This document shows positions 1-64,000 of a DNA stretch of 64,000 nucleotides, piece by piece. Below the pieces are notes generated by a model that was not told where the DNA came from, ran no database searches, and saw nothing but the letters and a program-made list of their open reading frames with translations. Positions within the stretch are counted from its first letter, which is position 1, and each line of letters begins with the position of its first letter. The stretch is taken from assembly GCA_007126035.1 (NCBI GenBank), contig SLCC01000022.1, positions 19,777 through 83,776 on the forward strand. The letters run 5' to 3'. The stretch comes from Gemmatimonadota bacterium. GTDB taxonomy: Bacteria; Gemmatimonadota; Gemmatimonadetes; Longimicrobiales; RSA9. Made by a program: the position numbers and the translations under genes.

Positions 1-370
1 CCGGATCGTGGACTACGAATTGGGCAAGCGGATCGTCGGGATCAAGAACGTGACGATCAACGAGCCCTTCTTCCAGGGTCACTACCCGGGTCATCCCATC
101 ATGCCCGGCGTCCTTATAATCGAGGCCATGGCCCAGGTGGGAGGGCTGCTGCTGATGGAGGTCATCGAGAACGCGGAAGACAAGGTCGTCTACTTCATGA
201 CCATGGACAACGTGAAGTGGCGGCGGCCAGTCACTCCTGGTGACCAGTTGGTGTTCGAGTTGGAGATGTTACAATTCCGGCGGCACCTGTGTCGGATGAA
301 GGGTGTCGGGTACGTGGACGGCCAGGTGGTGGCCGAGGCAGAACTCATGGCCCGGATCATGGACCGGTGA
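1..370 (+). CDS. fabZ: 3-hydroxyacyl-ACP dehydratase FabZ, C-terminal part (5' end lies outside the window)
   Basis: The frame of ORF 8..370 stays open to the window edge. The hotdog-fold active-site stretch FFQGHYPGHPIMPGVLIIEAMAQVGG is FabZ-like. It lies directly upstream of lpxA. It could also be the FabZ half of an LpxC-FabZ fusion. Confidence 0.85.
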   Translation, partial: RIVDYELGKRIVGIKNVTINEPFFQGHYPGHPIMPGVLIIEAMAQVGGLLLMEVIENAEDKVVYFMTMDNVKWRRPVTPGDQLVFELEMLQFRRHLCRMKGVGYVDGQVVAEAELMARIMDR

Positions 371-381
371 AGGATAGAGGA

Positions 382-1179
382 ATGTTCGAGGCACAGGCGC
401 TACCCGTTCCGGGTATCCACCCGAACGCGGTCATCGACGAGGACGCGGTACTCGGCGCGGGAGTCACGGTGGGCCCGGGCTCCATCATCGGGCCGGGTGT
501 GATCGTAGGCGAAGGGACCAGGATCGACTCCAATGTCCTGATCGAGCGGGACACCACGCTGGGCAGCCACTGCCGAGTGCACCACGGCGCCGTGCTGGGG
601 ACCGACCCCCAGGACCTGAAGTACGAGGGCGAGCCCGCGCATGTGGTGGTCGGAGACCGGACGGTGATCAGGGAGTACGTCACGGTCAACCGCGGTACAC
701 GGGCATCCGGCAAGACTGCCATAGGGAGCGACTGTCTGCTCATGGCTTACGCGCACGTCGCCCACGACTGCCACCTGGGCGACCGGGTCATCCTGGCCAA
801 CTCGGTGAACATGGGCGGGCACGTCACGATCTACGACTGGGCGATCATCGGCGGCATGACTCCGATCCACCAGTTCGTGCGGATCGGGGAGCACGCCTTC
901 GTGGGCGGCGCATCCCGGGTGGCCAAGGACGTGGCACCGTACGTCCGATGTGCGGGAAGCCCGCTGGAGGTGTTCGGCCTCAACAGCGTAGGCCTGCGGA
1001 GGCGGGGATTCGACGGCGCCGTGAGAACGGAGTTGAAGCGGGCATACCGGCTCTTCTTCCTCTCGAAACTGAACGTGAGTCAGGCCATAGCACGAGCCCG
1101 TCAGGAGCTGGAGTTGATCCCCGAAGTGGAGCGGTTCATCAGCTTTTTCGAGCATAGTGAGCGCGGAGTACATCTCTAG
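382..1179 (+). CDS. lpxA: Acyl-ACP--UDP-N-acetylglucosamine O-acyltransferase LpxA
   Basis: Hexapeptide left-handed beta-helix repeats (GAGVTVGPGSIIGPGVIVGEGTRIDSNVLIE...) are followed by the helical C-terminal domain typical of LpxA. The start is placed at ATG 382 (MFEAQ...), just after the fabZ stop. The track start at 289 would overlap fabZ with an Arg/Gly-rich extension. Confidence 0.85.
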   Translation: MFEAQALPVPGIHPNAVIDEDAVLGAGVTVGPGSIIGPGVIVGEGTRIDSNVLIERDTTLGSHCRVHHGAVLGTDPQDLKYEGEPAHVVVGDRTVIREYVTVNRGTRASGKTAIGSDCLLMAYAHVAHDCHLGDRVILANSVNMGGHVTIYDWAIIGGMTPIHQFVRIGEHAFVGGASRVAKDVAPYVRCAGSPLEVFGLNSVGLRRRGFDGAVRTELKRAYRLFFLSKLNVSQAIARARQELELIPEVERFISFFEHSERGVHL

Positions 1180-1182
1180 GCC

Positions 1183-2178
1183 ATGACAGTACGTATTGGA
1201 GTGGTGGGTGTGGGCAGCCTGGGTTTCCATCATGCCCGGATCGTACGGGAGCTGCCGGCAGTAGCGTCGTCGGGGGTACACGACATCGATTTTCGGAGGC
1301 TCGACGAGGTGGCCCGATCCCTGGAGATCTCGCCATACCGTGAGCTGGAGCCGCTGCTCGACGCATCCGATGCGGTGGTCATCGCCGTGCCGACCAGGGC
1401 CCATGAGGAGGTGGCAATCCGGGCACTGGAACATGGCTGCCACGTGCTGATCGAAAAACCCATCGCGCCCACCCTCGATGCCGCTGATCGGATCGTCGCG
1501 GCCGCCAAGACGGCGGACCGGGTAGTACAGGTGGGCCATGTGGAGCGATTCAACGGCGCTATCCGGGCGGCGGAGCCATACCTCGACCACCCGCTCTTCG
1601 TCGAGAGCCACCGCCTCGCCCCCTTTGGGCCTCGTGGCACCGATGTGGCCGTGGTGCTCGACCTCATGATCCACGACCTGGACCTGCTGCTGAGCCTGGT
1701 GCGCCGCCCCACCACCAGCGTGGCCGCCACCGGTGTGCCGGTACTGACACCCAGTCCGGACATCGCGAATGCCCGCCTCGAGTTCCAGGGTGGGTGCGTG
1801 GCCAACCTCACGTCCAGCCGGGTGTCCATGGAACGAATGCGCAAGGTCCGGTTCTTCCAGCCTTCCGGGTACCTGAGCCTGGACCTGGCCGCCGGACGTG
1901 GCGAATTCCTTCGGCTGCGCGAAGGAATCCAGCTCGAGCCAGGGGGGTACATCCAGATGGGCAGCCTCATGGATCTGGTGGACCGGCTCGAGTTGGTGGG
2001 TGATGAGCGCGAGCCGCTGAGGGTCGAGCTGGAGGCCTTCGCCGCCGCTGTGCGTGGCGAGGCCCCCGTCAAGGTGTCAGGTGAGGACGGACGCAGGGCG
2101 TTGCGTGTTGCCCTGGAGATCGTGGAGCGGATTGAAACACATGTCTCTGCTACGAATACGGCGCGAGCGAAGGTCTGA
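1183..2178 (+). CDS. Gfo/Idh/MocA-family NAD(P)-dependent oxidoreductase (GnnA-like position in the lipid A cluster)
   Basis: It has an N-terminal Rossmann motif (RIGVVGVGSLGFHHA) and the family EKP motif (VLIEKPIA). It is 331 aa and sits between lpxA and lpxB. Confidence 0.8.
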   Translation: MTVRIGVVGVGSLGFHHARIVRELPAVASSGVHDIDFRRLDEVARSLEISPYRELEPLLDASDAVVIAVPTRAHEEVAIRALEHGCHVLIEKPIAPTLDAADRIVAAAKTADRVVQVGHVERFNGAIRAAEPYLDHPLFVESHRLAPFGPRGTDVAVVLDLMIHDLDLLLSLVRRPTTSVAATGVPVLTPSPDIANARLEFQGGCVANLTSSRVSMERMRKVRFFQPSGYLSLDLAAGRGEFLRLREGIQLEPGGYIQMGSLMDLVDRLELVGDEREPLRVELEAFAAAVRGEAPVKVSGEDGRRALRVALEIVERIETHVSATNTARAKV

Positions 2179-2278
2179 ATCGACAGGCCCGGTGCGGCCG
2201 CCCAGGCTGGGTCGGCTGCTGTTCGGGCTCGCGCTGGTCCTGTTCCTGATCTGGTATCTGTCCGGTCTCGGCGGCTGA
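2141..2278 (+). CDS. Possible 45-aa small membrane protein
   Basis: An internal ATG of ORF 2054..2278 gives MSLLRIRRERRSESTGPVRPPRLGRLLFGLALVLFLIWYLSGLGG. This has a basic N-terminus and one hydrophobic helix. Its stop overlaps the lpxB ATG (TGATG). It fills the otherwise empty 100-nt gap. No homology support is available. Confidence 0.25.
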   Translation: MSLLRIRRERRSESTGPVRPPRLGRLLFGLALVLFLIWYLSGLGG

Positions 2279-3414
2279 TGGGCTCTGGCCCCACGATCTT
2301 CCTTTCCGCCGGAGAGCCATCCGGCGACCTGCACGGGTCCGCCCTGGCGGAGGCGCTCCGGCGACGCTGGCCCCATGCCCGGCTGCTGGGCCTGGCCGGC
2401 CCGCGCATGGAAGCCGCCGGCGTGGAGGCGGTGGCGCCGTTCGATCGCCTGGCCCTCATGGGCTTCGTGGAGGTGGTGCGGCACATTCCCTTCTACGCGG
2501 GGCTCCTGAGGCGCACGGTCCAACGGATCATCGACGAGCAGGTCGACCTGGTCATCCCCATCGACTATCCTGGTTACAATCTGCGCCTGGCCCGCAGGGC
2601 GGCAGCCCGGGGTATACCGGTCCTCTACTACATCGCGCCCCAGGTCTGGGCATGGCATCGCAGTCGGGCGGCAACGCTGGCGAAGTCGACGGATCGATTG
2701 GCGGTGATCCTGCCGTTCGAAGAGCGGCTGTTCCGGGGTTACGGTGCCAGCGCCCGGTTCGTGGGTCACCCGCTCCTGGACGACGACGGTGGCCCTCGGC
2801 AGCCCCGGGAGGCCTTCTGCGCTGCCCTGGGACTTGATCCCGGTCGCCGGATCCTGGCGCTGTTCCCCGGCTCCAGGCTCCAGGAGGTGGAGCGTCACCT
2901 GGAGCCGTTCGTGGCCGCGGCGAAGCGGGTGGTGGAAGCCCGCTGGCACGTGCAGCCGGTGATCGCCCGGTCGCCGGACGTTCCTGAGTCGGCGTACAGG
3001 GCAGCTTCGTACCCGGTGGCTGAGGAGAGCCGGACACTCCTTGCCCACGCCCACGTCGCGCTGGTAAAGTCCGGCACCACCACCCTGGAGGCGGCGCTGG
3101 CGGAGGTCCCCATGGTGATCGCCTACCGGACCCATCCCGCCACCTACTGGCTGGCCCGGCGCCTGGTAAAGGTGGATCACGTGGGTCTCGCCAATCTCGT
3201 GGCCGGCTCCCGGGTAGCGCCCGAGCTGCTCCAGGATGAGGTGACACCTGCCACGCTGGCAGGGCAGCTCCTGCCGCTGGTGGACGAGGGGCCGACCCGG
3301 GATGCAGCGCTGCGCGGGCTGCGATCCGTGCGAGACGCGCTGCACGTGGACGAGCCGGGCACCACGGCGGAGCGGGTGGCGTCCCTGGCAGGCGAGATCC
3401 TGGAGGGGCGGTGA
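2278..3414 (+). CDS. lpxB: Lipid-A-disaccharide synthase LpxB
   Basis: The N-terminus IFLSAGEPSGDLHGSALAEAL and the later motifs YYIAPQVWAWH and KSGTTTLEAAL are characteristic of LpxB. It is 378 aa and lies in a lipid A gene context. Confidence 0.88.
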   Translation: MGSGPTIFLSAGEPSGDLHGSALAEALRRRWPHARLLGLAGPRMEAAGVEAVAPFDRLALMGFVEVVRHIPFYAGLLRRTVQRIIDEQVDLVIPIDYPGYNLRLARRAAARGIPVLYYIAPQVWAWHRSRAATLAKSTDRLAVILPFEERLFRGYGASARFVGHPLLDDDGGPRQPREAFCAALGLDPGRRILALFPGSRLQEVERHLEPFVAAAKRVVEARWHVQPVIARSPDVPESAYRAASYPVAEESRTLLAHAHVALVKSGTTTLEAALAEVPMVIAYRTHPATYWLARRLVKVDHVGLANLVAGSRVAPELLQDEVTPATLAGQLLPLVDEGPTRDAALRGLRSVRDALHVDEPGTTAERVASLAGEILEGR

Positions 3415-4067
3415 GGAAAGGTCTCCGCTCCATTTTCGGGGGGTTGGCGGGCCGACTCCTGGTAGGCGCACTCATGGCCACCATCCGCTTTCGTACCGAG
3501 CACCGGGAGCGGTTCGACGCGTACGCGGACGCCGGGAAGCCGGTGCTGTACGCGGCGTGGCATGGCCGCCTCCTGCCGCTTACCTATTATCACCGTGGCC
3601 GCGGGCTGGGCGCCATGATAAGCCGCTCGGCCGACGGGGACTACATTGCCCGCATCGCCGCGGGTTGGGGCTTCGATGCCATCCGCGGCTCGACCAGTCG
3701 GGGTGGGCGGGAAGCATTGCGGGAGGTGGTGCGACGGGTGCGCAGCGGCCAGTCGGTGGCGCTCACACCTGACGGGCCGAGAGGCCCGCGGCAGAAGGTA
3801 CAGCCGGGAGTGGTGCGTGCAGCGCAACTGGCGGGTGTGCCGATCCTGCCGGTGACCGCTGGCTGTAACCGGGCGTGGTGGCCGGGGAGTTGGGACAGGC
3901 TCTGCATCCCGAAGCCGTTTTCCAGGGTGCTGGTGGTGTACGGCTCACCGCGGCATGTGCCGCGGGATCTGAGCGATTCGGAGTTCAGGAGACATGTGCT
4001 GGAGCTGGAAGCCGAGATGAACAGGCTCACCGAGCGGGCGGACCGTGACGGCGGACCCAGAACGTAA
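3411..4067 (+). CDS. DUF374 / lysophospholipid-acyltransferase-like protein
   Basis: The motifs WHGRLLPL, SRSADGDYIA, RGSTSRGG and LTPDGPRGPR match the DUF374 family often found beside Kdo transferase or lpx genes. The GTG start overlaps the lpxB stop. Confidence 0.7.
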   Translation: MRKGLRSIFGGLAGRLLVGALMATIRFRTEHRERFDAYADAGKPVLYAAWHGRLLPLTYYHRGRGLGAMISRSADGDYIARIAAGWGFDAIRGSTSRGGREALREVVRRVRSGQSVALTPDGPRGPRQKVQPGVVRAAQLAGVPILPVTAGCNRAWWPGSWDRLCIPKPFSRVLVVYGSPRHVPRDLSDSEFRRHVLELEAEMNRLTERADRDGGPRT

Positions 4068-5088
4068 CGGGCCCTATCAGGACCGTCTCGGTCCAGCGGA
4101 TGCGGTCCAGCGTCTCTGGGCTGGAGAAACCGGGGCCGCCGGCCGGGTCCTGGGCGCGCTCCTCATGCCCGCGGAGCTGGGGTACAGCGCGGTCATGCAG
4201 GCTCGCAACATGGCCTACGTCTCGGGCCTGGCCGGTCGTCATTCACCGCCGGTCCCCGCCATCAGCGTGGGGAACATAACCGTTGGCGGAACCGGCAAGA
4301 CCCCCATGGTCCGCTGGCTGGTGCGTGAGCTGCAACTGCGGGGTCGGACGCCGGGAATCTTGCACGGGGGCTACGCGGAGGACGAGCCGGCACTGCACCG
4401 CCTCTGGTTCCCGGACCTGCCGGTGGTGGCGGAGAAGGACCGGTTGAGGGGCGCGGGTCGTGCCATGGAACAGGGCGCCGATGTGCTGGTGCTGGACGAC
4501 GCATTCCAGCACCGGCGCCTGCGCCGTGACCTGGATATCGTGCTGGTGGCAGCGGAGACCTGGAGCCGGCAGGCGCGACTGCTCCCCCGTGGCCCCTACC
4601 GGGAGTCGCCGCGGTCGCTGCGTCGGGCTGACGCGATCATCGTCACACGCCGTGTCGCTCCTCCGGAACAGGCGGCTCGGACGGAGCTGGAGGTGGCCCG
4701 CATCTCGGGCCGGCAGACGGCGCGTGCGCTCCTGAGCCCGACCGGCTGGCTAGGCTCAGACGGCCAGGTGCGGGAGGGGCGGCCTGAGGGTCCGGCGCTG
4801 GGTGTTGCAGGGATTGCCCGGCCCGACGATTTCTTCGACCAGGCGGAGGCGTGGGGAGTGGAGCTGGTTGACGCCATCGCCTTTCCTGATCATTACGTTT
4901 ACAGAGAGGCCGACGCCCGTGAGCTGGAGCGGCTCGCGGCGGGTGGCCCGGTGGTGATGACTGCCAAGGACGCGGTGAAGCTGGCGCCTCTGATGGGGGA
5001 GGCCGACCTGTGGATATTGGAGCAGGCGGTCACTTTCGAGAGCGGGCGAGCCCGACTGCTGGGGGCGGTCGAGGAGATTCTCGATTGA
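4045..5088 (+). CDS. lpxK: Tetraacyldisaccharide 4'-kinase LpxK
   Basis: The P-loop context [18 protein letters not shown] is the LpxK signature. It is 347 aa. The exact start is uncertain, because GTG 4045 overlaps the previous gene by 23 nt. Confidence 0.8.
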
Positions 5089-6653
5089 GACAGCATCAGG
5101 TGGATGTGCTCGTGATGGGCTCTGGCATCGCTGGGCTGACGTTCGCCTTGAAAGTTGCCGACCGGGCGAGCGTGATCATAGTGACGAAGAAGCGGCGTGC
5201 CGACTCGAACACGAATTATGCGCAGGGCGGGATCGCCGCGGTGATGAGTCCCACGGACAGCTTCGAGCTTCACCTGCAGGACACCCTCCGCGGCGGTGCA
5301 GGGCTGTGCCACGAGGACGCGGTGCGGGAACTGGTCCGGGAAGGGCCCGACCGGATTCGCGAGCTCATGGAATGGGGCACCGAGTTCACGCGTTCCGGCG
5401 GTCGGTTGTCGCTGGGTCGCGAGGGCGGGCACTCCCGACGGCGCATAGTCCACGCCCAGGACCTCACGGGTCGGGAGATCGAGCGAGCTCTTCTTCAGGC
5501 CGTGGCTGAGCATCCCTCCATCGTCACCTGCGAGGACCACCTGGCCCTCGATCTCCTGGTGGGAGAGCGGGCTGGACGGCCCACGTGTGCCGGCGCCCTG
5601 ATCTACGACCACCGGGACGAGCACCTGGAGGTGGTTCATGCACGTCGGATACTCCTTGCATCCGGTGGGCTGGGCCGTGTCTACCGTCACACCACCAATC
5701 CCGACATCGCAACGGGAGACGGAGTGGCCATGGCCTACCGGGCAGGGGCGGCGGTGGCGAACCTGGAATTCGTCCAGTTCCACCCCACGGCTCTCTATCC
5801 GGCCGAGGGCCAGGCGGTGCTGATCTCCGAGGCGGTAAGAGGTGAGGGCGCGGAGCTGTACACGCTCGATGGCCGCCGTGTGATGGAGGGCCACCCCATG
5901 GGCTCACTGGCCACGCGGGATGTGGTGGCGTTGCAGATCGACCGCGTGCTGAAGGAGACCGGTGCGCCCCACGTGCTCCTGGACCTGAGCTCGATCCCCG
6001 CCGACCAGATACCCCAGCGTTTTCCCACCATCATGGAGGCGTGCGCAAGACAGGGGGTGGACATCCTCCGCGAGCCGATTCCCGTGGTGCCGGCGGCGCA
6101 CTATGCCTGCGGTGGCGTCCAGACGGACCGGGCTGGGCGCACCGGCCTCGATGGCCTCTACGCCGCTGGTGAGGTGGCGTGCACGGGCGTGCACGGAGCC
6201 AATCGGCTGGCGTCCAACTCTCTGCTGGAGGCGGTGGTGTTCAGCCATCGAGCGGCCCAGTCCGTGCTCAAGGAGATCGACCTGCCGCATCTGGACGTGC
6301 CGCCAGAGGATGTGGGGGCGCCGGGCACGGCGGCACCGGAGTGGCGTGACATCCAGCAGGAGCTGCGCTCGCTGATGTGGGAGCAGTGCGGCATCGTGCG
6401 CAGCGATGCCCGCCTCGAGCAGGCGTCCCGGCGGGTGGATGCGCTCCGCGCCCGGGCCAACGAGCTGTATCGAGCGGGGATAGTGGATACCGACCTGGCA
6501 GAGACGCGGAACCTGTGTGACGTGGCGTCGCTCGTGGTCCGGAGCGCCCGGCGCCGGAAGGAGAGCCGTGGCCTCCACTTCAACGAGGACCACCCCGTCG
6601 CGGACGAGCGCTACAGGAAGGACACCGTCATCCACCCTGAGCGGGAGGTATGA
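5085..6653 (+). CDS. nadB: L-aspartate oxidase NadB
   Basis: It has the FAD-binding N-terminus VDVLVMGSGIAGL and flavoprotein motifs (NTNYAQGGIAA, RHTTNPDIATGDG, HYACGGV, GANRLASNSLLE). The start is taken as TTG 5085, overlapping the lpxK stop. The track start 5010 is an upstream extension. Confidence 0.85.
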   Translation: MRQHQVDVLVMGSGIAGLTFALKVADRASVIIVTKKRRADSNTNYAQGGIAAVMSPTDSFELHLQDTLRGGAGLCHEDAVRELVREGPDRIRELMEWGTEFTRSGGRLSLGREGGHSRRRIVHAQDLTGREIERALLQAVAEHPSIVTCEDHLALDLLVGERAGRPTCAGALIYDHRDEHLEVVHARRILLASGGLGRVYRHTTNPDIATGDGVAMAYRAGAAVANLEFVQFHPTALYPAEGQAVLISEAVRGEGAELYTLDGRRVMEGHPMGSLATRDVVALQIDRVLKETGAPHVLLDLSSIPADQIPQRFPTIMEACARQGVDILREPIPVVPAAHYACGGVQTDRAGRTGLDGLYAAGEVACTGVHGANRLASNSLLEAVVFSHRAAQSVLKEIDLPHLDVPPEDVGAPGTAAPEWRDIQQELRSLMWEQCGIVRSDARLEQASRRVDALRARANELYRAGIVDTDLAETRNLCDVASLVVRSARRRKESRGLHFNEDHPVADERYRKDTVIHPEREV

Positions 6654-7129
6654 GGAGCGTGCAGGTGTCGGTCGTGGCGGTGGGTCGGCCGGGTCGACTG
6701 CTGGAACCGCCTATAGCAGAGTACGAGCGGCGGGCCGCCCGCTACTGGAAGCTTCACGTGGAGACGGTGAAGGCCGAGACGGCGTCGCGTAACAGACCGG
6801 TGAAAGAGGTGCTGCGCGCCGAGGCCGATCGCCTCAGGGCGGCGGCGCCGGACGGTCAGGAGCTTGTGGCACTAACCCGACGGGGACGAGCCTGGAGCTC
6901 CGAGGAGCTGGCGGGATACCTGCAGGACCTGGCATTGAGGGGCATGGCCGGTGCCACGTTCATTGTCGGTGGCGCCGGCGGCATCGCGGACGAGCTGCTG
7001 GAGGAATGTCGACACCGCCTCTCGCTATCGGCCATGACCATGCCCCATGACCTGGCGCGCCTGGTGCTGGCGGAGCAGTTGTACCGAGCGGGGACCATCC
7101 TCCGCGGCGAGCCTTACCACAAGGGCTGA
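6650..7129 (+). CDS. rlmH: 23S rRNA (pseudouridine1915-N3)-methyltransferase RlmH
   Basis: A 159-aa SPOUT-type protein with an RlmH-like layout (VVAVGR...YERR at the N-terminus, IVGGAGG..., LSLSAMTMPHDLARLVLAEQLYRA at the C-terminus). It has an ATGA overlap with nadB. Confidence 0.8.
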   Translation: MRSVQVSVVAVGRPGRLLEPPIAEYERRAARYWKLHVETVKAETASRNRPVKEVLRAEADRLRAAAPDGQELVALTRRGRAWSSEELAGYLQDLALRGMAGATFIVGGAGGIADELLEECRHRLSLSAMTMPHDLARLVLAEQLYRAGTILRGEPYHKG

Positions 7130-7149
7130 CGACGGAAAGGTCGAAAACG

Positions 7150-8814
7150 GTGAGTCTCGATATCCAGGTCCGAACGATCGGTGGAGGGCCGCTCGTGGAC
7201 GACTACCTCCGGTGGGATTCCCGGGTTGCCGCCTTCTTTGCCGGCTCGCCGTTCGACGTGGCCTCGTACCGCAGCAGGATCAGGGAAGTAAGCTCGCGGT
7301 TCGATCCTGTCGGTTCGGTTGCCATCACGGACGCGGTCCAGCCGCTCAGCGACGGTGCTGTCAGCCGGCTGGCTTCCATAGCGCGGGGAGAGGGTTTCTT
7401 CGTTACGACCGGCCAGCAGCCCGGCCTGTTCAGCGGCCCGTTGTACACGGTCCACAAAGCGCTGACTGCCGTGGCCCTGGCATCACGACTCGAGGCGCTC
7501 CTCGAGGTGCCGGTGCTGGCCCTGTTCTGGGTCGCCTCCGATGACCATGACTGGGAGGAGGCGAACCACGTCCACCTGGTTGACACGAGCAACGCCCTGC
7601 GCCGCCTGGCTCTGACGGGGAGCCCGGACCCGCCCCGGTCCATGGGACGCCGGCGCGTGGACGGGAGCGCGGCCGGCGCGCTACAGGAGCTTGCCCGGAT
7701 CCTGCCGCCATCCGAGTTCACCCCGGACCTGTTGGCCGGGCTGGAAGCGGACTACGGCGAGGCCGCCTCGGTGGCGGGCGCCTTCCGGGCAACGGCAGCC
7801 CGGTTGTTCCAGGGGCTGGACATGGGGCTGGTTGACAGTCAGCACCCGAGGGTCCGGGAGCTCGGCGCGCCTATACTGCGGCGGGCGTTGGAGCAGGCGG
7901 CGGCGGGGGAGGACCAGCTGGCGGCTCGGACCCGCCAGCTGGAGGAGGCGGGCTACGAAGCCCAGGTAGCGGTTCTCCCCGGGTCGAGCCAGGTGTTCCA
8001 CGAGGATGAGCAGCACGGGCGGGAGCGCTTGCTGCGCAATGGATTTTCCTGGGTGCTCCGGACTTCGGGCAGGCGGCTCCAGGACGACGAGCTGTGGGCA
8101 TTGTTCGACGAGGATCCGGCCAGGTTCTCGCCGAACGTGACGCTCCGTCCCGTCCTGGAGAGCGCGATCATCCCGACCGTGGCGTATGTGGCCGGTCCCG
8201 GCGAGTTGAGTTACCTGGCCCAGACCGGCTCGCTGTTCGAGGCACACGGGGTGGGTATGCCGTTGGTGTTCCCCCGCGTCAGCGTCGTGCTGGTGGAGGG
8301 AAAGGTTGCCAAGGTACTGGGGAAGTTTTCCCTGGAAGTGGATGAGTTCCACCAGCCGGTCCACGAGATCATCGGAGACGTGGTGCGAGAGGACGTTCCG
8401 ACCCCGGTCCGGGATACCCTTTCGCGGCTCCGTGGGCTGCTCGAATCGGAGTACGAGGAGCTGAGCGCCAGTGCCCAGGAAGTGGATGCCACGCTGTCGG
8501 GTCCGATCCGTGCCGCCCGGAACGAATCCTTCCGGGCCCTCTCGGAGGTGGAGAAGAAGATCCGACAGCACGTCAAGTTGAGGCAGCAGACAGAGCTGGA
8601 GCAGATCGAGAAGGCGGCGATCAACCTCTTCCCGCTGGGCAAGCCCCAGGAGCGTGTCCTCAACGTGCACCAGTATCTGGCCAGGTACGGGGACGGGCTA
8701 CTGGCGGACATCCTGGCCGCGGCCCGTGCAGCGGTGAATTCCCGACTGGGCCCTGCCGGCTCATCGGTGCCCGCGCCGGTGTCGCCTACATGGCATCGAG
8801 CAGGGCTGGAATGA
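7150..8814 (+). CDS. bshC: Bacillithiol biosynthesis cysteine-adding enzyme BshC
   Basis: A 554-aa protein with the BshC signature TGQQPGLFSGPLYTVHKALTAVALA, plus VAGPGELSYL and a C-terminal coiled-coil region. It uses a GTG start. Confidence 0.7.
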   Translation: MSLDIQVRTIGGGPLVDDYLRWDSRVAAFFAGSPFDVASYRSRIREVSSRFDPVGSVAITDAVQPLSDGAVSRLASIARGEGFFVTTGQQPGLFSGPLYTVHKALTAVALASRLEALLEVPVLALFWVASDDHDWEEANHVHLVDTSNALRRLALTGSPDPPRSMGRRRVDGSAAGALQELARILPPSEFTPDLLAGLEADYGEAASVAGAFRATAARLFQGLDMGLVDSQHPRVRELGAPILRRALEQAAAGEDQLAARTRQLEEAGYEAQVAVLPGSSQVFHEDEQHGRERLLRNGFSWVLRTSGRRLQDDELWALFDEDPARFSPNVTLRPVLESAIIPTVAYVAGPGELSYLAQTGSLFEAHGVGMPLVFPRVSVVLVEGKVAKVLGKFSLEVDEFHQPVHEIIGDVVREDVPTPVRDTLSRLRGLLESEYEELSASAQEVDATLSGPIRAARNESFRALSEVEKKIRQHVKLRQQTELEQIEKAAINLFPLGKPQERVLNVHQYLARYGDGLLADILAAARAAVNSRLGPAGSSVPAPVSPTWHRAGLE

Positions 8815-8856
8815 GGACCGTTGCCCTGATGGAGCGGGCCCATCTATGATCCCTCC

Positions 8857-9108
8857 ATGATGTGGCTATTTTTCGTCCTCGTCCTTCTCATCCCGCTCAT
8901 GGCGGTGGTGCTGGATTCCCAGCTCGGCAGGGCGCTGGCCCGGCGGATCGAGGAAGGGGGTGGCTCGCCGGAGCGGATCGCAGCCCTGGAGGCGGAGTTG
9001 GAGCGGCTGGGCCGGGAGCTCGAGCTGCTGCGAGAGCAGACGGAGTTCATCGACCGACTCCTGGACGAGAAGCAGCGAGGGCGGCTGCCGCGTGGCGAAG
9101 GTGACTGA
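8857..9108 (+). CDS. Small membrane-anchored coiled-coil protein (PspB-like architecture)
   Basis: 83 aa with an N-terminal TM helix (MMWLFFVLVLLIPLMAVVL) followed by a heptad-like helix (ERIAALEAELERLGRELELLREQTEFIDRLL). The assignment rests on architecture only. Confidence 0.45.
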   Translation: MMWLFFVLVLLIPLMAVVLDSQLGRALARRIEEGGGSPERIAALEAELERLGRELELLREQTEFIDRLLDEKQRGRLPRGEGD

Positions 9109-10669
9109 GGAGACGTCGAAGAGCGCTGCCGGCTCAGCCCAGTGGGTGGCAGCGGGCATCATGTTGAGCCGTCTCGCGGGCCTGGTCCGGGAGATGGTCT
9201 TTGCCCGGTTCTTCGGCACGTCCATCGCCGCCGACGCGTGGAGCGCGGCGAGCCGCATGCCGAACGTGCTCCAGAACCTGCTGGGCGAAGGCACGCTCAG
9301 CGCCTCGTTCATCCCCCAGTACGCCAAGCTCCTGGAAGAAGGTCGGGAGGAGGACGCGGGGCGGCTGGCCGGTGCCATCTTCGCCCTCCTGCTGGCCCTG
9401 GCCGGAGGGCTGGCGCTCGTGGGAGTCCTGCTGGCGCCGGTCCTGGTCACGATCTTCGCGCCCGGCTTCGATGGTCTCCAGCGGGAGCTCACTGTTCGAC
9501 TGGTCCGCATCGTCTTCCCCATGGCGGGCGTGCTGGTCCTCTCGGCCTGGGCGCTGGGCATCCAGAACAGCCACCGTCGCTTCTTCGTCCCCTACGTGGC
9601 GCCCGTGGTCTGGAACGGGGCGATGGTGGTGGCGCTGCTCATCTGGGGCGGGGTCCTGCCCCAGGATGATCTGGTGATGGTCCTGGGCTTCGGCGCCCTG
9701 ATCGGGGGGCTCTTGCAGTTCCTCATCCAGCTACCGTGGGTTTTGAGGCTGGAGCGCTCGCTGCGGATCGGCTGGGCGCCCGGCATGCGGGAGGTCCGGG
9801 CTACTGTGCGCAATGCCGCCCCAGCTATCCTGGCCCGGGGCGTGGTCCAGCTCAGCAGCTATGTTGACATCATCCTGGGCTCACTGCTCGTGGCCGGATC
9901 AGTGGCAACCCTCCGCTACGGCACCGCTATCTACATACTGCCATTGAGCCTCTTCGGTATGTCCGTGGCGGCGGCCGAGCTCCCGGAGCTGTCGCGGCGG
10001 AGGAACCAGGCCATGGAGGTGCTCCGCCAGCGTGTGGTGAGGTCGCTCCGGCAGATCGGCTTCCTGGTCATACCCTCCGCCATCGGCTACATCGCAATAG
10101 GCAACTACCTGGTCGCCGCCATCTTCCAGCGGGGCGACTTCACCGCTACCGATACGATCTGGGTCCACACCGTCCTCATCTCGTACAGCATCGGGCTCGT
10201 CGCGTCGACGGGGAGCAGATTGTACTCCTCGGCGTATTTCGCCCTGGAAGACACCCGGACACCCGCCAAGTACGCCATCATCCGCGTGGCCTCCGCCGCT
10301 GCCATGGGGGCAACGCTCATGCTGATCGGACGCAACTACGAGTTCGCCGGGGCTCCGCTGGGCGCGGCGGGTCTCGCCCTGGGCTCGGGCCTCGGATCCT
10401 GGATCGAGTGGAACCTGCTGCGCCTGGAGCTGCGCAAGCGTATGGGTAACGTGGTGCCGGCCGCTTCGGTCCTGGCGCGGATGGCGGCGTCGGCAGTGGC
10501 GGCGGCAGCGGCCGGCCTCGGCGTCGCCCACATCCTGCCTGACCTCCCCCACCTGGTGACGGGCGGCGTGGTGCTGGGAGTCTACGGGACCACCTATTTC
10601 GCCGTGGCCACAGCGCTGGGCCTTCCCGAGGTACGTCAGATCATCGGCCGTATCCTGCGGCGCCCCTGA
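9092..10669 (+). CDS. murJ: Lipid II flippase MurJ (MviN)
   Basis: A polytopic membrane protein with the MurJ N-terminal pattern (IMLSRLAGLVREMVFARFFGTS...DAW..A.R.PN.L..LLGEGTLSASFIP). The start is taken as GTG 9092. The track start 8960 is an extension. Confidence 0.8.
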   Translation: MAKVTEETSKSAAGSAQWVAAGIMLSRLAGLVREMVFARFFGTSIAADAWSAASRMPNVLQNLLGEGTLSASFIPQYAKLLEEGREEDAGRLAGAIFALLLALAGGLALVGVLLAPVLVTIFAPGFDGLQRELTVRLVRIVFPMAGVLVLSAWALGIQNSHRRFFVPYVAPVVWNGAMVVALLIWGGVLPQDDLVMVLGFGALIGGLLQFLIQLPWVLRLERSLRIGWAPGMREVRATVRNAAPAILARGVVQLSSYVDIILGSLLVAGSVATLRYGTAIYILPLSLFGMSVAAAELPELSRRRNQAMEVLRQRVVRSLRQIGFLVIPSAIGYIAIGNYLVAAIFQRGDFTATDTIWVHTVLISYSIGLVASTGSRLYSSAYFALEDTRTPAKYAIIRVASAAAMGATLMLIGRNYEFAGAPLGAAGLALGSGLGSWIEWNLLRLELRKRMGNVVPAASVLARMAASAVAAAAAGLGVAHILPDLPHLVTGGVVLGVYGTTYFAVATALGLPEVRQIIGRILRRP

Positions 10670-10729
10670 GGGAAACGCCACGCCGCTGAAGGGTAGACAG
10701 GAGCGAGAATTCACCAGGGGCGCCGTGCG

Positions 10730-12568
10730 TTGGAGAGGAACCTGGATCGAAAGCTGAAGCACCTGCCCACGCGGCCGGGAGTCTACCTGTTCAGGGACGC
10801 CGGCGGCGAGATCCTCTATATCGGTAAGGCCAAGTCCCTCCGGTCCCGGGTCCGGGGCCATTTCACTCAGGACACATCGCATTCGATCAAGCAGCAGGAG
10901 CTGGTGCGGCGGGTGGCGGATGTGGAGACGGTGGTGGTGGACAGCGAGGCGGAGGCGCTGCTGCTCGAGGCCAATCTCGTGAAAGCGCACCAGCCCCGGT
11001 TCAACATCCGGCTGAAGGACGACAAGCGTTACCCGTACATCAAGGTGACGGTGCAGGAGCCGTTTCCCAGGGTCTTCGTGACGCGGCAGGTGGAGAACGA
11101 CGGGTCCCGGTACTTCGGCCCCTACACCGAGGTGGGGGCCATGCGCCTGGCGCTCGAGGTGGTGAAGCGGGCCTACACGGTGCGGAGCTGCCGTTACGAC
11201 CTGCCAGATGAGAGCCCGGACCGCCCGTGCCTGGACTATCACATCGGGAGGTGTCTGGCCCCGTGCGCAGGGCTCCAGTCAGAGGACGACTATCGCGGCA
11301 TGGTCGACGAGGTCCTCCAGGTGCTGGGAGGAGACGTCGACGTGGTCCGGGCAAGGGTGAGTCGGGAGCTGACGGATCGGGTGGAGAGCCTGGATTTCGA
11401 GCGGGCCGCCGTCCTCAGGGACACGCTGGTGGGTCTGGACGCCTTGGAGCGGCGCCAGAGGGCTCTGGACGTCAAGGGGGGAGACCAGGACGTCATCGGC
11501 GTCGCTCGGGACGGTGATCACGCCACCGGCGTGCTGCTCCGCATCCGTCGCGGCAAGCTCCTGGGCAGGGAGGTCCATCATTTCACGAACCTGGAGCTGG
11601 AGGCGGAGGCGGCGGTTTTGGGCACGGTGGCTACCCAGTTCTATCTGGGCCGTGGCGACGAAGGTCTTCTCGACCTGCCTCGTGAGGTCCTGCTCCCCGG
11701 TGAGTTCGAGGATCGACAGCTGCTGGAGAGCCTCCTCGCGGAGGAGACGGGGCGCCGGGTCCGCCTCCCGGTGCCGCGCCGGGGTGAGAAGCGGCGCCTC
11801 GTGGAGCTGGCGGCTCAGAACGCCCGCCATATGCTGGAGGAACGGACTGTCCTCGAAGAGTCGGCTCGGGGGCGGGCCGACGACGTGCTCTATGACCTGC
11901 AAGAGGTGCTGGAGCTGAAGGTGGTACCGCGCCTCATAGCCTGCTTCGACATCTCCCACACCCAGGGCAAGGAGGTGGTGGGGAGCGCGGTGGTGTTCGA
12001 GAACGGCGAGCCCCAGAAGAGCGGGTATCGCCGGTTCAGGATCCGTGGCGGCTGGGGCAACGATGATCTCCGCTCCATGCGAGAAGTGGTCTACCGCTAC
12101 TTCCGGCGGCGCCTGGAGGAGGAGCTGCCCCTGCCCGAGCTGGCAGTGATCGACGGCGGTAGAGGGCAGCTGACGGCCGCCCGCGCAGGGCTGGCCGATG
12201 CCGGCGCTAACGACACCACCGTATGCGCGCTGGCGAAGCGGGAAGAAGAGATCCACCTGGAGGACCGTTCCCAGCCGCTGCGGCTGGGTCGGACACACCC
12301 CGGGCTGCGACTGCTCCAGAGGGCACGGAACGAGGCGCATCGCTTCGCCCACTCCTACAACGTGAAGCTCCGGCGACAGCGGACTCTGACCAGCGCCCTC
12401 GCCGACATCCCGGGCGTAGGCCCCGCCCGGCAACGGAAGCTCCTGGCGCGGTTCGGCAGCGTGCGTGCTCTGCGAGCCGCCTCCGCCGTGGAGATGGCGT
12501 CGGTCCCGGGCATCTCCGACCAGCTGGCCCGGCGGATCGTCGCACACCTGGCAGGAGAGGACCAGTAG
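10730..12568 (+). CDS. uvrC: Excinuclease ABC subunit C UvrC
   Basis: It has an N-terminal GIY-YIG domain (GVYLFRDAGGEILYIGKAKSLRSRV), a UVR domain, an endonuclease domain and a C-terminal (HhH)2 (IPGVGPARQRKLLARFGS). It is 612 aa with a TTG start. Confidence 0.9.
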   Translation: MERNLDRKLKHLPTRPGVYLFRDAGGEILYIGKAKSLRSRVRGHFTQDTSHSIKQQELVRRVADVETVVVDSEAEALLLEANLVKAHQPRFNIRLKDDKRYPYIKVTVQEPFPRVFVTRQVENDGSRYFGPYTEVGAMRLALEVVKRAYTVRSCRYDLPDESPDRPCLDYHIGRCLAPCAGLQSEDDYRGMVDEVLQVLGGDVDVVRARVSRELTDRVESLDFERAAVLRDTLVGLDALERRQRALDVKGGDQDVIGVARDGDHATGVLLRIRRGKLLGREVHHFTNLELEAEAAVLGTVATQFYLGRGDEGLLDLPREVLLPGEFEDRQLLESLLAEETGRRVRLPVPRRGEKRRLVELAAQNARHMLEERTVLEESARGRADDVLYDLQEVLELKVVPRLIACFDISHTQGKEVVGSAVVFENGEPQKSGYRRFRIRGGWGNDDLRSMREVVYRYFRRRLEEELPLPELAVIDGGRGQLTAARAGLADAGANDTTVCALAKREEEIHLEDRSQPLRLGRTHPGLRLLQRARNEAHRFAHSYNVKLRRQRTLTSALADIPGVGPARQRKLLARFGSVRALRAASAVEMASVPGISDQLARRIVAHLAGEDQ

Positions 12569-12628
12569 CTGGGTCACGAGCGGATTCCACCAGAGCCGCC
12601 GCGGCGGAGATGAACGGCGGTCGGCAGT

Positions 12629-12663
12629 TTGACCCGGGTACGGCACCGGGCGTATTATACAAT
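12629..12663 (+). promoter_or_regulatory. Candidate sigma-70-type promoter giving a leaderless or near-leaderless larC mRNA
   Basis: TTGACC (12629..12634), an 18-nt spacer, then TATTAT (12653..12658), overlapping TACAAT (12658..12663). The AT-rich patch stands out against the GC-rich background. The larC ATG is at 12668 and has no Shine-Dalgarno sequence. Confidence 0.3.
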
Positions 12664-12667
12664 ACTT

Positions 12668-13837
12668 ATGGAGCGCCCCGATGACGTTGACGCGCGCAGC
12701 CTGATCTTCGACCCCTTTGCGGGCATCAGTGGCGACATGATCGTGGCCGCGCTGATCGACCTGGGTCTGCCGGAAGGCTGGCTGCGTGAATCCGTCGCGG
12801 CCCTTGGCCTGGGCGTGGAAGTGACGGTGGAACGCGTTGATCGGAACGGCATCGACTGTCACCGCGTGCAGTTCGATGTGGGCCGGGATGCTACCCACCG
12901 CTACTTGCCCGACGTGCTGGAGATCATCGATTCCAGCAGCGCTCCCGAGTCGGTCCGGGCCCGGGCCGGCGAGGTGTTCAACAGGCTGGCCGAGGCCGAG
13001 GCGGCGGTGCACGGCATACCGGCGGAGCGGGTCCATTTCCACGAGGTCGGCGCGCTGGATTCCATACTGGACGTGTTGTGCAGCGTGGGCGGTATCGAGG
13101 AGATGGGGTTCGCCCGGTGTTACACCCGGCCGGTGGCAGTGGGCACGGGCACGGCGAGTATGGCCCACGGCGAATACCCTCTGCCGACGCCGGCGACGGC
13201 GCGGTTGCTCGAGGGGCTCACGGTCAGGGAGACGGGCTACACCGGGGAATGCACCACGCCCACGGGCGCCGCCATCCTCGCCACTGTTACCGGAGGAGTG
13301 GCGCCGCCGGCGGAGGTCGTATATGGTCGAAGCGGGTTCGGCGCAGGCTCTCGCAATCCGACCGGGCGCCCGAACTGTCTCCGGCTGATCTCCTGCTCCG
13401 TGGCGGAGAGGCCTGTCCGCCTGTATCTGGTACAGGCGGACATAGACGACCTGGCACCTGAATACGTGGCGGCGGCGCGGGAATCCCTGGTAGAGGCGGG
13501 TGCGGTGGACGTGACACTGGCGCGCATCGACATGAAGAAGGGTCGTCCGGGTGTCCGGCTCGAGGCGCTGGTACCGGCGGCGTCACTGTCATCGGTGACC
13601 GACGAGTTCTTCATCGGAACCCGCACGATAGGTGTTCGGTACTGGGAGGTGGACCGGGCCGTCCTCGAGCGGGAAGAGGAGGTAGTGGAGTGGCGTGGGG
13701 AGCGGATCCGGCGCAAGCGGGTAAGATTGCCGGACGGTAGTACGAGAGCGAAGCCGGAATTCGATGATGTAGTGGCTGCGGCTCGTGCGCACGGAATCGC
13801 GCCTCACGAGGTGCGAGCGGAGTTGGACGGTGGCTGA
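12668..13837 (+). CDS. larC: Nickel-pincer cofactor biosynthesis protein LarC (DUF111 family)
   Basis: The N-terminal signature FDPFAGISGDMIVAALIDLGLP, then HFHEVGALDSILDV and CTTPTGAAIL, are typical of LarC/DUF111. The start is taken at ATG 12668. Confidence 0.8.
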   Translation: MERPDDVDARSLIFDPFAGISGDMIVAALIDLGLPEGWLRESVAALGLGVEVTVERVDRNGIDCHRVQFDVGRDATHRYLPDVLEIIDSSSAPESVRARAGEVFNRLAEAEAAVHGIPAERVHFHEVGALDSILDVLCSVGGIEEMGFARCYTRPVAVGTGTASMAHGEYPLPTPATARLLEGLTVRETGYTGECTTPTGAAILATVTGGVAPPAEVVYGRSGFGAGSRNPTGRPNCLRLISCSVAERPVRLYLVQADIDDLAPEYVAAARESLVEAGAVDVTLARIDMKKGRPGVRLEALVPAASLSSVTDEFFIGTRTIGVRYWEVDRAVLEREEEVVEWRGERIRRKRVRLPDGSTRAKPEFDDVVAAARAHGIAPHEVRAELDGG

Positions 13838-13878
13838 ACGGTCATCGCAAGATCGACAGACGAAGGAGACTTGAGTCC

Positions 13879-15393
13879 ATGATCAGTGGAAGGAAAGTGA
13901 TGGCGCGGGGAACCGGGCTCATCCTGGCATTCAGCGTGACCGTCCTGACAGCGTGTGCGACCGCCGCTCCGGGTGAGCCCGGGGAGGTCGGCGAGCGGCC
14001 CAGAGACGATGCGGACACCCGTGCCGCGAGCGTGGCCATCGTGCAGGCGTCGCTACAGGAGGGCGAGGAAGCACGGGCCCTGTTCGAGAATGCCCTGCAG
14101 CGGGGTCTGGCCGCAATCGAGCGGGACCCGACGAATCCGCGGGCCTACCTGATCACCGGTCAGGCGGCGGTGGGCACCGGCGACTGGGTGAAGGCGGATA
14201 CGATGTTCACCCACGCGGTGGAGTTGCATCCCCGTTTCGAGGACCAGGTCGAGGCTGAGCGTGAGGACGGCTGGGCGACGGCCTACAACCTGGGCGCCCA
14301 GGCGCTGAGCGAGGAAGAGGTAGAGCAGGCCCTGGAGTACTTCCGGGGTGCGGACATCCTTTACCAGGAGCGTCCGGAGGCACGTCTGGCGTTGGGCCTC
14401 CTGCACGCGCAGCTGGGAGACACGGATGAGGCCATCGGGTTCTATCGCGGGGCCCTGGAGATCCTGGATCGTGGCCCCCCGGCGAGCATAGCAGAAGACG
14501 AGGAGCAGTTGGAGGGCTGGGCGCAGGATCGTCAAATAGCCACGTTCAACCTGGCGAACCTGTTGGCCCAGGCTGATCGCTTCGGTGATGCGGCAGATGT
14601 GCTGGGTGAGTTCCTGGCCCAGGCCGCGCCGACGCTGGAAGCGGACGTAGCCATGCAGGCCTTGTCCGCGCAGGCCACCTTCCTGGCCCAGGCCGACAGG
14701 GCAGACGAGGCGGAGGCCCTTTACGAGGAGCTGCTGGCCAGGCCGGACCTGGGGGCCATGGAGTACTTCCAGATCGGGGTGGGGTTGTTCAATGCGAGCG
14801 AGTACGAGCGGGCGGCAGAGGCCTTCGCCAACTCGGCCAAGCTGAACCCGTATTCCCGGGACGCGTACCTGAACCTGGTCCAGTCTCTCTTCTCGGCGGC
14901 CGCCGAGCTCGAGCTGGAGCCTGCGTCGCCACAGCGTGATGAGCAGCTCAGGGACCTCTACAGCCAACTGCTGGAGGCGACGGACCGGGTGGAGGAGTTC
15001 GACCCGCTGAACCGGAACCTGATGCGGTTCACGCTGCGGGCGTACCGGACCAAGATGGACCTGGTCCCGGAGGCCGAGGCGCAGCGGATGGCTCAGCACG
15101 TCCAGGGCCTGGTACGGGCGTACGAGGAGCAGGAGTTCGAGGTGAACGACATCACCATGAACTTCGAGGAGGAGGACCGGGCCCGGGTCACCGGGGTGTT
15201 CACCAACCTGAACGGCACGCCTGGCGAGCGGGTAACGATCCGGTTCGAGGTCCTGGACAACAGGGGCAATGCCATCGACACGGCCAGCACTGAGGTGACG
15301 GTGCCGCAGGTGGAGGAGTCGGTCCAGTTCTCGTTCACCGTGGACCCGTCCCGTGGTGAATTCTCCGGCTGGAAGTACGAGCTGGTTCGCTGA
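13879..15393 (+). CDS. TPR-repeat lipoprotein
   Basis: It has a signal peptide with a lipobox-like LTAC (GLILAFSVTVLTACAT), helical TPR-like repeats through most of the 504 aa, and a C-terminal beta-rich segment. An AAGGAG Shine-Dalgarno sequence lies about 9 nt upstream of the ATG. Confidence 0.7.
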   Translation: MISGRKVMARGTGLILAFSVTVLTACATAAPGEPGEVGERPRDDADTRAASVAIVQASLQEGEEARALFENALQRGLAAIERDPTNPRAYLITGQAAVGTGDWVKADTMFTHAVELHPRFEDQVEAEREDGWATAYNLGAQALSEEEVEQALEYFRGADILYQERPEARLALGLLHAQLGDTDEAIGFYRGALEILDRGPPASIAEDEEQLEGWAQDRQIATFNLANLLAQADRFGDAADVLGEFLAQAAPTLEADVAMQALSAQATFLAQADRADEAEALYEELLARPDLGAMEYFQIGVGLFNASEYERAAEAFANSAKLNPYSRDAYLNLVQSLFSAAAELELEPASPQRDEQLRDLYSQLLEATDRVEEFDPLNRNLMRFTLRAYRTKMDLVPEAEAQRMAQHVQGLVRAYEEQEFEVNDITMNFEEEDRARVTGVFTNLNGTPGERVTIRFEVLDNRGNAIDTASTEVTVPQVEESVQFSFTVDPSRGEFSGWKYELVR

Positions 15394-15519
15394 GTCGCTC
15401 GGGCCGGACATGAGAGGGGCGCCGTCACCTGCGGGTGGCGGTGCCTCTTCGCACGAGGGGCGTACGCTTCTTGCACGGCACCACAGGAGAGACAACAACT
15501 CGACAGTGAGCGGAGCCCC

Positions 15520-16128
15520 ATGAACGGATGTCCCGAATGCGGCACTATGCTAGCCGAGGGCGTCGCCACCTGTCCCGGTTGTGGCTATGAGGCGCGGGAG
15601 GAGACGACGACCTGCCCCAGGTGTAAGGAGACCATCGCCGCTGATGCTGATGCGTGCCGCGCCTGCGGCCACCTGCTCATCGATGCCACCTGCGACCGCC
15701 ACCCGGACCGCCCAGCGCCAGGGCAGTGTGCCCTCTGTGGGACCGCACTCTGTACCGAATGCGAGTCTGGTGATGGCGCCTATCACAAGTGCCGAGACCA
15801 CGCCGCTGTCCCGATCATCGAGGGCTGGAGCCAGGTCCTGAGTCTGGCCGACGAGGTCGAGGCCCAACTGATCGAGGACAACCTGCGAGCGGAAGGTGTG
15901 GATGCGCGGGTCATGTCCCAGAAGGACCACCTGGCTTTTCCTGTGGACCTGGGAGACCTGGCGGTGGTGCGGATCCTCGTTCCCACCTACGCCTACGAGG
16001 AGGCCAGGCGGATGATCGCATCGCACCAGGATTCCGTGGGCGAGGTGAGCTTCGGTTGCCCTCGCTGTGGTGAGCCGTATTCGGAAGGTGTCAGCGTGTG
16101 CGGGGCCTGTGGTGAGGCGCTGTTCTGA
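15520..16128 (+). CDS. Multi-zinc-ribbon protein with central DUF2007-like domain
   Basis: Three CxxC...CxxC ribbons are present (CPECG..CPGCG; CPRCK..CRACG; C-terminal CPRCG..CGACG), plus a Cys/His-rich block (CALCGTALCTEC...HKCRDH). A middle segment (VEAQLIEDNLRAEGVDARV...RILVP..YEEARRMI) resembles DUF2007. Confidence 0.6.
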   Translation: MNGCPECGTMLAEGVATCPGCGYEAREETTTCPRCKETIAADADACRACGHLLIDATCDRHPDRPAPGQCALCGTALCTECESGDGAYHKCRDHAAVPIIEGWSQVLSLADEVEAQLIEDNLRAEGVDARVMSQKDHLAFPVDLGDLAVVRILVPTYAYEEARRMIASHQDSVGEVSFGCPRCGEPYSEGVSVCGACGEALF

Positions 16129-16416
16129 GGCTGTTCACCTGTTTTGAGTGGGGCCCGGTGGGCCAGAACCTGACAGGACCTTCCCCAGAGTTAGCGGATG
16201 AGTGGAAGTGGAATTGGGGGTCATTCGGCTGAGGGTCGGCGTCAGAACGTCAACACCGTGACACGGAGGTGTCGGAGGTTTCTGAGGGGTCGGAGGACAC
16301 CGCTCATCGAACCTGACGGTTGAGCGGGTCCGGCTGGGTGGTTATGTTTCGCCTTGCGTCGACACTCGATTCAGCAGTGGAAGGGCGGTCCGCGGGCCGC
16401 CCTTCGCTGTGAGGGG

Positions 16417-17697
16417 ATGATGGTCCGAATCGCAGAGATCCTTCCTGACAGCATTGCTGATGAGCTGCACCTCCGGATCGGTAGCCGGATCGTGCGGATC
16501 AACGGTGAGCCTGTCCGGGACCTGATCGACCTACGCTTCCTGGAAGCGGATGGTCGGTTGGAGCTGGAGGTGCTGGACCTGGCCGGCGATTCCGAGCTGT
16601 ACGAGATCGAGAAGGACCCTGGCGCTGGGCTGGGCGTGGTGACCGTGCCGGACGCGGTAAGGGAGTGCGCCAACAAGTGCGTGTTCTGTTTCATTGATGG
16701 CAACCCGCCCACAGCCCGGCAATCCCTTCACCTCCGGGACGACGACTTCCGACTGTCCTTCACCTACGGCGCCTACGTCACGCTGACGAACCTGGGTCCG
16801 CGAGGGTTTCAACGGCTGATCGACCAGAAGCTGTCTCCCCTGTACGTGAGCGTGCATGCGACGGACCCGGACGTGCGGATGCGGCTGCTCGGCGTGCCGC
16901 GCGGCGGCGACATCATGGAGCGGCTGGAGCTTCTAGTGACCGCAGGGATCGAGGTCCACACCCAGGCGGTGCTCTGTCCCGGCTGGAACGACGGGCCGGA
17001 GCTGGAGCGCACGATCGACGATCTCTGGAGCCTGGGCCCGAGCGTCCTGTCGCTGGCGGTGGTCCCTGTGGGCCTGACCCGTTACAACGTGGACCGCCCG
17101 GTCCGTCTGCTACGGCCCGAGGAGGGGCGGCAGGCGATCGCTCAGGTCGAGGCGGCGCGGCGCCGAGCGGTTGCGCAGAGGGGGGCGGGCTGGGCATACG
17201 CCGCTGATGAGCTGTTCCTGCTGGCGGGTGAGACGGTGCCCGACAGCGGATACTACGACGACTGGCCGCTCACGGAGAACGGCGTGGGCGCTGTCCGCTC
17301 GTTCCTGGAGGACGTGGCCGATATCCTGCGCGACCCGCCGGACCTGAAGGGGAAGCGCATCGGCCTGGTGACCGGCACCCGGATGGGCGAGGTCATGTCT
17401 GGCGCACTGCCTCGTATCTCGGCGGCCACGGGAGGGGAGCTGACATTGATCCCCGTGAGGAACGGGATGTTCGGGGCGACCGTCACCACGGCGGGTTTAC
17501 TTCCTGGTGCAGGCGTGCTGGCGGCGATCCGTGCGCTGGAGGCCGGGACCCAGCTCGACGCAGTGCTGATCCCCGGGGAGTCGCTGAACGACGACGACCT
17601 GTTCATCGACAGTATGGGGCTCGACGAGCTGGTGGCGGGGGTGACCGGTCCAGTGATACCGGCTCACTACCTGAGTGAAGCACTGGAGTGTCTGTGA
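16417..17697 (+). CDS. DUF512 protein (PDZ + radical-SAM-like fold)
   Basis: A PDZ-like N-terminus (IRIGSRIVRINGEPVRDLIDL) is followed by CANKCVFCFID and SPLYVSVHATDP motifs, as in the DUF512 family commonly found upstream of der. The start is taken at ATG 16417. Confidence 0.7.
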   Translation: MMVRIAEILPDSIADELHLRIGSRIVRINGEPVRDLIDLRFLEADGRLELEVLDLAGDSELYEIEKDPGAGLGVVTVPDAVRECANKCVFCFIDGNPPTARQSLHLRDDDFRLSFTYGAYVTLTNLGPRGFQRLIDQKLSPLYVSVHATDPDVRMRLLGVPRGGDIMERLELLVTAGIEVHTQAVLCPGWNDGPELERTIDDLWSLGPSVLSLAVVPVGLTRYNVDRPVRLLRPEEGRQAIAQVEAARRRAVAQRGAGWAYAADELFLLAGETVPDSGYYDDWPLTENGVGAVRSFLEDVADILRDPPDLKGKRIGLVTGTRMGEVMSGALPRISAATGGELTLIPVRNGMFGATVTTAGLLPGAGVLAAIRALEAGTQLDAVLIPGESLNDDDLFIDSMGLDELVAGVTGPVIPAHYLSEALECL

Positions 17698-19016
17698 GCC
17701 GCTCCCTCCCTTTCGTGGCCGTGGTCGGGCGGCCCAACGTGGGCAAGTCCACATTCTTCAACCGTGTGATCGGTCGTCGTGTGGCCATCGTCCAGGATGT
17801 GCCGGGCGTGACCCGTGATCGGAACTTCGCCCGGGCGGAGTGGGCGGGTCGGGAATTCTACGTGATCGACACCGGCGGCCTGGAAGTGGACGTGAATGAG
17901 CCCATGGCTGTAGCTGTCCGTCGCCAGGTGGAGATGGCCGTGGAGGAGGCGCAGGTGGTGATCTTCCTGGTGGATGCCAAGGCGGGCGTCCAGCCGTTGG
18001 ACCAGAAGATCGCTGACCTGCTCCGGAAGAGGCGGGTGCCTGTGGTACTGGTGGTGAACAAGATGGACAACCTGCCTCACGACCTGTCCCACCTGGACTT
18101 CTGGGAGCTGGGTCTGGGAGAGCCGCAGCCGGTGAGCGCGCTGTCTGGCAAGGGTTCTGGCGATGTGCTGGACGCCATCGTGGAGCACCTGCCGGAGGCG
18201 GAAGAGCCGCCGGAGGAAGCCATCTCGGTGGCTGTGGTGGGCAAGCCCAACGTGGGCAAGTCGAGCTTCATCAACCGGTTGCTGGGCGAGGAGCGGCTGG
18301 TGGTGAGCGAGGTGGCAGGAACCACCCGGGACAGCATCGATACCCCGATGCGCTATCACGGCCGGTCACTGGTGTTCGTGGACACGGCGGGCCTGCGGCG
18401 ACAGTCGAGGATCCACGAGAGCCTGGAATACTACAGTGCCCTGCGTACCGAGCGGGCGGTCTCCCGTGCCGACGTGAGCCTGCTGCTGGTGGACGCCACG
18501 GAGCCGGTGCATGTGCAGGACCTGAAGATCGCGGAGAAGGCGTGGTCCGCCGGCAGTGGGCTGATCATCGTCGTGAACAAGTGGGACTTGGTGCCGAAGG
18601 ACACCATGACAGCGCCTGAGTTCGAGAGGCACCTGCGGGAGCGGGCGCCGTCGCTGCGTTGGGTCCCAATCATATTCGCCTCGGCCTTGACCGGCCAGCG
18701 GGTCCAGAAGACCTTGGACCTGGTGCTCCAGGTGTCTGACGAGCGGGCCAGGCGCGTCCCCACGGCGGAAGTGAACGAGGTGCTGCGCGAACTGGCGGAG
18801 CGGCAACCGCCGCCGCATTATCGGGGCAGACCGGTACGGCTGCTGTACGCCACACAGGGTGGGGTGAAGCCGCCCACCATCGTGATCTTCGTTAACTACA
18901 GGCACGGCGTGACGGAGAACTATAAGCGGTACCTCTACAACGGGCTCCGGGCCCGATGGGGATTTATCGGGTCGCCGTTGCGGCTGAAGTTACGCAGTCG
19001 CCGAGAGGAGAGATGA
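17688..19016 (+). CDS. der: Ribosome-associated GTPase Der (EngA)
   Basis: It has two tandem GTPase domains (GRPNVGKSTFFN ... DTGG; GKPNVGKSSFIN ... DTAG ... NKWD) and a KH-like C-terminus. It is 442 aa. Confidence 0.9.
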   Translation: MSVSRSLPFVAVVGRPNVGKSTFFNRVIGRRVAIVQDVPGVTRDRNFARAEWAGREFYVIDTGGLEVDVNEPMAVAVRRQVEMAVEEAQVVIFLVDAKAGVQPLDQKIADLLRKRRVPVVLVVNKMDNLPHDLSHLDFWELGLGEPQPVSALSGKGSGDVLDAIVEHLPEAEEPPEEAISVAVVGKPNVGKSSFINRLLGEERLVVSEVAGTTRDSIDTPMRYHGRSLVFVDTAGLRRQSRIHESLEYYSALRTERAVSRADVSLLLVDATEPVHVQDLKIAEKAWSAGSGLIIVVNKWDLVPKDTMTAPEFERHLRERAPSLRWVPIIFASALTGQRVQKTLDLVLQVSDERARRVPTAEVNEVLRELAERQPPPHYRGRPVRLLYATQGGVKPPTIVIFVNYRHGVTENYKRYLYNGLRARWGFIGSPLRLKLRSRREER

Positions 19017-19615
19017 GCTGGGCCCTCCTGCCGTTGGCCTATCTCCTGGGCGCCTTCCCCAGCAGCTATGTCGCGGGACGACTCAAGGGCATCGACCTGC
19101 GCCAACACGGGAGCGGGAACCTGGGGGCGACCAACGCCTTCCGTATCCTGGGCTGGCGCGCGGCGGTGCCGGTGATGATCGGGGACGTGGCCAAGGGGTG
19201 GGTACCGGCGGCTCTCTTCCCGTTGTGGGCGGGCGCGGAAGCCCTGGAATGGCCTGTGGCGTATGGTGGAGCGGCCATCCTGGGGCACGTCTACTCGGTG
19301 TTCATGGGGTTCAAGGGCGGGAAGGGAGTGGCCACGAGTGCTGGCGTCTTTTTGGCCCTTGCGCCCTGGGCGGCCATGATCGGTGCCATAGTATGGGGTG
19401 TGAGCGTGCTGCTGACGCGGATCGTTTCCGTGGGCTCACTGCTCGCCGCGTTGGTCTTTCCCGTGGCGGTCTTCGCCACCAACGAGCCCAGGATGGTGTT
19501 CTGGGTGTCCGTGGCCGTGGCGGCGTTCGTCATATTCGTGCACCGGGCGAACGTAGGCCGGCTGCTGCGAGGTGAGGAGAATCGTTTCGGCCGCAATGCG
19601 GAGAGGGCTGGATGA
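19013..19615 (+). CDS. plsY: Glycerol-3-phosphate acyltransferase PlsY
   Basis: It carries the motifs GSGNLGATNAFR and FKGGKGVATS and has multiple TM helices. It has an ATGA overlap with der. The track start 18956 is an extension. Confidence 0.85.
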   Translation: MSWALLPLAYLLGAFPSSYVAGRLKGIDLRQHGSGNLGATNAFRILGWRAAVPVMIGDVAKGWVPAALFPLWAGAEALEWPVAYGGAAILGHVYSVFMGFKGGKGVATSAGVFLALAPWAAMIGAIVWGVSVLLTRIVSVGSLLAALVFPVAVFATNEPRMVFWVSVAVAAFVIFVHRANVGRLLRGEENRFGRNAERAG

Positions 19616-20622
19616 CGGAACGGATCGCCGTGGTGGGAGCTGGCAGTTGGGGTACGACCCTGGCCAACCTGCTGGCCAAGAAGGGTCATGACGTCAGGCT
19701 CTGGTCGTTCGAGACGGACGTCACCCTGGCCATCAACGAGCGGCGCGAGAACAGCGTGTATCTGGCTGGCGTCTCCCTGGATGACAGACTCGAGGCGAGC
19801 TCGGACCTGGCGGCCACTGTACTCGGGGCGAGCGTGGTGGTTTCTGTCAGTCCCTCCCAGCATGTGCGGCAGGTGATGGGTCAGGCCGCAGGGGCCCTGG
19901 ATGACGCCAGGCTCGTGGTCAGCGCATCCAAGGGGATCGAGACCCGCTCCCTCCAGACGATGGATGAAGTCCTCCAGGATGTGCTGCCGGCCAGACTGAG
20001 GGGCAAGCTGTGCTTCCTGTCAGGTCCGAGCTTCGCGGCGGAAGTGTCCAGGGAGCAGCCTACCGCCGTGACGGTGGCGTCCCGGTCCAGCGACACTGCC
20101 AGGCGCGCACAGGAGCTGTTCCAGACTGATTACTTCCGCGTGTACACGAGTCATGACGTTACGGGTGTCGAGCTTGGGGGCGCGCTGAAGAACGTAATGG
20201 CCCTGGCGGCAGGCATGGCTGCGGGGCTGGGTCTGGGCCACAACACCCGGGCCGCCCTCATCACCCGGGGCCTGGCTGAGATGAGCAGGCTGGGAATAGT
20301 CCTGGGCGCCAACCCGCTGACCTTCGCCGGGCTGGCTGGGATGGGCGACCTGATCCTGACGTGCACGGGCGAGCTGAGCCGGAACCGGACAGTAGGATTC
20401 GCCCTGGGGCAGGGCCGGTCGCTGGAGGACGTGCTGGGGGAGATGCGGATGGTGGCGGAGGGAGTGGAGACGAGCCGGGCCGCCCGCGCCCTGGCGGAGC
20501 GGGAGGGAATCGAGATGCCTATTGTGGCGGAGGTATACGCGGTGTTGTTCGAGGGGCGGAGCCCGTCCACGGCAGTGCGTAACCTTATGCTGCGGGAGCC
20601 CAAGCCGGAGCTTTGGCAATGA
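19612..20622 (+). CDS. gpsA: NAD(P)H-dependent glycerol-3-phosphate dehydrogenase GpsA
   Basis: It carries VVGAGSWGTTLANLLA, GPSFAAEV, LKNVMALAAG and GDLILTC..ELSRNR motifs. It has an ATGA overlap with plsY. Confidence 0.9.
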   Translation: MTERIAVVGAGSWGTTLANLLAKKGHDVRLWSFETDVTLAINERRENSVYLAGVSLDDRLEASSDLAATVLGASVVVSVSPSQHVRQVMGQAAGALDDARLVVSASKGIETRSLQTMDEVLQDVLPARLRGKLCFLSGPSFAAEVSREQPTAVTVASRSSDTARRAQELFQTDYFRVYTSHDVTGVELGGALKNVMALAAGMAAGLGLGHNTRAALITRGLAEMSRLGIVLGANPLTFAGLAGMGDLILTCTGELSRNRTVGFALGQGRSLEDVLGEMRMVAEGVETSRAARALAEREGIEMPIVAEVYAVLFEGRSPSTAVRNLMLREPKPELWQ

Positions 20623-20984
20623 CGGACCGACCCATCATCCGGAAGGAATACTACTCCATTGGTGAAGTCTGCGATCTGGTGGGGCTGAAGCCGCACGTGC
20701 TGCGTTACTGGGAGAGCCAGTTCCCGGCCTTGAAGCCCTCGAAGAACCGTGCGGGGAACCGGGTCTACCAGCGTCGCGAGATCCGCCTGATCATCCTGGT
20801 GCGGCGACTCCTCTACGACGAGAAGTACACGATCGAGGGGGCGCGCCAGAAGGTGGAGGAGCTGCGCAGAGGGGGCGATCTGGAGAATGCGACCCGGCAG
20901 GTCCTGGACGCCGCCACGGTGGACGAGATGAGAGGCGAGTTGCGCGAGATCGTGGAGCTGTTGCGAACGGATACTGTGGTCTGA
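20619..20984 (+). CDS. MerR-family transcriptional regulator
   Basis: It has a winged-HTH signature (YYSIGEVCDLVGLKPHVLRYWESQF ... RVYQRREIRLIILVRRLLYDEKYTIEGARQ). ATG 20619 overlaps the gpsA stop (ATGA). TTG 20613 is an alternative start. Confidence 0.75.
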   Translation: MTDRPIIRKEYYSIGEVCDLVGLKPHVLRYWESQFPALKPSKNRAGNRVYQRREIRLIILVRRLLYDEKYTIEGARQKVEELRRGGDLENATRQVLDAATVDEMRGELREIVELLRTDTVV

Positions 20985-21730
20985 TGCGGATCCTGGTCAC
21001 CAACGACGACGGCTATCTGGCGTTGGGCATCAACGTGCTCCGTGAGGCGGCCGCAGCCCACGGAGACGTCGAGGTGGTGGCGCCTGACCGCGAGCAGAGC
21101 GCCACAAGCCACTCCCTGACCATGCATCATCCACTGCGAGTCCGCCGGGTCCGGGACGTCCGCGTCGTCGACGGTACCCCGACTGACTGTGTGATCCTGG
21201 CGGTGGGCGAGCTCCTGGACCAGCGGCCTGACCTGGTGGTCTCCGGTATCAACCATGGCGCCAATCTCGGCGACGACGTCCTTTATTCGGGCACCGTGGC
21301 CGGTGCCATGGAGGCCACCTTGCTGGGGATCCCGGCGGCGGCGTTCTCGTACACGGGCCGGGATCCGGAAGCCATCAACGGGTGGCATATGGTGGTCTCG
21401 GAGTTGATCGGTCAGATAGTGGCCCGGGAGGGGTTCCCCAAGGATACGCTCCTGAACGTGAACATCCCACCCATAGACCCGGCGGAGGTGAAGGGCGTAA
21501 GGGTAACGCGCCTGGGTCGCCGGGTGTACGAAGGCTCCCTGATGCGTGCCCACGATCCCAGCGGACGGGAGTACTTCTGGATAGGAGGTGGCCAGACCAC
21601 CTGGTGGGGCGAGGTGGACTCCGACTTCAGGGCCATCGAGGATGGTTTCGTATCGGTGACCCCGTTGCACCTGGACCTGACCAACTTCGACCTGCTCCAC
21701 GATATCAGGGAATGGGGTCTCGGGCTGTGA
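20984..21730 (+). CDS. surE: 5'/3'-nucleotidase SurE
   Basis: The N-terminus MRILVTNDDG plus SGINHGANLGDDVLYSGTVAGAMEA are SurE signatures. It is 248 aa. Confidence 0.9.
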   Translation: MRILVTNDDGYLALGINVLREAAAAHGDVEVVAPDREQSATSHSLTMHHPLRVRRVRDVRVVDGTPTDCVILAVGELLDQRPDLVVSGINHGANLGDDVLYSGTVAGAMEATLLGIPAAAFSYTGRDPEAINGWHMVVSELIGQIVAREGFPKDTLLNVNIPPIDPAEVKGVRVTRLGRRVYEGSLMRAHDPSGREYFWIGGGQTTWWGEVDSDFRAIEDGFVSVTPLHLDLTNFDLLHDIREWGLGL

Positions 21731-22374
21731 CTGATCCGTACGCGCGCAAACGACAGCGCCTGGTCGGGAAGGTGCAGGCGCAGGGGATCAGGGACCCGCG
21801 GGTCCTGGCCGCCGTGAGCCGGGTGCCGCGACACCGGTTCGTGCCAGCGGCCGTAGTGCAGCGCGCATACGAGGACAACGCCCTCCCCATCGGGTACGGC
21901 CAGACCATCTCCCAGCCGTCTCTCCAGGCGTTGTACCTGGAGACCCTGGAGATCGAGCCCGAGGACCGCGTGCTCGAGGTGGGCGCAGGTAGCGGGTACC
22001 AGACCGCCTTGCTGGCAGAACTGTCGTCCAACGTCTACGCGGTGGAGCGCATCACGGAGCTGACCCAGCGTGCCCGTGAGGTCCTGGACGAGCTGGGCTA
22101 CACCAATGTTGCCCTCGTGACCAAGGACGGCACCACCGGCTGGGCCAAGTACGCTCCTTACGACTCCATACTGGTGGGCGCGGCGGCGCCTCGGGTGCCG
22201 GACGCGCTGGTCGAGCAATTGAAGGTGGGGGGACGACTGCTGATCCCCATCGGCGACCGTCATCACCAGCAACTGACGCTCGTCAGGAAGGTCACTGATG
22301 AGGGAACGGACGAACAGGTGATCACCGGGTGCGTCTTCGTGCCTCTCATCGGTCGCTTCGGATGGCCAGGATGA
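21727..22374 (+). CDS. pcm: Protein-L-isoaspartate O-methyltransferase Pcm
   Basis: It carries VPRHRFVP, QTISQPS and VLEVGAGSGYQTALLA motifs. GTG 21727 overlaps the surE stop. The track start 21382 is an extension inside surE. Confidence 0.85.
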   Translation: MTDPYARKRQRLVGKVQAQGIRDPRVLAAVSRVPRHRFVPAAVVQRAYEDNALPIGYGQTISQPSLQALYLETLEIEPEDRVLEVGAGSGYQTALLAELSSNVYAVERITELTQRAREVLDELGYTNVALVTKDGTTGWAKYAPYDSILVGAAAPRVPDALVEQLKVGGRLLIPIGDRHHQQLTLVRKVTDEGTDEQVITGCVFVPLIGRFGWPG

Positions 22375-23021
22375 AGGTGGAAAGCAAGTTGCCGGGTCCG
22401 ACTTCACCGGGCGTGACGACGAGGATCGGGCCCATGCGTCGCCTGTACGACTGGGTGCTGTCCTTTGCTGACCGTCCCGGCGGATCATGGGCGCTGTTCG
22501 GCTTCTCCTTCACCGAGTCCTCGTTCTTCCCCGTGCCGCCCGATCCGCTACTGATCGCCCTGTCTCTGGGCAACCCCAAGCGCGCATTCTGGTTCGCAAC
22601 GGTGTGCGCCCTGGGCTCGGTCCTGGGTGGACTGGCGGGATACGCCATCGGCTGGGGGATCTGGCAGCTGGTGGACCAGTTCTTCTACGCGTTCGTGCCA
22701 GGAGTAACGCCGGAAGCGTTCGTGAACGTCCAGCAGCTGTACGACCGCTACGACTTCTGGGCCATCTTCACCGCCGGCTTCACGCCCATCCCCTACAAGG
22801 TGTTCACCCTGTCTGCGGGGGTGTTCAGCATATCTCTGCCGATCTTCCTGTTCGCGTCTACGATCAGCCGTAGCGCCCGCTTCTTCATGGTGGCCGGGCT
22901 GATCTACGCCTTCGGCCCGTCGATCCAGAGCTTCATCGACAGGTACTTCAACCTACTGGCCTGGCTCTTCCTGATCCTTCTGGTGGGTGGCTTCGTGGTG
23001 ATCCGGTTCCTGGTCGGATGA
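22371..23021 (+). CDS. DedA/YqaA-family (VTT domain) membrane protein
   Basis: The stretch FTESSFFPVPPDPLLIAL ... GGLAGYAIG ... FTPIPYKVFTLSAG matches the YqaA/DedA pattern. It has an ATGA overlap with pcm. ATG 22434 is an alternative start. Confidence 0.7.
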   Translation: MKVESKLPGPTSPGVTTRIGPMRRLYDWVLSFADRPGGSWALFGFSFTESSFFPVPPDPLLIALSLGNPKRAFWFATVCALGSVLGGLAGYAIGWGIWQLVDQFFYAFVPGVTPEAFVNVQQLYDRYDFWAIFTAGFTPIPYKVFTLSAGVFSISLPIFLFASTISRSARFFMVAGLIYAFGPSIQSFIDRYFNLLAWLFLILLVGGFVVIRFLVG

Positions 23022-25120
23022 GGGGGATCATCTCGCTTCTGGTACCGGTCGTCGCGCTCCTGGGCCCGGCTCCGGGCCCGGGTCAGCAAGCGGATACGAC
23101 CGCGGACACGGTGCCGCCGTCACCACGCTTCCGCCTGGAGCCGATAGAGGCCACAGTGGCCCGTGGCAGCCTGCCGGCGGAGCGGGTGCCCATGGCGATA
23201 ACCGTTGTCAACACGGCGGACCTGCCGCCGGGACGACCTGAGGTGGACCTGGAGGAACTGCTTCGCCAGGTGCCCGGCGTGGTGGTGGGCAACCGGCACA
23301 GCCTGGCCAACGACACGCGCGTCGTCGTCCGTGGGTTCGGGGCCAGGTCCGCGTTCGGTGTGCGTGGCGTGCGGATCCTCCTGGATGGCATCCCCCTCAC
23401 CCTGCCGGACGGGCAGGGGACGCTGACGAACGTGGACCCGGGCTCGATAGGTCGGGTGGAGGTGCTCCGCGGCCCGGGCGCCGCGCTGTACGGCAATGCC
23501 GCGGGCGGTGTTATCGCCCTGACAACCGTGGAGCCGTCGGAACGCGAGCTGAGCGCCAGAGTGGCGGTGGGCAGCTACGACGCGGCCGACCCCCTCGGCC
23601 TGGTGCGGCTCCAGGCCAACGCAGGGGGGATCCGTGACCGCGACTCCTGGTTCTTGGCTCTCTCCCACATGAGCACCGAGGGCTTCCGTCACTACTCACG
23701 AGCGCGACGCAGCGGCCTCAACGCCCGCTATCGCAGGTCCCTGGGGCAGGGCACTACGGTCACCGGCCTGCTCCACGTCGCCGCCGTGCCCCTGGCTGAG
23801 AACCCGGGATCACTGCCTTTGGACTCGGCGCGACAGCGGCCTCGTATGGCCTGGCCCCAGAACGTAGCCACGGGCAGCTCGAAGGAGGTGGCGCAGGCCC
23901 AGGGCGGGGTATCGGTGACCCATCGTGTGGGGCGATCGTTGTTGGAGGCAGCGGCATACGGGGTGGGTCGCGACATGGACAACCCGTTACCGTTCGGCCG
24001 CTATATCCAGCTGCAACGGCGAGGCGGTGGCGTGAGGGTGATGGGCCGTACCGCGGACCCGGGAGCCACGAGCTGGACCGCTGGGATCGAGGCACAGGCA
24101 CAGCGCGACGACAGGCTGGAGCGCGACAACGTGGCCGGTGTGATCAGCGGACCGGTGTACCAGGACCGGGTGGACCGGGTGACGAGCCTGGCGCCCTTCG
24201 CCTTCGGACAGGTGATGCCACTGCCCTGGCTGGCTCTCAGGGCGGGGGCACGCTACGACGCCGTCGCCTTCCACTCCCGGGACAGGCTCGGCGCGACGGC
24301 GAGCGACCGTGCCGGGCGTCGCACCCTGGACGCATGGAGTGGGAGCAGCGGCATCATGGTGGAGCCGCGCGGCGGCTGGCGGGCCTGGACCTCCCTGTCG
24401 ACCTGGTTCCAGACACCAACCACCACCGAGTTGATAAACGCGCCCCCGCCCCCAGGCGAACCCTGCTGCCAGACAGGCTTCAACCCTGAGCTGGAACCCC
24501 AGGATGGCTGGGGATGGGAAGCAGGCGTCGCAGGCCGTCGAGGCCACGTCCACTGGGAAGTGGTGGGTTATGACCTCAAGGTGCGTAACGAGATACTACC
24601 ATTCCAGATAGCAGGCATCGAGGGCCGTGACTTCTACCGCAACGCAGGGGGAGCCACGCACCGGGGCGTCGAGCTTTCCGGCGAGCTCGGTGGCCAGGTC
24701 CGGCCGGGCACCGCCTGGTCGCTGAGCATGGCCTACACCTACAGCGACTTCCGCTTTTCCCAGCCGGAGGACCCGTCACTACGAAGCAACCGCCTGCCCG
24801 GCGTCCCTCCACACCGACTGACAAGCCGGGCAACGTGGCGGCAAGCCGGGACAAGGGTAGAGCTGGAAATCGAGTGGGTGGACAGGACCCCGGCGGACGA
24901 TCAGAATTCGGCCCATGCTCCCGCGTACACCCTCGCCGACATGCGGGCTGCCCGGCAGGTAGCAAGTCGCTGGGCCATGGTCGAGCCTTTCGTCGGCGTC
25001 ACCAATATCCTGGACACCCGATACAGCGCCTCCCTCGTGATCAACGCCTTCGGCGGCCGGTTCTACGAGCCTGGTCCGGGACGGGCTCTGCTCCTGGGAC
25101 TGCGCGCAATGCCGAGGTAG
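23018..25120 (+). CDS. TonB-dependent outer-membrane receptor
   Basis: It has a signal peptide, plug-domain motifs (LLRQVPGVVV..., VRGFG..., ILLDGIPLT.PDG, VEVLRGPGAALYG) and a long beta-barrel with alternating patterns. It is 700 aa. The substrate is unknown. Confidence 0.8.
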   Translation: MRGIISLLVPVVALLGPAPGPGQQADTTADTVPPSPRFRLEPIEATVARGSLPAERVPMAITVVNTADLPPGRPEVDLEELLRQVPGVVVGNRHSLANDTRVVVRGFGARSAFGVRGVRILLDGIPLTLPDGQGTLTNVDPGSIGRVEVLRGPGAALYGNAAGGVIALTTVEPSERELSARVAVGSYDAADPLGLVRLQANAGGIRDRDSWFLALSHMSTEGFRHYSRARRSGLNARYRRSLGQGTTVTGLLHVAAVPLAENPGSLPLDSARQRPRMAWPQNVATGSSKEVAQAQGGVSVTHRVGRSLLEAAAYGVGRDMDNPLPFGRYIQLQRRGGGVRVMGRTADPGATSWTAGIEAQAQRDDRLERDNVAGVISGPVYQDRVDRVTSLAPFAFGQVMPLPWLALRAGARYDAVAFHSRDRLGATASDRAGRRTLDAWSGSSGIMVEPRGGWRAWTSLSTWFQTPTTTELINAPPPPGEPCCQTGFNPELEPQDGWGWEAGVAGRRGHVHWEVVGYDLKVRNEILPFQIAGIEGRDFYRNAGGATHRGVELSGELGGQVRPGTAWSLSMAYTYSDFRFSQPEDPSLRSNRLPGVPPHRLTSRATWRQAGTRVELEIEWVDRTPADDQNSAHAPAYTLADMRAARQVASRWAMVEPFVGVTNILDTRYSASLVINAFGGRFYEPGPGRALLLGLRAMPR

Positions 25121-25197
25121 CGAAGACGGTTCGCGTGTCCTATCTTGGCCCCTATCCCCCCGGTTGCTTTCGGTCAACCCCAACCCAGGAGTCGGCG

Positions 25198-25800
25198 ATG
25201 ACGCAGGAAGGGCAGGGCATACGCCCCGACGAAACGCCAACGCCCCCTGTCTCCACCCGATGGACGGAACAACTGGAACCGGACACACAGCCGGACGAGG
25301 TCCTCTCCCCACCGTACGTACCAGGTCGCAGCCGTGCGGCACCCGACGAGGCGCCGGTCCAGGATACCGACGACGCGGTCCTCGATGTCCACGATGTGAG
25401 CGAGGAGCCCGCCGAGGCCACTGACGATGTCGTGGACACCGACGCCGCCGGGATGAGCGGGGAGGAGCCACTCTCCTTACCGATTCCTCCGGACCAGGAA
25501 GGCCAGGGGGAGGATGACGGCTGGCTGACCGAGCTGGCCGAGGATGAGCCGGAGCCGACTGAGCCAGAAACCAACGAGGAGTTCGCGGTCGAGCTGCTCG
25601 GCTTCGAAGGAGCCGACATCGATCATGACGCGCAGGACCGCGACCTGATCGAAGACGTCGCTACCCGGCTCGAGACGCTGGCTGACCGGGTCAGGCAGGA
25701 CGGCTACGGTGCGCTGGAGGCTGAAATGGCCTCACTGGACCGGCTGTCCGCACTGCTGGCTGGCGTCCTGGCCGGATACATGACTGGGATCCGGCAATAG
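25198..25800 (+). CDS. Highly acidic, probably disordered hypothetical protein
   Basis: The 200 aa from ATG 25198 are dominated by D/E/P/T. Only the last ~70 aa look helical (LIEDVATRLETLADRVRQDGYGALEAEMASLDRLSALLAGVLAGYMTG). GC3-rich codon use supports coding. No family was recognised. Confidence 0.5.
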   Translation: MTQEGQGIRPDETPTPPVSTRWTEQLEPDTQPDEVLSPPYVPGRSRAAPDEAPVQDTDDAVLDVHDVSEEPAEATDDVVDTDAAGMSGEEPLSLPIPPDQEGQGEDDGWLTELAEDEPEPTEPETNEEFAVELLGFEGADIDHDAQDRDLIEDVATRLETLADRVRQDGYGALEAEMASLDRLSALLAGVLAGYMTGIRQ

Positions 25801-25871
25801 CCGGGCAGGTGGAGCAGGTGGAGCGGCACAGGTGGTACGCCGCTCTCCATTACACTAAATTACAGGGTTCC

Positions 25872-25945
<74 letters not shown>

Positions 25946-25972
25946 TTATGCCTGCGGACACAGGTGTCATCG

Positions 25973-26004
25973 GCGGCCGGTCGCCTTTCCAGGCGACCGG
26001 CCGC
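25973..26004 (+). terminator. Strong GC hairpin downstream of tRNA-Arg
   Basis: GCGGCCGGTCGCC (25973..25985) and GGCGACCGGCCGC (25992..26004) form a perfect 13-bp stem with a 6-nt loop. There is no clear U-tract (TCGAGTTCTC follows). Confidence 0.5.
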
Positions 26005-26147
26005 TCGAGTTCTCGGCGCCTACCGGGGTGCTGGCCGCGAAATTGCCTCCCCGGTCGGTCGCCCCTTACCATGGCGATTGGACGTGTTTTCGTGGCAGTA
26101 GTCGTGACTGAAAATTGCGCGGGTATGCGCGGATCCGGAGTGAGACC

Positions 26148-27200
26148 ATGAACGAGAGACTGAAGGACCTGCTGGGCAGCGAGGCGAGTAACCTGCTGGA
26201 CCACAGCTGTCAGACCATCGACAAGAGCCAGCTTCACCTTCCTGGTCCGGACTTCGTGGATCGGGTGTGGGCGCTGTCGGACCGGCCGACGCCGGTGCTG
26301 CGGAGCCTGCAACAGATCTTCGGCCATGGTCGACTGCGTGGCACGGGGTATTTGTCGATCCTGCCGGTGGACCAGGGGATTGAGCATTCTGGTGGGGCCA
26401 GCTTCGCCCCCAACCCAGCGTACTTCGATCCTGCGAAGATCGTGGAGCTGGCGCTGGAGGGTGGCTGCAACGCCGTCGCCTCCACGCTCGGAATATTGGG
26501 CGCGGTGGCCCGGCAGTACGCCCACAAGATTCCGTTCCTGGTGAAGCTGAACCACAACGAGCTGCTGACGTACCCCAACAAGTACGACCAGGTCTACTTC
26601 GGCCAGGTTGAACAAGCGTTCGAGATGGGTGCCGTGGCGGTTGGCGCCACCATCTACTTCGGCTCGGAGGAATCGACGCGTCAGATCCAGGAGACGTCGG
26701 AGGCGTTCCAGCGGGCGCACGAGCTGGGTATGGCTACCGTGCTGTGGTGTTACCTGCGGAACCCGGCGTTCAAGCAGGACGTGGATTACCACGAGAGCGC
26801 AGATCTCACCGGGCAGGCCAACCACTTGGGTGTCACCATCGAGGCGGACATCATCAAGCAGAAGCTCCCGACCAACAACGGCGGGTACAATGCACTGGAG
26901 AAGTTCGGCAAGACCCACAAGAAGGTCTACAACGACCTGACCACGGACCACCCCATCGACCTGGTCCGGTATCAGGTGGCCAACTGCTACATGGGCCGGG
27001 CGGGCCTGATCAACTCGGGTGGCGCTTCGGGAGAGAACGACCTCCAGCAGGCGGTTCGGACGGCGGTGATCAACAAGCGCGCTGGCGGCATGGGTCTGAT
27101 CTCCGGGCGCAAGGCTTTTCAACGTCCCATGTCCGAGGGAGTCGAGCTTCTCAACGCCATCCAGGATGTCTACATGGACGATGGTATCACCGTAGCCTAG
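26148..27200 (+). CDS. fbaB: Class I fructose-bisphosphate aldolase (FbaB/DhnA type)
   Basis: The N-terminal and core motifs resemble E. coli FbaB-type class I aldolases ([42 protein letters not shown]). The start is taken at ATG 26148 ([10 protein letters not shown]). Confidence 0.8.
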
Positions 27201-27283
27201 CCCTGGTGCAGGCCAGTCATGCCGGGGCTCCCGCAACGGCACACTGGACCAAGGCTCGACGACCTCCAGTACCGTCATCAACC

Positions 27284-27316
27284 CGCGGCCGCTCCGTCCC
27301 CTGGACGGGGCGGCCG
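27284..27316 (+). terminator. GC-rich hairpin downstream of fbaB
   Basis: The structure reads GCGGCCGC-T-CCGTC, loop CCCTG, GACGG-G-GCGGCCGC. This gives a 13-bp interrupted stem followed by TTCTACTC. Confidence 0.5.
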
Positions 27317-27463
27317 CTTCTACTCCCACCATCAGCCGCTCGTTGTTGCTGGTTTGAGCGTCACCTGGGGAACCTGGCGTTCCGGGAGGTGTTGGACAGA
27401 ACCAGTCAACTGTGTGGTGGGCAACAGGATACATTGTGTTGTCTTGCTGGTTCTGGAGGGGGT

Positions 27464-28525
27464 ATGGCTGAGCTACGTGTGCGGATAGCCAGGGTGTTGG
27501 TCGGTGCGCGCTCGATTTGGCGTGATGGCCAGCGGGCGAAGCGAGCCGCCATCGGTGCCGGGGCGGCCGGGTTGGCAGCGGTGGCCGTGTTGGTGGGTTC
27601 GTTTCCTGAGCTCCGTGGGTGGGAGAGACCGTTGGTCGACGCTGTCCCGGAGGCGGTGGTCGAGACGGTGGCGCAGCGTGCGGCCCCGCCTGTTCGTGCC
27701 ACGGGCCTGGGTCCGGAGTGGGACCTGCCGAACATGGACCATCCGCGAGTGGAGCACTGGATCGGCGAGTTCGTGAACAATCCGCGGATGAACGAGCGCT
27801 ACCAGGGGTTCCTGGACCGTGGTGGCGCCTGGGTCCCCCTGATGATGGACAGGCTGGAGGAGCGGGGCATGCCGCTGGACCTGATCTATCTGAGCATGGT
27901 GGAGTCCGGCTTCCGTCCCGAGGCCGTGTCGCGGGCCGGAGCGGTGGGCCTCTGGCAATTCCTGCGCGCCACGGGCCAGGAGTACGGTCTGGTAGTCGAC
28001 CGTGCGGTGGATGAGCGGCGGGATCCTGTGAAAGCCACCGAGGCGGGGCTGGACTATCTGGAGCGTCTACACAACCGGTTCGGTTCCTGGTACCTGGCCA
28101 TGGCGGCCTACAATGGTGGGCAGAACCGGGTCGCCAGGATCATGAGGCAGACGCTTGGTCGTGAGCGGGCCCGGGGGGAGCAGGACTACTACCGGATCCT
28201 GAGCAGGCTTCCACGAGAGACGCAGGACTATGTGCCGCTGATCATCGCGGCTGGTCGGATCGCGAAGGACCCGGAGGCGTACGGGTTCCGTCCCATGAGC
28301 CAGTCGCCGATCGCCTGGGAAGAGGTCACGTTCGCCCCGGCGACACCGCTGACGGAGATCGCCGACCTGTATGGCGCGACTGTGGAAGAGATCCGGGAGC
28401 TGAACCCGCATCTGTTGATCTACAGGACGCCCAACAACCGGGACTACGCTGTCCGGCTGCCGTTGGGCTCACTGGCACGGCATGCCGCTGCGGCGGGTGC
28501 GCCGACCGTGAGGCGGGGCGGCTGA
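27464..28525 (+). CDS. Membrane-bound lytic transglycosylase (SLT domain) with C-terminal LysM-like domain
   Basis: It has an N-terminal TM anchor and the SLT catalytic motif LIYLSMVESGFRPEAVSRAGAVGLWQF, followed by AYNGG. The C-terminal segment TEIADLYGATVEEIRELNPHL is LysM-like. The track ORF 26744..28525 includes a long spurious extension over fbaB. Confidence 0.75.
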   Translation: MAELRVRIARVLVGARSIWRDGQRAKRAAIGAGAAGLAAVAVLVGSFPELRGWERPLVDAVPEAVVETVAQRAAPPVRATGLGPEWDLPNMDHPRVEHWIGEFVNNPRMNERYQGFLDRGGAWVPLMMDRLEERGMPLDLIYLSMVESGFRPEAVSRAGAVGLWQFLRATGQEYGLVVDRAVDERRDPVKATEAGLDYLERLHNRFGSWYLAMAAYNGGQNRVARIMRQTLGRERARGEQDYYRILSRLPRETQDYVPLIIAAGRIAKDPEAYGFRPMSQSPIAWEEVTFAPATPLTEIADLYGATVEEIRELNPHLLIYRTPNNRDYAVRLPLGSLARHAAAAGAPTVRRGG

Positions 28526-28556
28526 TATTAGAAGATATGGAAGGGGGATCGGAGAG

Positions 28557-28596
28557 GGCAGCTGGGGAAGGCTATCCCACCAGTTCCCCTGCTGCC
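28557..28596. terminator. Imperfect hairpin between convergent genes
   Basis: GGCAGC-T-GGGGAA, a 14-nt loop, then TTCCCC-T-GCTGCC, with a T:T mismatch. It is located between the stops at 28525 (+) and 28601 (-). Confidence 0.35.
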
Positions 28597-28600
28597 GCGC

Positions 28601-29182
28601 TCAGCGCTGGATTTCGAGAAGGGCGTCGAGCTGAGCCTGAACCGTCGATGGCGCGGTGCGGCTGAGCTCGGCGGAGCAGGGCGGCTCGAGTCTTCGTCCG
28701 GAGCAGATCATGGCCAGCGACCGGGTGCTGTCCCGGTCGAGCCAGAGCGTGTGGTAGCCTCGCGGTTCCCGCGGCGGGTAGGGCCTTTCCCTCCAGGCCG
28801 GTGCTCCGAACCGCCTGACGAACCTGTTCACGGCACGCTCCGGCCTTCGCCCCGCAGGCTCCAACTGCAGGCTGACAGAGACTGCGGCACCGTCGTGTAC
28901 GACTACCCGCACTTGACCGTCGGCGGTGATGCCTTCACAGAGGGTGACGGCAGGCGCCACCCCGCGTAGCCGACAGTTGAAGTTGCCCTGCGCCGCCGTT
29001 TCCGCCAGGACCGCTTCCTGTGACATGCCCAGGGTGAAGCCGGCGAGGCTGGTCGGCGGCGAGCCACCGCAGCCGGTGAGACACAGGCTCAGCACGAAAG
29101 CGAGGCACGACGGCCCGACCCTCCAGGCGCCTCTTCTCACCCCGGGCGGTATCACCCCGCCCATCGTTCTCAGAGTCTGCAT
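28601..29182 (-). CDS. Hypothetical lipoprotein
   Basis: Starting at ATG 29182 gives MQTLRTMGGVIPPGVRRGAWRVGPSCLAFVLSLCLTGCGG, which has a signal peptide and lipobox (LTGC). It is about 193 aa. No family was recognised. The 308-aa track ORF extends it over the neighbouring gene in another frame. Confidence 0.5.
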   Translation of the reverse strand: MQTLRTMGGVIPPGVRRGAWRVGPSCLAFVLSLCLTGCGGSPPTSLAGFTLGMSQEAVLAETAAQGNFNCRLRGVAPAVTLCEGITADGQVRVVVHDGAAVSVSLQLEPAGRRPERAVNRFVRRFGAPAWRERPYPPREPRGYHTLWLDRDSTRSLAMICSGRRLEPPCSAELSRTAPSTVQAQLDALLEIQR

Positions 29183-29187
29183 GGTCC

Positions 29188-29544
29188 TCAGAAGGCGCTC
29201 AGGATCAACCACTCTCCGAGGGTGCCCAGGGCAGACATCATGAGGGCGCCACCCAGTGCCCAGCCGAAGCTGTCGATGGTGAGTCGGTCGGTCAGGGCGT
29301 CTGTGAGCTTGAGGATGAGGGCGTTGATCAACCAGCGAGTGAGGAACGCCAGCAACCAAGCCAGCCCGAGGGTGACGATCCCGAGGAGGACGAAGAACAA
29401 CTGCCCCAGGAGGAAGTTGAGGATGCCGAACAGGGCGGCTACGACGATGGCGCTGCCGAAGCTCTTGACGTGGAAGCCGGGCAGTACGATGGCGGTGATC
29501 CATACTGCCAGGGACAGGATCAGCCATGAGAGGACGAGGCTCAT
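29188..29544 (-). CDS. DUF360 / phage-holin-4_2-family small membrane protein
   Basis: It is 118 aa with four hydrophobic helices. The sequence LSWLILSLAVWITAIVLPGFHVKSFGSAIVVAALFGILNFLLG is typical of the YvlD/DUF360 family. A GGAGGA Shine-Dalgarno sequence lies 5 nt upstream. Confidence 0.75.
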   Translation of the reverse strand: MSLVLSWLILSLAVWITAIVLPGFHVKSFGSAIVVAALFGILNFLLGQLFFVLLGIVTLGLAWLLAFLTRWLINALILKLTDALTDRLTIDSFGWALGGALMMSALGTLGEWLILSAF

Positions 29545-29608
29545 GCTATTCCTCCACTAATCAGGTTCAAAGGTACGTGGCACGTTGTGACGGCCCCCAA
29601 GTGTGTGG

Positions 29609-31918
29609 TCATGACGGGACAGCGGGCAGCACTACCGGCTCGACCGGATTCGAGGCTGGCTCCGAATCCACGGGTTTGATGGTGTCTGCGGCCTGGACGG
29701 TAGCCAGGGCGGCCAGGTTGACCACTGCCTCGGCGGTTCCGAACTGGATCATGTGGATGGGTCGGCGCGTGCCCACCAGGAGCGGACCCACCGTGACCGC
29801 ATCGCCCAGCAGTTCCAGGAGATGGACAGCCAGATGTCCTGACTGCAGGTCAGGGAAGATGAGAACGTTGGCATCCTGGCGCAGTTTGGAGAACGGGAAG
29901 AACTGTTCCCGGAACTCCCGTCCGAGAGCGGTGAGTAGCTGAATCTCACCGTCGATGGCCAGCTCCGGGTCCCTTTCCGTGGCCAGCTCGGTTGCCTTGC
30001 GGACCTTTCGGGCCAGGGGATGGTCCACGCTGCCATAGTTGGAGAAGGACAGCATGGCAACACGCGGCTCGATGCCCAGGGAGCGGACGAGGCTGGAGGA
30101 CATGACTGCCATGTCGGCCAGGGTCTGCGCATCCGGTTCAATGTTGACGGAGCAATCTGCCAGGAAGTAGGCGTCGTTGGGTCTCAGCACCATGTAGAGG
30201 CCGAAGATGCGGCGAACGTCGGGAGCGGGTCCTATGACTTCGAGGACTCTGCGGATCGATTCCGAGTAGGGTCCACTCATGCCTGCGATCACCAGGTCGG
30301 CGTCGCCCGTCTCCAGCATCATGCTCCCGAAGTAGACGGGATCGCGGAGCCGGGCGCGGGCCATGTCGCGGATCAGGCCCTCCCGGCCCCGTTTCCGGAA
30401 GAGCTGGTCCGCGAACTGTTCCAGACGCGGGTCATGGAGCGGGTCGATGACGGAGGTGCCCCTCAGTTCCAGGCCGTATCCAGCAGCGGCGCTCCGCACT
30501 TCGTCCTCATTGCCCAGGAGGATGGGTGATCCGATGCCCTCGTCCACCATGAGGGTGGCGGCGCCCAGAATGGCCCGGCTGGTGCCGTCGGGCAGGACGA
30601 TGCGTGGTTGTATCCGGCGGGCCTCCAGGATGACCTGGCGAAGCAGCTCGCGACCTGTCCCGACCCGGATCATGAGTCTGTCCTCGTAATGATCCTGCTC
30701 CACGGCCTGGGAAGCGACGTCCTCCCGGATGGCCTGTTCGGCAACGGCGGCGGACTCCCAGACCAGGATTCGCGGGTCCACGGGCTTCGGTAGCAGGTAC
30801 TCGGGCCCGAACTGGAAGACCTTGTCGCCGTATGCCCGGCTCACCTCTTCCGGCACTTCCTCCCGCGCCAGGTCGGCCAGGGCTCGGGCCGCGGCCAGCA
30901 TCATCCCTTCAGTGATCTGGGAGGCTCGCACGTCCAGGGCGCCCCTGAAGATGTATGGCGAGCTCAGATGGTCCACGATGGCGTTGGGGTCGGCGGACCG
31001 TGTGGTGAAGGCGATCACGTCGTGGCGGACCGTCCGGGCATGGTCGTACAGGATCTCGGGCTCCGGGGAGGCCAGGGCGATGACCACGGGGCGCGCGGCC
31101 ATGGAACGGAGCATCTCGGTTGTGAGCACACCGGGCGCCGAGGCGCCGAGAAAGATATCTGCTCCGCGCACGCCCTGATCGAGGGAGCGGAGATCACTCT
31201 CTCGGGCAAAGCGCATGTGGTGCGGCGTCAGATCGCTCCGCCCGGAATGGACGAGGCCGTAGCGGTCGTAGACCAGGATCTGCTCCGGGTCGATGCCCAG
31301 GGCGGTGAGGAGCCGCAGGCAGCCGAGTCCCACGGTCCCGGCTCCGGAGACCACTACCCGTACGTCCTTGGCCCGCTTGTCCACCAGGTCCAGAGCGTTG
31401 ATCACAGCGGCGACCACCGCCACGGCCAGGCCATACAGGTTCTCGTGGGAGACCGGCACCGGCAGGGCGGCCCTGAGGCGGTCGTATATGTCCAGGCCGT
31501 GTGGCAGGCTGATGTCCTGAAGGTTCACGCCGCCGAAGGAAGGAGCTATCGTGCGGACAGTGTCCACGAAACGATCCGGGTCGTGGGTGTCCAGCTCCAG
31601 GTCGAAGACGTCGAGATCCGCCAGGTGCTTGAAGAGGACGGCGATACCTTCCTGAAGAGGCTTGGCCGCCAGCGGCCCTACGTCGCCCAGTCCCGGCACT
31701 GCCGACCCATTGGTCACCAGGGCGATCAGGTTGCCGCGGGCGGTGTAGGTGTACGAGCTGGCAGGATCGGCCGCGATACGGCGAGCCGGGGCCAACGCGC
31801 CCGGCAGATATGCCAGCCGCATCTCCCGCGGGCTGAGGCAGGGCTTGCTCCCCTTCAACTCGATCTTGCCCGGCCGCCCGTTTTCGTGGTACTCGAGTGC
31901 CGACTTCTCGTCGATCAT
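29609..31918 (-). CDS. maeB: NADP-dependent malic enzyme MaeB (malic enzyme + phosphotransacetylase-like domain)
   Basis: The N-terminus MIDEKSALEYHENGRPGKIEL..., then NGSAVPGLGDVGPLAAKP and VVSGAGTVG, are followed by a C-terminal PTA-like domain (~330 aa). It is 769 aa from ATG 31918. The 958-aa track ORF is an upstream extension across the preceding gene. Confidence 0.85.
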   Translation of the reverse strand: MIDEKSALEYHENGRPGKIELKGSKPCLSPREMRLAYLPGALAPARRIAADPASSYTYTARGNLIALVTNGSAVPGLGDVGPLAAKPLQEGIAVLFKHLADLDVFDLELDTHDPDRFVDTVRTIAPSFGGVNLQDISLPHGLDIYDRLRAALPVPVSHENLYGLAVAVVAAVINALDLVDKRAKDVRVVVSGAGTVGLGCLRLLTALGIDPEQILVYDRYGLVHSGRSDLTPHHMRFARESDLRSLDQGVRGADIFLGASAPGVLTTEMLRSMAARPVVIALASPEPEILYDHARTVRHDVIAFTTRSADPNAIVDHLSSPYIFRGALDVRASQITEGMMLAAARALADLAREEVPEEVSRAYGDKVFQFGPEYLLPKPVDPRILVWESAAVAEQAIREDVASQAVEQDHYEDRLMIRVGTGRELLRQVILEARRIQPRIVLPDGTSRAILGAATLMVDEGIGSPILLGNEDEVRSAAAGYGLELRGTSVIDPLHDPRLEQFADQLFRKRGREGLIRDMARARLRDPVYFGSMMLETGDADLVIAGMSGPYSESIRRVLEVIGPAPDVRRIFGLYMVLRPNDAYFLADCSVNIEPDAQTLADMAVMSSSLVRSLGIEPRVAMLSFSNYGSVDHPLARKVRKATELATERDPELAIDGEIQLLTALGREFREQFFPFSKLRQDANVLIFPDLQSGHLAVHLLELLGDAVTVGPLLVGTRRPIHMIQFGTAEAVVNLAALATVQAADTIKPVDSEPASNPVEPVVLPAVPS

Positions 31919-34900
31919 CCTCTGCTCTCTTTCAGGGGATAACGCTGCAATGTCTCGTCGAGTGCTGTCCGGAACAGCGGGAGCGGGCGGGCCTGGAGAA
32001 TGTAGAGGTTCGATCCCTCCAGTGCGAACTCCAGGTCGAGCGGCTCGAAGAACGCTGCCTCCAGGTCCAGGGCCGTCTCGACCAGGGTCTCGAGCTCGGT
32101 GTACTCCAGAGCAGGTCGGAGGCGCTGATGGAATACGGTCTCGATGCGGCGGGTCCCGGAGCCGCGGGTGGCGTCGAAGACGCAGCGCTCCCGCTTGTCG
32201 CCTACCCGGTACCTGAGCTGGAGCGGACCGCCCCGCCGGTCGGTGCGGGCGATGTGGATCTCGTCGGCATCCACGGTGCCGGACACGATGCCCTGGCCCA
32301 GGCCCAGACCCACGTTCACGACCAGCTCCCGCATCTCGCCAGCCACCGCATCCACCGTCAGGACCACACCCGCCACCCGTGAGTCCACCATGCGCTGGAC
32401 CATGATCCCGCCGCCGCCGGGTGTTCCGGCAGTATTGCTCTGTCCCCGCTGGTGCAGGGCCCGTGGGCTCCACAGGGCCGCCCATGCCAAGCGGACGTGG
32501 CGGAGCACACTGTCGTCGCCGGTCACGTGTAGGAAGGTATCGAACTGCCCGGCCCAGGTGGCAGTGGGCCCGTCCTCCTCCAACGCGGAAGACCGGATGG
32601 CGACTGACGACGGCGCGCTGTCTTCCGCCGTCAGCCCATGGTAGCTGTCCAGGATCTCCGCCTCCATGCTCTCCGGGAACCTAGCATCGAGCCACAGCTT
32701 CCGGATGCAGCCGAACTTGCCCGAGCAGTCCAGCTCGGACCGGGCCAGCACCTGGTCGATGGCATCCTGGAGCGGAATCGTTTCGCCCGTCTGGACCCGG
32801 ACATGACTTCCCAGGGCCAGGTGGAACGCCCGATCGGTGATGACGAACCACGGCGGGACCATGCCGCTCGGCAGCACGCGGGCGACCTCGCCCAGGCTGG
32901 CGGCCTTGCGGCCGATGATCGACTCCATACCCAGCCCGCTCTCATCCCAGCCCACGATGAGACGGGAGTCGGCGGCAACCCGCCTGGCGCCCTCGATGGC
33001 CAGTGCGGCGGCGCGGGCCCGCTCCAGGACCTCCTGGTCACGTGGATCCCCTTCAGTGGGCGCGGCCTGGTCCATCCAACCGATGGCCCGGAGGGCGAAC
33101 AGGATTCGCGGGTCGCCGGGCTGCTGTCGTGCGAGGGCGTCCAGCTCATGGAGCAGGGCTGAGCGGAACTCCGCGAGCCGGTCGATGGAGAGGCGGTCCA
33201 GTTCGGGCAGGCTCCTGTCCGGCGAGGCGGTAGCGGCGCCGACCCGGCCGTCCGGGAGGCCCTGCTCCATGACCGACACTGAGCGGAGGCTCTCCCTCAG
33301 GCGGACGGCGGTCAGGCGTATGAAGAGCACGGGCAGGGGCTGGGTGAGCAGGGGCGTCACGGCCCTGGCGATCTGGACGGCAGCCCGCAACTGGTGCAGG
33401 AGGGCGACGACGGCTTGGTCCCGAGCGGTCTGCGCCGCCGGCCCAAGGCGCGGGCTGCGGCAGAGAACGTCCAGGAGCGCCCGTCGTTCGCTGGTGGCGG
33501 CAGCGGCGCCAGGCGCTGCCTGTCCGGAAAAGAGCTCCCGTACCGCGTACCGGGCCAGGGCAGGCCTGTCCATGCGCCGGAGAGCCCGGTTCAGTTGATG
33601 CGATACCCGCAGCAGGGCGCCGCGTGCTTCCAGCAGGGCTCGATCGTCCCTTGCGGCGCCCACTGCCCGTTCTGCGCTTCCCAGGTCGCGGAAGCCCTGG
33701 TGCAGGACCAGTGCTTCCCGGTCCGAGCCCAGCACGCTCAATGTCTCCGCATCCGAGTCCACGACCACCAGCTCGCCTTCCCGGACGTCAACCTCGCAGT
33801 CCCGGACCCTGGTCCAGCAGCGGACCTCCAGCGAGCGGACCCGACCGCTGCGCTCACGCAACTCGGTACGCCGGAGGGTGAGCACGTGCTCGTTGGGGCG
33901 GAGCTGTCGCCAACTCCCCTGGACGATGACGGATGGCTTCCCCAGCTCAAGGGCCAGGAGCCCGACGTGACTGAGGGTGCCGCCGCCAGTGGAGACGGCC
34001 GCTACCGAGCGGGCCAGGCATGGTGAGTCGGATGGCTGGATGGTCGGCGCGATGAATACGGCGCCTTCGAATTCAGCGGGGTCACGCCCCGGCTGGGCGA
34101 TCCGAACGATGCCCGACGCCCGGCCCGGGGCGGCAGGCAGGGCTCGGACGGAGCGTTCACCCGGGTACGGCGCCGATGGCGGCCATGGGTTCTTCGTGGC
34201 GAAGAGGTCGCGCACCTCGGCAACCCGATCCGGCTTCAGCTCCACCGGCTGGTCCTCGTCGGGACACCGGTAGTTGTCCCTGACCAGGAGCCGCATCAGC
34301 TCCGCGATGCGGATCTCCGCCGGCCGCTTCCAGGCGGTCGAATCCCGGTCCCTCACCCGGTAGGGGACGTCGCCCCTGGTGGCGAAGGCGAGGCGGGCCT
34401 TGCCGCGATCGTCGCGAAGGACGAAGAGGGTAGCGTCCCCATCGCGCAAGGCCAGAGTGGCACGCTCCACCGGATAGCCCTGGATGCTCCCCGCGGGAAG
34501 GAACCGCAACCAGCGCTCGAGCGGGCCTATCACTGAAGCCGTACGTATGGCCTCCCTGAGCCGCGCAGGTGGGCCGGCAAGGATGCGGGCCAGGCGGACA
34601 GCTTCATGCTCGCGCCGGTAGCTGTGGCGGGGGGCGGGCATGAGCTGGCCGTTCCGCGCCACCACCTCGCCCCGCACCACGGCGGAGCGGAGAGGGTCGA
34701 GTACCGCCCGCTCCAGGTCGAGCTGGCCGGCCCCACCGGTCCGCACCGTGGGTGCGGGCAATGGGAGGCGGATGCCGGCCCGACCGAGCTCCCTGCGGAC
34801 CCGACCGATCAGGCCACTGCCCGTGGTGCCAGGTAGCGGCTCGTCCTGGGGCGGGATGAGCCCGTGGCGCTCCAGGAAGTCCGCCCATCGGTCTGCCAGC

Positions 34901-36876
34901 TCGGCCCGCTCGTGCGCCGGCAGGTCCGCCGCCGCCAGCCTCCAGTCGAGTTCCATGAGGTGGGGAACGAGGCGCATCAACATGCTCGCCTTCTCCACGA
35001 TGTCGGATAGCTCGATGGCCCGCTCCTTGTCATAGCGGGCTCGAAGGCGAGTGCCGTCCAGGTCCACATGGAAGCCCAGGCGACGCAGGATGTGCTGGAT
35101 CCCGGACACGCCCAGGTCCGGATGCTCGGCCATCTCGTACTGGCTGACGGCGTAATACTCCAGGTCTATCATGCCCCCCCTGCGCGGCGGAGACAGATCG
35201 AGCCGGATGAAGGCGGGGTGGTTACGGAACGAAACGTAGAACTGGACCTCGGTGTCGTATACCAGGATCCGCACCGTGGGCAGGCTCGTGTATCCATGGA
35301 TGAGATGGTGCTTGAACGACTCCACCACGAGCCGCACCGCCAGCGGTAGGCTGGAACCTTCCTGCTCCTCGAAATCCAGGTACCGGACGCGTTGGACGAC
35401 GGCAGGATCGTGGCCGTCCCGGAGCAGTAGCAGGTCCACCGTCTGGTTGGCCGCGCCGCCGGAGCCGAAGAGCCGGAATGCATGCCTGAGACCACGCTGG
35501 TGCAGGTAGCGTTTCAGGCCGTGTAGGGTCCTCACCTCCTGTATCGACCCGGGGTCTTCGAACGCCTGGATCGAGTAGGCTACGTCCATTGGCAGGACGC
35601 TCCCGGGGTCGTCTGCCCGTTCCACCGCCCGGTCCACCTCCCGCCTCAGCTCAGCGAATCCGGCCGACACCTCGGCCGCCTCTGGATCGAAGCCGGAGAA
35701 CAGGCTCGTGTGGTCGGCGATGACACGTTCCAGCAGATCGAGGATACGGCCAGCGCGCTCCGCCGTAACCGGTGCCACCTCCAGGATCTCGCCCAGGAGG
35801 ACGGCGTGGTCCACGGAGAGGCGCCGGAACCTGGCTATCCGGTCACTGTCCAGCTCCGTTCCCACGGGTGTGGCTTCCTCGGTGCCCCGGGCCATCACCG
35901 CCCATCCCGTCCAGCGCCCGGCCGTCTCGAAATCTCGATCTATGACGCGCGCCTCGTCAGGCCTCAGGGCGAATGGGAAACTGCCCTCGATCCGCGTCAC
36001 CGTCACCGGCTCCGCCACCAGCTCATCGGCCACGCGGGGCCAGCCCAGGCGGGCGACGACGGCGGCGAGGCGGTCGCGGCCCAACACGGATTCAGACGCC
36101 TGCATGGTTTCCAGTGATTCCACCCGGCGAGCCAGACCCGGCGTGAGGGCGACGAGGTCTCCGTGAGTGGCACGGGTGTACGCCAGGTGGTGAGCCAGGG
36201 CACTGGCAGCCGTCGAGCCGAGGACCCGCCGGATTCGCTCTTCCGGCGCAGGCTCATCATCGGCGTCCAGCAATCGGGCCGCGAGAAGCCTGACAGGGAG
36301 CGGGATGGATGGCTCCAGGAACCGACCAATCGGGTCACCTGGGACCAGGGGCAGGCGCGGGTCGTCTACGCTGGAAAGGAGCTGGCCCAGGTCGTCCGGG
36401 ACCTGGGCGTCAGGGGCCGACGGCAGCGCGCAGGCCACTGCAAGGGCCAGGTCCAGATCGGACTCGATGTGACCATCGCGGGCCGCAGCGAGTGTCAGAC
36501 TTAATGCCTGGTCGCGGATCTCCTGCGACCGGGCGGACAGGAGCTCGACAAGCACGGGTGCCGATGAGTCGAGTGCGTGGGCCTGTTCCGCCAGGAGCCG
36601 GAAAAGAGCCGGTGCGGCACGGCTGCGGCTGTCCCGGAGGAGCGAGGCGAGGCGGACGAGGACTGGGACGGGCGATTCCGAGGGTGGCAGGGCCGCCTGG
36701 ATCTGGCCAAACGCCTCCTCCACGCGCTTGGGGTCTCCCAGGGCCACGCCCATATGAGACTCGATGGTCTCCAGATGGTCGGTAATATCGGGACTGGCGG
36801 CTGCGGTCGTCACGTCAGCAGCCACGGAACCAATCTCCCTGCCCTGGTTCTGTCCCATGCCAGTTCCCTCCGCCAC
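31915..36876 (-). CDS. Giant multidomain protein with a ~900-aa unassigned N-terminal region, a PEP-utilising-enzyme phosphohistidine swivel domain, a ~260-aa helical linker and a PPDK_N-type ATP-grasp domain
   Basis: This is a single uninterrupted 1,653-codon frame with GC3-rich codon use. The GTG at 36876 is the first possible start. ATG 36858 (M7) has a GGAGGG Shine-Dalgarno sequence 8 nt upstream and is the more likely start. Its stop TGA overlaps the maeB ATG (ATGA). Domain motifs are listed in the two sub-features below. Confidence 0.8.
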   Translation of the reverse strand: MAEGTGMGQNQGREIGSVAADVTTAAASPDITDHLETIESHMGVALGDPKRVEEAFGQIQAALPPSESPVPVLVRLASLLRDSRSRAAPALFRLLAEQAHALDSSAPVLVELLSARSQEIRDQALSLTLAAARDGHIESDLDLALAVACALPSAPDAQVPDDLGQLLSSVDDPRLPLVPGDPIGRFLEPSIPLPVRLLAARLLDADDEPAPEERIRRVLGSTAASALAHHLAYTRATHGDLVALTPGLARRVESLETMQASESVLGRDRLAAVVARLGWPRVADELVAEPVTVTRIEGSFPFALRPDEARVIDRDFETAGRWTGWAVMARGTEEATPVGTELDSDRIARFRRLSVDHAVLLGEILEVAPVTAERAGRILDLLERVIADHTSLFSGFDPEAAEVSAGFAELRREVDRAVERADDPGSVLPMDVAYSIQAFEDPGSIQEVRTLHGLKRYLHQRGLRHAFRLFGSGGAANQTVDLLLLRDGHDPAVVQRVRYLDFEEQEGSSLPLAVRLVVESFKHHLIHGYTSLPTVRILVYDTEVQFYVSFRNHPAFIRLDLSPPRRGGMIDLEYYAVSQYEMAEHPDLGVSGIQHILRRLGFHVDLDGTRLRARYDKERAIELSDIVEKASMLMRLVPHLMELDWRLAAADLPAHERAELADRWADFLERHGLIPPQDEPLPGTTGSGLIGRVRRELGRAGIRLPLPAPTVRTGGAGQLDLERAVLDPLRSAVVRGEVVARNGQLMPAPRHSYRREHEAVRLARILAGPPARLREAIRTASVIGPLERWLRFLPAGSIQGYPVERATLALRDGDATLFVLRDDRGKARLAFATRGDVPYRVRDRDSTAWKRPAEIRIAELMRLLVRDNYRCPDEDQPVELKPDRVAEVRDLFATKNPWPPSAPYPGERSVRALPAAPGRASGIVRIAQPGRDPAEFEGAVFIAPTIQPSDSPCLARSVAAVSTGGGTLSHVGLLALELGKPSVIVQGSWRQLRPNEHVLTLRRTELRERSGRVRSLEVRCWTRVRDCEVDVREGELVVVDSDAETLSVLGSDREALVLHQGFRDLGSAERAVGAARDDRALLEARGALLRVSHQLNRALRRMDRPALARYAVRELFSGQAAPGAAAATSERRALLDVLCRSPRLGPAAQTARDQAVVALLHQLRAAVQIARAVTPLLTQPLPVLFIRLTAVRLRESLRSVSVMEQGLPDGRVGAATASPDRSLPELDRLSIDRLAEFRSALLHELDALARQQPGDPRILFALRAIGWMDQAAPTEGDPRDQEVLERARAAALAIEGARRVAADSRLIVGWDESGLGMESIIGRKAASLGEVARVLPSGMVPPWFVITDRAFHLALGSHVRVQTGETIPLQDAIDQVLARSELDCSGKFGCIRKLWLDARFPESMEAEILDSYHGLTAEDSAPSSVAIRSSALEEDGPTATWAGQFDTFLHVTGDDSVLRHVRLAWAALWSPRALHQRGQSNTAGTPGGGGIMVQRMVDSRVAGVVLTVDAVAGEMRELVVNVGLGLGQGIVSGTVDADEIHIARTDRRGGPLQLRYRVGDKRERCVFDATRGSGTRRIETVFHQRLRPALEYTELETLVETALDLEAAFFEPLDLEFALEGSNLYILQARPLPLFRTALDETLQRYPLKESRG
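31972..32964 (-). other. Domain: PPDK_N-type ATP-grasp nucleotide-binding domain, aa ~1305-1635 of the giant ORF
   Basis: The matching motifs are IIGRKAASLGEV (compare GGKNASLGEM), VPPWFVITDRAF, VAIRSSALEEDGPTATWAGQFDTFLHV (compare VAVRSSATAEDLP.ASFAGQ.ETFLNV), WAALWSPRALHQR and IMVQRMVDSRVAGVVLTVDAV...NVGLGLGQGIVSGTVDADE. These follow the N-terminal domain of PEP synthase closely. Confidence 0.75.
33742..34164 (-). other. Domain: PEP-utilising enzyme mobile (swivel) phosphohistidine domain, aa ~905-1045 of the giant ORF
   Basis: The stretch ALPAAPGRASGIVRIAQ...FEGAVFIAPTIQPSDSPCLARSVAAVSTGGGTLSHVGLLALELGKPSVIV...VREGELVVVDSDAETLSVLG aligns by eye with the PpsA/PPDK/EI swivel domain (G.A.G......ILV...T.P......A.A.VT..GG.TSHAAI.AR..GIP). 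The predicted catalytic His is residue 970 (codon 33967..33969). Confidence 0.75.
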
Positions 36877-37112
36877 TCGAACGCCGCGAGGTGACGCTCG
36901 CCGGGCCGCTACTGAAGCCTATCGGCAAAGAGTGCTCGGGACAAGGAGTCGCCGCGGCCGGGCCCGACGGGGCACCAGATAGCCCGTTTTTCCGACGGCC
37001 ACCGGACCGGGAGTCTGGCACGGGCATCCCTGCCCGTACGCCATACGTATTGACCTGCCTTCCCCGCCATCTCTAGCTTCCCGGGACAGGCGTATCCCGC
37101 TAACCCTTTCCC

Positions 37113-38792
37113 ATGGAAACAGCCATGTCACATCCCCCCGTTGTCGGGACTACCGAACAGGCGGCTGCGGCGCCGCCTTTCGCATACCAGGACCCCTACC
37201 CCCTGGGTCAGGATACCACGCGCTACCGGAAGCTGGATGGTTCGGAGGCGTACGTGTCCGTAGAGCGGTTCGCCCACAAGGATGTCTTGAGGGTCGACCC
37301 GGAAGCACTGACGGTTCTGACGCGTGAAGCGATGCGGGATGTCTCCTTCCTGCTCAGACCGAGTCACAACGAGCAGGTGGCGACGATCCTCTCCGACCCG
37401 GAGGCGTCAGCCAATGACCGGGGCGTGGCATTGGCGTTCCTGCGCAACGCCGTGGTCTCGGCGCGCTTCGAGCTGCCGTACTGTCAGGATACCGGCACGG
37501 CCACCGTCGTGGCGAAGAAGGGACAGCAGGTCTGGACGGGGGGTGGCGACGAGGAGGCCATCGCCCGGGGCGTCTACCGCACCTACACGGAGGAGAACCT
37601 CCGCTACTCCCAGACGGTGCCGCTGGACATGTACCGGGAGAAGAACACGGGAACCAACCTACCGGCCCAGATCGACATCCAGGCCATTGACGGGGCTGAG
37701 TACAAGTTCCTCTTCATGGCCAAGGGTGGGGGCAGCGCCAACAAGACGATGCTCTTCCAGGAGACCAAAGCGCTGCTCACGCCCGAGAAGCTGGAGGCGT
37801 ACCTGGTCGAGAAGATGAAGTCACTGGGGACGGCGGCCTGCCCACCGTATCACATAGCTTTCGTGATCGGGGGTACCAGCGCCGACGCGGTCATGAAGAC
37901 CGTGAAGATGGCCAGCGCCCGCGAGCTGGATGAACTGCCCACCACCGGGAACGAGCACGGTCGCGCGTTCCGGGACGTGGAGCTGGAGGACCGGCTCCTG
38001 CGAGCAGCGCACGGTCTGGGGATCGGGGCCCAGTTCGGGGGCAAGTACTTCGCCCACGACGTGCGGGTGATCCGCCTCCCCCGGCACGGCGCCAGCTGTC
38101 CGGTGGGCATGGCCGTCTCCTGCTCGGCGGACCGGAACGTCCGGGCTAAGATCACGCGGGACGGCCTGTTCGTGGAGGAGCTGGACCGTGATCCAGGGCG
38201 CCTGCTGCCTGAGCAGTACCGGGAAGGTACCCACGCCCACGGCCACCGCGTGGACCTGTCAAAGCCCATCGAGGAAACGCTCCAGGAGCTGTCGTCCCTC
38301 GACGTAGGTGACGCCCTGCTCCTCACCGGAACCATCGTGGTGGCCCGGGACATGGCCCATGCCCGGTTCAAGGAGATCCTGGACCGGGGCGAGCCGCTAC
38401 CCGGGTACCTCAAGGAGTACCCGGTATACTACGCCGGCCCGGCAAAGACTCCGCCGGGAAAGGCCTCCGGCTCCTTCGGCCCCACCACGGCGGGCCGGAT
38501 GGACAGCTACGTAGACCTGCTCCAGAGCCACGGCGGCAGTCGCATCATGATTGCCAAGGGCAACCGCAGCCAGCAGGTGACGGACGCCTGCAGGAAGCAC
38601 GGCGGCTTCTACCTGGGCTCCATCGGTGGGCCCGCATCCCTGCTGGCGGAGGAGAACATCAAGAAGGTAGAGTGCATCGATTTCCCCGAACTGGGGATGG
38701 AGGCGGTCTGGAAGATCGAGGTGGAAGAATTCCCGGCCTACATCCTGGTGGATGACAAGGGAAACGACTTCTACAAGCAACTGGGGCTGTAG
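37113..38792 (+). CDS. fumA: Class I (Fe-S) fumarate hydratase, fused alpha/beta type
   Basis: It carries the motifs [44 protein letters not shown] and C-terminal [13 protein letters not shown]...YYAGPAKTP...GPTTAGRMD. It is 559 aa. ATG 37125 is an alternative start. Confidence 0.85.
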
Positions 38793-38808
38793 GCGACGGC
38801 TGGAAGGC

Positions 38809-38849
38809 GGCCGATCCCCGGATCCGGTGCCGTGATCCGGGGATCGGCC
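38809..38849. terminator. Perfect 16-bp hairpin between convergent genes (bidirectional terminator candidate)
   Basis: GGCCGATCCCCGGATC (38809..38824), a 9-nt loop, then GATCCGGGGATCGGCC (38834..38849). It lies between the fumarase stop (38792) and the lipoprotein stop (38866). Confidence 0.55.
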
Positions 38850-38865
38850 CTGACGGCCAGGCCCC

Positions 38866-39285
38866 TCAACGGAGATCCCCGCAGGCGACGACCTCCTGCA
38901 GCAGCTCCGGTGAGCGGTGCACGTTCACATGGTAGTCCTCGCCCGGCACCAGCTGGGCACGGATATGGGCCGTGGCTGTGGCTCCCCCGGCCGCAGTGGG
39001 CCGCAGCGGCGGGTATTGTGCCGGGTCGCCCACAATGGGACCGCCCGTCTCACAGGTCCCCCGGTGGATGTGCCAGGGGTGGGTAGCCCCGGCCTCACCG
39101 CCCGCCAGATTGATGGCAACCGCCGTCTGACCCGGGGCGGTGACGGCCCGAACCGCAGCCCGGACCTCGGTATCACCCACCGGCTGGACGTCCGCGTTCC
39201 ACTCCCGCGGCTCGTACACCGGCACAGTGGCGCAGGCCGTCACCATGGCGATGGCGGCCAGGATCGGAGCGTATGCGAAGCGCAT
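38866..39285 (-). CDS. Small lipoprotein with an SOD/CHRD-like HIH-G motif
   Basis: It has a signal peptide and lipobox (AAIAMVTACAT). It is 139 aa and beta-rich. The motif HPWHIHRGTCETGGPIVG resembles the metal-site region of Cu,Zn-SOD-like and CHRD-domain proteins. The family assignment is tentative. Confidence 0.55.
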   Translation of the reverse strand: MRFAYAPILAAIAMVTACATVPVYEPREWNADVQPVGDTEVRAAVRAVTAPGQTAVAINLAGGEAGATHPWHIHRGTCETGGPIVGDPAQYPPLRPTAAGGATATAHIRAQLVPGEDYHVNVHRSPELLQEVVACGDLR

Positions 39286-39635
39286 GATGGCCTCCTCGTG
39301 TTGGGCGTCAGAGCACCATGCGTAGGCATGCAGCTTTCACACCCGCTCGCCAACGACCCAGGCGCGATGTCGATTGTGGACGCCCCAGCAATGAGCGCTC
39401 GACGACCGTCTCCGCGGGGCACGGATCGGCCGGTAGGGTGTGGTGTATACCCTGTCGCCACGGTCCTCAGGCTGTCCCCGTGGTTTGCCTTACGGCGGGT
39501 AGTCGAACGCCCCACCTGTCCTTTGTAGGGGATTCCTACCTTGCCAGGGGATGTTTCCGGAGCGAAATGGCGGGACTATTCGGGATTGAGGGTGGGGAAA
39601 GCTGCCGCTATCTTCTGGCACAATGATTATTTGCG

Positions 39636-40343
39636 ATGATGCTCGGAGGCGCCGTGATGGCTAGGGAGGGGCTGGTCCTGGAAGGGATTGCGCGGCGGTT
39701 CGGCCGAAAGTGGGCGCTACGAGGTACGAGCGTGCGTGCGGAGGCGGGGACCGCGATCGCGCTGATGGGGCACAACGGCAGCGGTAAGACGACGCTGCTG
39801 CGGATCGTGGCGACGACGCTGCGACCGACCCGTGGCAGCGGCACTGTCCTTGGCCACGACCTGTTGAATGAGGCTGCCGCGATCCGGGAGCACGTGGGCG
39901 TGTTGTACCACGCTGCCGGTGTGTATGGTGACCTGACGGCCCGTGAGAACCTGGAGTTCTCGCGCAAGATGTGGGGTGGTCGTGCGGTGGTGGGAGTGGA
40001 TGCGGCGCTGGATCGAGTGGGATTGTCATACGCGGCGGGTGAGCGTGCGGCTGGTTTCTCGTCGGGTATGACGCGTCGCCTGGCGCTGGCGCGGGTGGTC
40101 ATGCGCCCGCCGACGATCCTGCTACTGGACGAGCCTTATGCGAGCTTCGACGCGGACGGCATCGAGTTGGTGAACGAGCTGGTCCGGGAGACAGCGGACG
40201 GCGGCGGTATCGTCCTGATAGCGACCCATGACCCGGAGCGGTCGAACGGCGTGGTGGACCGTGTGATCACCCTTCATGAGGGGCGCGTGGTCCCGGAGGG
40301 TGTTGCCGCGGGCCCTAAGCTGGTGGCGGAGGCGGTGCGATGA
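39636..40343 (+). CDS. ccmA: Heme exporter ATP-binding protein CcmA
   Basis: It has an ABC ATPase Walker A (GHNGSGKTTLLR), signature (FSSGMTRRLALA) and Walker B (LLLDEP). It is the first gene of the ccm operon. Confidence 0.8.
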   Translation: MMLGGAVMAREGLVLEGIARRFGRKWALRGTSVRAEAGTAIALMGHNGSGKTTLLRIVATTLRPTRGSGTVLGHDLLNEAAAIREHVGVLYHAAGVYGDLTARENLEFSRKMWGGRAVVGVDAALDRVGLSYAAGERAAGFSSGMTRRLALARVVMRPPTILLLDEPYASFDADGIELVNELVRETADGGGIVLIATHDPERSNGVVDRVITLHEGRVVPEGVAAGPKLVAEAVR

Positions 40344-41026
40344 GCTTCCGTAGCGAGACGAACCGGGTGGCGGCGGTGGCCTGGAAGGACCTGACCACGG
40401 AGCGGCGCTCGAAGGCCAACTTCAACGCGGTGCTGTTCCTGGCGGCCCTCATGCTGCTCATGTTCGGTTTCGCCCTGGGTCCGGACGCGGCGTCGTTGCG
40501 GCTGGCGGCGGCGGGCATCGTATGGCTTACGATAATGTTCAGTGGGAATCTGGCGTTCCATCGGTCGTACCAGGTCGAGCTGGAAGGCGGCGCCCTGGAG
40601 ACACTGCTCCTCTATCCCGGCGCCCGCAGCTCTATCTTCCTGGGCAAGCTGATCGCGAACCTGGTGTTCGTGTTGCTGGTGCTGATGGCCCTGATCCCGA
40701 TCGCCATCGTTCTCTACGACATCCCGGTTGGTCCGTCGATTCCGTTGCTGTTCCTGGTCATCTTCCTGGGCACGTTCGGGTTCGTGACCCTGGGGACGTT
40801 CTACGCGTCCATGGCGAGTCGGAGCCGTGCCAGGGAGGTCCTGCTTCCCCTTCTGTTGTTCCCCATGCTGATTCCGGTGCTGCTGGCTTCGGTGGAGGCG
40901 ACGGGCGCCCTGTTGCAAGGGGACCCCATGGGCGAGGCGGGGCGGTGGATCAGGCTGCTGGTGTCCTTTGATGTCATCTTCCTGGGCGCGTCCATCCTGG
41001 CGTTCGGGGCCGTGATCGAGGAGTGA
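40340..41026 (+). CDS. ccmB: Heme exporter membrane protein CcmB
   Basis: A 228-aa polytopic membrane protein between ccmA and ccmC. It shows the CcmB-like pattern (F..E...G.LE.LLL.P). It has an ATGA overlap with ccmA. Confidence 0.8.
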   Translation: MSFRSETNRVAAVAWKDLTTERRSKANFNAVLFLAALMLLMFGFALGPDAASLRLAAAGIVWLTIMFSGNLAFHRSYQVELEGGALETLLLYPGARSSIFLGKLIANLVFVLLVLMALIPIAIVLYDIPVGPSIPLLFLVIFLGTFGFVTLGTFYASMASRSRAREVLLPLLLFPMLIPVLLASVEATGALLQGDPMGEAGRWIRLLVSFDVIFLGASILAFGAVIEE

Positions 41027-41027
41027 G

Positions 41028-41747
41028 ATGCAAGAATTGAAAGCACTTTCGGAGGAGCGGGCGCCGAAGTGGCTGATCGGCTTGACGGCGATCGCGTTCA
41101 TGGCCGTGGCGGGCGCCCAGGTCTTCGGCTTCATCACATCGCCGGCGGCGGAGCAGTATCAGCACTCGCAGAAGATCATGTACGTGCACGTGCCGGCGGC
41201 ATGGAACGCGTTCCTGGCCTTCATCGTGGTATTCTGGGCGAGCCTGGTCTATCTCTGGAAGCGTAGCGAGGGTGCGGACCTGTTGGCGGAGTCGGCCGCG
41301 GAGGTCGGTGCGGTGTTCACGGGGCTGACCCTCCTGCTCGGCTCGATCTGGGGGAAGTGGGCATGGGGGGTGTGGTGGACGTGGGATCCCCGGCTGACGT
41401 CGACGGCGGTGCTGTTCATCATCTTCGTGGGTTACCTGGCGCTGCGTTCCTTCACGGAGGACCCGGAGCGGCGGGCCACGTGGAGCGCTGGGGTGGGGAT
41501 CTTCGGAGCGCTGAACGTGCCCATCGTCTACATGTCCGTGCGGTGGTGGCGCACGTTGCACCAGGTGCAGTCGTCGCCGGAGACGATGTCGGCGGAGTAC
41601 GTGACAGCACTGCGAGTGAACGGGATAGCCTTCCTGCTGCTCCTGGTCGCCGTCCTGGGTTGGCGGTACCGGGCGGCGCGGATCCAGCGTCGGGCTGAGG
41701 CACTGCACGAGGAAGCGATACTCGAGGGGAGGCAGGTCCATGTTTGA
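41028..41747 (+). CDS. ccmC: Heme exporter protein CcmC
   Basis: It has the tryptophan-rich WWD motif WGKWAWGVWWTWDPRLT and conserved His-containing loops. It is 239 aa. Confidence 0.85.
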   Translation: MQELKALSEERAPKWLIGLTAIAFMAVAGAQVFGFITSPAAEQYQHSQKIMYVHVPAAWNAFLAFIVVFWASLVYLWKRSEGADLLAESAAEVGAVFTGLTLLLGSIWGKWAWGVWWTWDPRLTSTAVLFIIFVGYLALRSFTEDPERRATWSAGVGIFGALNVPIVYMSVRWWRTLHQVQSSPETMSAEYVTALRVNGIAFLLLLVAVLGWRYRAARIQRRAEALHEEAILEGRQVHV

Positions 41748-41886
41748 GACGGATGTCAACGTCTGGAACTACGTGATCGGGGCGTACGCCGTAAGTTGGC
41801 TGACGGTTATCGGCTATACGCTTCGCCTGTGGGTCCTGAACCGGCGTGCCTCACGGTTCGCCGCTGAGCTTGGAGGCGACGTATGA
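41740..41886 (+). CDS. ccmD: Heme exporter protein CcmD (48 aa; below the ORF-track size cutoff)
   Basis: Hand translation from ATG 41740 gives MFETDVNVWNYVIGAYAVSWLTVIGYTLRLWVLNRRASRFAAELGGDV. This has a single TM helix and a basic tail. It overlaps the ccmC stop by 8 nt and the ccmE start by ATGA, which is the canonical ccmD position. Confidence 0.6.
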   Translation: MFETDVNVWNYVIGAYAVSWLTVIGYTLRLWVLNRRASRFAAELGGDV

Positions 41887-42320
41887 ACAAGCGGTTCATC
41901 GGGGTGTTCGGCACCGTCCTGGTCCTGACTGGTTTCGGGTATCTGATCTGGGGCGGCCTGGGCGGGAGCCTGGTCTATTTCGTCACGCCCACGGAGCTCC
42001 TGGCCCGCGGCGAGGCTGCGTACGAAACGCCGGTCCGACTGGCGGGTAACGTGGTGCCCGGCTCCGTGAACTGGAACGCGCGGGAGCTGGATCTTCGCTT
42101 CCATCTGAGTGATGGAGAAACGGACATCGAGGTGTGGTCGAAAGGTGCTCCGCCGGCCATGTTCCAGGACACGATGGGTGTGGTGGTGGAAGGACGCTAC
42201 AACCGGGCGGGCATCTTCGAGTCGTCGAGCGTGATGGTGCGGCACTCGAACGAGTACAAGGCGCCGCCGGAAGGTCACCGGCCGGCGGACACCTACGAAG
42301 CATTGATCCGGGAGGAGTAG
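41883..42320 (+). CDS. ccmE: Cytochrome c-type biogenesis heme chaperone CcmE
   Basis: It has an N-terminal TM anchor, an OB-fold core (RLAGNVVPGSV...L.F.L.D....I.V...G..P..F) and a C-terminal His motif (VRHSNEYKAPPE, compare HDENY.P). Confidence 0.8.
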   Translation: MNKRFIGVFGTVLVLTGFGYLIWGGLGGSLVYFVTPTELLARGEAAYETPVRLAGNVVPGSVNWNARELDLRFHLSDGETDIEVWSKGAPPAMFQDTMGVVVEGRYNRAGIFESSSVMVRHSNEYKAPPEGHRPADTYEALIREE

Positions 42321-42325
42321 CGTCA

Positions 42326-44373
<2,048 letters not shown>

Positions 44374-44377
<4 letters not shown>

Positions 44378-44979
44378 GTTGGAAGCGGGCCGGCATAGCG
44401 ATGCTGGTGGGGATACCCCTGCTCATGCTACTGGCGTGGGGCATGGTCCGTGGCGATCCGCGGATCATCCCGTCGCCGCTGATCGATCAGCCTGCGCCCG
44501 ACTTCGAGCTGCCGGTCATGGCGCCGGCACGGACGCCGGACGGTGAGGACGTGACCGGGGAGGTGGTGCGTCTGTCCGACCACCTGGGTGAGGTGGTGGT
44601 GCTCAATTTCTACGCATCGTGGTGCGTGCCCTGCCGGATCGAACACCCGGCGCTGGTCCGTACCGCCGCCCGCTACCGGGACCGTGGCGTCCAGTTCTAC
44701 GGTGTCGTCTACCAGGACACGCCCCAGGCCATCCGGACCTATCTCCGTCAGATGGGTGCGAAGGGGTATCCCAGCCTGCTGGACCCCGGCCAGCGTGTGG
44801 CCATCGACTGGGGTCTGGCCGGCGTGCCGGAGACGTTCATCGTCGGCAAGGACGGCCGGATCAGTAAGAAGATCTTCAGCGCGGTGACGGAGCAGGAGTT
44901 GGTTACGGAGATCGAGAGGCTGTTGGCCGAGCCGTCGCCCGCCGCGGCGCCGGCATCGACCCCGGAGGTGTCATTTTGA
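44374..44979 (+). CDS. ccmG: Thiol:disulfide interchange protein CcmG/DsbE
   Basis: It has a TM anchor plus a thioredoxin fold with active site WCVPC and a GVPETF motif. It has an ATGA overlap with ccmF. Confidence 0.8.
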
Positions 44980-45437
44980 AGCGGATCATGATGGTTCTGT
45001 CGCTCGTCGCCATGGCTGTTCCAGCAGCGGCGCAGGACGCGCAGCCGGAAGGGATCTACATAGGTCAGGGGCCGCTAACCAATGCCGTGGAGGAGGCGAG
45101 GGCGGCCAAGCTGGCATCCCAGCTCCAGTGCCCGGTCTGCCAGGGCCAATCCATCGCCGCGTCGCCGGCGCCCATGGCCAGACAGATGAAGGACCTCATC
45201 CGGACCCAGGTCTCAGAGGGCTACACGGATGAGGAGGTCAGGCAGTACTTCATGAGCAAGTACGGCGAGTGGGTGCTTCTGGAGCCCAAGGCCGCCGGCT
45301 TCAATCTGCTGGTCTACATCCTGCCCGTGGCTGCGTTGCTCGCCGGGATCGGGCTGATGTTTGTCCTGGTGCGCCGGTGGTCGACCCCGGCTCCCGCCCC
45401 GGCGGAGGCAGCCGAGGGCGACGACGCCGCAGGCTGA
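44976..45437 (+). CDS. ccmH: Cytochrome c-type biogenesis protein CcmH
   Basis: It has a signal peptide, the motif LQCPVCQGQSIAASPAPMARQM (LRCxxCQ type) and a C-terminal TM helix. It is 153 aa. Confidence 0.75.
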   Translation: MKRIMMVLSLVAMAVPAAAQDAQPEGIYIGQGPLTNAVEEARAAKLASQLQCPVCQGQSIAASPAPMARQMKDLIRTQVSEGYTDEEVRQYFMSKYGEWVLLEPKAAGFNLLVYILPVAALLAGIGLMFVLVRRWSTPAPAPAEAAEGDDAAG

Positions 45438-45491
45438 GGCGGGCGACGCGGGCTGCGCGGTAACCCTCGCGCGGCTCCGGCGGGCAGGTTA

Positions 45492-45520
45492 GCTTCCCCG
45501 CCAGGACGGCGCGGGGAAGC
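45492..45520 (+). terminator. Hairpin after the ccm operon
   Basis: GCTTCCCCGC (45492..45501), a 9-nt loop, then GCGGGGAAGC (45511..45520). No U-tract follows. Confidence 0.35.
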
Positions 45521-45557
45521 GCGCTGCCGACGACCAAACCAGACTCCCGGGCGCCCC

Positions 45558-46442
45558 ATGTATCCCCACCTGTTCACAATCGGCGACTTCACCGTGACGT
45601 CGTTTGGTGTCATGATGTTCGTCTCCTTCGTGGTGGGGGCGTGGGTCCTGGCACGGCAGTTCGACCTGCGCGGGCTCGACCCGGAGGCGGCGTGGGACAT
45701 GCTCCTGTGGGTTGCACTGGCCGGAATAGTGGGCGCAAAGTTGTATTACGTGGCCCTGCACCACGAGGCTCTGTTCGAGAACCCGCTCCGTGAGCTGACG
45801 AACCGGGGCGGGCTGGTCTGGTACGGCGGGCTCATCGGCGGAGTGAGCGCGTTCTATTGGCAGGCCAGGAAGCGCAAGCTACCGCTGGGGATGGCTTTCG
45901 ACGCTTCCGCTCCGGCTCTGGCCATCGGCTATGGGTTGGGCCGCACTGGCTGCTTCCTGGTAGGCGACGACTATGGACGTCCCACAGAGTCGTGGGTGGG
46001 CATAGCCTTCCCTGAAGGCTATCCGCCGAGCACGGCCGGCTACTTCCGTTCCATCGGCACCCAAATCCCCGCCGACATACCCGACAGCGCCGTCCTGGCC
46101 GTCCACCCCACGCAGCTCTACGAGATAGGCCTGGCGCTGATCATGTTCGCTGTCCTCTGGCGGCTCTCGGGCCGGCTGCCTACGTGGCGCCTGTTCGGTC
46201 TCTACCTGGCCATGTATGGCGTAGCGCGCTTCGGCATCGAATTCGTCCGGGCGAAGACGGACCTGGTGGTCTTCGGGATGACTACGTCACAGGTGGCCAG
46301 CCTGGTGCTGCTGGGGCTGGCGGCTGGGATCTGGATCCGGACGCGGGAAGCCGAGCCCAGGGTGGCAGGGCCGGATGATTCTGCGCGGACGGCGCCACCG
46401 GCGGGGCGCCCGGGCGGCGGCGACTCCTCGACCGGCCACTGA
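45558..46442 (+). CDS. lgt: Prolipoprotein diacylglyceryl transferase Lgt
   Basis: It carries the motifs FTVTSFGVMMFVSF, GAKLYYV, GGLVWYGGLIGG, GRTGCFLVGDDYGRPT, HPTQLYE and EFVR. Confidence 0.9.
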   Translation: MYPHLFTIGDFTVTSFGVMMFVSFVVGAWVLARQFDLRGLDPEAAWDMLLWVALAGIVGAKLYYVALHHEALFENPLRELTNRGGLVWYGGLIGGVSAFYWQARKRKLPLGMAFDASAPALAIGYGLGRTGCFLVGDDYGRPTESWVGIAFPEGYPPSTAGYFRSIGTQIPADIPDSAVLAVHPTQLYEIGLALIMFAVLWRLSGRLPTWRLFGLYLAMYGVARFGIEFVRAKTDLVVFGMTTSQVASLVLLGLAAGIWIRTREAEPRVAGPDDSARTAPPAGRPGGGDSSTGH

Positions 46443-46445
46443 GCA

Positions 46446-47303
46446 GTGTCGAGTCGAGCACTGCTCCCGCTGGCGCTACTGGCCCTGGCGGTCCCTCTGC
46501 CGGTCAATCCACAGGAGGCCGAGCCCGGGGATGCACCGGGGGCGCGGTGGAGCGTGGGGGCGTTCCTGGGCACCACCGGCTACCCGGACCTCCAGATCCA
46601 GCCTGTGCTGGTGGAGCGGCTGGACGAAGACGGAGCGGTGATCGGGTCCAACACCTTGAGGCGCCACCTGAGAGCCGAACGGAGCGGGTCCGTGGGGCTG
46701 GAACTCGGTATGGCCATGGGTCGCCAGTGGTCCATCAGTGTGGCCGGTAGCTTGGGCAGAACGCGCCTGACACAATCGTTCGACGGTCCCGAGGAGTGGG
46801 CGGTGAACGCGGCAGAGGTCCCGGTGGCGGAGGACCCGGGCATCGGGCTCTTCGCATGGATGGCCGCGGTCCAGTATCGGATAACCACAGGTCTACCCTT
46901 GAGCACCTACCTCCGAGTGGGGTTCGGTTCCGAACGGTGGCGTTCGGACGCGGCGCTCCCGGCGGGCGCCGGAGGCGCCCAGGCCGTGACCCGGTACTCG
47001 GGGCTGGCGGTGGTGGGCGGTGAATACCAGCTCACGCCGACCCTGGCCGTGGGCGTTCGCGCAAACACTGTCGTCTTCCGGACGCCGTTGATGCCCGCCG
47101 TTGCGGGGACTGAGCTGGGCAGGACAGATACAGTGGTTCTCACTGCTCAGGCACCCGCCGCGCGCCGGTTCGCCGACGAGGCGCTCGAGCTCGTGCGGAC
47201 CACCCGCCTCGAGCTGGGTCTTACATACCGGCCGGCCGGGGCAGCGGTGGAGCCTGAGGATCCACCAGAATCAGACGAGACGACGTCGCCTCCGCACCAG
47301 TGA
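46446..47303 (+). CDS. Putative outer-membrane beta-barrel protein
   Basis: It has a signal peptide (ALLPLALLALAVPLPVNPQEA) and alternating hydrophobic beta-strand patterns, with the last strand ending ...LELGLTYR. The 24-aa acidic tail beyond this overlaps the convergent gene. Confidence 0.5.
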   Translation: MSSRALLPLALLALAVPLPVNPQEAEPGDAPGARWSVGAFLGTTGYPDLQIQPVLVERLDEDGAVIGSNTLRRHLRAERSGSVGLELGMAMGRQWSISVAGSLGRTRLTQSFDGPEEWAVNAAEVPVAEDPGIGLFAWMAAVQYRITTGLPLSTYLRVGFGSERWRSDAALPAGAGGAQAVTRYSGLAVVGGEYQLTPTLAVGVRANTVVFRTPLMPAVAGTELGRTDTVVLTAQAPAARRFADEALELVRTTRLELGLTYRPAGAAVEPEDPPESDETTSPPHQ

Positions 47304-49023
47304 AGCCGTCGCGAACCCGGAGCCCCAGCTCGTGCAGTCCAGGTCCCAGGTCCGGGAGGGTGAGGGTGACGAACAAGCCGTGGGTTTCTTCCGCCCCTGG
47401 CTCTCGCCACGACACGCGGACGGGAGGCCGAGCCTCCGCCAGGCCTATCCGCTCGCCCAACCACCGGGCGGCTCGTCGGAGCAGTCCGGTGCCGTCGGCG
47501 TACTCGATCCACCACTGCACGTCCAAGGTGGACGCGCCGGTCTCAGGCACGGCCAGACCGGACACCTCCGCGTAGACCGCCAGGTCATCATTGGGCCGAA
47601 ATATCAGCCGCGGGATTCCCGCGATATCGGGATCGTACCGCGACTCGGGCACTTCATTCGACTCCGGCCATGCCACCAGGAGGTCAGAGACGGTGAGGCC
47701 GTTCGCGACGGGGATGTCGACCCTGTACTGAGCCAGGCCTCCGAGCTGCGTCGAATCGTCCCGTACCTCCATGCGGTACAGGTATGTTCCGGGCGGTGCC
47801 GAGTAGCTGGCGGTCAGTATGGTCAGTGAATCCTGGGCAGATGCGGTCCGGACGGGCGCACGCCCGATCTCGTTCCCCAGCGTGTCCAGGATGACCAGGA
47901 GCCCTCGCGGGTGGACCGGCACCCTGGGGTCTACGGTGTCGGGAAGGAGGAGGGCGTCAATGCGGATCTCTCCACCACCAGTACCCGGGAAGACGGTGGC
48001 CGCGGTAACCAGTCCCCTGGTGCGTCTGAGGCCCAGGGGCGCGTAATGTGAGCGGGCGGTGTCCCTCTCGATCTCCGGTCGCACACCGGGCGGGGGCGTG
48101 TGGGGCAGGCCCTCAGTCAGCAGGTCGCCGGCGGCGAGGGCGATCCTGCGAGGGTCGAACCATTCCACCAGCGACATGTCGGGCGTGATGGACGCGGACG
48201 AGAAGATCTGACGCTGGCGACCTGTGGCCAGCCCGTACCGAATCAGGATCTCGTGGTCGTCACGCCCCCAGCGAAGACGGCCCTGGACCCTGGGTGCCAT
48301 AGCCAGGATGCGGCTCCAGGCGTGGCGGGCGTAGTGGGCTGATCGACGCTCGTTGCCGGCGTCCATGAGCCAGGCATCGGCCAGAGCCCAGAACCGGGCT
48401 TCGTAGGCCTCTTTCTCGTGATCGGTCAGGGATCGGTAGTGGGAACGTTCGGAGCGATCGAGCAAAACCTCCACGTCGTCAAGGCGGCGCCGCTCCTCCG
48501 CGGTGGCCAGAGCACGGGCGCTGTCGAACGCAGCCTCGGCTGCCTGGAAGTCACGGTCGTAGTGAAGGGCCAGGCCCAGGAACAAGAGGCTCTCCGGGTC
48601 GGCGCCGCCGGCCCATACGTGGGCGCGGGCCGCCGCCACGGCCTCGCTGGCTCTTTCCGCCTCGACAAGGTAGCGGAGCAGGGGGGCCACTGCCCGCTCG
48701 TTGTCCGGTGCCAGAGCATACCAGCGGCGGAACGCGTGAATAGCCGAGCCCCGTGCCGCTGCCACCTCGGGCGGCTCCGGCTCTATAGGCCGCCTGGGTG
48801 TCCCGGGCCGGCTGTACCAGAAGCAGTACCGACCGATCCGCTCGTCGCACCGGTCGCCCAGCCGGCCGCCGAATCGCTGGGACGCCGTCTGGATGATGGC
48901 GTTCTCGTACCGGCGGGCGGCGCTCCGTGCTTCCCGCTCCGCAAGACGGAGGCTGTCTTCCCCGGAGCCCGGGGGCGTCATGCCGGCGAGCATTGCTGCG
49001 AGTACTACTTCCAGCACGGGCAC
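47221..49023 (-). CDS. Large secreted hypothetical protein, possibly GWxTD-domain family
   Basis: It is a 600-aa ORF with coding-like composition. A TPR-like helical N-terminal half is followed by a beta-rich C-terminal half. The segment RLRWGRDDHEILIRYGLATG loosely resembles the GWxTD motif region. The family call is weak. Confidence 0.5.
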   Translation of the reverse strand: MPVLEVVLAAMLAGMTPPGSGEDSLRLAEREARSAARRYENAIIQTASQRFGGRLGDRCDERIGRYCFWYSRPGTPRRPIEPEPPEVAAARGSAIHAFRRWYALAPDNERAVAPLLRYLVEAERASEAVAAARAHVWAGGADPESLLFLGLALHYDRDFQAAEAAFDSARALATAEERRRLDDVEVLLDRSERSHYRSLTDHEKEAYEARFWALADAWLMDAGNERRSAHYARHAWSRILAMAPRVQGRLRWGRDDHEILIRYGLATGRQRQIFSSASITPDMSLVEWFDPRRIALAAGDLLTEGLPHTPPPGVRPEIERDTARSHYAPLGLRRTRGLVTAATVFPGTGGGEIRIDALLLPDTVDPRVPVHPRGLLVILDTLGNEIGRAPVRTASAQDSLTILTASYSAPPGTYLYRMEVRDDSTQLGGLAQYRVDIPVANGLTVSDLLVAWPESNEVPESRYDPDIAGIPRLIFRPNDDLAVYAEVSGLAVPETGASTLDVQWWIEYADGTGLLRRAARWLGERIGLAEARPPVRVSWREPGAEETHGLFVTLTLPDLGPGLHELGLRVRDGFTGAEATSSRLILVDPQAPPLPRPAGM

Positions 49024-49099
49024 ACTCCGGATGGAATGAGGATTGCCTCGGTAGCCGTCTGCTCACGCAAGTACTACCTGAAAGAGGACATCAGGGGCC

Positions 49100-50050
49100 T
49101 TGACGCGCAAGACCGGATCGGCCGTGCTGGATCAGCTCCGCGATCGGATTCTGGTGGGCCTGTACTTCGGGTGCTGGTACCCGGGTGACCGACTGCCCAG
49201 CGTGCGAGACGTGGCGCGGATGGAGGCGGTGGATCGGAAGACGGCAGCGGCCGCCTACCGGGTCCTTCAGCGGGAGGGCCTGGTCCGCGTCGAGCCTCGC
49301 TCCGGCGTCTACCTGGGTGATGGGTCCACCCCGGCTGCAGGCGATCCCCTGCGTCGCCTGCATGCCCGTTGGCTGGACAACGCCCTGGCCACCAGCGCCG
49401 AGCTGGGGCTGGATGCTGATCACATCGCAAGGTTGTTCAGAGCGGTTTCGGCAGTGGAGAAACGGCGCATCGCAGTGATGGACCAGGACATTGCCCACGC
49501 GTCCCATCTGGTTGACGAGCTGCGGGCGCGGTCCGGGCTCGAGTATATGGCCTGCGGCCTGGACGACATTCCTGCCACCGCCGGTCCTCTTCGTGAGACG
49601 CCCCTGGCCGTTGCCACGCCCCACGCCGCGGTACACCTCAGAGGACGCGGTGCCCGGATCCCCGTCGTCCAGGCGACTCTCTCGTCGGAGCTCCTGACCC
49701 GCCTGGAAAACTGGGCTGGGGGAGGCCCCGTCGTGGTGCTGGTGGGTACGTCGGGCCTGCGCCGTGAACTTCAGAGGGCGCTGGACCACGGCCTCATAGA
49801 GAACGGCCACAACGTGCGTGTGCTGGCACAGGGCAACGGGGTCGATGGCGCAGACTACCGTCTCGAGCTGCAGGGCAGGCGAGTGCTGCTGTGGCCGGGT
49901 GCGATACGGGCCGGCCTCGAGGACCAGGGGGCCGAGCTGGTGGAGGACACGCACCGGTCCCGGCTCCTGTCGTCCGCCACCATAGACGGAATCAGGCGGG
50001 AAATCGCGCTCCTGGCCCTGGTGCAGGTCACCAGGTCCAGCGTCGCTTGA
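49100..50050 (+). CDS. GntR-family transcriptional regulator with uncharacterised C-terminal domain
   Basis: It has an N-terminal winged HTH (GDRLPSVRDVARMEAVDRKTAAAAYRVLQREGLVRVEPRSGVYL) and a ~230-aa C-terminal alpha/beta-looking domain. It uses a TTG start. Confidence 0.7.
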   Translation: MTRKTGSAVLDQLRDRILVGLYFGCWYPGDRLPSVRDVARMEAVDRKTAAAAYRVLQREGLVRVEPRSGVYLGDGSTPAAGDPLRRLHARWLDNALATSAELGLDADHIARLFRAVSAVEKRRIAVMDQDIAHASHLVDELRARSGLEYMACGLDDIPATAGPLRETPLAVATPHAAVHLRGRGARIPVVQATLSSELLTRLENWAGGGPVVVLVGTSGLRRELQRALDHGLIENGHNVRVLAQGNGVDGADYRLELQGRRVLLWPGAIRAGLEDQGAELVEDTHRSRLLSSATIDGIRREIALLALVQVTRSSVA

Positions 50051-50063
50051 TGGTCCCATCAGC

Positions 50064-52088
50064 GTGACCAGGACCAGGTGGACGAGCAGCCTCGTTCCCC
50101 GGGCCAGTTCTCACGCTCCCATAGATGGCATCGATTTTGCCCCACCAGCCCATAGCATGCACCTAGTTCTCCACAGCTCTGAGCCCGGGAGACTCGTGAA
50201 TCCGGTGGCGCCAGCACCTCCGCTCCGAACCCTCGTCACCACCCTCGCCCTGACCATCACTGCCGGCAGCGCCGCCGCCTGCGACCGGGAAGAACCTCCA
50301 GACCCCATGGCGGCGGACACGGCACGTGTCCAGATTCCCGCTCCCGCGTTCCCCAGCGTCTCCGACCAGCTGCTGACAGCAGGCGCTGGCGCGAACTGGC
50401 CGGCACCCGGCGGCAACCTGGAGAACCACAGCTTCTCACCCCTGGATCAGGTCCACACGGGTAATGTGGGCGAGCTCGTGCCGGTGTGGGTCTACTCGAC
50501 CGGCGTGGAGGGGGCGCTGGAGACGAGTCCTGTGGTGGTGGGTAATACGTTGTACGCCACGACGGCGGGTGGTCGGGTGCTGGCGCTGAACGCCGCGACT
50601 GGCGAAGAGCTCTGGACGTACGTCCCGGAGCCAGAGACCGTGACCCTCTGCTGCGGCCCGATAAACCGAGGGGTATCAGTTTGGGGGACCAAGGTTTATG
50701 TCGCCACGCTCGACGCCCGACTGGTAGCCCTGGATGCTCGAACGGGCGAGTCCGTCTGGGAGGCCGACCTCGCCGATCCGGAAGCGGGTTACAGCTCGAT
50801 CATGGCGCCGCTGTCGGTTGACGGCCGCGTGTTCCTGGGTGTGTCAGGAGAGCGTTACGGCATTCGTGGGTTCGTGGCGGCATTCGATGCGGAATCGGGC
50901 GAGGAGCTCTGGCGGTGGCATACGATACCTTCGCCTGAGGATGAGGACTGGACCGGCTCTTGGGTGTTGACGGACCCCTTCGGCACGGAACTGAACCGGA
51001 ACATCGAAGAGGAGCAGGAGCTGGCGGAGCGTCTTACGGAGCGTTGGCGTACCGGTGGAGGCGGGGTAGCCACGACCCCTGCATACGACCGTGCCACGGG
51101 TCGTCTGTACGTGAACACAGAGGGCCCGGCTCCGCTGGTGGACGGCCTCGCCCGACCGGGAGACAACCTGTACTCCGGATCGCTGGTGGCACTGGACGCC
51201 GAGACGGGGGAACTGGACTGGCACACGCAATACCTGCCTCAAGACGTATGGGGCCTCTCCGGCGGCAGCCCGCCCTTCCTGTTCGACAGGGGAGGGGACC
51301 GATTCGTGGCGTTCGCGGGGCGGACGGGCTGGGTCTATGTGTTCCGGGCTTCGGACGGCCAGCCCGTTCTCAGGTCGGACAACTTCGTGCCGCAGGAAGG
51401 CATGTTCGCACGCCCAACGCCGGGTGAGGCTGTCAGGGTGGCGCCGGGGCTCAACGGCGGGAATGCGGGCTCGCCGGTAGCCTACGACGCACGTACCGGA
51501 ATGGTCTTCATCGGCGGCGTACATCAGCCCATGGTCTACTCCGTGGAGTCGCAGCGGTACGAGCGGGGACGCCTCTGGCTTGGCGGCTCGGTGTTGTTCC
51601 CGCCGGATGAGGACCAGTGGGGGACCGTCACCGCCATAGACCTGGCGGATGGCACTATCGCGTGGCAGCGCCGCACGCCGGCACCGGTGCACTCCGGGGC
51701 CCTGACCACCGCCGGGAACCTGGTCCTGGTGGGGCAGGGGACCGGTACGGTGGATGCCCTCCACGCAACCACTGGGCAACTCCTCTGGCAGTTCAACACC
51801 GGTGCAGGTGTCCACGGGAGCCCCGTTACGTACAGCGTAGGCGGGACCCAGTACATCGTAGTGGCCGCTGGTGGAAGTCACCACTTCGCCACGTCACCAG
51901 GCGACGACATCTATGCGTTCGCCCTGGCTTCGGTCCGGCCACGCAAGACGGTGGATGACTATCCCACGACCCAATACCAGCGCTATGGACCCGAGGCCCC
52001 GATCCCCGCAGAACAGCGACCCCAGGGCCCGCAAAGGCGTGACACCATCCCCGACACCCAGGCCGCCCCCGGTACCGGGGGGCGTTGA
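50064..52088 (+). CDS. PQQ-dependent (quinoprotein) dehydrogenase, alcohol/methanol dehydrogenase type
   Basis: It has eight-bladed propeller W-motifs (e.g. TSPVVVGNTLYATTAGGRVLALNAATGEELW). It has the vicinal cysteine pair VTLCCGPINRG, characteristic of type I quinoprotein ADH/MDH. The more likely start is ATG 50157, which precedes a lipoprotein-like signal (TLALTITAGSAAAC). Confidence 0.8.
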   Translation: MTRTRWTSSLVPRASSHAPIDGIDFAPPAHSMHLVLHSSEPGRLVNPVAPAPPLRTLVTTLALTITAGSAAACDREEPPDPMAADTARVQIPAPAFPSVSDQLLTAGAGANWPAPGGNLENHSFSPLDQVHTGNVGELVPVWVYSTGVEGALETSPVVVGNTLYATTAGGRVLALNAATGEELWTYVPEPETVTLCCGPINRGVSVWGTKVYVATLDARLVALDARTGESVWEADLADPEAGYSSIMAPLSVDGRVFLGVSGERYGIRGFVAAFDAESGEELWRWHTIPSPEDEDWTGSWVLTDPFGTELNRNIEEEQELAERLTERWRTGGGGVATTPAYDRATGRLYVNTEGPAPLVDGLARPGDNLYSGSLVALDAETGELDWHTQYLPQDVWGLSGGSPPFLFDRGGDRFVAFAGRTGWVYVFRASDGQPVLRSDNFVPQEGMFARPTPGEAVRVAPGLNGGNAGSPVAYDARTGMVFIGGVHQPMVYSVESQRYERGRLWLGGSVLFPPDEDQWGTVTAIDLADGTIAWQRRTPAPVHSGALTTAGNLVLVGQGTGTVDALHATTGQLLWQFNTGAGVHGSPVTYSVGGTQYIVVAAGGSHHFATSPGDDIYAFALASVRPRKTVDDYPTTQYQRYGPEAPIPAEQRPQGPQRRDTIPDTQAAPGTGGR

Positions 52089-52173
52089 CTCGACCCGCCA
52101 CGACCGGTAACTTCCGCGCCTGTTTACGGTTGCCACGCAGTCGCGTGGCCCACACCCGCGCGAGCACAAGACA

Positions 52174-52929
52174 ATGCCGAAACAACCCACGTCGCCTCGG
52201 GCTCCAAGGCACCAGCCAGAGCCCGACGATAAGTTCCTGTTCACCGTCGAACAGATCGCACTCTGGGGACGGACCCACGCACGCCTACTCGTCATCGTCG
52301 GCGTGGTGCTCCTCATCGCCGTCGCCGGGGGAGTCTGGTACGTAGACTCCCAGCGACGCCTCGAGGCGGAAGCCACGACCCGCCTCTCTGAGATTCAACA
52401 GACCGTCCTCACCGGTAACATCCCCCTGGCGATCAGGGACCTCCAGACCTACATCGGTACCTTCGGCGGAACCAGGCCCGCCAATGAAGCCAGGCTCCTC
52501 CTGGCCGACCTGCTCCTCGGTCAGCAACGGCCGGCCGAGGCCATACAGGCCCTGGGAAGGGCACCCCGTGACCTGGACGAACCGGTGGGAATAGCCGCGG
52601 CCCAGGTGCTCGCCGCCGCCTACGAAGCCCTGGAGCAGTACGACGACGCCCTCGATACCTACCGAACAATAGCCCGCAACGCTCGCTTCCAGTTCCAGCA
52701 ACGCGAGGCTCTCATGGACGCCGGCCGCCTGGCCATGGCTATCGGCCGGCCGGAAATCGCCGCCGATCTGTACGATCGCCTGGTCCAGACCTTCGAGCCC
52801 ACCGAAGCAGGACGAGGCTACTCGGAGATGCTGAGAGAAGAGGCCCGGGTCATGGCATCGGCTCCTCCCGTCGCCCCGGATACCGGCGAACCGGACCCAG
52901 TGGACGTCCCGGAGGCCCAGGAGCAGTAA
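52174..52929 (+). CDS. YfgM-like membrane-anchored TPR protein
   Basis: A short cytoplasmic N-terminus and a single TM helix (LLVIVGVVLLIAVAGGVWYV) are followed by a TPR-like helical domain and an acidic tail. Confidence 0.55.
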   Translation: MPKQPTSPRAPRHQPEPDDKFLFTVEQIALWGRTHARLLVIVGVVLLIAVAGGVWYVDSQRRLEAEATTRLSEIQQTVLTGNIPLAIRDLQTYIGTFGGTRPANEARLLLADLLLGQQRPAEAIQALGRAPRDLDEPVGIAAAQVLAAAYEALEQYDDALDTYRTIARNARFQFQQREALMDAGRLAMAIGRPEIAADLYDRLVQTFEPTEAGRGYSEMLREEARVMASAPPVAPDTGEPDPVDVPEAQEQ

Positions 52930-53008
52930 GCAGTACTCGCCGACCAGAACCACTACGCCGGTAATCCAGGAAGCGCCGCTCGACACCAACGAGAGCCGGA
53001 CGCGCAAA

Positions 53009-53052
53009 GGCAAGCGGGCCGCGGGTTGACATGAAACCGTGGCCCGTTTGCC
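53009..53052. terminator. 12-bp hairpin between convergent genes
   Basis: GGCAAGCGGGCC (53009..53020), a 20-nt loop, then GGCCCGTTTGCC (53041..53052). It has one G:U pair on the plus strand. On the minus strand the stem is followed by TTTGCGCG, which suits termination of plsC. Confidence 0.4.
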
Positions 53053-53151
53053 AACCCGCCACAGAGCCAGCCCGGCCGCCCCATATGCGCATAATACACA
53101 TTATGTAAACCTGACGACCAGCACAGGGCACCGAGCGAGGCAGGTCCGGGG

Positions 53152-53775
53152 TCACCAGGGGGCGGGCTCTGCCCCGGAGAGGCTGGTTAGGGCGCTGGTG
53201 ATGAGGCGCTGTGTTTCCGGGAGCGCCGCATCCCGCTCCCGGCGCGTGTGGAGGGCGGGAAAGCGCATGGGTTCGCCGAAGCGGAGGGTCAGGTTCCCTC
53301 TCTTGATTCGGTGGTGCCAGCGAGGCCAGATGTGGTATGCGCCGGAGATCCCGCACGGTACAACGGGCGCGCCCGCCTTGAGGATTAGGCGGAGTGTCCC
53401 GCGTCTGAGGGTCTGGAGGCGCCCGTCCCAGGTCCGCTCTCCTTCTATATATATGCCGACGCCGTGGCCCTCTGACAGTATGCGGAGGGAGAGTCTCACC
53501 GCCTGGGGGTCGATCTCGAACCGTCGCACCGGATAGGACTTGAGGGTTTTCATGACGGCGCCCGCGGTGGCGCTGTTGAACTGGGTGCTCTTCGCCATGG
53601 TGTGGATGGGTCGTGGCACGACGGCCTGGACGATGACCGGGTCGAGGTAGCTCTGGTGGTTAGCGATGAGGATGAAGGGTCCCTTCCGGGGGATGTGGTG
53701 GAGGCCTTCGACGTGAACGCGTCCGATGAGGGGCCACAGAGTGCGGGCGAGGATCTGGGCTGATCGATAGATCAT
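53152..53775 (-). CDS. 1-acyl-sn-glycerol-3-phosphate acyltransferase family (PlsC/LPLAT) protein
   Basis: It has the HX4D motif (IANHQSYLDP) and later FIEGERT- and P-V-type blocks (IYIEGERTWDG, VVPCGISG). It is 207 aa. Confidence 0.8.
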   Translation of the reverse strand: MIYRSAQILARTLWPLIGRVHVEGLHHIPRKGPFILIANHQSYLDPVIVQAVVPRPIHTMAKSTQFNSATAGAVMKTLKSYPVRRFEIDPQAVRLSLRILSEGHGVGIYIEGERTWDGRLQTLRRGTLRLILKAGAPVVPCGISGAYHIWPRWHHRIKRGNLTLRFGEPMRFPALHTRRERDAALPETQRLITSALTSLSGAEPAPW

Positions 53776-54383
53776 CGATCTGTCGTGACGCGAGGTTGGA
53801 ATTCGACTATCTCCCCTCTACCGGTCCGTCGATAGAAGTCCCGGAGCGCGGCGTGCAGGAGGAGTTCCCAGAGGAAGATAGAGTCGTCGAGGAACCTGAA
53901 GGATACCAGCGGTTGCCCCCTGCCCTTGATCTGGAGGGTGTTGGAGCTGCCCTGGACGGCCGTGATGTCTTCGAAGGCCCAGGTCCTGGCGGTCCCCCCT
54001 GCGTCCAGGGTTTCGTATATGGCCGAGTCCCTAGTCAGGCTCAACGATCCCTTTACGGCTGGGCCGTACCTTTCGATCCGGTTCAGGAAGCGGCCGCCGC
54101 CGCGGACATTGGCAGACCCGACGACCTCCTGAGCCAGGACGTGGGCGCGCCGGAACGGTTCTCCCTCTGCCGCTGCCCGCTCCAGCAGCTCTTCTGGAGC
54201 AGGCAGCCGGTCCATCCATTCGGCGGCAGTCCGCTCCACGACGGCACCGTCAGGATACCTGGCATCGATGTGCCCGCCCCGCCCCCGGCTGAACACCACG
54301 CCGCAGGTGCATGAACCTTCCGGGCCTATCGCCCCTACCTCGCCGCAGTCGGGGCACGCCCAGAGAAGGTCGGACAGCGCCAT
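53772..54383 (-). CDS. Hypothetical protein with an N-terminal zinc ribbon and an uncharacterised C-terminal domain
   Basis: Starting at ATG 54383 gives MALSDLLWACPDCGEVGAIGPEGSCTCG (CxxC...CxC). The C-terminal ~90 aa are beta-rich. It has an ATGA overlap with plsC and starts 1 nt after the GT2 stop. Confidence 0.5.
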   Translation of the reverse strand: MALSDLLWACPDCGEVGAIGPEGSCTCGVVFSRGRGGHIDARYPDGAVVERTAAEWMDRLPAPEELLERAAAEGEPFRRAHVLAQEVVGSANVRGGGRFLNRIERYGPAVKGSLSLTRDSAIYETLDAGGTARTWAFEDITAVQGSSNTLQIKGRGQPLVSFRFLDDSIFLWELLLHAALRDFYRRTGRGEIVEFQPRVTTDR

Positions 54384-54384
54384 C

Positions 54385-55146
54385 TCAGAGCCTGCCGAAG
54401 AGGTCCCGGATCCGTAGGGCCCAGACCCGCCACACCGCCTCCCAGATGACCCGCTTCGACATCTTCGATTCTCCCACGTCCCTGTCTGCAAACACTATAG
54501 GGATCTCGCCCAGGGCGAACCCGGCCCGCCAGGCCCGTAGGTTCATCTCTATCTGGAAGGCGTAGCCTTCGGACCCGACGCGCTCGAGGTCGATGGCCTC
54601 GAGGACCTCGCGTTTAAAACATTTGTAGCCGCCGGTGGCGTCCGTGACGGGGAGGCCGGTTACCAGGCGGGCGTATATGTTGGCGGCGTAAGACAGCAGG
54701 AGGCGCGGGATCGGCCAGTTGACCACGGTGACGCGGCCGTGGAGGTATCTGGATCCCAGCACCACGTCGAACTCCCGCAGCGCCTCGAGGAAGAGGGGGA
54801 TGTGAGCGGGGTCGTGAGAGAAGTCGGCATCCATCTCGAAGACGGCGTCGTAATCCCGTTGCAGCGCCCAGCGGAATCCGGCCACGTAGGCGGTACCGAG
54901 CCCGAGCTTGCCCTCCCTGTGCATGACGTGGAGGCGGTGCTCGCTAACGGCCATGTCGTCGGCGACCCTGCCGGTGCCGTCCGGGGAGGCGTCATCGATC
55001 ACCAGCACATCGAGTCGCGGGTCCTGTTGCAGGATGAGGGGCACGAGGCGCGGCAGGTTGTCGCGCTCGTTGTACGTGGGGACGACGACGAGAGCCCTCT
55101 TCAGCTTCGCTTGCATAGGGTCTTGAGTTGGTTCATCCCGCTGCAT
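54385..55146 (-). CDS. Polyprenol-phosphate mannose synthase-like GT2 (Dpm1/Ppm1 type, soluble)
   Basis: It carries VVVPTYNERDNLPRL, VLVIDDASPDGTG, GKLGLGTAY and FEMDADFSHDP motifs. It is 253 aa with no C-terminal TM helices. Confidence 0.8.
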   Translation of the reverse strand: MQRDEPTQDPMQAKLKRALVVVPTYNERDNLPRLVPLILQQDPRLDVLVIDDASPDGTGRVADDMAVSEHRLHVMHREGKLGLGTAYVAGFRWALQRDYDAVFEMDADFSHDPAHIPLFLEALREFDVVLGSRYLHGRVTVVNWPIPRLLLSYAANIYARLVTGLPVTDATGGYKCFKREVLEAIDLERVGSEGYAFQIEMNLRAWRAGFALGEIPIVFADRDVGESKMSKRVIWEAVWRVWALRIRDLFGRL

Positions 55147-55191
55147 AGGTTGCGGCGGTCGGAAGTTACCGTCTTCTCCAGCCTGCTACAA

Positions 55192-56394
55192 GTGAAGGTT
55201 CTCTACATCGTCACGGCGTACGACCGTCGACCAGGTGACGGCATAACGCCGTGGCTGGTGGAGACGATCCATCGCCTCGGCGGGCTGGGCGTCGAGGTCG
55301 AGGTACTGGCGCCATCGTATTGCGGCCTTGGCAGCGCCGTTGTCGAGGGAGTGCAGGTGCATCGGTTCCGGTACGCGCCCCGACGAGTGGAGGATCTCAC
55401 CCATGATCAGACGGCACCTGACCGGGTCCGGGAGCGGCCGTCGTACCTGGGGCTGTTGCCCGGTTACGCCCTGGCTGGCTCCGTGGCTGCGGCCCGGGTC
55501 ACCCGACGGGGCGGCTTCGATGTTGTCCATGTCCACTGGCCCCTGCCCCAGGCCCTCCTGGGGTGGTCGGCCCGGCGTGCAGCTGGTATCCCGCTGGTCT
55601 GCTCCTTCTACGGGGTGGAGCTGACCTTTGCCCGTCACAGCCGCGTGCCGTTTCTGCTGCCGTTCCTGCGTCGTGCCATCCGCACCGCGGACGCCGTGAC
55701 GGCGATTTCTACCTACACGGCGGATCTGGTTCGCGGCGTTCATGATAGGTCGGTGGAGCTGATACCCTTCGGCGCCACCGTGCCGATCCCGGAGCGGCTG
55801 CCCTCCCCTGCCCCGTCGCCGCCATTCCGGCTGCTGTTCGTGGGCCGGCTGGTGGAGCGGAAGGGTGTTCGCCATCTCCTTGATGCAGTTGCGGCTGCCC
55901 GTGCGTCGGGCGCGGACGTCGTTCTGGACGTGGTGGGAGAGGGTCCGAGTCGCGGGGCGCTCGAGCAACACGCAGAGAGAGTCGGGCTCGGTGCGGCTGC
56001 CCGTTTCCATGGCTTTGTCCCTGACGACCAACTGATCCGCCACTACGAGGATTGCCACACCTTCGTTCTTCCTGCGGTATTCGACGAGAAGGGGGACGTG
56101 GAGGGCCTTGGAGTGGTGATCATAGAGGCGCTGGCGTACGGCCGCGGTGTGATAGCCAGTGCGGCCGGTGGGATAACCGACATCGTGCGACATGACGAGA
56201 CGGGGCTCCTGGTGCCACCGGGAGATGTGGCTGCTCTCACCCGGGCGATCCTGGCTCTGGCCCGGGACCCGGAGAGGGTGAACCGGCTGGGCGGGACGGG
56301 ACGGGTCTATGTGCAGGAGCGTTTCTCCTGGGACGCGGTCACCGGCAGGCTCACCGACCTCTACGCCCGGCTCACGGGCCGTGGCGTCAGATGA
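55192..56394 (+). CDS. GT4-family glycosyltransferase
   Basis: It has a GT-B fold with the C-terminal EX7E region (EGLGVVIIEALAYGRGVIASAAGGITDIV). It starts at GTG 55192 (VKVLYIVTAY...). The track ORF 54739 is an extension antisense to the GT2 gene. Confidence 0.8.
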   Translation: MKVLYIVTAYDRRPGDGITPWLVETIHRLGGLGVEVEVLAPSYCGLGSAVVEGVQVHRFRYAPRRVEDLTHDQTAPDRVRERPSYLGLLPGYALAGSVAAARVTRRGGFDVVHVHWPLPQALLGWSARRAAGIPLVCSFYGVELTFARHSRVPFLLPFLRRAIRTADAVTAISTYTADLVRGVHDRSVELIPFGATVPIPERLPSPAPSPPFRLLFVGRLVERKGVRHLLDAVAAARASGADVVLDVVGEGPSRGALEQHAERVGLGAAARFHGFVPDDQLIRHYEDCHTFVLPAVFDEKGDVEGLGVVIIEALAYGRGVIASAAGGITDIVRHDETGLLVPPGDVAALTRAILALARDPERVNRLGGTGRVYVQERFSWDAVTGRLTDLYARLTGRGVR

Positions 56395-57308
56395 GCGCTC
56401 CGGGCGCCCGCGGCCCCGGCCGTGTCAGCCGCACGGACACCAAGCATATCGAGCCCCGGTACCTGGCGCTTCTGGAGGCGGAGCGGAGCCGCTGGTGGGA
56501 CGATTCGAATTTCGACACCTGGAAGAACCTGTACGTCAGCGAGTACGCCCGGGGGCACCAGGTGGTCAACACCATCCACAGGTACTTACCGGACTTCCAG
56601 ATCGCCGGGTCGGATGTGCTCGACGTCGGGTGCGGCGACGCAGGCGTGCCCATCGCCTTCGCTAAGAGAGGAGCCCGGGCGGCGGGGATCGAGCCGGATC
56701 ACGCCAGCATCGCCCGCGGGCGGGTACGGGTCCAGGAGCACGGTGTCTCGGTGGACCTGAGGGAAGGCGTGGCCGAAGAGCTTCCCTACCCCGACCGCTC
56801 CTTCGACCTTGTCGTGCTGGACAACGTGCTCGAGCATGTCCGGGACCAGCGCCGCACGCTGATGGAGATCCACCGGGTGATCAGGCCTGAGGGCCTGCTT
56901 TATCTGGTAACACCCAAGCCATTGGCGTTGTACAGCTTATGGAACGACCCCCACTACGATATGGCAGGCCTGGTGCTGCTGCCCCGCAGGCTACAGGTCT
57001 GGTATTTCGAGAAGGTGCGCGGTGGCGGCGAGGGCTCCTACGACGTGGGCCATATCCCCACCCGTCGTCGTCTGCGCCGGCTCTTGCGGGAGGCGGGCTT
57101 CGAGACGGTGGTGGAGCCCCGAGAGCTATGGATCCATTACCTTCGGGAGCGGATAGCCGAGCCCGGTGAGGTCCGACCGGGTCTGAAGCGACGGCTGGCT
57201 GGTTGGCTGCGGCGGCGAGAATGGCCGTTCCGCAACCCGGTCATGCGCTGGTTCTGGGACGTGGCGCTGGGCTCGAACATCTTCATCTCGCGAAAGGGCT
57301 CCTCGTAG
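56391..57308 (+). CDS. Class I SAM-dependent methyltransferase
   Basis: It has SAM-binding motif I (VLDVGCGDAGVPIAFAKRGARAAGIEPD) and motif II/III spacing (FDLVVLDNVLEHV). It has an ATGA overlap with the upstream GT4. Confidence 0.75.
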   Translation: MSAPGARGPGRVSRTDTKHIEPRYLALLEAERSRWWDDSNFDTWKNLYVSEYARGHQVVNTIHRYLPDFQIAGSDVLDVGCGDAGVPIAFAKRGARAAGIEPDHASIARGRVRVQEHGVSVDLREGVAEELPYPDRSFDLVVLDNVLEHVRDQRRTLMEIHRVIRPEGLLYLVTPKPLALYSLWNDPHYDMAGLVLLPRRLQVWYFEKVRGGGEGSYDVGHIPTRRRLRRLLREAGFETVVEPRELWIHYLRERIAEPGEVRPGLKRRLAGWLRRREWPFRNPVMRWFWDVALGSNIFISRKGSS

Positions 57309-58414
57309 TGCGTGTTCTCCACCTGATCTATGACGACCGTGGGAACCCGTGGGTGGCAGGCGGCGGCGCGGTCCGGGCGTTCGAGATCTACCGCCGCCTC
57401 TCCGGCCAGGTGGACGCGACGATCGTCACGGGGTCGTACCCTGGAGCGAGTGCCGGCGAGGAGTTCGGGGTGACGTTCAGGCGGGTGGGTGCCCGGCGAC
57501 CATACGCCTGGAGCCGACTCAGCTATGCTCTGAAGGCCAACCGGATCCTGAGGAGGGAAGCGTATGACGTGGCGGTGTTCGACTATTCCGCCTACACGCC
57601 TATCTTTCTGCCGGAGCGCCGGCCGGTGGGCATGGCGGTGCACCACCTTACCGGCCCGACTGCACGGGGCCGGTGGGGTAGTCTGGTGGGCGCGGGTATA
57701 GCGGCGCTGGAGCGGTCGATGCTGAGGCGGGCTCGCCATGTGAGCCTCTCTGCCGCGGTGGTCGAGCCGGAGGTGAGGCGCCTCGCGCCGCAGGCCGAGG
57801 TGGTGGTGGTCGGCGCTGGTGTGGGCGAGGAGTTTTTCGAGTTGACGCGACGGGAGGAGGACTACCTGCTCTTCTTCGGGCGACTGGATGTCTTCCAGAA
57901 GGGTCTGGACGTTCTGATCGACGCGTTCCGGATGATCCGCTCCGACCGTCCGACGCTGCGGCTCCGGATCGCGGGTCGTGGCAAGGACGCGGCGCAGGTG
58001 GTGCGCCTAGTAGAGCGGGCCGGCCTCTCCGGTGCCGTGGAGATCATGGGACCGGTATCGGACCGGGAGCGACTCGAGCTGCTCGGCGGCGCTCTGCTCA
58101 TGCTCATGCCGTCGCGCTTCGAAGGCTTCGGGCTGGTGGCGGCCGAGGCGATGGCGGCAGGCGTGCCCCTGGTGGCCAGCGACGCGGGCTCGCTGCCGGA
58201 AGTCGTGTCGTACCCTGAGGGCGGCGTGATCGTCCCCGCGGGTGATGCGGGCGCCCTTGCCGCCGGTGCGACTGCACTGCTCGAGGACCGGCCTCGCCGG
58301 ACCAGGCTGTCACGGACGGCGCGGGAGACGGCACGGAGGTTCACGTGGGACGCGGTGGCGGACCGGCACCATCGCTTTCTCGAGCTCATAGCCGGCATTC
58401 GTACCGTAGACTGA
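57308..58414 (+). CDS. GT4-family glycosyltransferase
   Basis: It starts at GTG 57308 (VRVLHLIYDD...). The C-terminal motif is EGFGLVAAEAMAAGVPLVASDAGSLPEVV. Confidence 0.8.
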   Translation: MRVLHLIYDDRGNPWVAGGGAVRAFEIYRRLSGQVDATIVTGSYPGASAGEEFGVTFRRVGARRPYAWSRLSYALKANRILRREAYDVAVFDYSAYTPIFLPERRPVGMAVHHLTGPTARGRWGSLVGAGIAALERSMLRRARHVSLSAAVVEPEVRRLAPQAEVVVVGAGVGEEFFELTRREEDYLLFFGRLDVFQKGLDVLIDAFRMIRSDRPTLRLRIAGRGKDAAQVVRLVERAGLSGAVEIMGPVSDRERLELLGGALLMLMPSRFEGFGLVAAEAMAAGVPLVASDAGSLPEVVSYPEGGVIVPAGDAGALAAGATALLEDRPRRTRLSRTARETARRFTWDAVADRHHRFLELIAGIRTVD

Positions 58415-58415
58415 G

Positions 58416-60809
58416 ATGCCGAAGAAGCCGACACGGAAGGAAAGCAGGGCCACGCCGCCTCCGGCGGCACCGCCCATTCTCAACCTGCCACTCGCCACGG
58501 GCATCTTCTTTGGCCTGGCCTTCGTGTACTTCCTCCCTGCCCTGCTCCCCGGCCAGGGGATCTTCGGTACCGACTACCTGGCAGGTGGTTACCCCTTCAG
58601 CGACTTCATTGCCGGTCGCCTGCGGGACGGCGAGCTGCCCATGTGGGTGCCGTACGTCTATGGCGGGCTGCCGCTCTTCGCCAACGCCGGCAGCACGTTC
58701 CACCCGGTCTGGCTGCTGGCGGCGCTGACATTGCCCGTGGGCGCCGTACTGCCCGTGCTCTTCCTTGTCCAGTTCGGGCTGGCAGGACTGGGGATGTTCC
58801 TGCTCCTCCGGGAGCTGGAGGTCAGGCGCTGGATCGCATTCCTGGGCGGGCTGGCCTTCCAGTTCACCGGCCTCCTCACGTCCTACGTGTACGCCGGTCA
58901 CGACGGCCGCGTAATGGTGGCGAGCCTGGCGCCAATGTTCTTCTTCTTCATCCACCGTCTGGTGCGGACCGGCCGCCTGGGTCCGGCGGTCGGGGCGACG
59001 GCGACGCTGGCGTTCTGCTTCCTCTCCTTTCAGATCCAGAGCAGCTACTACCTGCTGCTGGGTGGCCTGTTCTGGGGGATCTTCGCCCTGGCCATGATCC
59101 GGGTGGGCGGTAGGGCCCTGGCAGGGCGACTCGTCCTGGGCTTCGGGTCGGTGGCTGTGGCCTTCATCGTCGCGTCGGTCAACTTCCTGCCGTTCATGGG
59201 ATACGTGGACGCGTCACCCCGGGGCGGCGAGGAGGCTCGTGGCTTCGAGTACTCGGTGTCCTGGGCCATGCCCCCTTCCGAGTTGGCGGCCCGGGCGGTG
59301 CCGGAGTGGGAGGGGGCCAGCGTCATCGATCCCAACACCGGTGAGCCCCTGTTCCCAGAGTACCGCGGCGAGAACCCGTTCAAGCTGCACACCGAATACG
59401 TCGGCGCCTTCGCCCTGCTCCTCCTTATCCTGGGCGTCTGGTACGGGCGACGCGACCCGTACTGGTGGTTCTTCGTGGCTCTGGGCGTCTTCACCCTGAG
59501 CATATCGTTCGGGGGGCATACGCCCATCTACCGGCTCTATTACGACTTCCTCCCCGGCACGCGTCTGTTCCGAGCCCCGTCCATATCGTTCTTCCTGGTC
59601 TCCACGGCGTTGGTGGCCATGGCCGGGCTGATCCTGGAGCGTGTCGCGACGATCCGGGACGTTGCCAGCACCCGTCGTCGCGATCGCCGTGACGACACCA
59701 GTCTGGCCCAAGCCAGCTGGATCACGGCCGGGTGCTTTGCCATCGGGCTCCTCCTGGTCCTGGTGGGCAGCGCTGCCGGAGGGGACGCTGGTCGGGGCAT
59801 GGGGTTCGTACGGTTCGGGACATTCCTCCTGCTCACCTCGGGACTGCTCTGGGTCTGGCTCAACGACCGGCTGTCCACCGGGGCCGTGATCGTGGGGCTG
59901 GCCCTGGTTACGGTGGCCGACCTCTGGCTCGTGGGCCGTCGCTTCCTCCATACGGTGCCGCCGCCGCAGGTCTGGTTCCAGGCTGATGACGTCGTCCAGG
60001 CCCTTCCGGCCACGCCCGGAGCCGACAGGGTGTGGGTGCTCCCGGTGGGACCACAGTACCGCGGCACTGGTAACTATCTGATGGCCCACCGTATCGAGCA
60101 GGCTGGTGGCGAGCACCCCAACCCACTCCAGCGCTGGTATGAATACGTGGGGGAGGGTGCGGGACACTACGTGGACTGGTCCAACTTCCTGGGGGAGAGC
60201 CCGACATACCGCCATGCCGCCAACATCCGCTGGATCGTGAGCATGGTCCAGCTCGAAGGCGCCCCGCAGTTCGAGGGGGTGCGCCTGATCCACGGCGGAC
60301 CCGGCGCCCTGGTCTACGAGGACCCGAATGCCCTGCCCAGGGCGTTCCTGGTGGGCGGGGTGCGGGTGTCCGAAGACCCCGACGGGGCCCTTGCCGTTCT
60401 GGCGGACCCCGACTTCGACCCGCTGGCGGAGGCGGTGGTCCACGAGCATCCCCGCGTGCCCCTGGAGGCGGGACACGTGGTGGGTGCGGCAGACATCACC
60501 ACCTGGTCGCCCGACGAGGTCCGGATATCGGTGCAGTCCGACCGTCCGGCCCTCCTGGTCCTGGCGGACAACCACTACCCGGGCTGGCAGGCGGAGGTCG
60601 GCGGCCAGCCGGCGCCCATTCTCCGTACCAACCACACCTTCCGCGGCGTCGAGGTTCCCGCGGGGCAGCACGAGGTGGTGTTCCGGTTCAGACCCGCCCA
60701 GATGCTGGCCGGCTTCTGGATCTACCTGGTGGGAATGCTGCTGTTGGCCGCTTACGGAGTGGTGGCGGCGGTCCAATACTGGCGAGCTAGGCCGTCGGTG
60801 GCCTCATGA
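58416..60809 (+). CDS. YfhO-family GT-C membrane glycosyltransferase
   Basis: It is 797 aa with more than 10 TM helices in the first ~480 aa. The periplasmic C-terminal domain ends with the YfhO-typical block DNHYPGWQAEVGGQPAPILRTNHTFRGVEVPAGQHEVVFRFRP and a final TM helix. Confidence 0.75.
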   Translation: MPKKPTRKESRATPPPAAPPILNLPLATGIFFGLAFVYFLPALLPGQGIFGTDYLAGGYPFSDFIAGRLRDGELPMWVPYVYGGLPLFANAGSTFHPVWLLAALTLPVGAVLPVLFLVQFGLAGLGMFLLLRELEVRRWIAFLGGLAFQFTGLLTSYVYAGHDGRVMVASLAPMFFFFIHRLVRTGRLGPAVGATATLAFCFLSFQIQSSYYLLLGGLFWGIFALAMIRVGGRALAGRLVLGFGSVAVAFIVASVNFLPFMGYVDASPRGGEEARGFEYSVSWAMPPSELAARAVPEWEGASVIDPNTGEPLFPEYRGENPFKLHTEYVGAFALLLLILGVWYGRRDPYWWFFVALGVFTLSISFGGHTPIYRLYYDFLPGTRLFRAPSISFFLVSTALVAMAGLILERVATIRDVASTRRRDRRDDTSLAQASWITAGCFAIGLLLVLVGSAAGGDAGRGMGFVRFGTFLLLTSGLLWVWLNDRLSTGAVIVGLALVTVADLWLVGRRFLHTVPPPQVWFQADDVVQALPATPGADRVWVLPVGPQYRGTGNYLMAHRIEQAGGEHPNPLQRWYEYVGEGAGHYVDWSNFLGESPTYRHAANIRWIVSMVQLEGAPQFEGVRLIHGGPGALVYEDPNALPRAFLVGGVRVSEDPDGALAVLADPDFDPLAEAVVHEHPRVPLEAGHVVGAADITTWSPDEVRISVQSDRPALLVLADNHYPGWQAEVGGQPAPILRTNHTFRGVEVPAGQHEVVFRFRPAQMLAGFWIYLVGMLLLAAYGVVAAVQYWRARPSVAS

Positions 60810-61759
60810 CCACGCTGCGGCGGTGGCGATCGGTACTGGGCCTGCTGCTGGTCCTGGCCGCCGCCGCGTTCCTCGGCCTCACCATCGCCAGACACTGGCG
60901 GCAGGTGGTGGTTTTCGATTGGGACATCGACTGGGTCCTGCTGGTGATCAGCGTACTGGCCCTGGCAGGCGTCTTGGCCTGGGGGGTCGTGGTGTGGAAG
61001 CTGGTGCTGGACCGGTTCGAGCACCCTCCCATACCACTCGTCCAGCTCCTCAGAATATGGTACCTGTCGAACCTGGCCCGCTACGTACCCGGCAAGATCT
61101 GGCAGTTCGTCGGCGCCGCCGAGCTGGCACGGCTGGCGGGGATATCCCGCGCCGTTATCCTCACCTCGATGGTCGTACACATGGGGTTCTCCCTCCTGGC
61201 AGCCGCCATCACATCCCTGCTGGTCCTTCATGTGAATGGTCTGCCCGAGGGCGTCCCCATTGCGGGACTGCTCGCCCTCGCCCTTGCCGCCTTCGCCCTG
61301 GTACACCCGGGCCTCCTCAACCGCGCCCTGGCATTGGTAGCCAGGGTGACCCGGCGGAACGTCCTGGGCTGGGACGGCCGGTGGCGCGACGGCGTACTGC
61401 TGCTCACGCTGTCCGTGGTCTCGTGGATGTTCTACGGAGCCGCCTTCACCCTCTTCTTCCATTCCGTGGTGGGCACCACCCCCGGCGCCATCCTCCCCCT
61501 GGCCGGCGTGAACGCCCTTTCGTTCCTGACGGGATACGTGGTGTTCCTGACCCCGGCCGGGCTGGGAGCCCGGGAGGGTGTGATGGCCGTGCTCCTGCGA
61601 CCATTCGCACCAGCCGCCGTCGCCGCAATGGTGGCGGTACTGTCCCGCCTGTGGACCATGGTCGCCGAGTTGTTGGGTGCGGCGATCCTGATCCTCATCA
61701 GCGGGACCGGAAGCCACGCCGACTCGGCGCACGTGGGCTCCCGGCCGAAACGACGTTAG
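60806..61759 (+). CDS. UPF0104 / LPG-synthase-TM (MprF flippase-domain-like) membrane protein
   Basis: It is 317 aa with ~8 TM helices. The motifs YLSNLARYVPGKIWQFVG and FLTPAGLGAREG are typical of the flippase-like domain family. It has an ATGA overlap with yfhO. Confidence 0.7.
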   Translation: MTTLRRWRSVLGLLLVLAAAAFLGLTIARHWRQVVVFDWDIDWVLLVISVLALAGVLAWGVVVWKLVLDRFEHPPIPLVQLLRIWYLSNLARYVPGKIWQFVGAAELARLAGISRAVILTSMVVHMGFSLLAAAITSLLVLHVNGLPEGVPIAGLLALALAAFALVHPGLLNRALALVARVTRRNVLGWDGRWRDGVLLLTLSVVSWMFYGAAFTLFFHSVVGTTPGAILPLAGVNALSFLTGYVVFLTPAGLGAREGVMAVLLRPFAPAAVAAMVAVLSRLWTMVAELLGAAILILISGTGSHADSAHVGSRPKRR

Positions 61760-61780
61760 CCGACAACGGACCGGCCGGCC

Positions 61781-62800
61781 TCAACCCAATGGCGGACTGA
61801 CCCTGCGCCGGTCGTCATCTGCCGCGTCCGACCGGTTCAGATGACGTCTGAGATGATCGAGCTCCGTGTGCTGTTGGGCCATCATCTCCGCCACCAGGCC
61901 GAACCCGAACAGCAAGAATCCCAGCGTCTCCAGCAGTATCACCAGGTACAGGAGCGGCCGGAACCCGAACGGTGGCATGACCTGGGCGATCCGGAGCACG
62001 ATGGTCACGAGCCCCACCAGGACTCCCAAGCCCGCAGTCACCATCCCACTGAGCCCGAAGAACATCATGGGCTTGCGAGAGAAGAAGAGGAAGAACGCCA
62101 CCGCCATGAGGTCCAGCAATCCCACCACGATCCGGCTGTGCGCCGAATACTTCGCCTCGCCATGGCGGCGGGGATGTAGCTTGATATCGATCTCGGTGAC
62201 AGTGAAGCCGCGGTCGTGGGCGATCACCACGAAGAAACGATGCCAGTCGTGGCGTAGCGGGACCTCGTCCAAAACCTCCCGCCGGAACGCCTTCATGGAG
62301 TTCAGGTCGGACACCGGAACCCTGAACAGGGTCCGGCTCATGCGGTTGTACGTGCGTGAGACACTCGCCTTCTCGTACTCCCCCACCTTGCGGCCGGTCA
62401 CGATGTCCCAACCCTCGGATAGCTCGTCCAGGTAACGGGGGATCTCTTCAGTATCGTGCTGGAGGTCAGCATCGTAGAGGACCAACCACTCGGCGTCGGT
62501 AGCCTCAGCACCCGTCAGCAAGGCTTCCGTCTTCCCGAAGTTGCGGCGATGGCGCACCACCTTGAACCGATCCCAGCCAGTGGCCGCCGCCTCGGCTCGC
62601 TCCGCCGTACCGTCGGTTGAGCCATCGTCTACCAGCACCACCTCGCCCTCGAGGCCATGCCGCTCAAACGTGCCACGAAGCTCGCTCACCAGCTCCGGTA
62701 CGTTCTCCGCCTCATTGTACGCCGGGACTATCACCGCGAACCGACGCCGCACCAGCCCCCGGGGAATGGATCTGTCCGGCACCCGCCGGGCCGCTACCAT
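61781..62800 (-). CDS. Polyprenyl-phosphate glycosyltransferase, GT2 with C-terminal TM helices (GtrB/ArnC/CsbB type)
   Basis: It carries FAVIVPAYNEAENVPEL, VVLVDDGSTDGT and VLYDADLQHDTEEIP motifs, then two or more TM helices (AVAFFLFFSRKPMMFFGLSGMV...; LLYLVILLETLGFLLFGFGLVAEMM). The start is taken at ATG 62800. The frame is open to 62923. Confidence 0.8.
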   Translation of the reverse strand: MVAARRVPDRSIPRGLVRRRFAVIVPAYNEAENVPELVSELRGTFERHGLEGEVVLVDDGSTDGTAERAEAAATGWDRFKVVRHRRNFGKTEALLTGAEATDAEWLVLYDADLQHDTEEIPRYLDELSEGWDIVTGRKVGEYEKASVSRTYNRMSRTLFRVPVSDLNSMKAFRREVLDEVPLRHDWHRFFVVIAHDRGFTVTEIDIKLHPRRHGEAKYSAHSRIVVGLLDLMAVAFFLFFSRKPMMFFGLSGMVTAGLGVLVGLVTIVLRIAQVMPPFGFRPLLYLVILLETLGFLLFGFGLVAEMMAQQHTELDHLRRHLNRSDAADDDRRRVSPPLG

Positions 62801-62947
62801 CCTTCGTACCAGGGGAAATGGATCGTGGAGGGCGGAACCATATCGTGACTCGCCATAGCCGTACCAATACCGCCGCCACCGGCCACGGTCAAGCACCCCA
62901 CGACGGGTGGGACGCCAGTACACCCAACGCCCACCCCGGCCTGCTTG

Positions 62948-64000
62948 CTAGACCCGCTTCCTCATGCGCGCCGAAAGTATGCCGAGTTGGTCCCGGTACT
63001 TGGCAACCGTGCGGCGGGCAATCTGGACACCCTCCTCCTTCAGGATGTTGACGATCGCCTGATCGGTAAGGGGTCGCTTCGGGTCCTCGTCCTCCACCAG
63101 CGTCTCAATCTTGGCCTTGATCCCCCGAGCGCTCACATCCTCACCGCTACTGGTGGACAGGCCGCTGGAGAAGAAGAACTTCAACGGCAGGACCCCCCGG
63201 GGCGTCTGGACGAACTTCTCGTTGGTCACCCGGGAGACGGTTGACTCATGCATCTCTATGACCTCCGCCACCTCACGGAGTGTCAGCGGCTTCAGGTACT
63301 GGACGCCCCGCTCGAAGAACTCCCGTTGCCGGTCCACGATGAAGTTCATCACCTTCAGCATCGTCTGACGACGCTGCTCGATGGCCTGGATCATCCAGTT
63401 GGCACTGTTCAGCTTGTTGGAGATGAACTCCTTGTTCTCCCCCTGGAACTTGCTCTTGTCCCGCGCAATCTCGCGGTAGGTCCGGGACAGCTTCAGGCGC
63501 GGCAGGCTCGTGTCGTTCAGGAATACGTGGTAGCTCCCGTCGATCTTCTCAACGATCAGGTCCGGCGTGATGTAGTTGTCCGATGGCACCGCATACTTCA
63601 GCCCCGGCTTCGGATCCAACTTCGCGATCTCGTCTGCCGCGGTCTGCACCTCCTTCGGCGTGATCCCCAGCTCCTTCGAGATCTCGGACCAGCGATGGTT
63701 GATCAGCCGGTCGAAATGATCGTAAACGATCTGGAAGGTCCGCGTATCCTCCAGCTCCAGGTCCCGGAGCTGGAGGATGAGGCACTCCCTCAGACTCCGC
63801 GCACCCACACCGGATGGGTCGAAGCGCTGGATCCGTTCCAGCATGCCCTCGGCTTCATCCAGGGTATAGGGTTCCACCGGCTCGCCGCCGGCCCAATCGG
63901 TGCCGTGGACCTTGAGCCATTCATTGAGCCCGATCACCACGTCCTCCAGTGAGCAGGCCAGATAGCCGTCGTCATCGATGTTCCCGATGATCTCCTCTCC
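62948..64000 (-). CDS. rpoN: RNA polymerase sigma-54 factor RpoN, C-terminal ~350 aa (5' end outside the window)
   Basis: It has a core-binding/CBD region, an HTH and the RpoN box (ARRTVAKYRDQLGILSARMRKR) at the C-terminus. The frame stays open to the window edge (...GEEIIGNIDDDGYLACSLEDVVIGLNEW...). Confidence 0.9.
   Translation of the reverse strand, partial: GEEIIGNIDDDGYLACSLEDVVIGLNEWLKVHGTDWAGGEPVEPYTLDEAEGMLERIQRFDPSGVGARSLRECLILQLRDLELEDTRTFQIVYDHFDRLINHRWSEISKELGITPKEVQTAADEIAKLDPKPGLKYAVPSDNYITPDLIVEKIDGSYHVFLNDTSLPRLKLSRTYREIARDKSKFQGENKEFISNKLNSANWMIQAIEQRRQTMLKVMNFIVDRQREFFERGVQYLKPLTLREVAEVIEMHESTVSRVTNEKFVQTPRGVLPLKFFFSSGLSTSSGEDVSARGIKAKIETLVEDEDPKRPLTDQAIVNILKEEGVQIARRTVAKYRDQLGILSARMRKRV

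Follow-up and report, generated by a model that had tools for sequence, protein, structure and literature searches.

A giant swivelling-histidine dikinase-like protein and a malic enzyme-like partner form a conserved two-protein module in more than ten bacterial phyla

The locus

The window analysed here is a stretch of 64,000 nucleotides from a Gemmatimonadota genome (contig SLCC01000022.1), in which a giant gene is followed by a gene resembling malic enzyme MaeB and is divergent from a class I fumarase (Table 1). In public gene calls the giant gene begins with the ATG of position 36858 and encodes 1647 aa (P0001, 100% identical). This is probably its true start, and the residue numbers given for the regions in Table 1 and for the invariant residues of the giant protein are counted from it. 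The TGA stop of the giant gene overlaps the ATG of the MaeB-like gene (junction sequence ...GGATGATCG...), and a 958-aa reading frame at 29609..32485 is merely an in-frame upstream extension of the latter. Measured from the GTG, the gap between the giant gene and the fumarase is 236 nt; between the database-called starts, 36858 and 37125, it is 266 nt. An earlier note on this DNA had described the 1653-aa reading frame, the ATGA overlap, the divergent class I fumarase and the 236-nt gap, and all of these sequence-level claims hold.

Table 1. Coordinates of genes, protein domains and other features within the window.
Feature	Position	Strand	Detail
Class I (Fe-S) fumarate hydratase	37113..38792	+	Fumerase + Fumerase_C; divergent from giant gene
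Divergent intergenic region, giant gene / fumarase	36877..37112	.	236 nt
Giant gene	31915..36876	-	1653 aa from GTG at 36876
N-terminal all-helical repeat domain	36031..36792	-	aa 23-276; 31% mean pairwise identity
Alpha+beta 'core' domain	34849..36030	-	aa 277-670; conserved
Middle mixed alpha/beta region	34174..34848	-	aa 671-895; 34% mean pairwise identity
Phospho-histidine swivel domain (PEP-utilizers, PF00391)	33724..34173	-	
Helical linker, His domain to ATP-grasp	32959..33723	-	aa 1046-1300; 29% mean pairwise identity
C-terminal ATP/AMP-binding ATP-grasp (PPDK_N, PF01326)	31981..32922	-	7.5e-57
ATGA stop/start overlap, giant gene / MaeB-like gene	31915..31918	-	
MaeB-like gene	29609..31918	-	769 aa; Pfam malic + Malic_M + PTA_PTB
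Malic-enzyme-like half of MaeB-like protein	30674-31906	-	aa 5-415
PTA-like half of MaeB-like protein	29684-30643	-	aa 426-745

Domain architecture of the giant protein

Pfam recognises two domains in the giant protein, PF00391 (aa 937-993) and PF01326 (aa 1319-1632), placing the His domain before the ATP-grasp in a reversal of the PEP synthase order that the earlier note does not mention, and the precomputed Pfam domains of 86 out of 86 full-length homologues comprise only the same two. The PF00391 match reaches 29.8 bits, above its cut-off of 23.1, and its motif, STGGGTLSH964VGL, is invariant across 65 sequences (His964 codon at 33967-33969) and aligns with the catalytic-His region (GGMTSH) of a solved PEP synthase. 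The His domain is also the sole part of the giant protein with fold matches in the PDB, namely PPDK, RPH and the pyruvate kinase C-terminal domain, and the nearest solved relatives of the ATP-grasp are the PEP synthases 9DAE and 2OLS (about 2e-39). Judged by its sequence, the ATP-to-His half is intact. A search for the PEP/pyruvate TIM-barrel PF02896 in the giant protein gave no match at E<=0.01.

The core domain (~400 residues) finds no match in Pfam, PDB sequences or PDB folds, despite a structure model of pLDDT 90 that depicts an alpha+beta fold with at least eight strands. Homologues of the core are scarce, with only 156 representatives among 1.84 billion proteins. Mean identity within the core is 48%, and of the roughly 35 residues that never vary, some 16 are charged or His. 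H446, K449, R450, H453 and Q454 line one helix face; further invariants are E537, H547, R552, D554, GGM561-563, D565, H579, R608, D610, K611, D638 and W639. Such a set looks more like a small-ligand or Mg2+ site than a docking surface, and the core is the putative phosphoryl-acceptor site. Ahead of it, the helical domain (aa 23-276) is a candidate for partner docking; behind it, the middle region (aa 671-895) matches no family. The combination described in the earlier note, of a PEP-synthase-type ATP-grasp, a phospho-His domain and a novel acceptor-side domain, is thus borne out by PF01326, PF00391 and the unmatched core.

Conservation of the locus

The MaeB-like gene lies directly downstream of the giant gene in all 78 informative related genome loci, drawn from more than ten phyla. 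Conversely, among 47 metagenome loci retrieved via a MaeB-like-specific motif alone, independently of the giant gene, 46 carry the giant gene directly upstream. The pair is present in 7/7 homologue look-ups, the 4-nt stop/start overlap of the window recurs in 48 of 77 related loci, and all other neighbours vary among loci. The coupling of the two genes is far beyond chance: together they are a conserved, undescribed two-protein system, universal in this sense, and not a fumarate-malate-pyruvate pathway.

The fumarase itself matches Fumerase and Fumerase_C in Pfam (E-values 5.4e-80 and 1.9e-79) and scores 896 bits against the NCBIfam FumA model, under the equivalog cut-off of 1105. Beside the giant gene it is found in 0/80 related loci, the adjacency occurring solely in the source organism's own contigs. 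The 236-nt (266-nt) divergent region holds no consensus promoter, terminator or Rfam match; relatives, which lack the fumarase at this place, do not share it. The fumarase is an incidental neighbour in this lineage only, outside the conserved module. Linkage to a maeB-type gene, as the earlier note had it, is therefore near-universal in both directions, whereas its 'fumarate-malate-pyruvate trio' falls apart; co-occurrence across genomes speaks for the MaeB-like gene and against the fumarase.

A link to C4/C3 metabolism survives in weaker but recurrent form. Genes for Na+-oxaloacetate decarboxylase lie nearby at eight loci from the genome scan and look-ups and at two metagenome loci. These belong to two phyla (Acidobacteriota, Ignavibacteria), differ in arrangement and make up only about 10% of loci. 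Carbonic anhydrase is another recurring neighbour.

Five distant relatives retain the order core, His domain, ATP-grasp. In three of these (P0210, P0215, P0217) the cassette is preceded by WD40 or FHA domains, and in the other two (P0211, P0218) by no recognised N-terminal domain. The gene context covered P0210, P0211 and P0218, none of which has a MaeB-like neighbour. Partner specificity may therefore follow the N-terminus of the protein, and the FHA- and WD40-bearing relatives suggest that the cassette may act on proteins, not on a metabolite.

The MaeB-like partner

In the partner, malic enzyme N-terminal, NAD-binding and PTA-like domains occupy one chain (PF00390, PF03949, PF01515). The catalytic residues of MaeB are K107, E149, D174(/D175) and Y52 (Harding et al. 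2021, PMC7902834). The general acid/base Lys, K107, has given way in 80/80 linked copies to a non-basic, mostly hydrophobic residue (M, I, V, L, A, T or F). K replaces E149 in 71/80 and N replaces D175 in 75/80, most copies carry T for N300, and the NN pair has become (L/V)D. Two metal-site acids (E149, D175) and three substrate/nicotinamide Asn are thereby lost, while Tyr52 is kept in 78/80. The window copy shows K107->I92, E149->Q134, D174->E159, D175->N160, K250->H234, N300->S284 and NN->V315 D316, with Y52 present as Y37; it departs from the clade majority at Q134 (not K), H695 (not N) and E513 (not R). All these catalytic, metal-site and Asn residues are retained in two unlinked MaeB copies from module-bearing loci. 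At L004 and L060 such a separate canonical MaeB sits beside the module, which shows that the cell does not rely on the linked copy as its malic enzyme. The NCBIfam model for NADP-dependent malic enzyme scores the MaeB-like protein at 638.7 bits against a cut-off of 1178. The malic-enzyme active site appears disabled and remodelled; the earlier assignment as maeB, converting malate to pyruvate, finds no support, and a supply of pyruvate by the partner is not to be assumed.

The partner is nevertheless still constrained and is predicted to be ligand-competent. The Rossmann GxGxxG, D233 and R242 are retained, but the NADP 2'-phosphate contact K250 is Q in 69/77 linked copies, leaving cofactor binding uncertain. 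Of 12 CoA contacts, nine persist, namely R535, K538 (as a basic residue), Y576, R581, N616, Q683, N718, P735 and Q748, each of them in 63-73 of 73 copies. Given the changes in the acetyl pocket (T614->A, Y721->L/M, K722->H/Q), the ligand may be something other than acetyl-CoA. With Y576 kept and V746 as L, the PTA-like domain is likely non-catalytic, as in MaeB, where this domain binds acetyl-CoA. Identity across phyla is 66% for the malic-enzyme-like half and 60% for the PTA-like half, and the replacement residues are themselves conserved in the linked clade (K134, E159, N160, D316), a pattern explained no less well by a new catalytic or substrate-binding role than by a passive sensor.

Comparison with known systems

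PEP synthase (pyruvate, water dikinase, EC 2.7.9.2) is the best match for the ATP-grasp (1e-61 to NCBIfam models) and shares the phospho-His swivel domain, with the catalytic His motif aligned (2OLS, 9DAE). PEP synthase, however, runs ATP-grasp, His, acceptor domain, whereas the giant protein has His before ATP-grasp, no C-terminal PF02896 barrel and 900 extra N-terminal residues of unrecognised fold, and its score of 209 bits lies below both family cut-offs, 598 and 740 (TIGR01418 / NF005057). Closer in layout is alpha-glucan, water dikinase GWD1 (EC 2.7.9.4), likewise a very large single chain running from acceptor-side domains through a His domain to a C-terminal ATP-binding domain (PMC13553574). 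Its CBM45 starch-binding modules and all-helical central domain of 20 helices differ from the alpha+beta core; Pfam finds no CBM in the giant protein, and GWD lacks a pseudo-enzyme partner.

VadK (Rv1127c) of Mycobacterium tuberculosis has about 490 aa in PPDK domain order; the giant protein is far longer and its order differs. VadK is a PPDK-derived kinase without a PEP domain that is reported to autophosphorylate, to bind methylcitrate-cycle enzymes and to modulate metabolic enzymes (PMC13400623). The two share the PPDK-type ATP-grasp and His without a PEP/pyruvate domain, a compatible domain content, although neither a core domain nor a MaeB-like partner is reported for VadK. By analogy, it may serve as a precedent for a regulatory PPDK-derived kinase. 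Rifampin phosphotransferase (RPH) and PigC/RedH-type enzymes relay the phosphoryl group through the same pair of domains and bind the acceptor with a third domain specific to each family (PMC4844700), but their order is ATP-grasp, acceptor domain, His, and that acceptor domain is unrelated. The giant protein scores 155 against an RPH cut-off of 999, a match covering its ATP-grasp only, and 156 against 1300 for the PigC/RedH type. Two-component dikinases in which another subunit carries the acceptor are reported (PMC12167813).

Finally, the partner aligns end-to-end with the hybrid malic enzyme MaeB (Bdellovibrio 6ZNG; E. coli MaeB) at 630 bits, the alignment to 6ZNG spanning residues 5-748, with the same ME plus PTA-like architecture and most acetyl-CoA contacts kept. 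It differs from MaeB in that linked copies have lost the catalytic Lys, E149, D175, three Asn and the NADP 2'-phosphate Lys.

Proposed mechanism and alternatives

We tentatively favour, at somewhat less than even chances, a swivelling-His dikinase working with a CoA-ester-sensing pseudo-malic enzyme at the oxaloacetate/pyruvate/PEP node. The PEP-synthase-type ATP-grasp would bind ATP and charge His964 on the mobile domain, which would then swing toward the N-terminal side of the giant protein, where the invariant His/Lys/Arg/Asp/Glu cluster of the core would bind acceptor and Mg2+. The MaeB-like protein would be a sensory or regulatory subunit, docked via the helical N-terminus, and the acyl-CoA-driven rotary switch of MaeB would gate phosphoryl transfer. 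By default, one would guess that the reaction is pyruvate to PEP. The physical complex, the direction of regulation and the phosphoryl acceptor are what we infer here. Of the two ideas in the earlier note, that the giant protein performs the step from pyruvate to PEP is possible; that it regulates the node fits the evidence somewhat better.

The alternatives can be ranked. Firstly, the giant protein may be a protein-directed kinase, phosphorylating the MaeB-like partner or a recruited client. It would then be a regulatory device resembling VadK or PTS Enzyme I and would have no small molecule as acceptor. This is unlikely, yet it draws on the fusion of the core-His-ATP-grasp cassette to FHA or WD40 in distant proteins of 1,700-4,700 aa, on the reported binding of methylcitrate-cycle enzymes by the PPDK-derived His kinase VadK (PMC13400623), on a helical-repeat N-terminus typical of protein binding and on the missing PEP/pyruvate domain. 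It sits poorly with the ligand-site character of the core invariants, and no invariant Ser/Thr/His acceptor unique to the clade is found in the linked MaeB-like proteins, S163 occurring in only 62/80.

Secondly, and with a smaller chance still, both proteins could be catalytic, the remodelled malic-enzyme-like pocket binding a C4/C3 acid (oxaloacetate, malate or enolpyruvate) and either receiving the phosphoryl group of P~His964 as acceptor site or processing the phosphorylated product; a new ATP-dependent reaction would result, and conversion of oxaloacetate or malate to PEP without PEPCK would be an example. The higher conservation of that half, the retained Tyr52, the conserved replacements (E159, N160, D316 and, in 71/80, a Lys in place of the metal ligand), the separate acceptor subunits reported for two-component dikinases (PMC12167813) and the recurrent oxaloacetate decarboxylase and carbonic anhydrase genes all point this way. 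Against it, no known malic enzyme chemistry survives the loss of the Lys, E149, D175 and all three substrate-contacting Asn; the invariant core is left without a role; and the cassette also occurs without a MaeB-like partner.

Thirdly, the pathway reading of the earlier note, in which functional fumarase and MaeB enzymes and a new type of PEP synthase under shared divergent control carry fumarate through malate and pyruvate to PEP, is largely refuted and very improbable. The gene order and 236-nt divergent gap in the window, the intact class I fumarase by Pfam and the PEP synthase-like ATP-grasp would suit it, but the fumarase is missing from 80/80 related loci, K107, E149, D175, N300 and NN are lost in all or nearly all linked copies, L004 and L060 keep a canonical MaeB next to the module, PF02896 is absent from the giant protein, and neither promoter nor RNA element was found in the divergent gap. 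Lastly, adjacency without functional meaning, with unrelated genes kept together by operon inertia, is scarcely credible when the pairing holds in both directions in more than ten phyla while every other neighbour changes, the stop/start overlap is conserved, and the MaeB-like clade is distinct and seen here almost exclusively beside the giant gene (46/47).

Implications

If the model of a dikinase with a pseudo-malic enzyme subunit is true, it would add a fourth acceptor-domain type among swivelling-His dikinases, a new protein fold and a pseudo-enzyme descendant of MaeB that reuses the acyl-CoA sensor. Further-reaching, and a long shot, is that the pair forms a new ATP-dependent enzyme system for central carbon metabolism in uncultured anaerobic, soil and sediment lineages, in which the remodelled, metal-free malic-enzyme pocket and the core together perform an undescribed reaction (for example, trapping an oxaloacetate/pyruvate enolate as PEP independently of PEPCK and PEPS), or else that the rotary acyl-CoA switch of MaeB has been co-opted to gate a dikinase. 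Such co-option would clearly exemplify how an enzyme of central metabolism becomes a dedicated pseudo-enzyme subunit.

Automatic annotation currently labels the giant gene 'pyruvate, water dikinase' or 'PEP/pyruvate-binding domain-containing protein' and its partner 'NADP-dependent malic enzyme'. As a result, PEP synthesis and malate decarboxylation are probably attributed to the pair when metabolism is reconstructed for Acidobacteriota, Krumholzibacteriota, Eisenbacteria, Ignavibacteria, Syntrophobacter, Anaeromyxobacter and other MAG-only groups; residue and domain content speaks against the second and lends no support to the first. As it comprises just two genes with clearly defined catalytic residues, the module is directly testable.

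Gene layout and conservation of the linkage

In the window, the TGA of the giant gene overlaps the ATG of the MaeB-like gene (GGATGATCG) and the giant gene diverges from a class I fumarase across 236 nt, a layout that the earlier note had described correctly. Start codons are ambiguous for the giant gene (GTG 36876 or ATG 36858) and for the fumarase (ATG 37113 or ATG 37125), and public gene calls take the inner start of each, giving a 266-nt gap and a giant protein of 1647 aa (P0001, the database copy, 100% identical to that of the window). An ORF of 958 aa at 29609..32485 extends the MaeB-like gene upstream in frame. Promoter and terminator scans and Rfam searches of the divergent gap and its surroundings returned no consensus promoter, terminator or Rfam match, and no further copy of PPDK_N, MaeB or fumarase is encoded in the window. 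The two small genes 3' of the MaeB-like gene are not conserved in relatives, and the cytochrome c maturation genes and lgt beyond the fumarase appear unrelated to the finding reported here.

Features of the locus, its proteins and related loci. Residues of the giant protein are counted from ATG 36858, except for Pfam ranges, which follow ORF numbering; BbMaeB, Bdellovibrio MaeB.
Feature	Position	Strand	Description
Giant gene	31915..36876	-	1653 codons as ORF
MaeB-like gene	29609..31918	-	769 aa; malic, Malic_M, PTA_PTB domains
Class I fumarase	37113..38792	+	Fumerase and Fumerase_C, both ~1e-79
Two small genes	28601-29544	-	118-aa Phage_holin_4_2-family membrane protein; 193-aa protein without family
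Cytochrome c maturation system I (complete), lgt	~39657-46442 (from coordinates of locus L001)	+	ccmA, B, C, E, F, H, thioredoxin-like gene
Helical-repeat domain	aa 23-276		AlphaFold2 model
Alpha+beta core	aa 277-670		AlphaFold2 model
Mixed region	aa 671-895		AlphaFold2 model
His domain	aa 896-1045		AlphaFold2 model
PF00391	aa 937-993		Pfam, ORF numbering
PF01326	aa 1319-1632		Pfam, ORF numbering
MaeB-like Q134	31517-31519		Q for K at former metal ligand
MaeB-like H695	29834-29836		H for N at N718 position
MaeB-like E513	30380-30382		E for R at K538 position
Linked copies, K107 site	BbMaeB K107		M/I/V/L/A/T/F in 80/80, never Lys
Linked copies, E149 site	BbMaeB E149		K in 71/80; Q in window
Linked copies, D174 site	BbMaeB D174		E in 72/80
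Linked copies, D175 site	BbMaeB D175		N in 75/80
Linked copies, K250 site	BbMaeB K250		Q in 69/77
Linked copies, N300 site	BbMaeB N300		T in 61/77
Linked copies, NN site	BbMaeB NN pair		(L/V)D
Second, unlinked MaeB	L004:7419-9719	-	adjoins module
Second, unlinked MaeB	L060:15228-17459	-	adjoins module
Oxaloacetate decarboxylase loci	L038:2623-7312, L028, L079, L051, L005, L008, L026, L041, L123, L151		alpha and beta genes near module
P0210			1739 aa; cassette and WD40 repeats
P0211			4331 aa; cassette; adjoins type I restriction, HNH and Fic genes
P0215			4717 aa; cassette, FHA and Big_9 domains
P0217			2986 aa; cassette and FHA domain
P0218			3177 aa; cassette

A word-indexed search with the giant protein returned 91 relatives, nearly all of ~1650 aa, and all seven context look-ups, down to 32% identity, placed a ~750-aa malic + Malic_M + PTA_PTB gene immediately downstream. 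Three truncated homologues (P0088, P0090 and P0091) share this architecture, their sequences being incomplete or mis-started. Family-specific peptides scanned over 185,579 species genomes gave 148 relatives, from which 80 loci were kept, all in MAGs, spanning Acidobacteriota, Krumholzibacteriota, Eisenbacteria, Ignavibacteria, Bacteroidota, Calditrichia, Syntrophobacter, Anaeromyxobacter, Gemmatimonadetes, Zixibacteria, Phycisphaerae, Methylomirabilota and Elusimicrobiota. By tblastn, the MaeB-like gene lies on the same strand directly 3' of the giant gene in 78 of these; in the other two the contig ends at the giant gene's stop. Closed MAG chromosomes with the module include OY762941.1, OY776568.1 and OY969724.1. 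Of 77 loci, 48 have a stop-to-start distance of -4 and three one of -14, and in most others it is <50 nt. The linkage was also tested from the partner's side: metagenome contigs were scanned with a DNA pattern encoding the clade-specific peptide PVFHENLY, which found 53 MaeB-like loci. Among the 47 of these with 180 nt or more of upstream sequence, the 3' end of the giant gene immediately precedes the MaeB-like gene in 46. The sole exception, L093, is a 1248-nt contig with 744 nt upstream lacking the giant gene, whose MaeB-like product belongs to the clade (69% identical, signature M/K/E/N); the exception could be genuine, or the short contig could be chimeric. The linkage to a maeB-type gene, which the earlier note had described in the window, is real and universal, and the partner is obligate and translationally coupled.

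Fumarase, which had been cast as a partner in a fumarate-malate-pyruvate trio, is absent from all 80 genome loci, and neither all-against-all clustering of flank ORFs nor Pfam searches of the 124 nearest neighbours revealed a third conserved gene. The module therefore consists of exactly two genes, with the fumarase adjacency lineage-specific. PADLOC found no match to a defence system apart from one at 16 bits, attributable to chance.

Architecture of the giant protein

Pfam recognises two domains and no other family in the giant protein. Their order is opposite to that in PEP synthase: here the His domain comes first and the ATP-grasp second, as comparison with solved 9DAE confirms; this reversal is absent from the earlier note. 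Judged from sequence, the ATP-grasp and the phospho-carrier His are intact, with His964 invariant within STGGGTLSHVGL; the PEP/pyruvate barrel is absent and an extra domain is strongly constrained. A confident AlphaFold2 model of aa 1-1100 (pLDDT 86, pTM 0.82) resolves the N-terminal part into four regions. Mean conservation is 48% in the core, 47% in the His domain and 51% in the ATP-grasp, and 29-34% in the helical N-terminus, middle region and linker. Five core invariants (H446, K449, R450, H453 and Q454) are spaced i, i+3/4, i+7/8 and therefore fall on one helix face; together with E537, H547, R552, D554, GGM561-563, D565, H579, R608, D610, K611, D638 and W639, they give the core a composition that we infer to be typical of a phosphate/Mg2+ site.

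Outside the giant-protein family no relative of the core could be detected. Its profile gave only chance-level matches to PDB sequences (best E = 0.057), Pfam found no consistent match across 44 core sequences, and a word-indexed profile search returned gene fragments only. Foldseek searches of the PDB matched nothing but the His domain of the 1100-residue model, and for a core-only model (pLDDT 90, pTM 0.86) the best match had E = 0.03 and TM <=0.18. Descent from a duplicated, degenerate ATP-grasp was rejected, hhalign of core plus middle against the family's ATP-grasp, His and linker regions giving a probability <1%. An exhaustive phmmer search over 1.84 billion representatives matched only 156 proteins. 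The few distant ones, of 1,739-4,717 aa, keep the order core, PEP-utilizers, PPDK_N, and no MaeB-like gene adjoins the three that were placed (P0210, P0211 and P0218; loci L089, L191 and L192); core, His domain and ATP-grasp therefore form a reusable cassette. The MaeB-like partner goes with the subfamily having the helical N-terminus.

The malic-enzyme-like partner

The MaeB-like protein aligns end to end with Bdellovibrio MaeB (6ZNG) at 630 bits, and its score of 639 lies far below the NCBIfam malic-enzyme cut-off of 1178. Catalytic residues were taken from Harding et al. (PMC7902834). Linked copies keep Y52, the GxGxxG motif, D233 and R242 and replace the positions listed in the table. The NN pair of BbMaeB corresponds to N466/N467 of human ME2. 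Every canonical residue is kept in the second, unlinked MaeB that adjoins the module at two loci; at one of these, L004, a NiFe-hydrogenase/NADH-dehydrogenase-like cluster follows immediately downstream. There is no sign of decay in the ME-like half, where pairwise identity averages 66% (60% in the PTA-like half) and the substituted residues are themselves conserved. We conclude that malic-enzyme chemistry has in all probability been lost and that the domain has apparently acquired another constrained role.

The catalytic Asp and Ser/Thr are missing from the PTA-like half, where L and Y occupy their positions, as in inactive MaeB PTA domains; a PTA-catalysed route from acyl-phosphate to acyl-CoA was rejected on that ground. 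Nine of 12 acetyl-CoA contacts (R535, K538 as a basic residue, Y576, R581, N616, Q683, N718, P735 and Q748) are kept in at least 63 of 73 copies, and the acetyl pocket has changed at T614 (to A), Y721 (to L/M) and K722 (to H/Q). The partner is most unlikely to be a malic enzyme but keeps ligand-binding scaffolds. At Q134, H695 and E513 the window copy and L004, the relative closest to it, depart from the residues found in most of the clade, so this sub-lineage may behave unlike the bulk of the family.

Relation to known systems

PEP synthase is the nearest relative of the ATP-grasp by sequence; however, its domain order differs, PF02896 is missing here and the score is too low for membership. 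By architecture the nearest system is glucan, water dikinase, in which acceptor-side domains are followed by His and ATP-binding domains (PMC13553574), although that enzyme carries CBM45 modules and an all-helical central domain, whereas the core described here is alpha+beta. The partner is closest to MaeB, from which its catalytic set excludes it. We rate the locus as a swivelling-His dikinase, a known kind of enzyme, whose acceptor-side fold is new and whose partner is a dedicated pseudo-malic enzyme, found so far only in uncultured lineages. Full-text searches of an incomplete literature collection yielded no description of the pairing; the single paper there that mentions both 'malic enzyme' and 'pseudoenzyme' deals with microcompartment loci.

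Proposed mechanism and alternatives

The reading that we favour, tentatively and at somewhat less than an even chance, places a His964 dikinase at the oxaloacetate/pyruvate/PEP node. ATP would charge His964, as in PEPS, PPDK, GWD and RPH; the His domain would then swing to the core, where the acceptor would be held; and the pseudo-MaeB, docked probably on the helical N-terminus, would gate transfer by way of the 70-degree rotation that acyl-CoA is reported to drive in MaeB (PMC7902834). What suggests this node is that the alpha and beta genes of Na+-translocating oxaloacetate decarboxylase lie close to the module at eight genome-scan or look-up loci and two metagenome loci (upstream on the same strand in Acidobacteriota, downstream and convergent in Ignavibacteria), with added support from carbonic anhydrase, canonical MaeB and CitMHS genes that occasionally lie nearby. 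Our default guess for the chemistry is that pyruvate would be converted to PEP.

That the cassette is instead a protein-directed kinase is unlikely, though the FHA and WD40 domains of distant relatives and the precedent of VadK (PMC13400623) point that way. It is distinctly improbable that a neo-functionalised ME pocket joins catalysis, a role supported by the 66% conservation of the ME-like half and by its conserved replacement residues. The three-step fumarate-malate-pyruvate-PEP pathway of the earlier note is very doubtful: its fumarase link did not hold, and its malate-to-pyruvate step is not supported, K107 never being Lys in 80 linked copies. What stands of that interpretation is the MaeB-type linkage and the novel acceptor domain, borne out by a core matching neither Pfam nor PDB sequences or folds. 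That the adjacency is meaningless is scarcely credible, given a partner directly 3' at every genome locus where the contig continues.

Follow-up and report, generated by a model that had tools for sequence, protein, structure and literature searches.

Dikinases that carry phosphate on a His swivel, among them PpsA, PPDK, GWD and RPH, are known from textbooks for the long distances over which their domains move, and they control the PEP-pyruvate node. Potato GWD1 consists of two CBM45 modules, a central domain, a His domain and a C-terminal ATP-binding domain (PMC13553574). In bacterial two-component dikinases a substrate domain and the swivel make up one protein, and a second protein provides the ATP-grasp (PMC12167813). 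The PPDK derivative VadK (Rv1127c) of M. tuberculosis, which has no barrel, phosphorylates itself on His and regulates enzymes of the methylcitrate cycle by binding to them (PMC13400623).

The window that we have analysed, a 64,000-nt stretch of a Gemmatimonadota contig, contains on its minus strand a very large dikinase-like gene (its product is called here the giant) followed by a gene for a MaeB-like protein (the partner). What is new in the giant is that a known engine is joined to a large, confidently folded body without a known relative and with an apparent second active site. The giant family is real and widespread, and it is genetically locked to a paralogue of malic enzyme in which the catalytic residues were systematically exchanged. 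A literature search found no paper describing the giant family or its pairing with a MaeB-like protein.

The giant gene and its phosphotransfer engine

Read from the ATG at 36858, the giant gene occupies positions 31915..36858 (minus strand, stop codon included) and encodes 1,647 aa; read from a GTG at 36876, located 18 nt (six codons) further upstream, the ORF extends over 31915..36876 (minus strand) and has 1,653 codons. The ATG is the more likely start, as a Shine-Dalgarno-like GGAGGG, visible directly in the sequence at 36866..36871 (minus strand), lies 7 nt upstream of it; the 1,647-aa version is identical to database protein P0001. Third-position GC stays between 0.75 and 0.87 in all 150-codon windows, thus indicating a single coding frame throughout. 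We collected 91 homologues of the full-length type, about 90 homologues are of equal length, and the family is present in 151 GTDB species. The uniform third-position GC and the same-length homologues rule out that the giant is several genes or a frameshift artefact, and they bear out the first-pass annotation, which had taken the ORF for one gene. Apparent split giants in loci L009, L090 and L091 come from frame changes, inside the swivel or in error-rich long-read contigs, and not from splits at domain boundaries. No riboswitch, promoter or terminator signals were found around the operon. We regard it as nearly certain that the giant is genuinely one gene and that its ATP-to-His engine works.

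This engine occupies the C-terminal part of the protein. Pfam detects PF00391 at aa 937-993 (E 4.6e-7) and then PF01326 at aa 1319-1632 (E 7.5e-57), with PF02896 absent and nothing else credible; the NCBIfam matches agree and align nowhere outside the swivel and the ATP-grasp. The family profile matches, in the PDB, the His domain of PPDK (E 7e-18) and the ATP-binding domain of PpsA (E 7e-72). The first-pass annotation had proposed just this arrangement, a swivel preceding an ATP-grasp with no PEP/pyruvate barrel.

The phosphohistidine swivel, delimited by PF00391, the PDB profile and an AlphaFold2 model, covers aa ~896-1046 (33721..34173, minus strand; ATG numbering, as for the regions below) and has a long beta-hairpin insert. 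Its sequence STGGGTLSH, read against the swivel motif T/SxxGGxxxH (PMC12167813), designates His964 (codon 33967..33969, minus strand) as the predicted phospho-carrier. This residue, which had been numbered His970 and expected to be conserved, is indeed invariant among 82 aligned homologues of 28-67% identity. A poorly conserved helical spacer of about nine long helices follows, as judged by the model and by conservation (aa ~1047-1300; 32959..33720, minus strand). The protein ends with a PpsA/RPH-type ATP-grasp at aa ~1301-1640 (31939..32958, minus strand), supported by PF01326, by alignments to 2ols and 9dae and by Foldseek. The ATP-grasp motifs GGK, RSS..EED, VQRMV, D-x-E-F and LQARP are invariant in the 82 homologues, as are the signature positions K, R, E/D, Q, E, Q and R, and the nucleotide motif of the giant, VAIRSSALEEDG...AGQFDTFL, can be aligned to that of PpsA. 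The AlphaFold2 model of the swivel-spacer-ATP-grasp part, which gives these three regions, is of high confidence (pLDDT 92.6, pTM 0.92).

Both the ATP-grasp (28% identity to N. meningitidis PpsA) and the swivel, with its T/SxxGGxxxH, are homologous to those of PpsA (EC 2.7.9.2) and PPDK (EC 2.7.9.1), and the nucleotide-binding motif is of the PpsA type; the same chemistry, ATP to His-P with AMP and Pi, would be expected. The differences are in the architecture. In the giant the domain order is reversed, the PF02896 PEP/pyruvate TIM barrel is missing, an orphan N-terminus of ~890 aa and the helical spacer of ~250 aa are added, and the regulatory Thr two residues before the His is absent (GTLSH versus GMTSH). 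Against the curated equivalog models the giant scores 209 bits, while the cut-offs are 598 and 739.75. The general reading made at first pass, an ATP-dependent, His-mediated phosphotransferase with no acceptor assigned, stands; none of the findings that the first pass had named as refuting turned up.

The N-terminal body and the known dikinases

Three regions can be distinguished in the N-terminal ~890 aa. An all-helical repeat region, always present (aa ~20-276; 36031..36801, minus strand; AlphaFold2 secondary structure), is poorly conserved, with a conservation of 0.46 and 0.4% invariant columns. Alignment conservation then defines a family-specific core at aa ~338-660 (34879..35847, minus strand), made of a helical bundle and an alpha/beta domain, with invariant H446, K449, R450, H453, Q454, E537, H547, R552, D554, D565, H579, R608, D610, K611 and D638. 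At aa 338-612 the share of invariant columns, 10-12%, equals that of the ATP-grasp, compared with 0.4-3% in the flanking regions. On this residue pattern, the core is a candidate acceptor site or second active site. The third region (aa ~661-895; 34174..34878, minus strand; from the model and from conservation) has helices and a second alpha/beta domain, and ends with a Pro-rich connector to the swivel.

AlphaFold2 models the N-terminal part confidently (pLDDT 87.7, pTM 0.85) as a mixed alpha/beta body whose topology includes no (beta/alpha)8 barrel. This part had been called unassignable, and so it proved: there was no Pfam match in 10 members, no PDB profile match for aa 265-900 at E<=10, and no Foldseek match of the model to the PDB below E 1e-3 except for the swivel. 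A search with the N-terminal module gave 249 matches among 1.84 billion representatives; the best 150 of these are all of the same architecture or fragments, and neither they nor a word-index search placed the module in another architecture. Several possible origins were considered and rejected. A second, degenerate ATP-grasp, suggested by the resemblance of 'GGMIDLEY' in the core to 'PLDLEFA', has an hhalign probability of <1%; derivation from the ME or PTA domain of the partner has one of ~0.1%; and kinship with the GWD central domain, the RIF-binding domain of RPH or the PEP barrel found no support.

The domain order, which the first-pass annotation had presented as a novel circular permutation, is less exceptional than it seemed, with precedents in the order of GWD1 and in the split of HpeHI and PpsAB. 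In HpeHI, CreHI and the phenylphosphate synthase PpsAB, a substrate domain with a C-terminal swivel and an ATP-grasp exist as separate modules, and head-to-tail fusion of the parts of such a two-component dikinase would give the order of the giant; RPH is a fused homologue of these enzymes. In the giant, unlike in the two-component enzymes and RPH, the parts are fused via the long helical spacer and the partner is a MaeB paralogue.

GWD1 and PWD (EC 2.7.9.4/5) also run from an acceptor-side body through a His domain and a linker helix to a C-terminal ATP-binding domain, and they are likewise large monomeric multidomain dikinases (1,400-1,650 aa). It is nevertheless very improbable that the giant is a bacterial counterpart of plant glucan,water dikinase acting on glycogen or another glycan. 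Pfam at E<=1 detects no CBM45, CBM20 or other carbohydrate-binding family; the GWD1 central domain is by description all-helical, with 20 helices (PDB 9HA9/9QVI), whereas the N-terminus of the giant is mixed alpha/beta and has no match by profile or Foldseek in the PDB copies searched, which may lack 9HA9. The His-ATP spacer is much longer than in the plant enzymes, the protein is bacterial, and it is tied not to starch metabolism but to the MaeB-like partner, which is universal, while glycogen genes do not recur nearby.

The closest folds to the ATP-grasp are found elsewhere: Foldseek ranks RPH (5hv1, E 4.6e-19) ahead of HpeI (9goj, E 3.8e-17) and PpsA (E 1.3e-16), the T/SxxGGxxxH swivel is common to the giant and the group of RPH and the two-component dikinases, and the NCBIfam models for RPH, PigC and RedH match the giant ATP-grasp. 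This could suggest an RPH-like phosphotransferase for xenobiotics or antibiotics, or an aromatic-compound dikinase. Yet these full-length models and PRK06241 align only at model positions ~5-310, leaving no RIF-binding-type domain, and Foldseek matches of RPH to the N-terminal part cover ~213 columns at E>=0.01. The setting of the gene is that of a housekeeping chromosome, and a defence system, plasmid or mobile element was ruled out. The giant is absent from 72,556 plasmids, and PADLOC gave no credible match (16 bits, E 7.6e-4, from the helical repeat to WGR_XIII; none for the partner). Pairing with a MaeB paralogue would make no sense for xenobiotic resistance, and we consider such a function hardly credible.

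The MaeB-like partner

The fact that we rate as most informative, an operon with a rewired MaeB-derived partner, was missing from the first-pass annotation. A MaeB-like gene is found immediately downstream of the giant in all 108 loci with enough flanking DNA, from at least 12 phyla; in all 81 genome or assembly loci with room it is the next gene downstream and has the orientation of the giant. A reciprocal metagenome scan located a giant upstream of 27 out of 27 rewired partners and of none of 51 canonical MaeBs. In the window, the stop and start codons overlap as ATGA (31915..31918, minus strand), an arrangement for translational coupling, and the two genes likewise share 4 nt in 50 of 79 related loci. 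No giant-partner fusion was found, and one apparent ORF of 2,593 aa is an off-frame shadow ORF. There is very little doubt, in our view, that the two proteins form an obligate functional partnership.

The pair occurs in Acidobacteriota, Gemmatimonadota, Myxococcota, Desulfobacterota, Planctomycetota and the Bacteroidota/Ignavibacteria group, as well as in Calditrichota, Krumholzibacteriota, Eisenbacteria, Elusimicrobiota, Methylomirabilota and Verrucomicrobiota; every carrier is a MAG from an uncultured organism. Beyond the pair itself, the only neighbours that recur are those that turn C4 acids into pyruvate and CO2. In five loci the gene immediately upstream, in the orientation of the pair, is a canonical large malic enzyme, and oxaloacetate decarboxylase alpha/beta adjoins the pair in eight (in L017 and L079 it is the gene immediately upstream, again in the orientation of the pair). 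Two or three loci have a beta-carbonic anhydrase nearby, and in the window a class I fumarase is divergent from the pair. Metabolic neighbours were found at ~13% of loci.

The partner (769 aa; 29609..31918, minus strand) has the same malic, Malic_M and PTA-like order as MaeB, a similar length and ~42% identity to the E. coli and Bdellovibrio proteins; it keeps the malic-enzyme/PTA-like fold and the dinucleotide-binding glycines (GxGxxG), as well as Tyr112 (67 of 69 partners), and in both proteins the PTA-like domain lacks the catalytic Ser-Arg of Pta. Domain and residue comparison gives a different picture for the active site. We compared eight positions which we take to correspond to K183, E255, D256, D278, D279, N421, N466 and N467 of hME2, a mapping that is based partly on the ME2 motifs and was compared, as a check, with the large canonical malic enzyme found at L090. 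All eight are kept, as KEDDDNNN, in 51 of 51 canonical environmental MaeBs and in the E. coli and Bdellovibrio proteins. Where active MaeBs read K-E-D-D-D-N-N-N the partner of the window reads I-Q-D-E-N-S-V-D; seven of the eight are replaced, in a conserved pattern. Among 69 partners K183, E255 and N466 are kept in none, and D278, D279, N421 and N467 in at most three each. The metal Glu E255 has become Lys in 57, the Asp-Asp pair D278-D279 has become Glu-Asn in 63 and N467 is Asp in 66; the Asn residues give way to Thr, hydrophobic residues or Asp (N466 to L/V/M), and K183 to M/I/V. With residue roles assigned according to PMC7847962 and PMC13461788, the partner clade is left without the catalytic Lys, a Glu and an Asp out of the three metal ligands, the catalytic Asp and the three substrate Asn residues. 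Such a partner was found solely beside a giant gene, and its score against NCBIfam PRK12861 (NADP-ME) is 638.7 bits, with the cut-off at 1178. It is very probably not a normal malic enzyme. The new conserved Lys, Glu, Asn, Thr and Asp could mark a new ligand site or a new catalysis and not a dead pocket.

Possible roles at the pyruvate node

Our main reading, to which we assign a probability of roughly 0.4, is that the giant is the catalytic subunit of a dikinase, with a C3 acid of the pyruvate node as acceptor, and that the MaeB-like protein, not itself catalytic, serves as a scaffold or an allosteric sensor. By homology of its intact motifs, the C-terminal PpsA-type ATP-grasp would bind ATP and load the beta-phosphate onto His964, with AMP and Pi as expected by-products. 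The swivel, tethered by the Pro-rich connector on one side and by the ~250-aa helical spacer on the other, would then, to judge from the anatomy, deliver the phosphate to another catalytic centre, located in the N-terminal body (aa ~430-640), where conservation matches that of the ATP site and invariant His, Lys, Arg and Asp abound. The rewired subunit may sense acetyl-CoA and/or NADP(H). Placing the acceptor site in the N-terminal core is somewhat favoured, its chemistry being guessed from residue types. The acceptor would most probably be pyruvate, giving PEP, or the reaction would run in reverse; pyruvate/PEP as such is a tentative choice, with the odds against it. The recurrent C4-acid neighbours point to the pyruvate node, but such neighbours are found at ~13% of loci only. 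All PEP-forming dikinases that we know of rely on a TIM barrel, which counts against the main reading, and a protein of 1,650 aa would be an odd replacement for the 790-aa PpsA.

Alternatively, the two proteins may form a regulatory kinase or sensor complex in which the phospho-state of His964, or transfer of the phosphate to protein, controls the partner or C4-pyruvate enzymes, with no small-molecule product. VadK, also PPDK-derived, barrel-less and linked to central carbon metabolism, is a precedent for such a His-autophosphorylating, enzyme-binding regulator (PMC13400623), but it has the normal order (ATP-binding, then His) in ~490 aa and lacks both additional domains and an operon partner of its own. 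Strict pairing with translational coupling across phyla is typical of stoichiometric protein partners, the helical repeats of the giant resemble a protein-binding scaffold, and the partner appears catalytically disabled. On the other hand, the invariant His, Lys, Arg and Asp of the giant core are as dense as at the ATP site, which fits catalysis better than docking, and the clade-defining substitutions of the partner include no invariant His that could accept phosphate (Tyr219, Tyr295 and Ser393 are unconvincing candidates). We consider this role unlikely, if a serious contender.

The rewired pocket of the partner might itself hold the acceptor. The pair would then be a two-subunit enzyme, in which the swivel His-P phosphorylates a ligand (an enolpyruvate or hydroxy-acid) bound there and the giant N-terminus is a docking platform. 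Malic-enzyme pockets natively bind pyruvate or enolpyruvate and C4 acids, and dikinases with substrate and ATP sites on separate proteins exist (HpeHI, PpsAB). That the replacements are conserved and not decaying is compatible with a re-purposed pocket having Lys in place of the metal; the hydrophobic residues at K183 and N466, however, look more like pocket filling, and the highly conserved N-terminal core of the giant would be left unexplained. We judge this arrangement to be distinctly improbable.

Returning to the giant as catalytic subunit, the most specific form of the proposal is a PEP-forming (or PEP-consuming, ATP-conserving) dikinase complex with a non-TIM-barrel pyruvate site and a pseudo-malic-enzyme sensor or scaffold, present in >150 uncultured species that belong to 12 or more phyla. 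This form, taken as a whole, is unlikely; such a complex may act at the malate/oxaloacetate-pyruvate-PEP node.

At present the giant is labelled 'PEP/pyruvate-binding protein' or 'pyruvate,water dikinase' and the partner 'NADP-dependent malic enzyme', and both labels are probably wrong. The central metabolism of the carrier lineages has been reconstructed almost wholly by annotation. Such labels mislead metabolic models of these soil and sediment bacteria, in which a malic enzyme is counted that lacks its catalytic residues. Should the pair turn out to connect C4 acids, pyruvate and PEP by a new route, or to regulate this node in a new way, central carbon metabolism would gain a component. The partner would then also show clearly, for bacteria, how a core metabolic enzyme can give rise to a pseudoenzyme subunit.

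One reading frame for the giant dikinase-like protein

The open reading frame of the giant dikinase-like protein, placed by the first-pass annotation at 31915-36876 (minus strand), is present in the window sequence, and because its third-position GC lies between 0.75 and 0.87 in each 150-codon window it is a single coding frame throughout. The GTG start given by the ORF finder is probably wrong. The sequence favours ATG 36858, six codons inward, which has GGAGGG 7 nt upstream and is the first codon of a 100% identical database protein (P0001, 1,647 aa). Residues are numbered here from this ATG; the earlier numbers are higher by six.

The view of this frame as one gene agrees with the length of nearly all relatives, 1,600-1,750 aa. 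We considered and rejected a natural two-component form at three loci where the gene is called as two, of ∼1,100-1,440 aa and 270-605 aa (L009:8001-13144, L090:7001-12192 and L091:7001-12168). These few split versions are frameshifts and not splits at a domain boundary: by tblastn, the frame changes within the swivel hairpin in L090 and many times in L091, where the partner gene is broken too. All three are assembly errors or pseudogenes.

The domains predicted from the sequence were recovered in the predicted order, with PF00391 (the phosphohistidine swivel) at aa 937-993 in the earlier numbering (E 4.6e-7) followed by PF01326 (ATP-grasp) at 1319-1632 (E 7.5e-57), while PF02896 has no Pfam match in the protein, as expected, and NCBIfam agrees. 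A family profile of 42 members searched against PDB matched the PPDK His domain (E 7e-18) and the PpsA ATP-binding domain (E 7e-72). The protein was modelled by AlphaFold2 in two parts on an alignment of 82 sequences (aa 1-1054, pLDDT 87.7, pTM 0.85; aa 894-1647, pLDDT 92.6, pTM 0.92). The models place a swivel fold at aa ∼896-1046, nine long helices at ∼1047-1300 and an ATP-grasp domain at ∼1301-1640. In Foldseek the last matches rifampin phosphotransferase (E 4.6e-19) and PpsA (E 1.3e-16), each with rmsd of ∼3 Å; it carries a nucleotide motif of PpsA (water-dikinase) type. As judged from the 82 sequences, the ATP-grasp domain is intact, with GxK, RSS..ED, the Q of VQRMV, the E-F of D-x-E-F and the Q-x-R of LQARP all invariant, and the proposed catalytic His970, here His964, is likewise invariant together with the surrounding G-G-x-L-S-H. 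We found none of the features that had been named as counting against the original proposal, i.e. a barrel or known acceptor domain, several genes in place of one, or an unconserved His.

A known layout joined to an orphan body

The reversed domain order claimed earlier is real, but it is not unprecedented. Potato GWD1 has two CBM45 domains, a helical central domain, a His domain (His992) and a C-terminal ATP-binding domain, an order that its authors describe as unlike that of PPDK and RPH (PMC13553574). The two-component dikinases HpeHI, CreHI and PpsAB carry the substrate domain and a C-terminal swivel on one protein and the ATP-grasp on a second (PMC12167813); a head-to-tail fusion of these components would give the domain order of the giant protein. 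The family thus probably operates like GWD1 and the two-component enzymes. It does not belong to the PEP-barrel, GWD or RPH-type groups, since their acceptor-side domains are missing: the PEP barrel of PEP-utilising dikinases, the CBMs and all-helical central domain of GWD, and the RIF-binding-type domain of RPH-type enzymes. Glucan phosphorylation as by GWD is unlikely in spite of the common layout, and so is xenobiotic phosphorylation as by RPH, in spite of the rifampin phosphotransferase match of the ATP-grasp domain.

The N-terminal ∼890 aa, described earlier as unassignable, indeed have no detectable relative: there was no Pfam match in the 10 members tested, no PDB match at E ≤ 10 in a profile search and, apart from the swivel, no Foldseek match to PDB below E 1e-3. 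Searched against 1.84 billion representatives, the N-terminal profile gave 249 matches, the best 150 of which have the architecture of the giant protein or are fragments of it. AlphaFold2 divides this part into four regions, namely helical repeats (aa ∼20-276), a beta-hairpin domain, a helical bundle with an alpha/beta core (aa ∼338-612), and more helical and alpha/beta regions ending at a Pro-rich connector. The helical repeats gave a marginal PADLOC match to WGR_XIII (window 36876-36223, aa 70-218; 16 bits, E 7.6e-4), which we take to be a low-complexity resemblance.

Conservation across the family shows a second conserved centre in this body. The bundle and core have 10-12% invariant columns, equal to the ATP-grasp domain, as compared with 0.4-3% in the flanks, and among the invariant residues His, Lys, Arg, Asp and Glu predominate (H446, K449, R450, H453, Q454, E537, H547, R552, D554, D565, H579, R608, D610, K611 and D638). 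On the strength of this level of conservation and these residue types we infer that the core is a putative second active site rather than a passive scaffold. Two origins for it were tried with hhalign, a second ATP-grasp and descent from the partner protein, and each was rejected at a probability <1%.

In the mechanism we propose, ATP would place its beta-phosphate on His964 with release of AMP and Pi, and the swivel would ferry the phosphate into the N-terminal core, where the acceptor would sit. A main rival to this scheme makes the giant protein a VadK-like regulatory kinase (PMC13400623).

An obligate pair with a rewired malic-enzyme paralogue

The giant gene and the gene downstream of it share a stop/start overlap (ATGA, 31915-31918); the latter encodes a 769-aa protein of MaeB type by Pfam (malic, Malic_M and PTA-like domains; 29609-31918, minus strand). 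A gene of this type comes next, in the same orientation, in 81/81 loci whose sequence extends ∼450 nt or more beyond the giant gene, and the 4-nt overlap occurs in 50/79; no other neighbour is general across loci. In a reciprocal control, a metagenome scan with the partner profile gave 80 loci that separate cleanly into two classes. The rewired active-site signature described below is present in 29, with the C-terminus of the giant protein encoded directly upstream in all 27 that have upstream room. The other 51 read KEDDDNNN, the canonical signature, throughout the eight positions; the giant gene is absent from every one of them, many with 2-7 kb of DNA upstream. The pairing is therefore exclusive in either direction, and the partnership is obligate and mostly translationally coupled.

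The partner was aligned to the MaeB proteins of E. coli and Bdellovibrio, both kinetically characterised (PMC12704298). In the window, LEDI is changed to LQDI, EGKG to EGIA and FHDDQHGTA to SHENLYGLA, and the altered pattern is clade-wide among 69 full-length partners. In human ME2 numbering, the catalytic Lys K183 is Lys in none of the 69 (M/I/V/A/L), the metal ligand E255 is Glu in none (Lys in 57), the catalytic Asp D278 is Glu in 63 and the metal ligand D279 is Asn in 63. At the substrate-binding positions, N421 is Thr in 58, N466 is hydrophobic and Asn in none, and N467 is Asp in 66; D256, Tyr112 and GxGxxG are kept. We take the ME2 numbers to map onto the bacterial motifs in this way, by comparison with a canonical large malic enzyme (locus L090) that has the full set of classical motifs. 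This departure is meaningful because real MaeBs do not vary at any of the eight positions. The residue roles are those of ME2 structures (PMC7847962, PMC13461788). Partners are ∼63% identical across phyla but only ∼42% identical to either reference MaeB; the two references share 50% identity. The window protein reaches 638.7 bits, where the NCBIfam cut-off is 1178.

As the alignment shows, the partner lacks the residues for oxidative decarboxylation of malate. The window gene would be labelled ‘NADP-dependent malic enzyme’ by Pfam/NCBIfam, yet in its product the catalytic Lys and two of three metal ligands, among other residues, have been replaced; this automatic annotation is probably wrong for the clade, in >150 species. 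The PTA-like domain of real MaeBs binds acetyl-CoA. The partner retains this domain and the dinucleotide-binding glycines, while its substrate pocket is partly filled by hydrophobic residues and Lys replaces the metal-binding Glu; we therefore read it as a putative non-catalytic scaffold or sensor subunit, which would form a stoichiometric complex with the giant protein. In the other main rival, the acceptor site would be the partner's own re-purposed pocket.

Neighbouring genes, candidate acceptor and distribution

The leading guess for the acceptor of the N-terminal core is pyruvate, converted to PEP, or the reverse reaction, to which we give a probability of only about 0.3. It is hinted at only by the ancestry of both proteins (a PpsA-like engine and a MaeB-like partner) and by the occasional neighbours, all of which turn C4 acids into pyruvate and CO2. 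At five loci, mostly of Desulfobacterota (L090:5251-7053, L034:7489-9204, L061:740-2497, L103:149-1906 and L027:1455-3194; L061 and L103 are possibly one contig), the giant gene is directly preceded on its own strand by the gene of a canonical large-type malic enzyme that has every classical motif, giving the order malic enzyme, giant, rewired MaeB-like gene. Genes for oxaloacetate decarboxylase alpha (HMGL-like/PYC_OADA/biotinyl) and beta adjoin the pair in 8/118 loci (L004, L007, L017, L049, L054, L059, L078 and L079; e.g. L017:5901-9048), directly upstream and on the same strand in L017 and L079. A beta-carbonic anhydrase follows the partner in two or three loci (L006/L055 and L089).

In the window, a class I (Fe-S) fumarate hydratase gene, FumA (37113-38792, plus strand), which we count among these neighbours, is divergent from the giant gene; it is found beside it only in the lineage of the window itself (L001-L003). 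The 254 bp between them (36859-37112) gave no sigma-70-like promoter, terminator or Rfam element. Small genes flanking the operon (38866-39285, 28601-29182 and 29188-29544, all minus strand) encode a 139-aa protein and a 193-aa predicted lipoprotein (signal peptide ending LTGC), both with no family match, and a 118-aa PF04020 (Phage_holin_4_2) membrane protein; none of the three accompanies the pair in another lineage. A DeoC/LacD-family class I aldolase (PF01791; 26115-27200, plus strand), ∼2.4 kb past the partner on the opposite strand, could be a gluconeogenic FBP aldolase and does not recur in other loci. Farther away, the genes for system I cytochrome c maturation (ccmA, B, C, D, E, F, thioredoxin-like ccmG and ccmH) form a complete cluster with lgt after it (39636-46442, plus strand), an ordinary housekeeping context. 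A BshC homologue (7150-8814, plus strand; bacillithiol biosynthesis) amid LpxB, MurJ, UvrC, Der, GpsA and SurE suggests a Gram-negative lineage that uses bacillithiol. Two long minus-strand ORFs (47221-49023, 600 aa; 55186-56193, 335 aa) have no Pfam match and failed the GC3 filter; they may not be genes at all but shadow ORFs such as arise in a high-GC genome.

Among 5.8 billion proteins we found 91 relatives of the giant protein, with identity down to 31%, and in all 91 PF00391 precedes PF01326. Loci of diverse homologues were collected and GTDB species genomes were scanned with an N-terminus-specific profile, which yielded 151 species and 80 loci, all from MAGs. The carriers seen, uncultured without exception, belong to Acidobacteriota, Eisenbacteria, Krumholzibacteriota, Myxococcota, Desulfobacterota, Gemmatimonadota, Planctomycetota, Calditrichota, Ignavibacteria/Bacteroidota, Elusimicrobiota, Methylomirabilota, Verrucomicrobiota and Alphaproteobacteria. 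A search of the literature gave no paper that treats this family.

The observation stands, and it is of more interest than the reason first given for it implied, on other grounds. The ‘permutation’ layout is known; what is new is an orphan, conserved acceptor-side body and its exclusive pairing, across many phyla, with a rewired malic-enzyme paralogue.

Follow-up and report, generated by a model that had tools for sequence, protein, structure and literature searches.

A conserved divergent gene cluster of Gemmatimonadota predicted to encode a transmembrane glycosylation pathway

Described systems that resemble the locus

Three-component glycosylation systems are exemplified by GtrA/GtrB/GtrX in Shigella and Salmonella, CsbB/GtcA/YfhO in Bacillus subtilis and GtlA/GtlB/GtcA in Listeria. 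Their genes are co-located, and a GT2 enzyme with a transmembrane (TM) tail makes a polyprenol-phosphate sugar that is handled by a flippase and then by a YfhO-family GT-C enzyme outside. The locus described here, found in a 64,000-nucleotide stretch of a Gemmatimonadota genome (hereafter the window), encodes a similar set of proteins. However, its flippase candidate is of the UPF0104/PplT rather than the GtrA/GtcA type, it has a second, soluble Dpm1-like synthase, and two GT4 genes and a methyltransferase gene are coupled in the same operon. In addition, the match of its GT-C protein to the YfhO Pfam family is marginal and C-terminal only, and its host, a diderm, has LPS but no teichoic acids.

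The ArnC/ArnT system for lipid A aminoarabinose offers a second parallel. ArnC is the closest solved relative of the convergent GT2 that ends the locus, ArnT ranks high among the fold matches of the GT-C protein, and the GT2 gene shares its transcription unit with genes for LPS transport and Kdo. In contrast, ArnA/B/D and ArnE/F genes are absent, the convergent GT2 scores 112 bits on the NCBIfam ArnC model whose cutoff is 529, and the GT-C protein, which falls outside the ArnT/PMT_2 family, has a large periplasmic beta domain in its C-terminal part.

The first-pass annotation had likened the locus to the PIM/LM pathway. In PIM/LM/LAM synthesis (PimA, PimB', PatA, Ppm1, PimE/MptA/MptB), GT4s prime a lipid-linked glycan in the cytoplasm, a Dpm1-family synthase supplies the polyprenol-phosphate sugar and GT-C enzymes extend the glycan outside. 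This general logic of GT4s, polyprenol-phosphate-sugar synthases, a flippase-like protein and a GT-C enzyme is found again here, but homology beyond broad families is not supported. The acyltransferase is of the PlsC type (PF01553), not of the PatA/LpxL type, and does not belong to the core. The GT-C protein is YfhO-like, and its model matches AftD, ArnT, PglB, AftA and Emb, PimE being absent among the 50 matches listed. As for the GT4s, their scores against PimA and PimB' are no better than those against sucrose-phosphate synthase, GlgA, MshA or BshA. The soluble Dpm1-like enzyme is presumably similar in length and kind to the stand-alone soluble Ppm1 catalytic protein of Mycobacterium smegmatis.

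In archaea, AglD-type Dol-P-hexose GT2s with a UPF0104 domain are encoded beside PMT/STT3-like GT-C enzymes (Makarova et al. 2015, PMC5898192). The conserved neighbourhood of a GT2 carrier-sugar synthase, a UPF0104 predicted flippase and a GT-C enzyme is common to both, whereas our locus is bacterial, encodes the three as separate proteins and links them with GT4s and a methyltransferase. The systems of archaea act in S-layer N-glycosylation. Lipid-linked oligosaccharides of eukaryotes and archaea are assembled by a comparable series of GT4 steps in the cytoplasm (Alg2/Alg11), flipping and then GT-C steps (Alg3/9/12) supplied by the product of Dpm1. Unlike that pathway, the cluster has neither a phosphoglycosyltransferase nor an oligosaccharyltransferase, and ALG9 is a weak fold match of the GT-C protein (E 0.04).

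Layout and enzymes of the two arms

The two-armed divergent operon structure and the enzyme inventory of the first-pass annotation were recovered in Pfam, NCBIfam and ORF checks, with all nine ORFs present at the coordinates and in the families it had given, apart from corrections of starts. Genes within the arms are joined by 4-nt or 1-nt overlaps or by 1-nt gaps; three of the nine proteins are predicted to be membrane proteins and six to be soluble. We found no biochemical or genetic data on any cluster member in the literature. The host, a Longimicrobiales-type Gemmatimonadota carrying LPS genes, had been proposed to contain lipid A; LpxK, encoded within the window, and KdsA/C/D and LptC/A/B, encoded just past its end, agree with this.

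A divergent spacer does separate the arms, but its length had been given as 45 nt (55147-55191). Because the ATG at 55146 overlaps the -10 element of an invariant promoter, and because homologues and one gene call also support M11, the start of the Dpm1-like gene was moved to 55116, and the spacer becomes 75 nt long (55117-55191). It is filled by two facing promoter-like elements, TTGnnn-N17-TAnnTT (55122-55194, no strand being assigned to the pair). P(+) has its -35 element at 55123-55128 and its -10 element at 55146-55151; those of P(-) are the complements of 55186-55191 and 55163-55168, respectively, and the predicted start sites cross near 55156-55158. In an alignment of 24 species, CTTG, TAnnTT, AAnnTA and CAAGTG are the sole invariant columns, at positions fixed relative to the GT4a start. 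CTTG-N20-TAnnTT occurs at these two sites only in 64 kb (0.17 expected), and a relaxed motif yields five matches (0.41 expected), all upstream of co-oriented ORFs. Both arms would be driven by these two facing, overlapping promoters.

The minus arm starts with the Dpm1/Ppm1-like soluble GT2 gene (54385-55116, minus strand, revised from 54385-55146; PF00535, 103 bits). The protein, of 243 aa from M11 or 253 aa from the ATG at 55146, has no TM segment, and its closest solved relative is the Pyrococcus Dol-P-Man synthase (5mlz, E 1.3e-28). Identity is 60-81% within the phylum and 54-58% to the orthologues of Zixibacteria and locus L081; in the Zixibacteria locus L076 and in L081 the orthologue lies directly behind YfhO. 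Sequence relationships make it a candidate polyprenol-phosphate-hexose synthase.

The next gene (53772-54383, minus strand) codes for a soluble protein of 203 aa with no Pfam or NCBIfam match. It combines a zinc ribbon (N-terminal CxxC...CxC motif, with C10, C13, C25 and C27 invariant) with a PH/PTB-like fold and has an invariant C-terminal EFQP motif. Among its 122 homologues, all those with an organism name belong to Longimicrobiales or Gemmatimonadota, and the family thus appears to be restricted to Gemmatimonadota. Its AlphaFold2 model (pLDDT 94.6) matches the PH domains of GRK2 and kindlin and the PTB domain of Numb in Foldseek (E ~1e-4, TM 0.3-0.5). It may act as an adaptor that links the soluble enzymes of the arm to the membrane or to a partner. 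The last gene of the arm (53152-53775, minus strand) encodes the PlsC-type acyltransferase (207 aa, PF01553, 89 bits), with an HX4D motif but without TM segments; PlsC of Thermotoga maritima (5kym, E 6e-14) was its sole match in the PDB. This gene adjoins the Dpm1-like gene in 14 loci only, always in the order PlsC<ZnR<Dpm1; among the 48 loci for which 5 kb or more of upstream sequence is available, 12 have it together with the zinc-ribbon gene. The two genes are additions to the Dpm1 unit in one subclade, so the acylation proposed for the product is not a core property. The enzyme could simply be a housekeeping lysophosphatidate acyltransferase.

The plus arm opens with GT4a (55192-56394, plus strand, 400 aa; PF00534 at 126 bits, with PF13579/PF13439), a cytoplasmic retaining GT-B glycosyltransferase. 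Its PDB matches are the sucrose-phosphate synthase Tll1590 (1e-23), PimB' (6e-21), BshA, MshA and PimA (3e-13), and it reaches no NCBIfam family at its cutoff. The class I SAM-dependent methyltransferase that follows (56391-57308, plus strand, 305 aa; Methyltransf_11/23/25, 70-81 bits) also reaches no NCBIfam family at its cutoff. GT4b (57308-58414, plus strand, 368 aa; PF00534, 125 bits), whose start was corrected from 57305 to the GTG at 57308, matches GlgA (4e-19), MshA, PimA (2e-18) and WaaG (2e-7) in the PDB. Its resemblance to GT4a is confined to the donor-binding half (36% identity across 174 C-terminal residues).

The YfhO-type GT-C gene (58416-60809, plus strand) encodes 797 aa, and homologues of the protein carry the name YfhO family; the PF09586 match covers the C-terminal part (34.3 bits, cutoff 28.5). 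It is predicted to have 10 or more TM helices, a beta-rich domain in the periplasm (residues 510-760, approximately) and a C-terminal TM helix, and D53, just past the first TM helix, is invariant. The AlphaFold2 model (pLDDT 84.7, pTM 0.88) has AftD as its best Foldseek match (7e-7), followed by ArnT (1e-5), with PglB at 8e-5 and AftA, EmbB, STT3 and PMT also found. This fold is common only to enzymes using polyprenol-(pyro)phosphate sugars, and the protein is predicted to be a periplasmic transferase that uses a polyprenol-phosphate sugar.

The matches to PMT and to STT3/PglB raise the question of whether YfhO might be a protein glycosyltransferase that O-glycosylates periplasmic or outer-membrane (lipo)proteins, in the manner of PMT/Ppm1 in actinomycetes or PgfS/PgfM in streptococci. 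The 96 bits that the ArnC-like GT2 reaches on the PgfS model, the Big_1/invasin-type Ig-like lipoproteins embedded in the cluster in loci L023 and L031 and the FG-GAP proteins that flank the module in L084 would fit. However, the cluster of this window contains no candidate substrate gene, PMT ranks below AftD and ArnT, and single-sugar O-glycosylation needs neither two cytoplasmic GT4s nor a methyltransferase. We consider a protein acceptor rather improbable.

The start of the UPF0104/LPG_synthase_TM (PplT) gene (60806-61759, plus strand; PF03706 at 52.5 bits, cutoff 33.4) overlaps the YfhO stop by 4 nt. The protein (317 aa, eight TM segments) is a candidate flippase for a lipid-linked sugar or a glycolipid. 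UPF0104 proteins have been predicted to be flippases, and the one substrate of the UPF0104/MprF domain for which there is experimental support as a flippase is a glycerophospholipid (PMC5898192; 10.1101/2022.03.11.483950).

Conservation across species

Conservation of the cluster across the phylum, a check that the first-pass annotation had proposed, extends to dozens of species and beyond the phylum. We surveyed loci from 80 GTDB reference species, with upstream counts taken from the 48 loci mentioned above. The stable core consists of a GT4, the YfhO-type GT-C and a polyprenol-phosphate-sugar GT2, usually with UPF0104. When both flanks are available (34 loci), 31 loci have some GT2 within 6 kb, 29 have UPF0104 and 28 have a GT4, with a different GT4 in two more. 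GT4a is the plus-arm member that most often accompanies YfhO, being upstream of it in 38/48 loci, a count that includes a minimal GT4a-YfhO-ArnC form; GT4b is present in 22/48. UPF0104 follows YfhO in 33 of 44 loci; in all four loci from outside the phylum the two are neighbours. The set GT4-MT-GT4-UPF0104-YfhO-GT2 was found again in the Zixibacteria locus L076, in L081 and L084, both from unclassified genomes, and in the myxobacterium Archangium (L079).

Orthologues of the methyltransferase occur at eight genome loci. Some SAM methyltransferase, of at least three types in all, occupies its slot in 20 of 52 loci, among them three of the four from outside the phylum. An O-methylated sugar is plausible, as had been suggested, and sugar O-methylation is the probable reaction. 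Elsewhere, the slot between GT4a and YfhO holds sugar-nucleotide genes, including those for UDP-GlcNAc 2-epimerase, GDP-mannose 4,6-dehydratase and a deacetylase, or other methyltransferases or GT4s. Such lineage-variable cassettes are typical of a surface glycan that varies by lineage.

It could be argued that these genes are chance neighbours serving unrelated pathways, given that the PlsC-type gene, a TPR_21 gene and the adjacency of rpoN differ between lineages. Nevertheless, start and stop codons overlap, four or more distant lineages share the gene set, the ArnC-like or the Dpm1-like gene moves to a place next to YfhO, and the bidirectional promoter region is invariant in the 24 species. 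The arrangement is far beyond chance; the synteny data already contradict fortuitous adjacency, which we regard as very improbable.

A proposed pathway and its possible acceptors

The cluster very probably serves to make or modify a glycan or glycolipid of the cell envelope, with sugars borne on lipid carriers and a membrane transferase that faces outward. The genes present, their families and folds, the topology of the proteins and the conservation of both neighbourhood and promoters together make it fairly probable that the region encodes a native, conserved, multi-component transmembrane pathway for the glycosylation of an uncharacterised envelope glycoconjugate. The catalytic steps, the identity of the sugars and of the molecule that is flipped, and the acceptor at the end are inferred; this acceptor might be a membrane glycolipid or lipoglycan, the LPS core or outer glycan, or a protein. 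The pathway would be organised around the periplasm-facing YfhO-type GT-C. At the cytoplasmic face, two GT2s would load sugar onto polyprenol phosphate, namely the soluble Dpm1/Ppm1-like enzyme and the membrane-anchored ArnC/GtrB-like one, co-transcribed with rpoN and lpt/kds genes. On a lipid acceptor, GT4a and GT4b would build the portion of the glycan made in the cytoplasm, and the SAM methyltransferase would O-methylate it. The UPF0104/PplT-type protein may then carry a lipid-linked intermediate to the outer leaflet, and on the periplasmic side YfhO would pass the carrier-borne sugar(s) to that glycan. A point against this scheme is that the cluster encodes no phosphoglycosyltransferase to initiate synthesis and no Wzx/Wzy, ABC exporter or WaaL ligase, so that it does not define a lipid acceptor for the GT4s.

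Three further observations count against such a pathway: two donor synthases for one GT-C, the YfhO match of 34 bits that covers the C-terminus only, and the absence of UPF0104, which is not known to flip a polyprenol-linked sugar, from the minimal form of Gemmatimonadaceae. As for the first, one of the synthases may serve a GT-C encoded elsewhere.

The convergent ArnC/GtrB-type GT2 (61781-62923, minus strand; 339 aa from the ATG at 62800 or 380 aa from the GTG at 62923) has a bearing on LPS. With three C-terminal TM segments and full-length matches to ArnC (9hwj/9bhc/8vxh, E ~1e-31, best 2.4e-31), it is by sequence a likely polyprenol-phosphate-sugar synthase, its ArnC and PgfS scores both being under the NCBIfam cutoffs. 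It might make an undecaprenyl-phosphate sugar that is flipped and added by YfhO to lipid A, core or O-chain, in the ArnC/ArnT or GtrA/B/X manner, the GT4s and methyltransferase acting on the core or outer glycan of the same LPS. Its gene ends the string kdsA-kdsC-kdsD-lptC-lptA-lptB-rpoN, here and in a relative with a 49% identical YfhO, and in 26 of 44 loci RpoN is encoded no more than 6 kb downstream of YfhO. The ArnC and ArnT matches and the O-antigen-like variation of sugar-gene cassettes point the same way, and the nameable organisms with the module all come from phyla usually considered diderm. However, 17 loci of Gemmatimonadaceae have the orthologue (53-61% identity) directly behind YfhO and co-oriented with it, away from rpoN and with no lpt or kds genes nearby, and the gap between UPF0104 and the ArnC-like gene takes unrelated insertions (IS66 transposase, ATPase, GT2). 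ArnA/B/D-type sugar-modification genes and WaaL are absent, and the GT4s match LPS-core models weakly (33-50 bits against cutoffs of 385-618). LPS decoration, an alternative that the first-pass annotation had also named, is a tentative proposal, as likely as a free glycolipid.

The latter would be a membrane glycolipid or lipoglycan of the PIM/LM or LTA-anchor kind, and in its PIM/LM form it is the reading of the first-pass annotation. GT4a and GT4b would act on a glycerolipid, either diacylglycerol or the head group of a phospholipid, the methyltransferase would O-methylate a sugar, UPF0104 would flip the glycolipid and YfhO would extend it from both polyprenol-phosphate-sugar synthases, with an acyl chain added by the PlsC-type enzyme in some lineages. 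The minimal conserved triad of GT4, GT-C and Dpm1-like enzyme, tandem GT4s with unlike acceptor halves, and a cluster lacking phosphoglycosyltransferase, Wzx, Wzy and WaaL all fit, as do the glycerophospholipid substrate of the UPF0104/MprF domain and the translational coupling of the acyltransferase to the Dpm1 unit in its 14 loci. AftD, the best fold match of YfhO, elongates lipoglycan or arabinan and carries soluble beta domains. Against this stand the lack of homology to PatA, the absence of PimE from the 50 listed fold matches, GT4s with no specific affinity to PimA/PimB and no NCBIfam glycolipid-synthase model at its cutoff, and the position of the acyltransferase and methyltransferase outside the core; a free glycolipid is likewise a tentative proposal. 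In L081, a phosphoglycosyltransferase fusion adjoins the module and points to an Und-PP-linked route there.

A conserved block of probable glycosylation genes

Family, fold, topology and linkage best support the reading that the cluster encodes a multi-component transmembrane glycosylation pathway. The two GT2 enzymes would make polyprenol-phosphate sugars, the GT4 enzymes and the methyltransferase would build a lipid-linked glycan on the cytoplasmic side, the UPF0104 protein would flip a lipid-linked species, and YfhO would add a carrier-borne sugar in the periplasm. All nine genes were confirmed by ORF listing and profile searches. The minus-strand arm comprises the genes for a PlsC-type acyltransferase (53152-53775; PF01553, 89 bits), a 203-residue zinc-ribbon protein with a four-cysteine N-terminus and no family match (ZnR; 53772-54383), and a Dpm1-like soluble GT2 (54385-55146), whose best solved relative is the dolichol-phosphate-mannose synthase of Pyrococcus (5mlz, E 1.3e-28). 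On the plus strand follow GT4a (55192-56394, with a GTG start codon), a class I SAM methyltransferase recognised by profile searches (56391-57308), GT4b (57308-58414, its GTG start set from sequence), a 797-residue YfhO-family protein (58416-60809; PF09586) and a UPF0104/LPG_synthase_TM protein (60806-61759; PF03706). Convergent with that arm, on the minus strand, lies the gene for a GT2 with three C-terminal transmembrane segments that matches ArnC structures at E about 1e-31 (61781-62800 or 61781-62923). Within each arm, the genes overlap by 4 nt or 1 nt or are separated by 1 nt. In a hydropathy scan, YfhO has at least 10 predicted transmembrane segments, the UPF0104 protein 8 and the ArnC-like GT2 3; the six presumed cytoplasmic proteins have none. 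Rfam and tRNA scans of the cluster region gave no matches. GC content is uniform (0.62-0.70), so the cluster is native; on this ground and on that of phylum-wide synteny, horizontal acquisition was rejected.

The YfhO family is very large: at E<=1e-3 it comprises 46,620 cluster representatives. Scanning its alignment against one genome per GTDB species yielded 362 relatives, from which 80 loci of 22 kb were kept (designated by L numbers below), and twelve proteins of the window were mapped onto them by tblastn. Counts refer to the loci with enough flank on the relevant side. Upstream of YfhO, GT4a is present in 38 of 48 loci, the Dpm1-like gene in 27/48 and GT4b in 22/48; downstream, the ArnC-like gene is found in 34 of 44, UPF0104 in 33/44 and rpoN in 26/44. 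Some GT2 gene flanks YfhO on one side or the other in 31 of 34 loci. From this survey, the functional core consists of a GT4, YfhO and a polyprenol-phosphate-sugar GT2, usually with UPF0104. The layout of the Longimicrobiales type starts with an optional set of a plus-strand TPR_21 gene and minus-strand PlsC and ZnR genes, followed by the minus-strand Dpm1-like gene; plus-strand GT4a, an optional methyltransferase gene, an optional variable insert, optional GT4b, YfhO and UPF0104 come next, and after 0-3 kb the minus-strand ArnC-like and rpoN genes. In 17 Gemmatimonadaceae loci, the block is reduced to abutting GT4a, YfhO and ArnC-like genes on one strand, with rpoN absent nearby. The first-pass annotation had proposed conservation across the phylum as a check on the cluster; in the survey the genes are clearly co-conserved there, and the set recurs outside it. 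The module is among the most conserved envelope gene blocks of Gemmatimonadota and is also present in other poorly known diderm phyla. A Zixibacteria locus (L076) reads UPF0104-MT-YfhO-Dpm1-GT2, MT being a methyltransferase. That of an unclassified bacterium (L081) reads GT4-MT-GT4-UPF0104-MT-YfhO-Dpm1 before a GT2/phosphoglycosyltransferase fusion, another locus outside the phylum (L084) has ArnC ... GT4-MT-UPF0104-YfhO, and Archangium (L079) has GT4-GT4-YfhO-UPF0104 and then a convergent ArnC-like gene.

Several loci deserve a separate mention. The L081 fusion protein (725 aa, 11734-13911, directly after the Dpm1-like gene) combines GT2, CoA_binding_3 and Bac_transf (phosphoglycosyltransferase) domains, a possible sign that this lineage uses an Und-PP-linked route. 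One contig labelled Actinomycetota (L057) shows Gemmatimonadota synteny and identities (YfhO 52%, Dpm1 74%, RpoN 72%), and the label of this bin is probably wrong. Several genomes hold two or three YfhO paralogues, often with a GT4 of their own (L067 and L072 on the same contig; L073, 13135-16442; L075, 13006-16271; L032, 6313-7383), and GT4 plus YfhO appears to be a duplicable unit.

The region between GT4a (or Dpm1) and YfhO differs in content in other species: L006 has UDP-GlcNAc 2-epimerase and polysaccharide deacetylase genes there together with a different GT4, L026 a GDP-mannose 4,6-dehydratase gene and one for an O-methyltransferase-like protein, and L023 and L031 a further methyltransferase gene plus one for a Big_1 Ig-like lipoprotein. 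Such cassette-like variation is a pattern typical of surface-glycan loci. Three unrelated types of methyltransferase share this slot, and one or another of them is present in 20 of 52 loci; methylation is frequent but not obligatory in the module. The Big_1/invasin-type proteins, which carry a lipoprotein-like signal and are encoded between the methyltransferase gene and GT4b (L023, 7006-8127; L031, 7179-8114), may act as substrates of the glycosylation or as partners at the cell surface. The gap between UPF0104 and the ArnC-like gene has received unrelated insertions in several species (a transposase, an ATPase, an extra GT2); the transposase, in L082 (7609-9108), is of the IS66 family.

An acylated product had been proposed, but the acyltransferase is accessory rather than part of the core, as is the zinc-ribbon protein. 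Both genes are present in 12 of 48 loci and only ever as a triple with Dpm1 (14 loci overall). We searched for PlsC-type homologues because an orthologue elsewhere in genomes without the ZnR gene would mark a housekeeping role; identity was at least 60% throughout the 120 matches listed, and the 64-kb window holds no second PlsC gene.

Enzyme families and the comparison with known systems

YfhO scored 34.3 bits against PF09586, above the gathering threshold of 28.5, although only residues 693-769 of the protein align, and they do so with the end of the model; its close homologues all have precomputed PF09586 matches, and many have PF10131. Foldseek placed its AF2 model (pLDDT 84.7, pTM 0.88) in the ArnT/PglB/PMT/Emb/Aft class of GT-C enzymes, with AftD (7e-7), ArnT (1e-5) and PglB (8e-5) in the lead. 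The matches to these three and to AftA, Emb, STT3 and PMT span E values from 7e-7 to 3e-3, and ALG9 is marginal. As modelled, the protein has the multi-transmembrane core of a GT-C enzyme; D53, just after TM1 and invariant in two alignments, corresponds to the conserved acidic residue that such enzymes have in their first extracytoplasmic loop. That YfhO takes a polyprenol-phosphate sugar from a co-encoded GtrB/CsbB-type GT2 is a prediction from genomic linkage: the ArnC-like gene adjoins YfhO in 17 loci, and in L076 and L081 the Dpm1-like gene does.

The UPF0104 protein belongs to PF03706 (52.5 bits, threshold 33.4), has eight transmembrane segments, about the number typical of that family, and scores under the cutoff of TIGR00374 (28.8 versus 43.2 bits). 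The two GT2 enzymes are paralogues with 30% identity. The ArnC-like one matches ArnC (2.4e-31) and then GtrB (sll0501, 2e-15) over the full length and has the C-terminal transmembrane helices of GtrB/CsbB/ArnC-type enzymes. Judging by its 112 bits against NF007986 (ArnC; cutoff 529), it is a paralogue related to ArnC, not an equivalog. The Dpm1-like enzyme matches Dol-P-Man synthase at the family level, all NCBIfam equivalogs being below cutoff.

GT4a and GT4b probably act on different acceptors, because their likeness (36% identity over 174 residues) is limited to the donor-binding half. Their PDB matches spread, with similar scores, over functionally unrelated GT4 enzymes (sucrose-phosphate synthase (SPS), PimB', BshA, MshA, GlgA, PimA and WaaG): GT4a scores 87 bits with SPS, 78 with PimB' and 53 with PimA, and GT4b 72 with GlgA, 71.5 with MshA and 70 with PimA. 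No NCBIfam model matched either protein at cutoff. The presence of a BshC gene in the window raised the possibility that they are BshA enzymes of bacillithiol synthesis, which we rejected (91-92 bits, cutoff 274).

PF01553 is the sole Pfam family of the acyltransferase and Thermotoga maritima PlsC (5kym) its sole PDB match, although it lacks the N-terminal membrane helices of the latter. No PatA chain was among its PDB matches at E<=0.01. The zinc-ribbon family numbers 122 proteins, and all those with an organism name come from Gemmatimonadota. Its AlphaFold model (pLDDT 94.6) combines an N-terminal zinc ribbon with a PH/PTB-like domain, for which Foldseek returned the GRK2 and kindlin PH domains and the Numb PTB domain (E about 1e-4). 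A C-terminal EFQP motif is invariant among the homologues.

The first-pass annotation had likened the cluster to the PIM/LM pathway (PimA/PimB/PatA/Ppm1/PimE). The logic is indeed shared, but homology fails for PatA and PimE. The cluster acyltransferase is of the PF01553/PlsC type, unlike PatA-type enzymes, which we take to be members of the PF03279/LpxL-like family. Similarly, the GT-C enzyme is not of the PimE/MptA/MptB type but a YfhO protein; the 50 PDB fold matches listed for it are led by AftD, ArnT and PglB and do not include PimE. As for PimA and PimB', which act on phosphatidylinositol, the likeness of the cluster GT4s to them is generic. The Gtr and CsbB/GtcA/YfhO systems offer precedents for the proposed pathway. 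As in Gtr-type three-component systems, there is a GT2 with C-terminal transmembrane helices, but none of the nine proteins matches the GtrA/GtcA flippase (PF04138), whose place is taken by the UPF0104 protein. A further precedent is found in archaeal AglD-UPF0104-GT-C neighbourhoods, where UPF0104 is a predicted flippase (PMC5898192; see also 10.1101/2022.03.11.483950). The UPF0104-like protein OmrA of M. xanthus (MXAN_4426), for which mutants exist, might be encoded in a counterpart of this cluster. The ArnC/ArnT route of lipid A modification differs in that ArnA, ArnB, ArnD and ArnT genes are absent from the cluster and its flanks. No characterised counterpart emerged from literature searches on YfhO in Gram-negatives, on the glycolipids or LPS of Gemmatimonadota, or on YfhO in connection with polyprenol or mannosyltransferases.

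Predicted facing promoters in the divergent spacer

Of the 35 loci with the Dpm1-like gene, 24 retain its head-to-head arrangement with GT4a. An alignment of the spacer from 24 species is invariant only in the columns CTTG, TAnnTT, AAnnTA and CAAGTG. They correspond to two facing promoter-like elements, TTGnnn-N17-TAnnTT, at fixed positions that fill the divergent spacer (55122-55194). The plus-strand element has its -35 box at 55123-55128 and its -10 box at 55146-55151; in the minus-strand one, the -35 box is the complement of 55186-55191, abutting the GTG of GT4a, and the -10 box the complement of 55163-55168. With 11 nt between the -10 boxes, the predicted start sites cross; the spacer would then have room for only one RNA polymerase at a time. 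The ATG of the Dpm1-like gene at 55146 overlaps an invariant -10 box. An internal methionine, M11, at 55116 is backed as the start by homologue N-termini and by one public gene call; from that start the spacer measures 75 nt, wholly taken up by the two promoters. The divergence noted in the first-pass annotation stands; its spacer length of 45 nt presupposes the ATG at 55146.

Both elements were detected solely through cross-species conservation. The built-in sigma-70 scan predicted no promoters in the region and missed both sites, the sigma-54 consensus was not enriched and had zero sites in the spacer, and the terminator count in the region was at chance level. The motif CTTG-N20-TAnnTT occurs in the 64-kb window at these two sites only (0.17 expected), and the relaxed form TTG-N20-TAnnTT has five matches (0.41 expected). 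The three extra sites, all on the plus strand, each lie 20-75 nt upstream of a co-oriented gene or ORF: 16320-16348 before a radical-SAM/DUF512 gene at about 16420, 39586-39614 before an unannotated ORF at 39636, and 52085-52113 before the TPR_21 gene at 52174. For this reason, the motif looks like the ordinary promoter type of the host, and it may be the consensus shared by promoters of this lineage in general. It resembles the Bacteroidetes promoter type, TTTG/TAnnTTTG. The invariant spacer offers a clean, testable example of conserved overlapping divergent promoters and hints at the promoter consensus of the phylum.

Possible products and genomic setting

The acceptor of the pathway may be a glycerolipid-anchored glycolipid or lipoglycan, LPS, or a protein, each of which fits parts of the evidence. 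A more specific scenario, which we consider rather unlikely, is that Gemmatimonadota, Zixibacteria and some Myxococcota make, beside LPS, a lipoglycan or glycolipid that is anchored in the membrane and has not been described before, in effect the diderm equivalent of lipomannan or of polymers of the lipoteichoic-acid type. The GT4 pair would prime it on a glycerolipid, UPF0104 would flip it, and the YfhO-type GT-C enzyme would elongate or decorate it from two polyprenol-phosphate-sugar donors; its sugars, including O-methylated ones, would vary between lineages by cassette replacement, and the two facing promoters, each excluding the other, would control its expression. If so, UPF0104, a large orphan family, would gain its first assigned substrate outside MprF. 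Gemmatimonadota are abundant in soils, and to our knowledge their envelope chemistry is essentially unstudied. Once known, the product would reveal a function for YfhO-type GT-C enzymes beyond teichoic-acid decoration in Gram-positives, a defined cargo for the large UPF0104 (also PplT) family, and whether LPS-bearing bacteria also produce lipomannan-like or LTA-like lipoglycans.

The names attached to YfhO homologues are Longimicrobiales, Longimicrobiaceae or Gemmatimonadota. The earlier description of the host as lipid A-containing is correct, since the window holds an LpxK gene and kds and lpt genes lie beyond its end. The LpxK gene adjoins a DUF374 gene (3411-5088, plus strand) in a lipid A 4'-kinase context, and MurJ, BshC, PlsY and GpsA genes are found elsewhere in the window. 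Past its right end, the identical contig (L001, 14533-22394) carries a minus-strand string, pyrG-kdsA-kdsC-kdsD-lptC-lptA-like-lptB-rpoN, with the ArnC-like GT2 gene last. The order from pyrG to rpoN and the GT2 gene is also kept in a relative, L003, whose YfhO is 49% identical; there, the end of rpoN and the beginning of the GT2 gene overlap. The BshC homologue (Rossmann-like_BshC, about 7195-8814, plus strand), whose gene is flanked by those for a SPOUT methyltransferase and MurJ, suggests that this member of the Gemmatimonadota has bacillithiol. The window also contains a very long ORF of 1653 aa on the minus strand (31915-36876).
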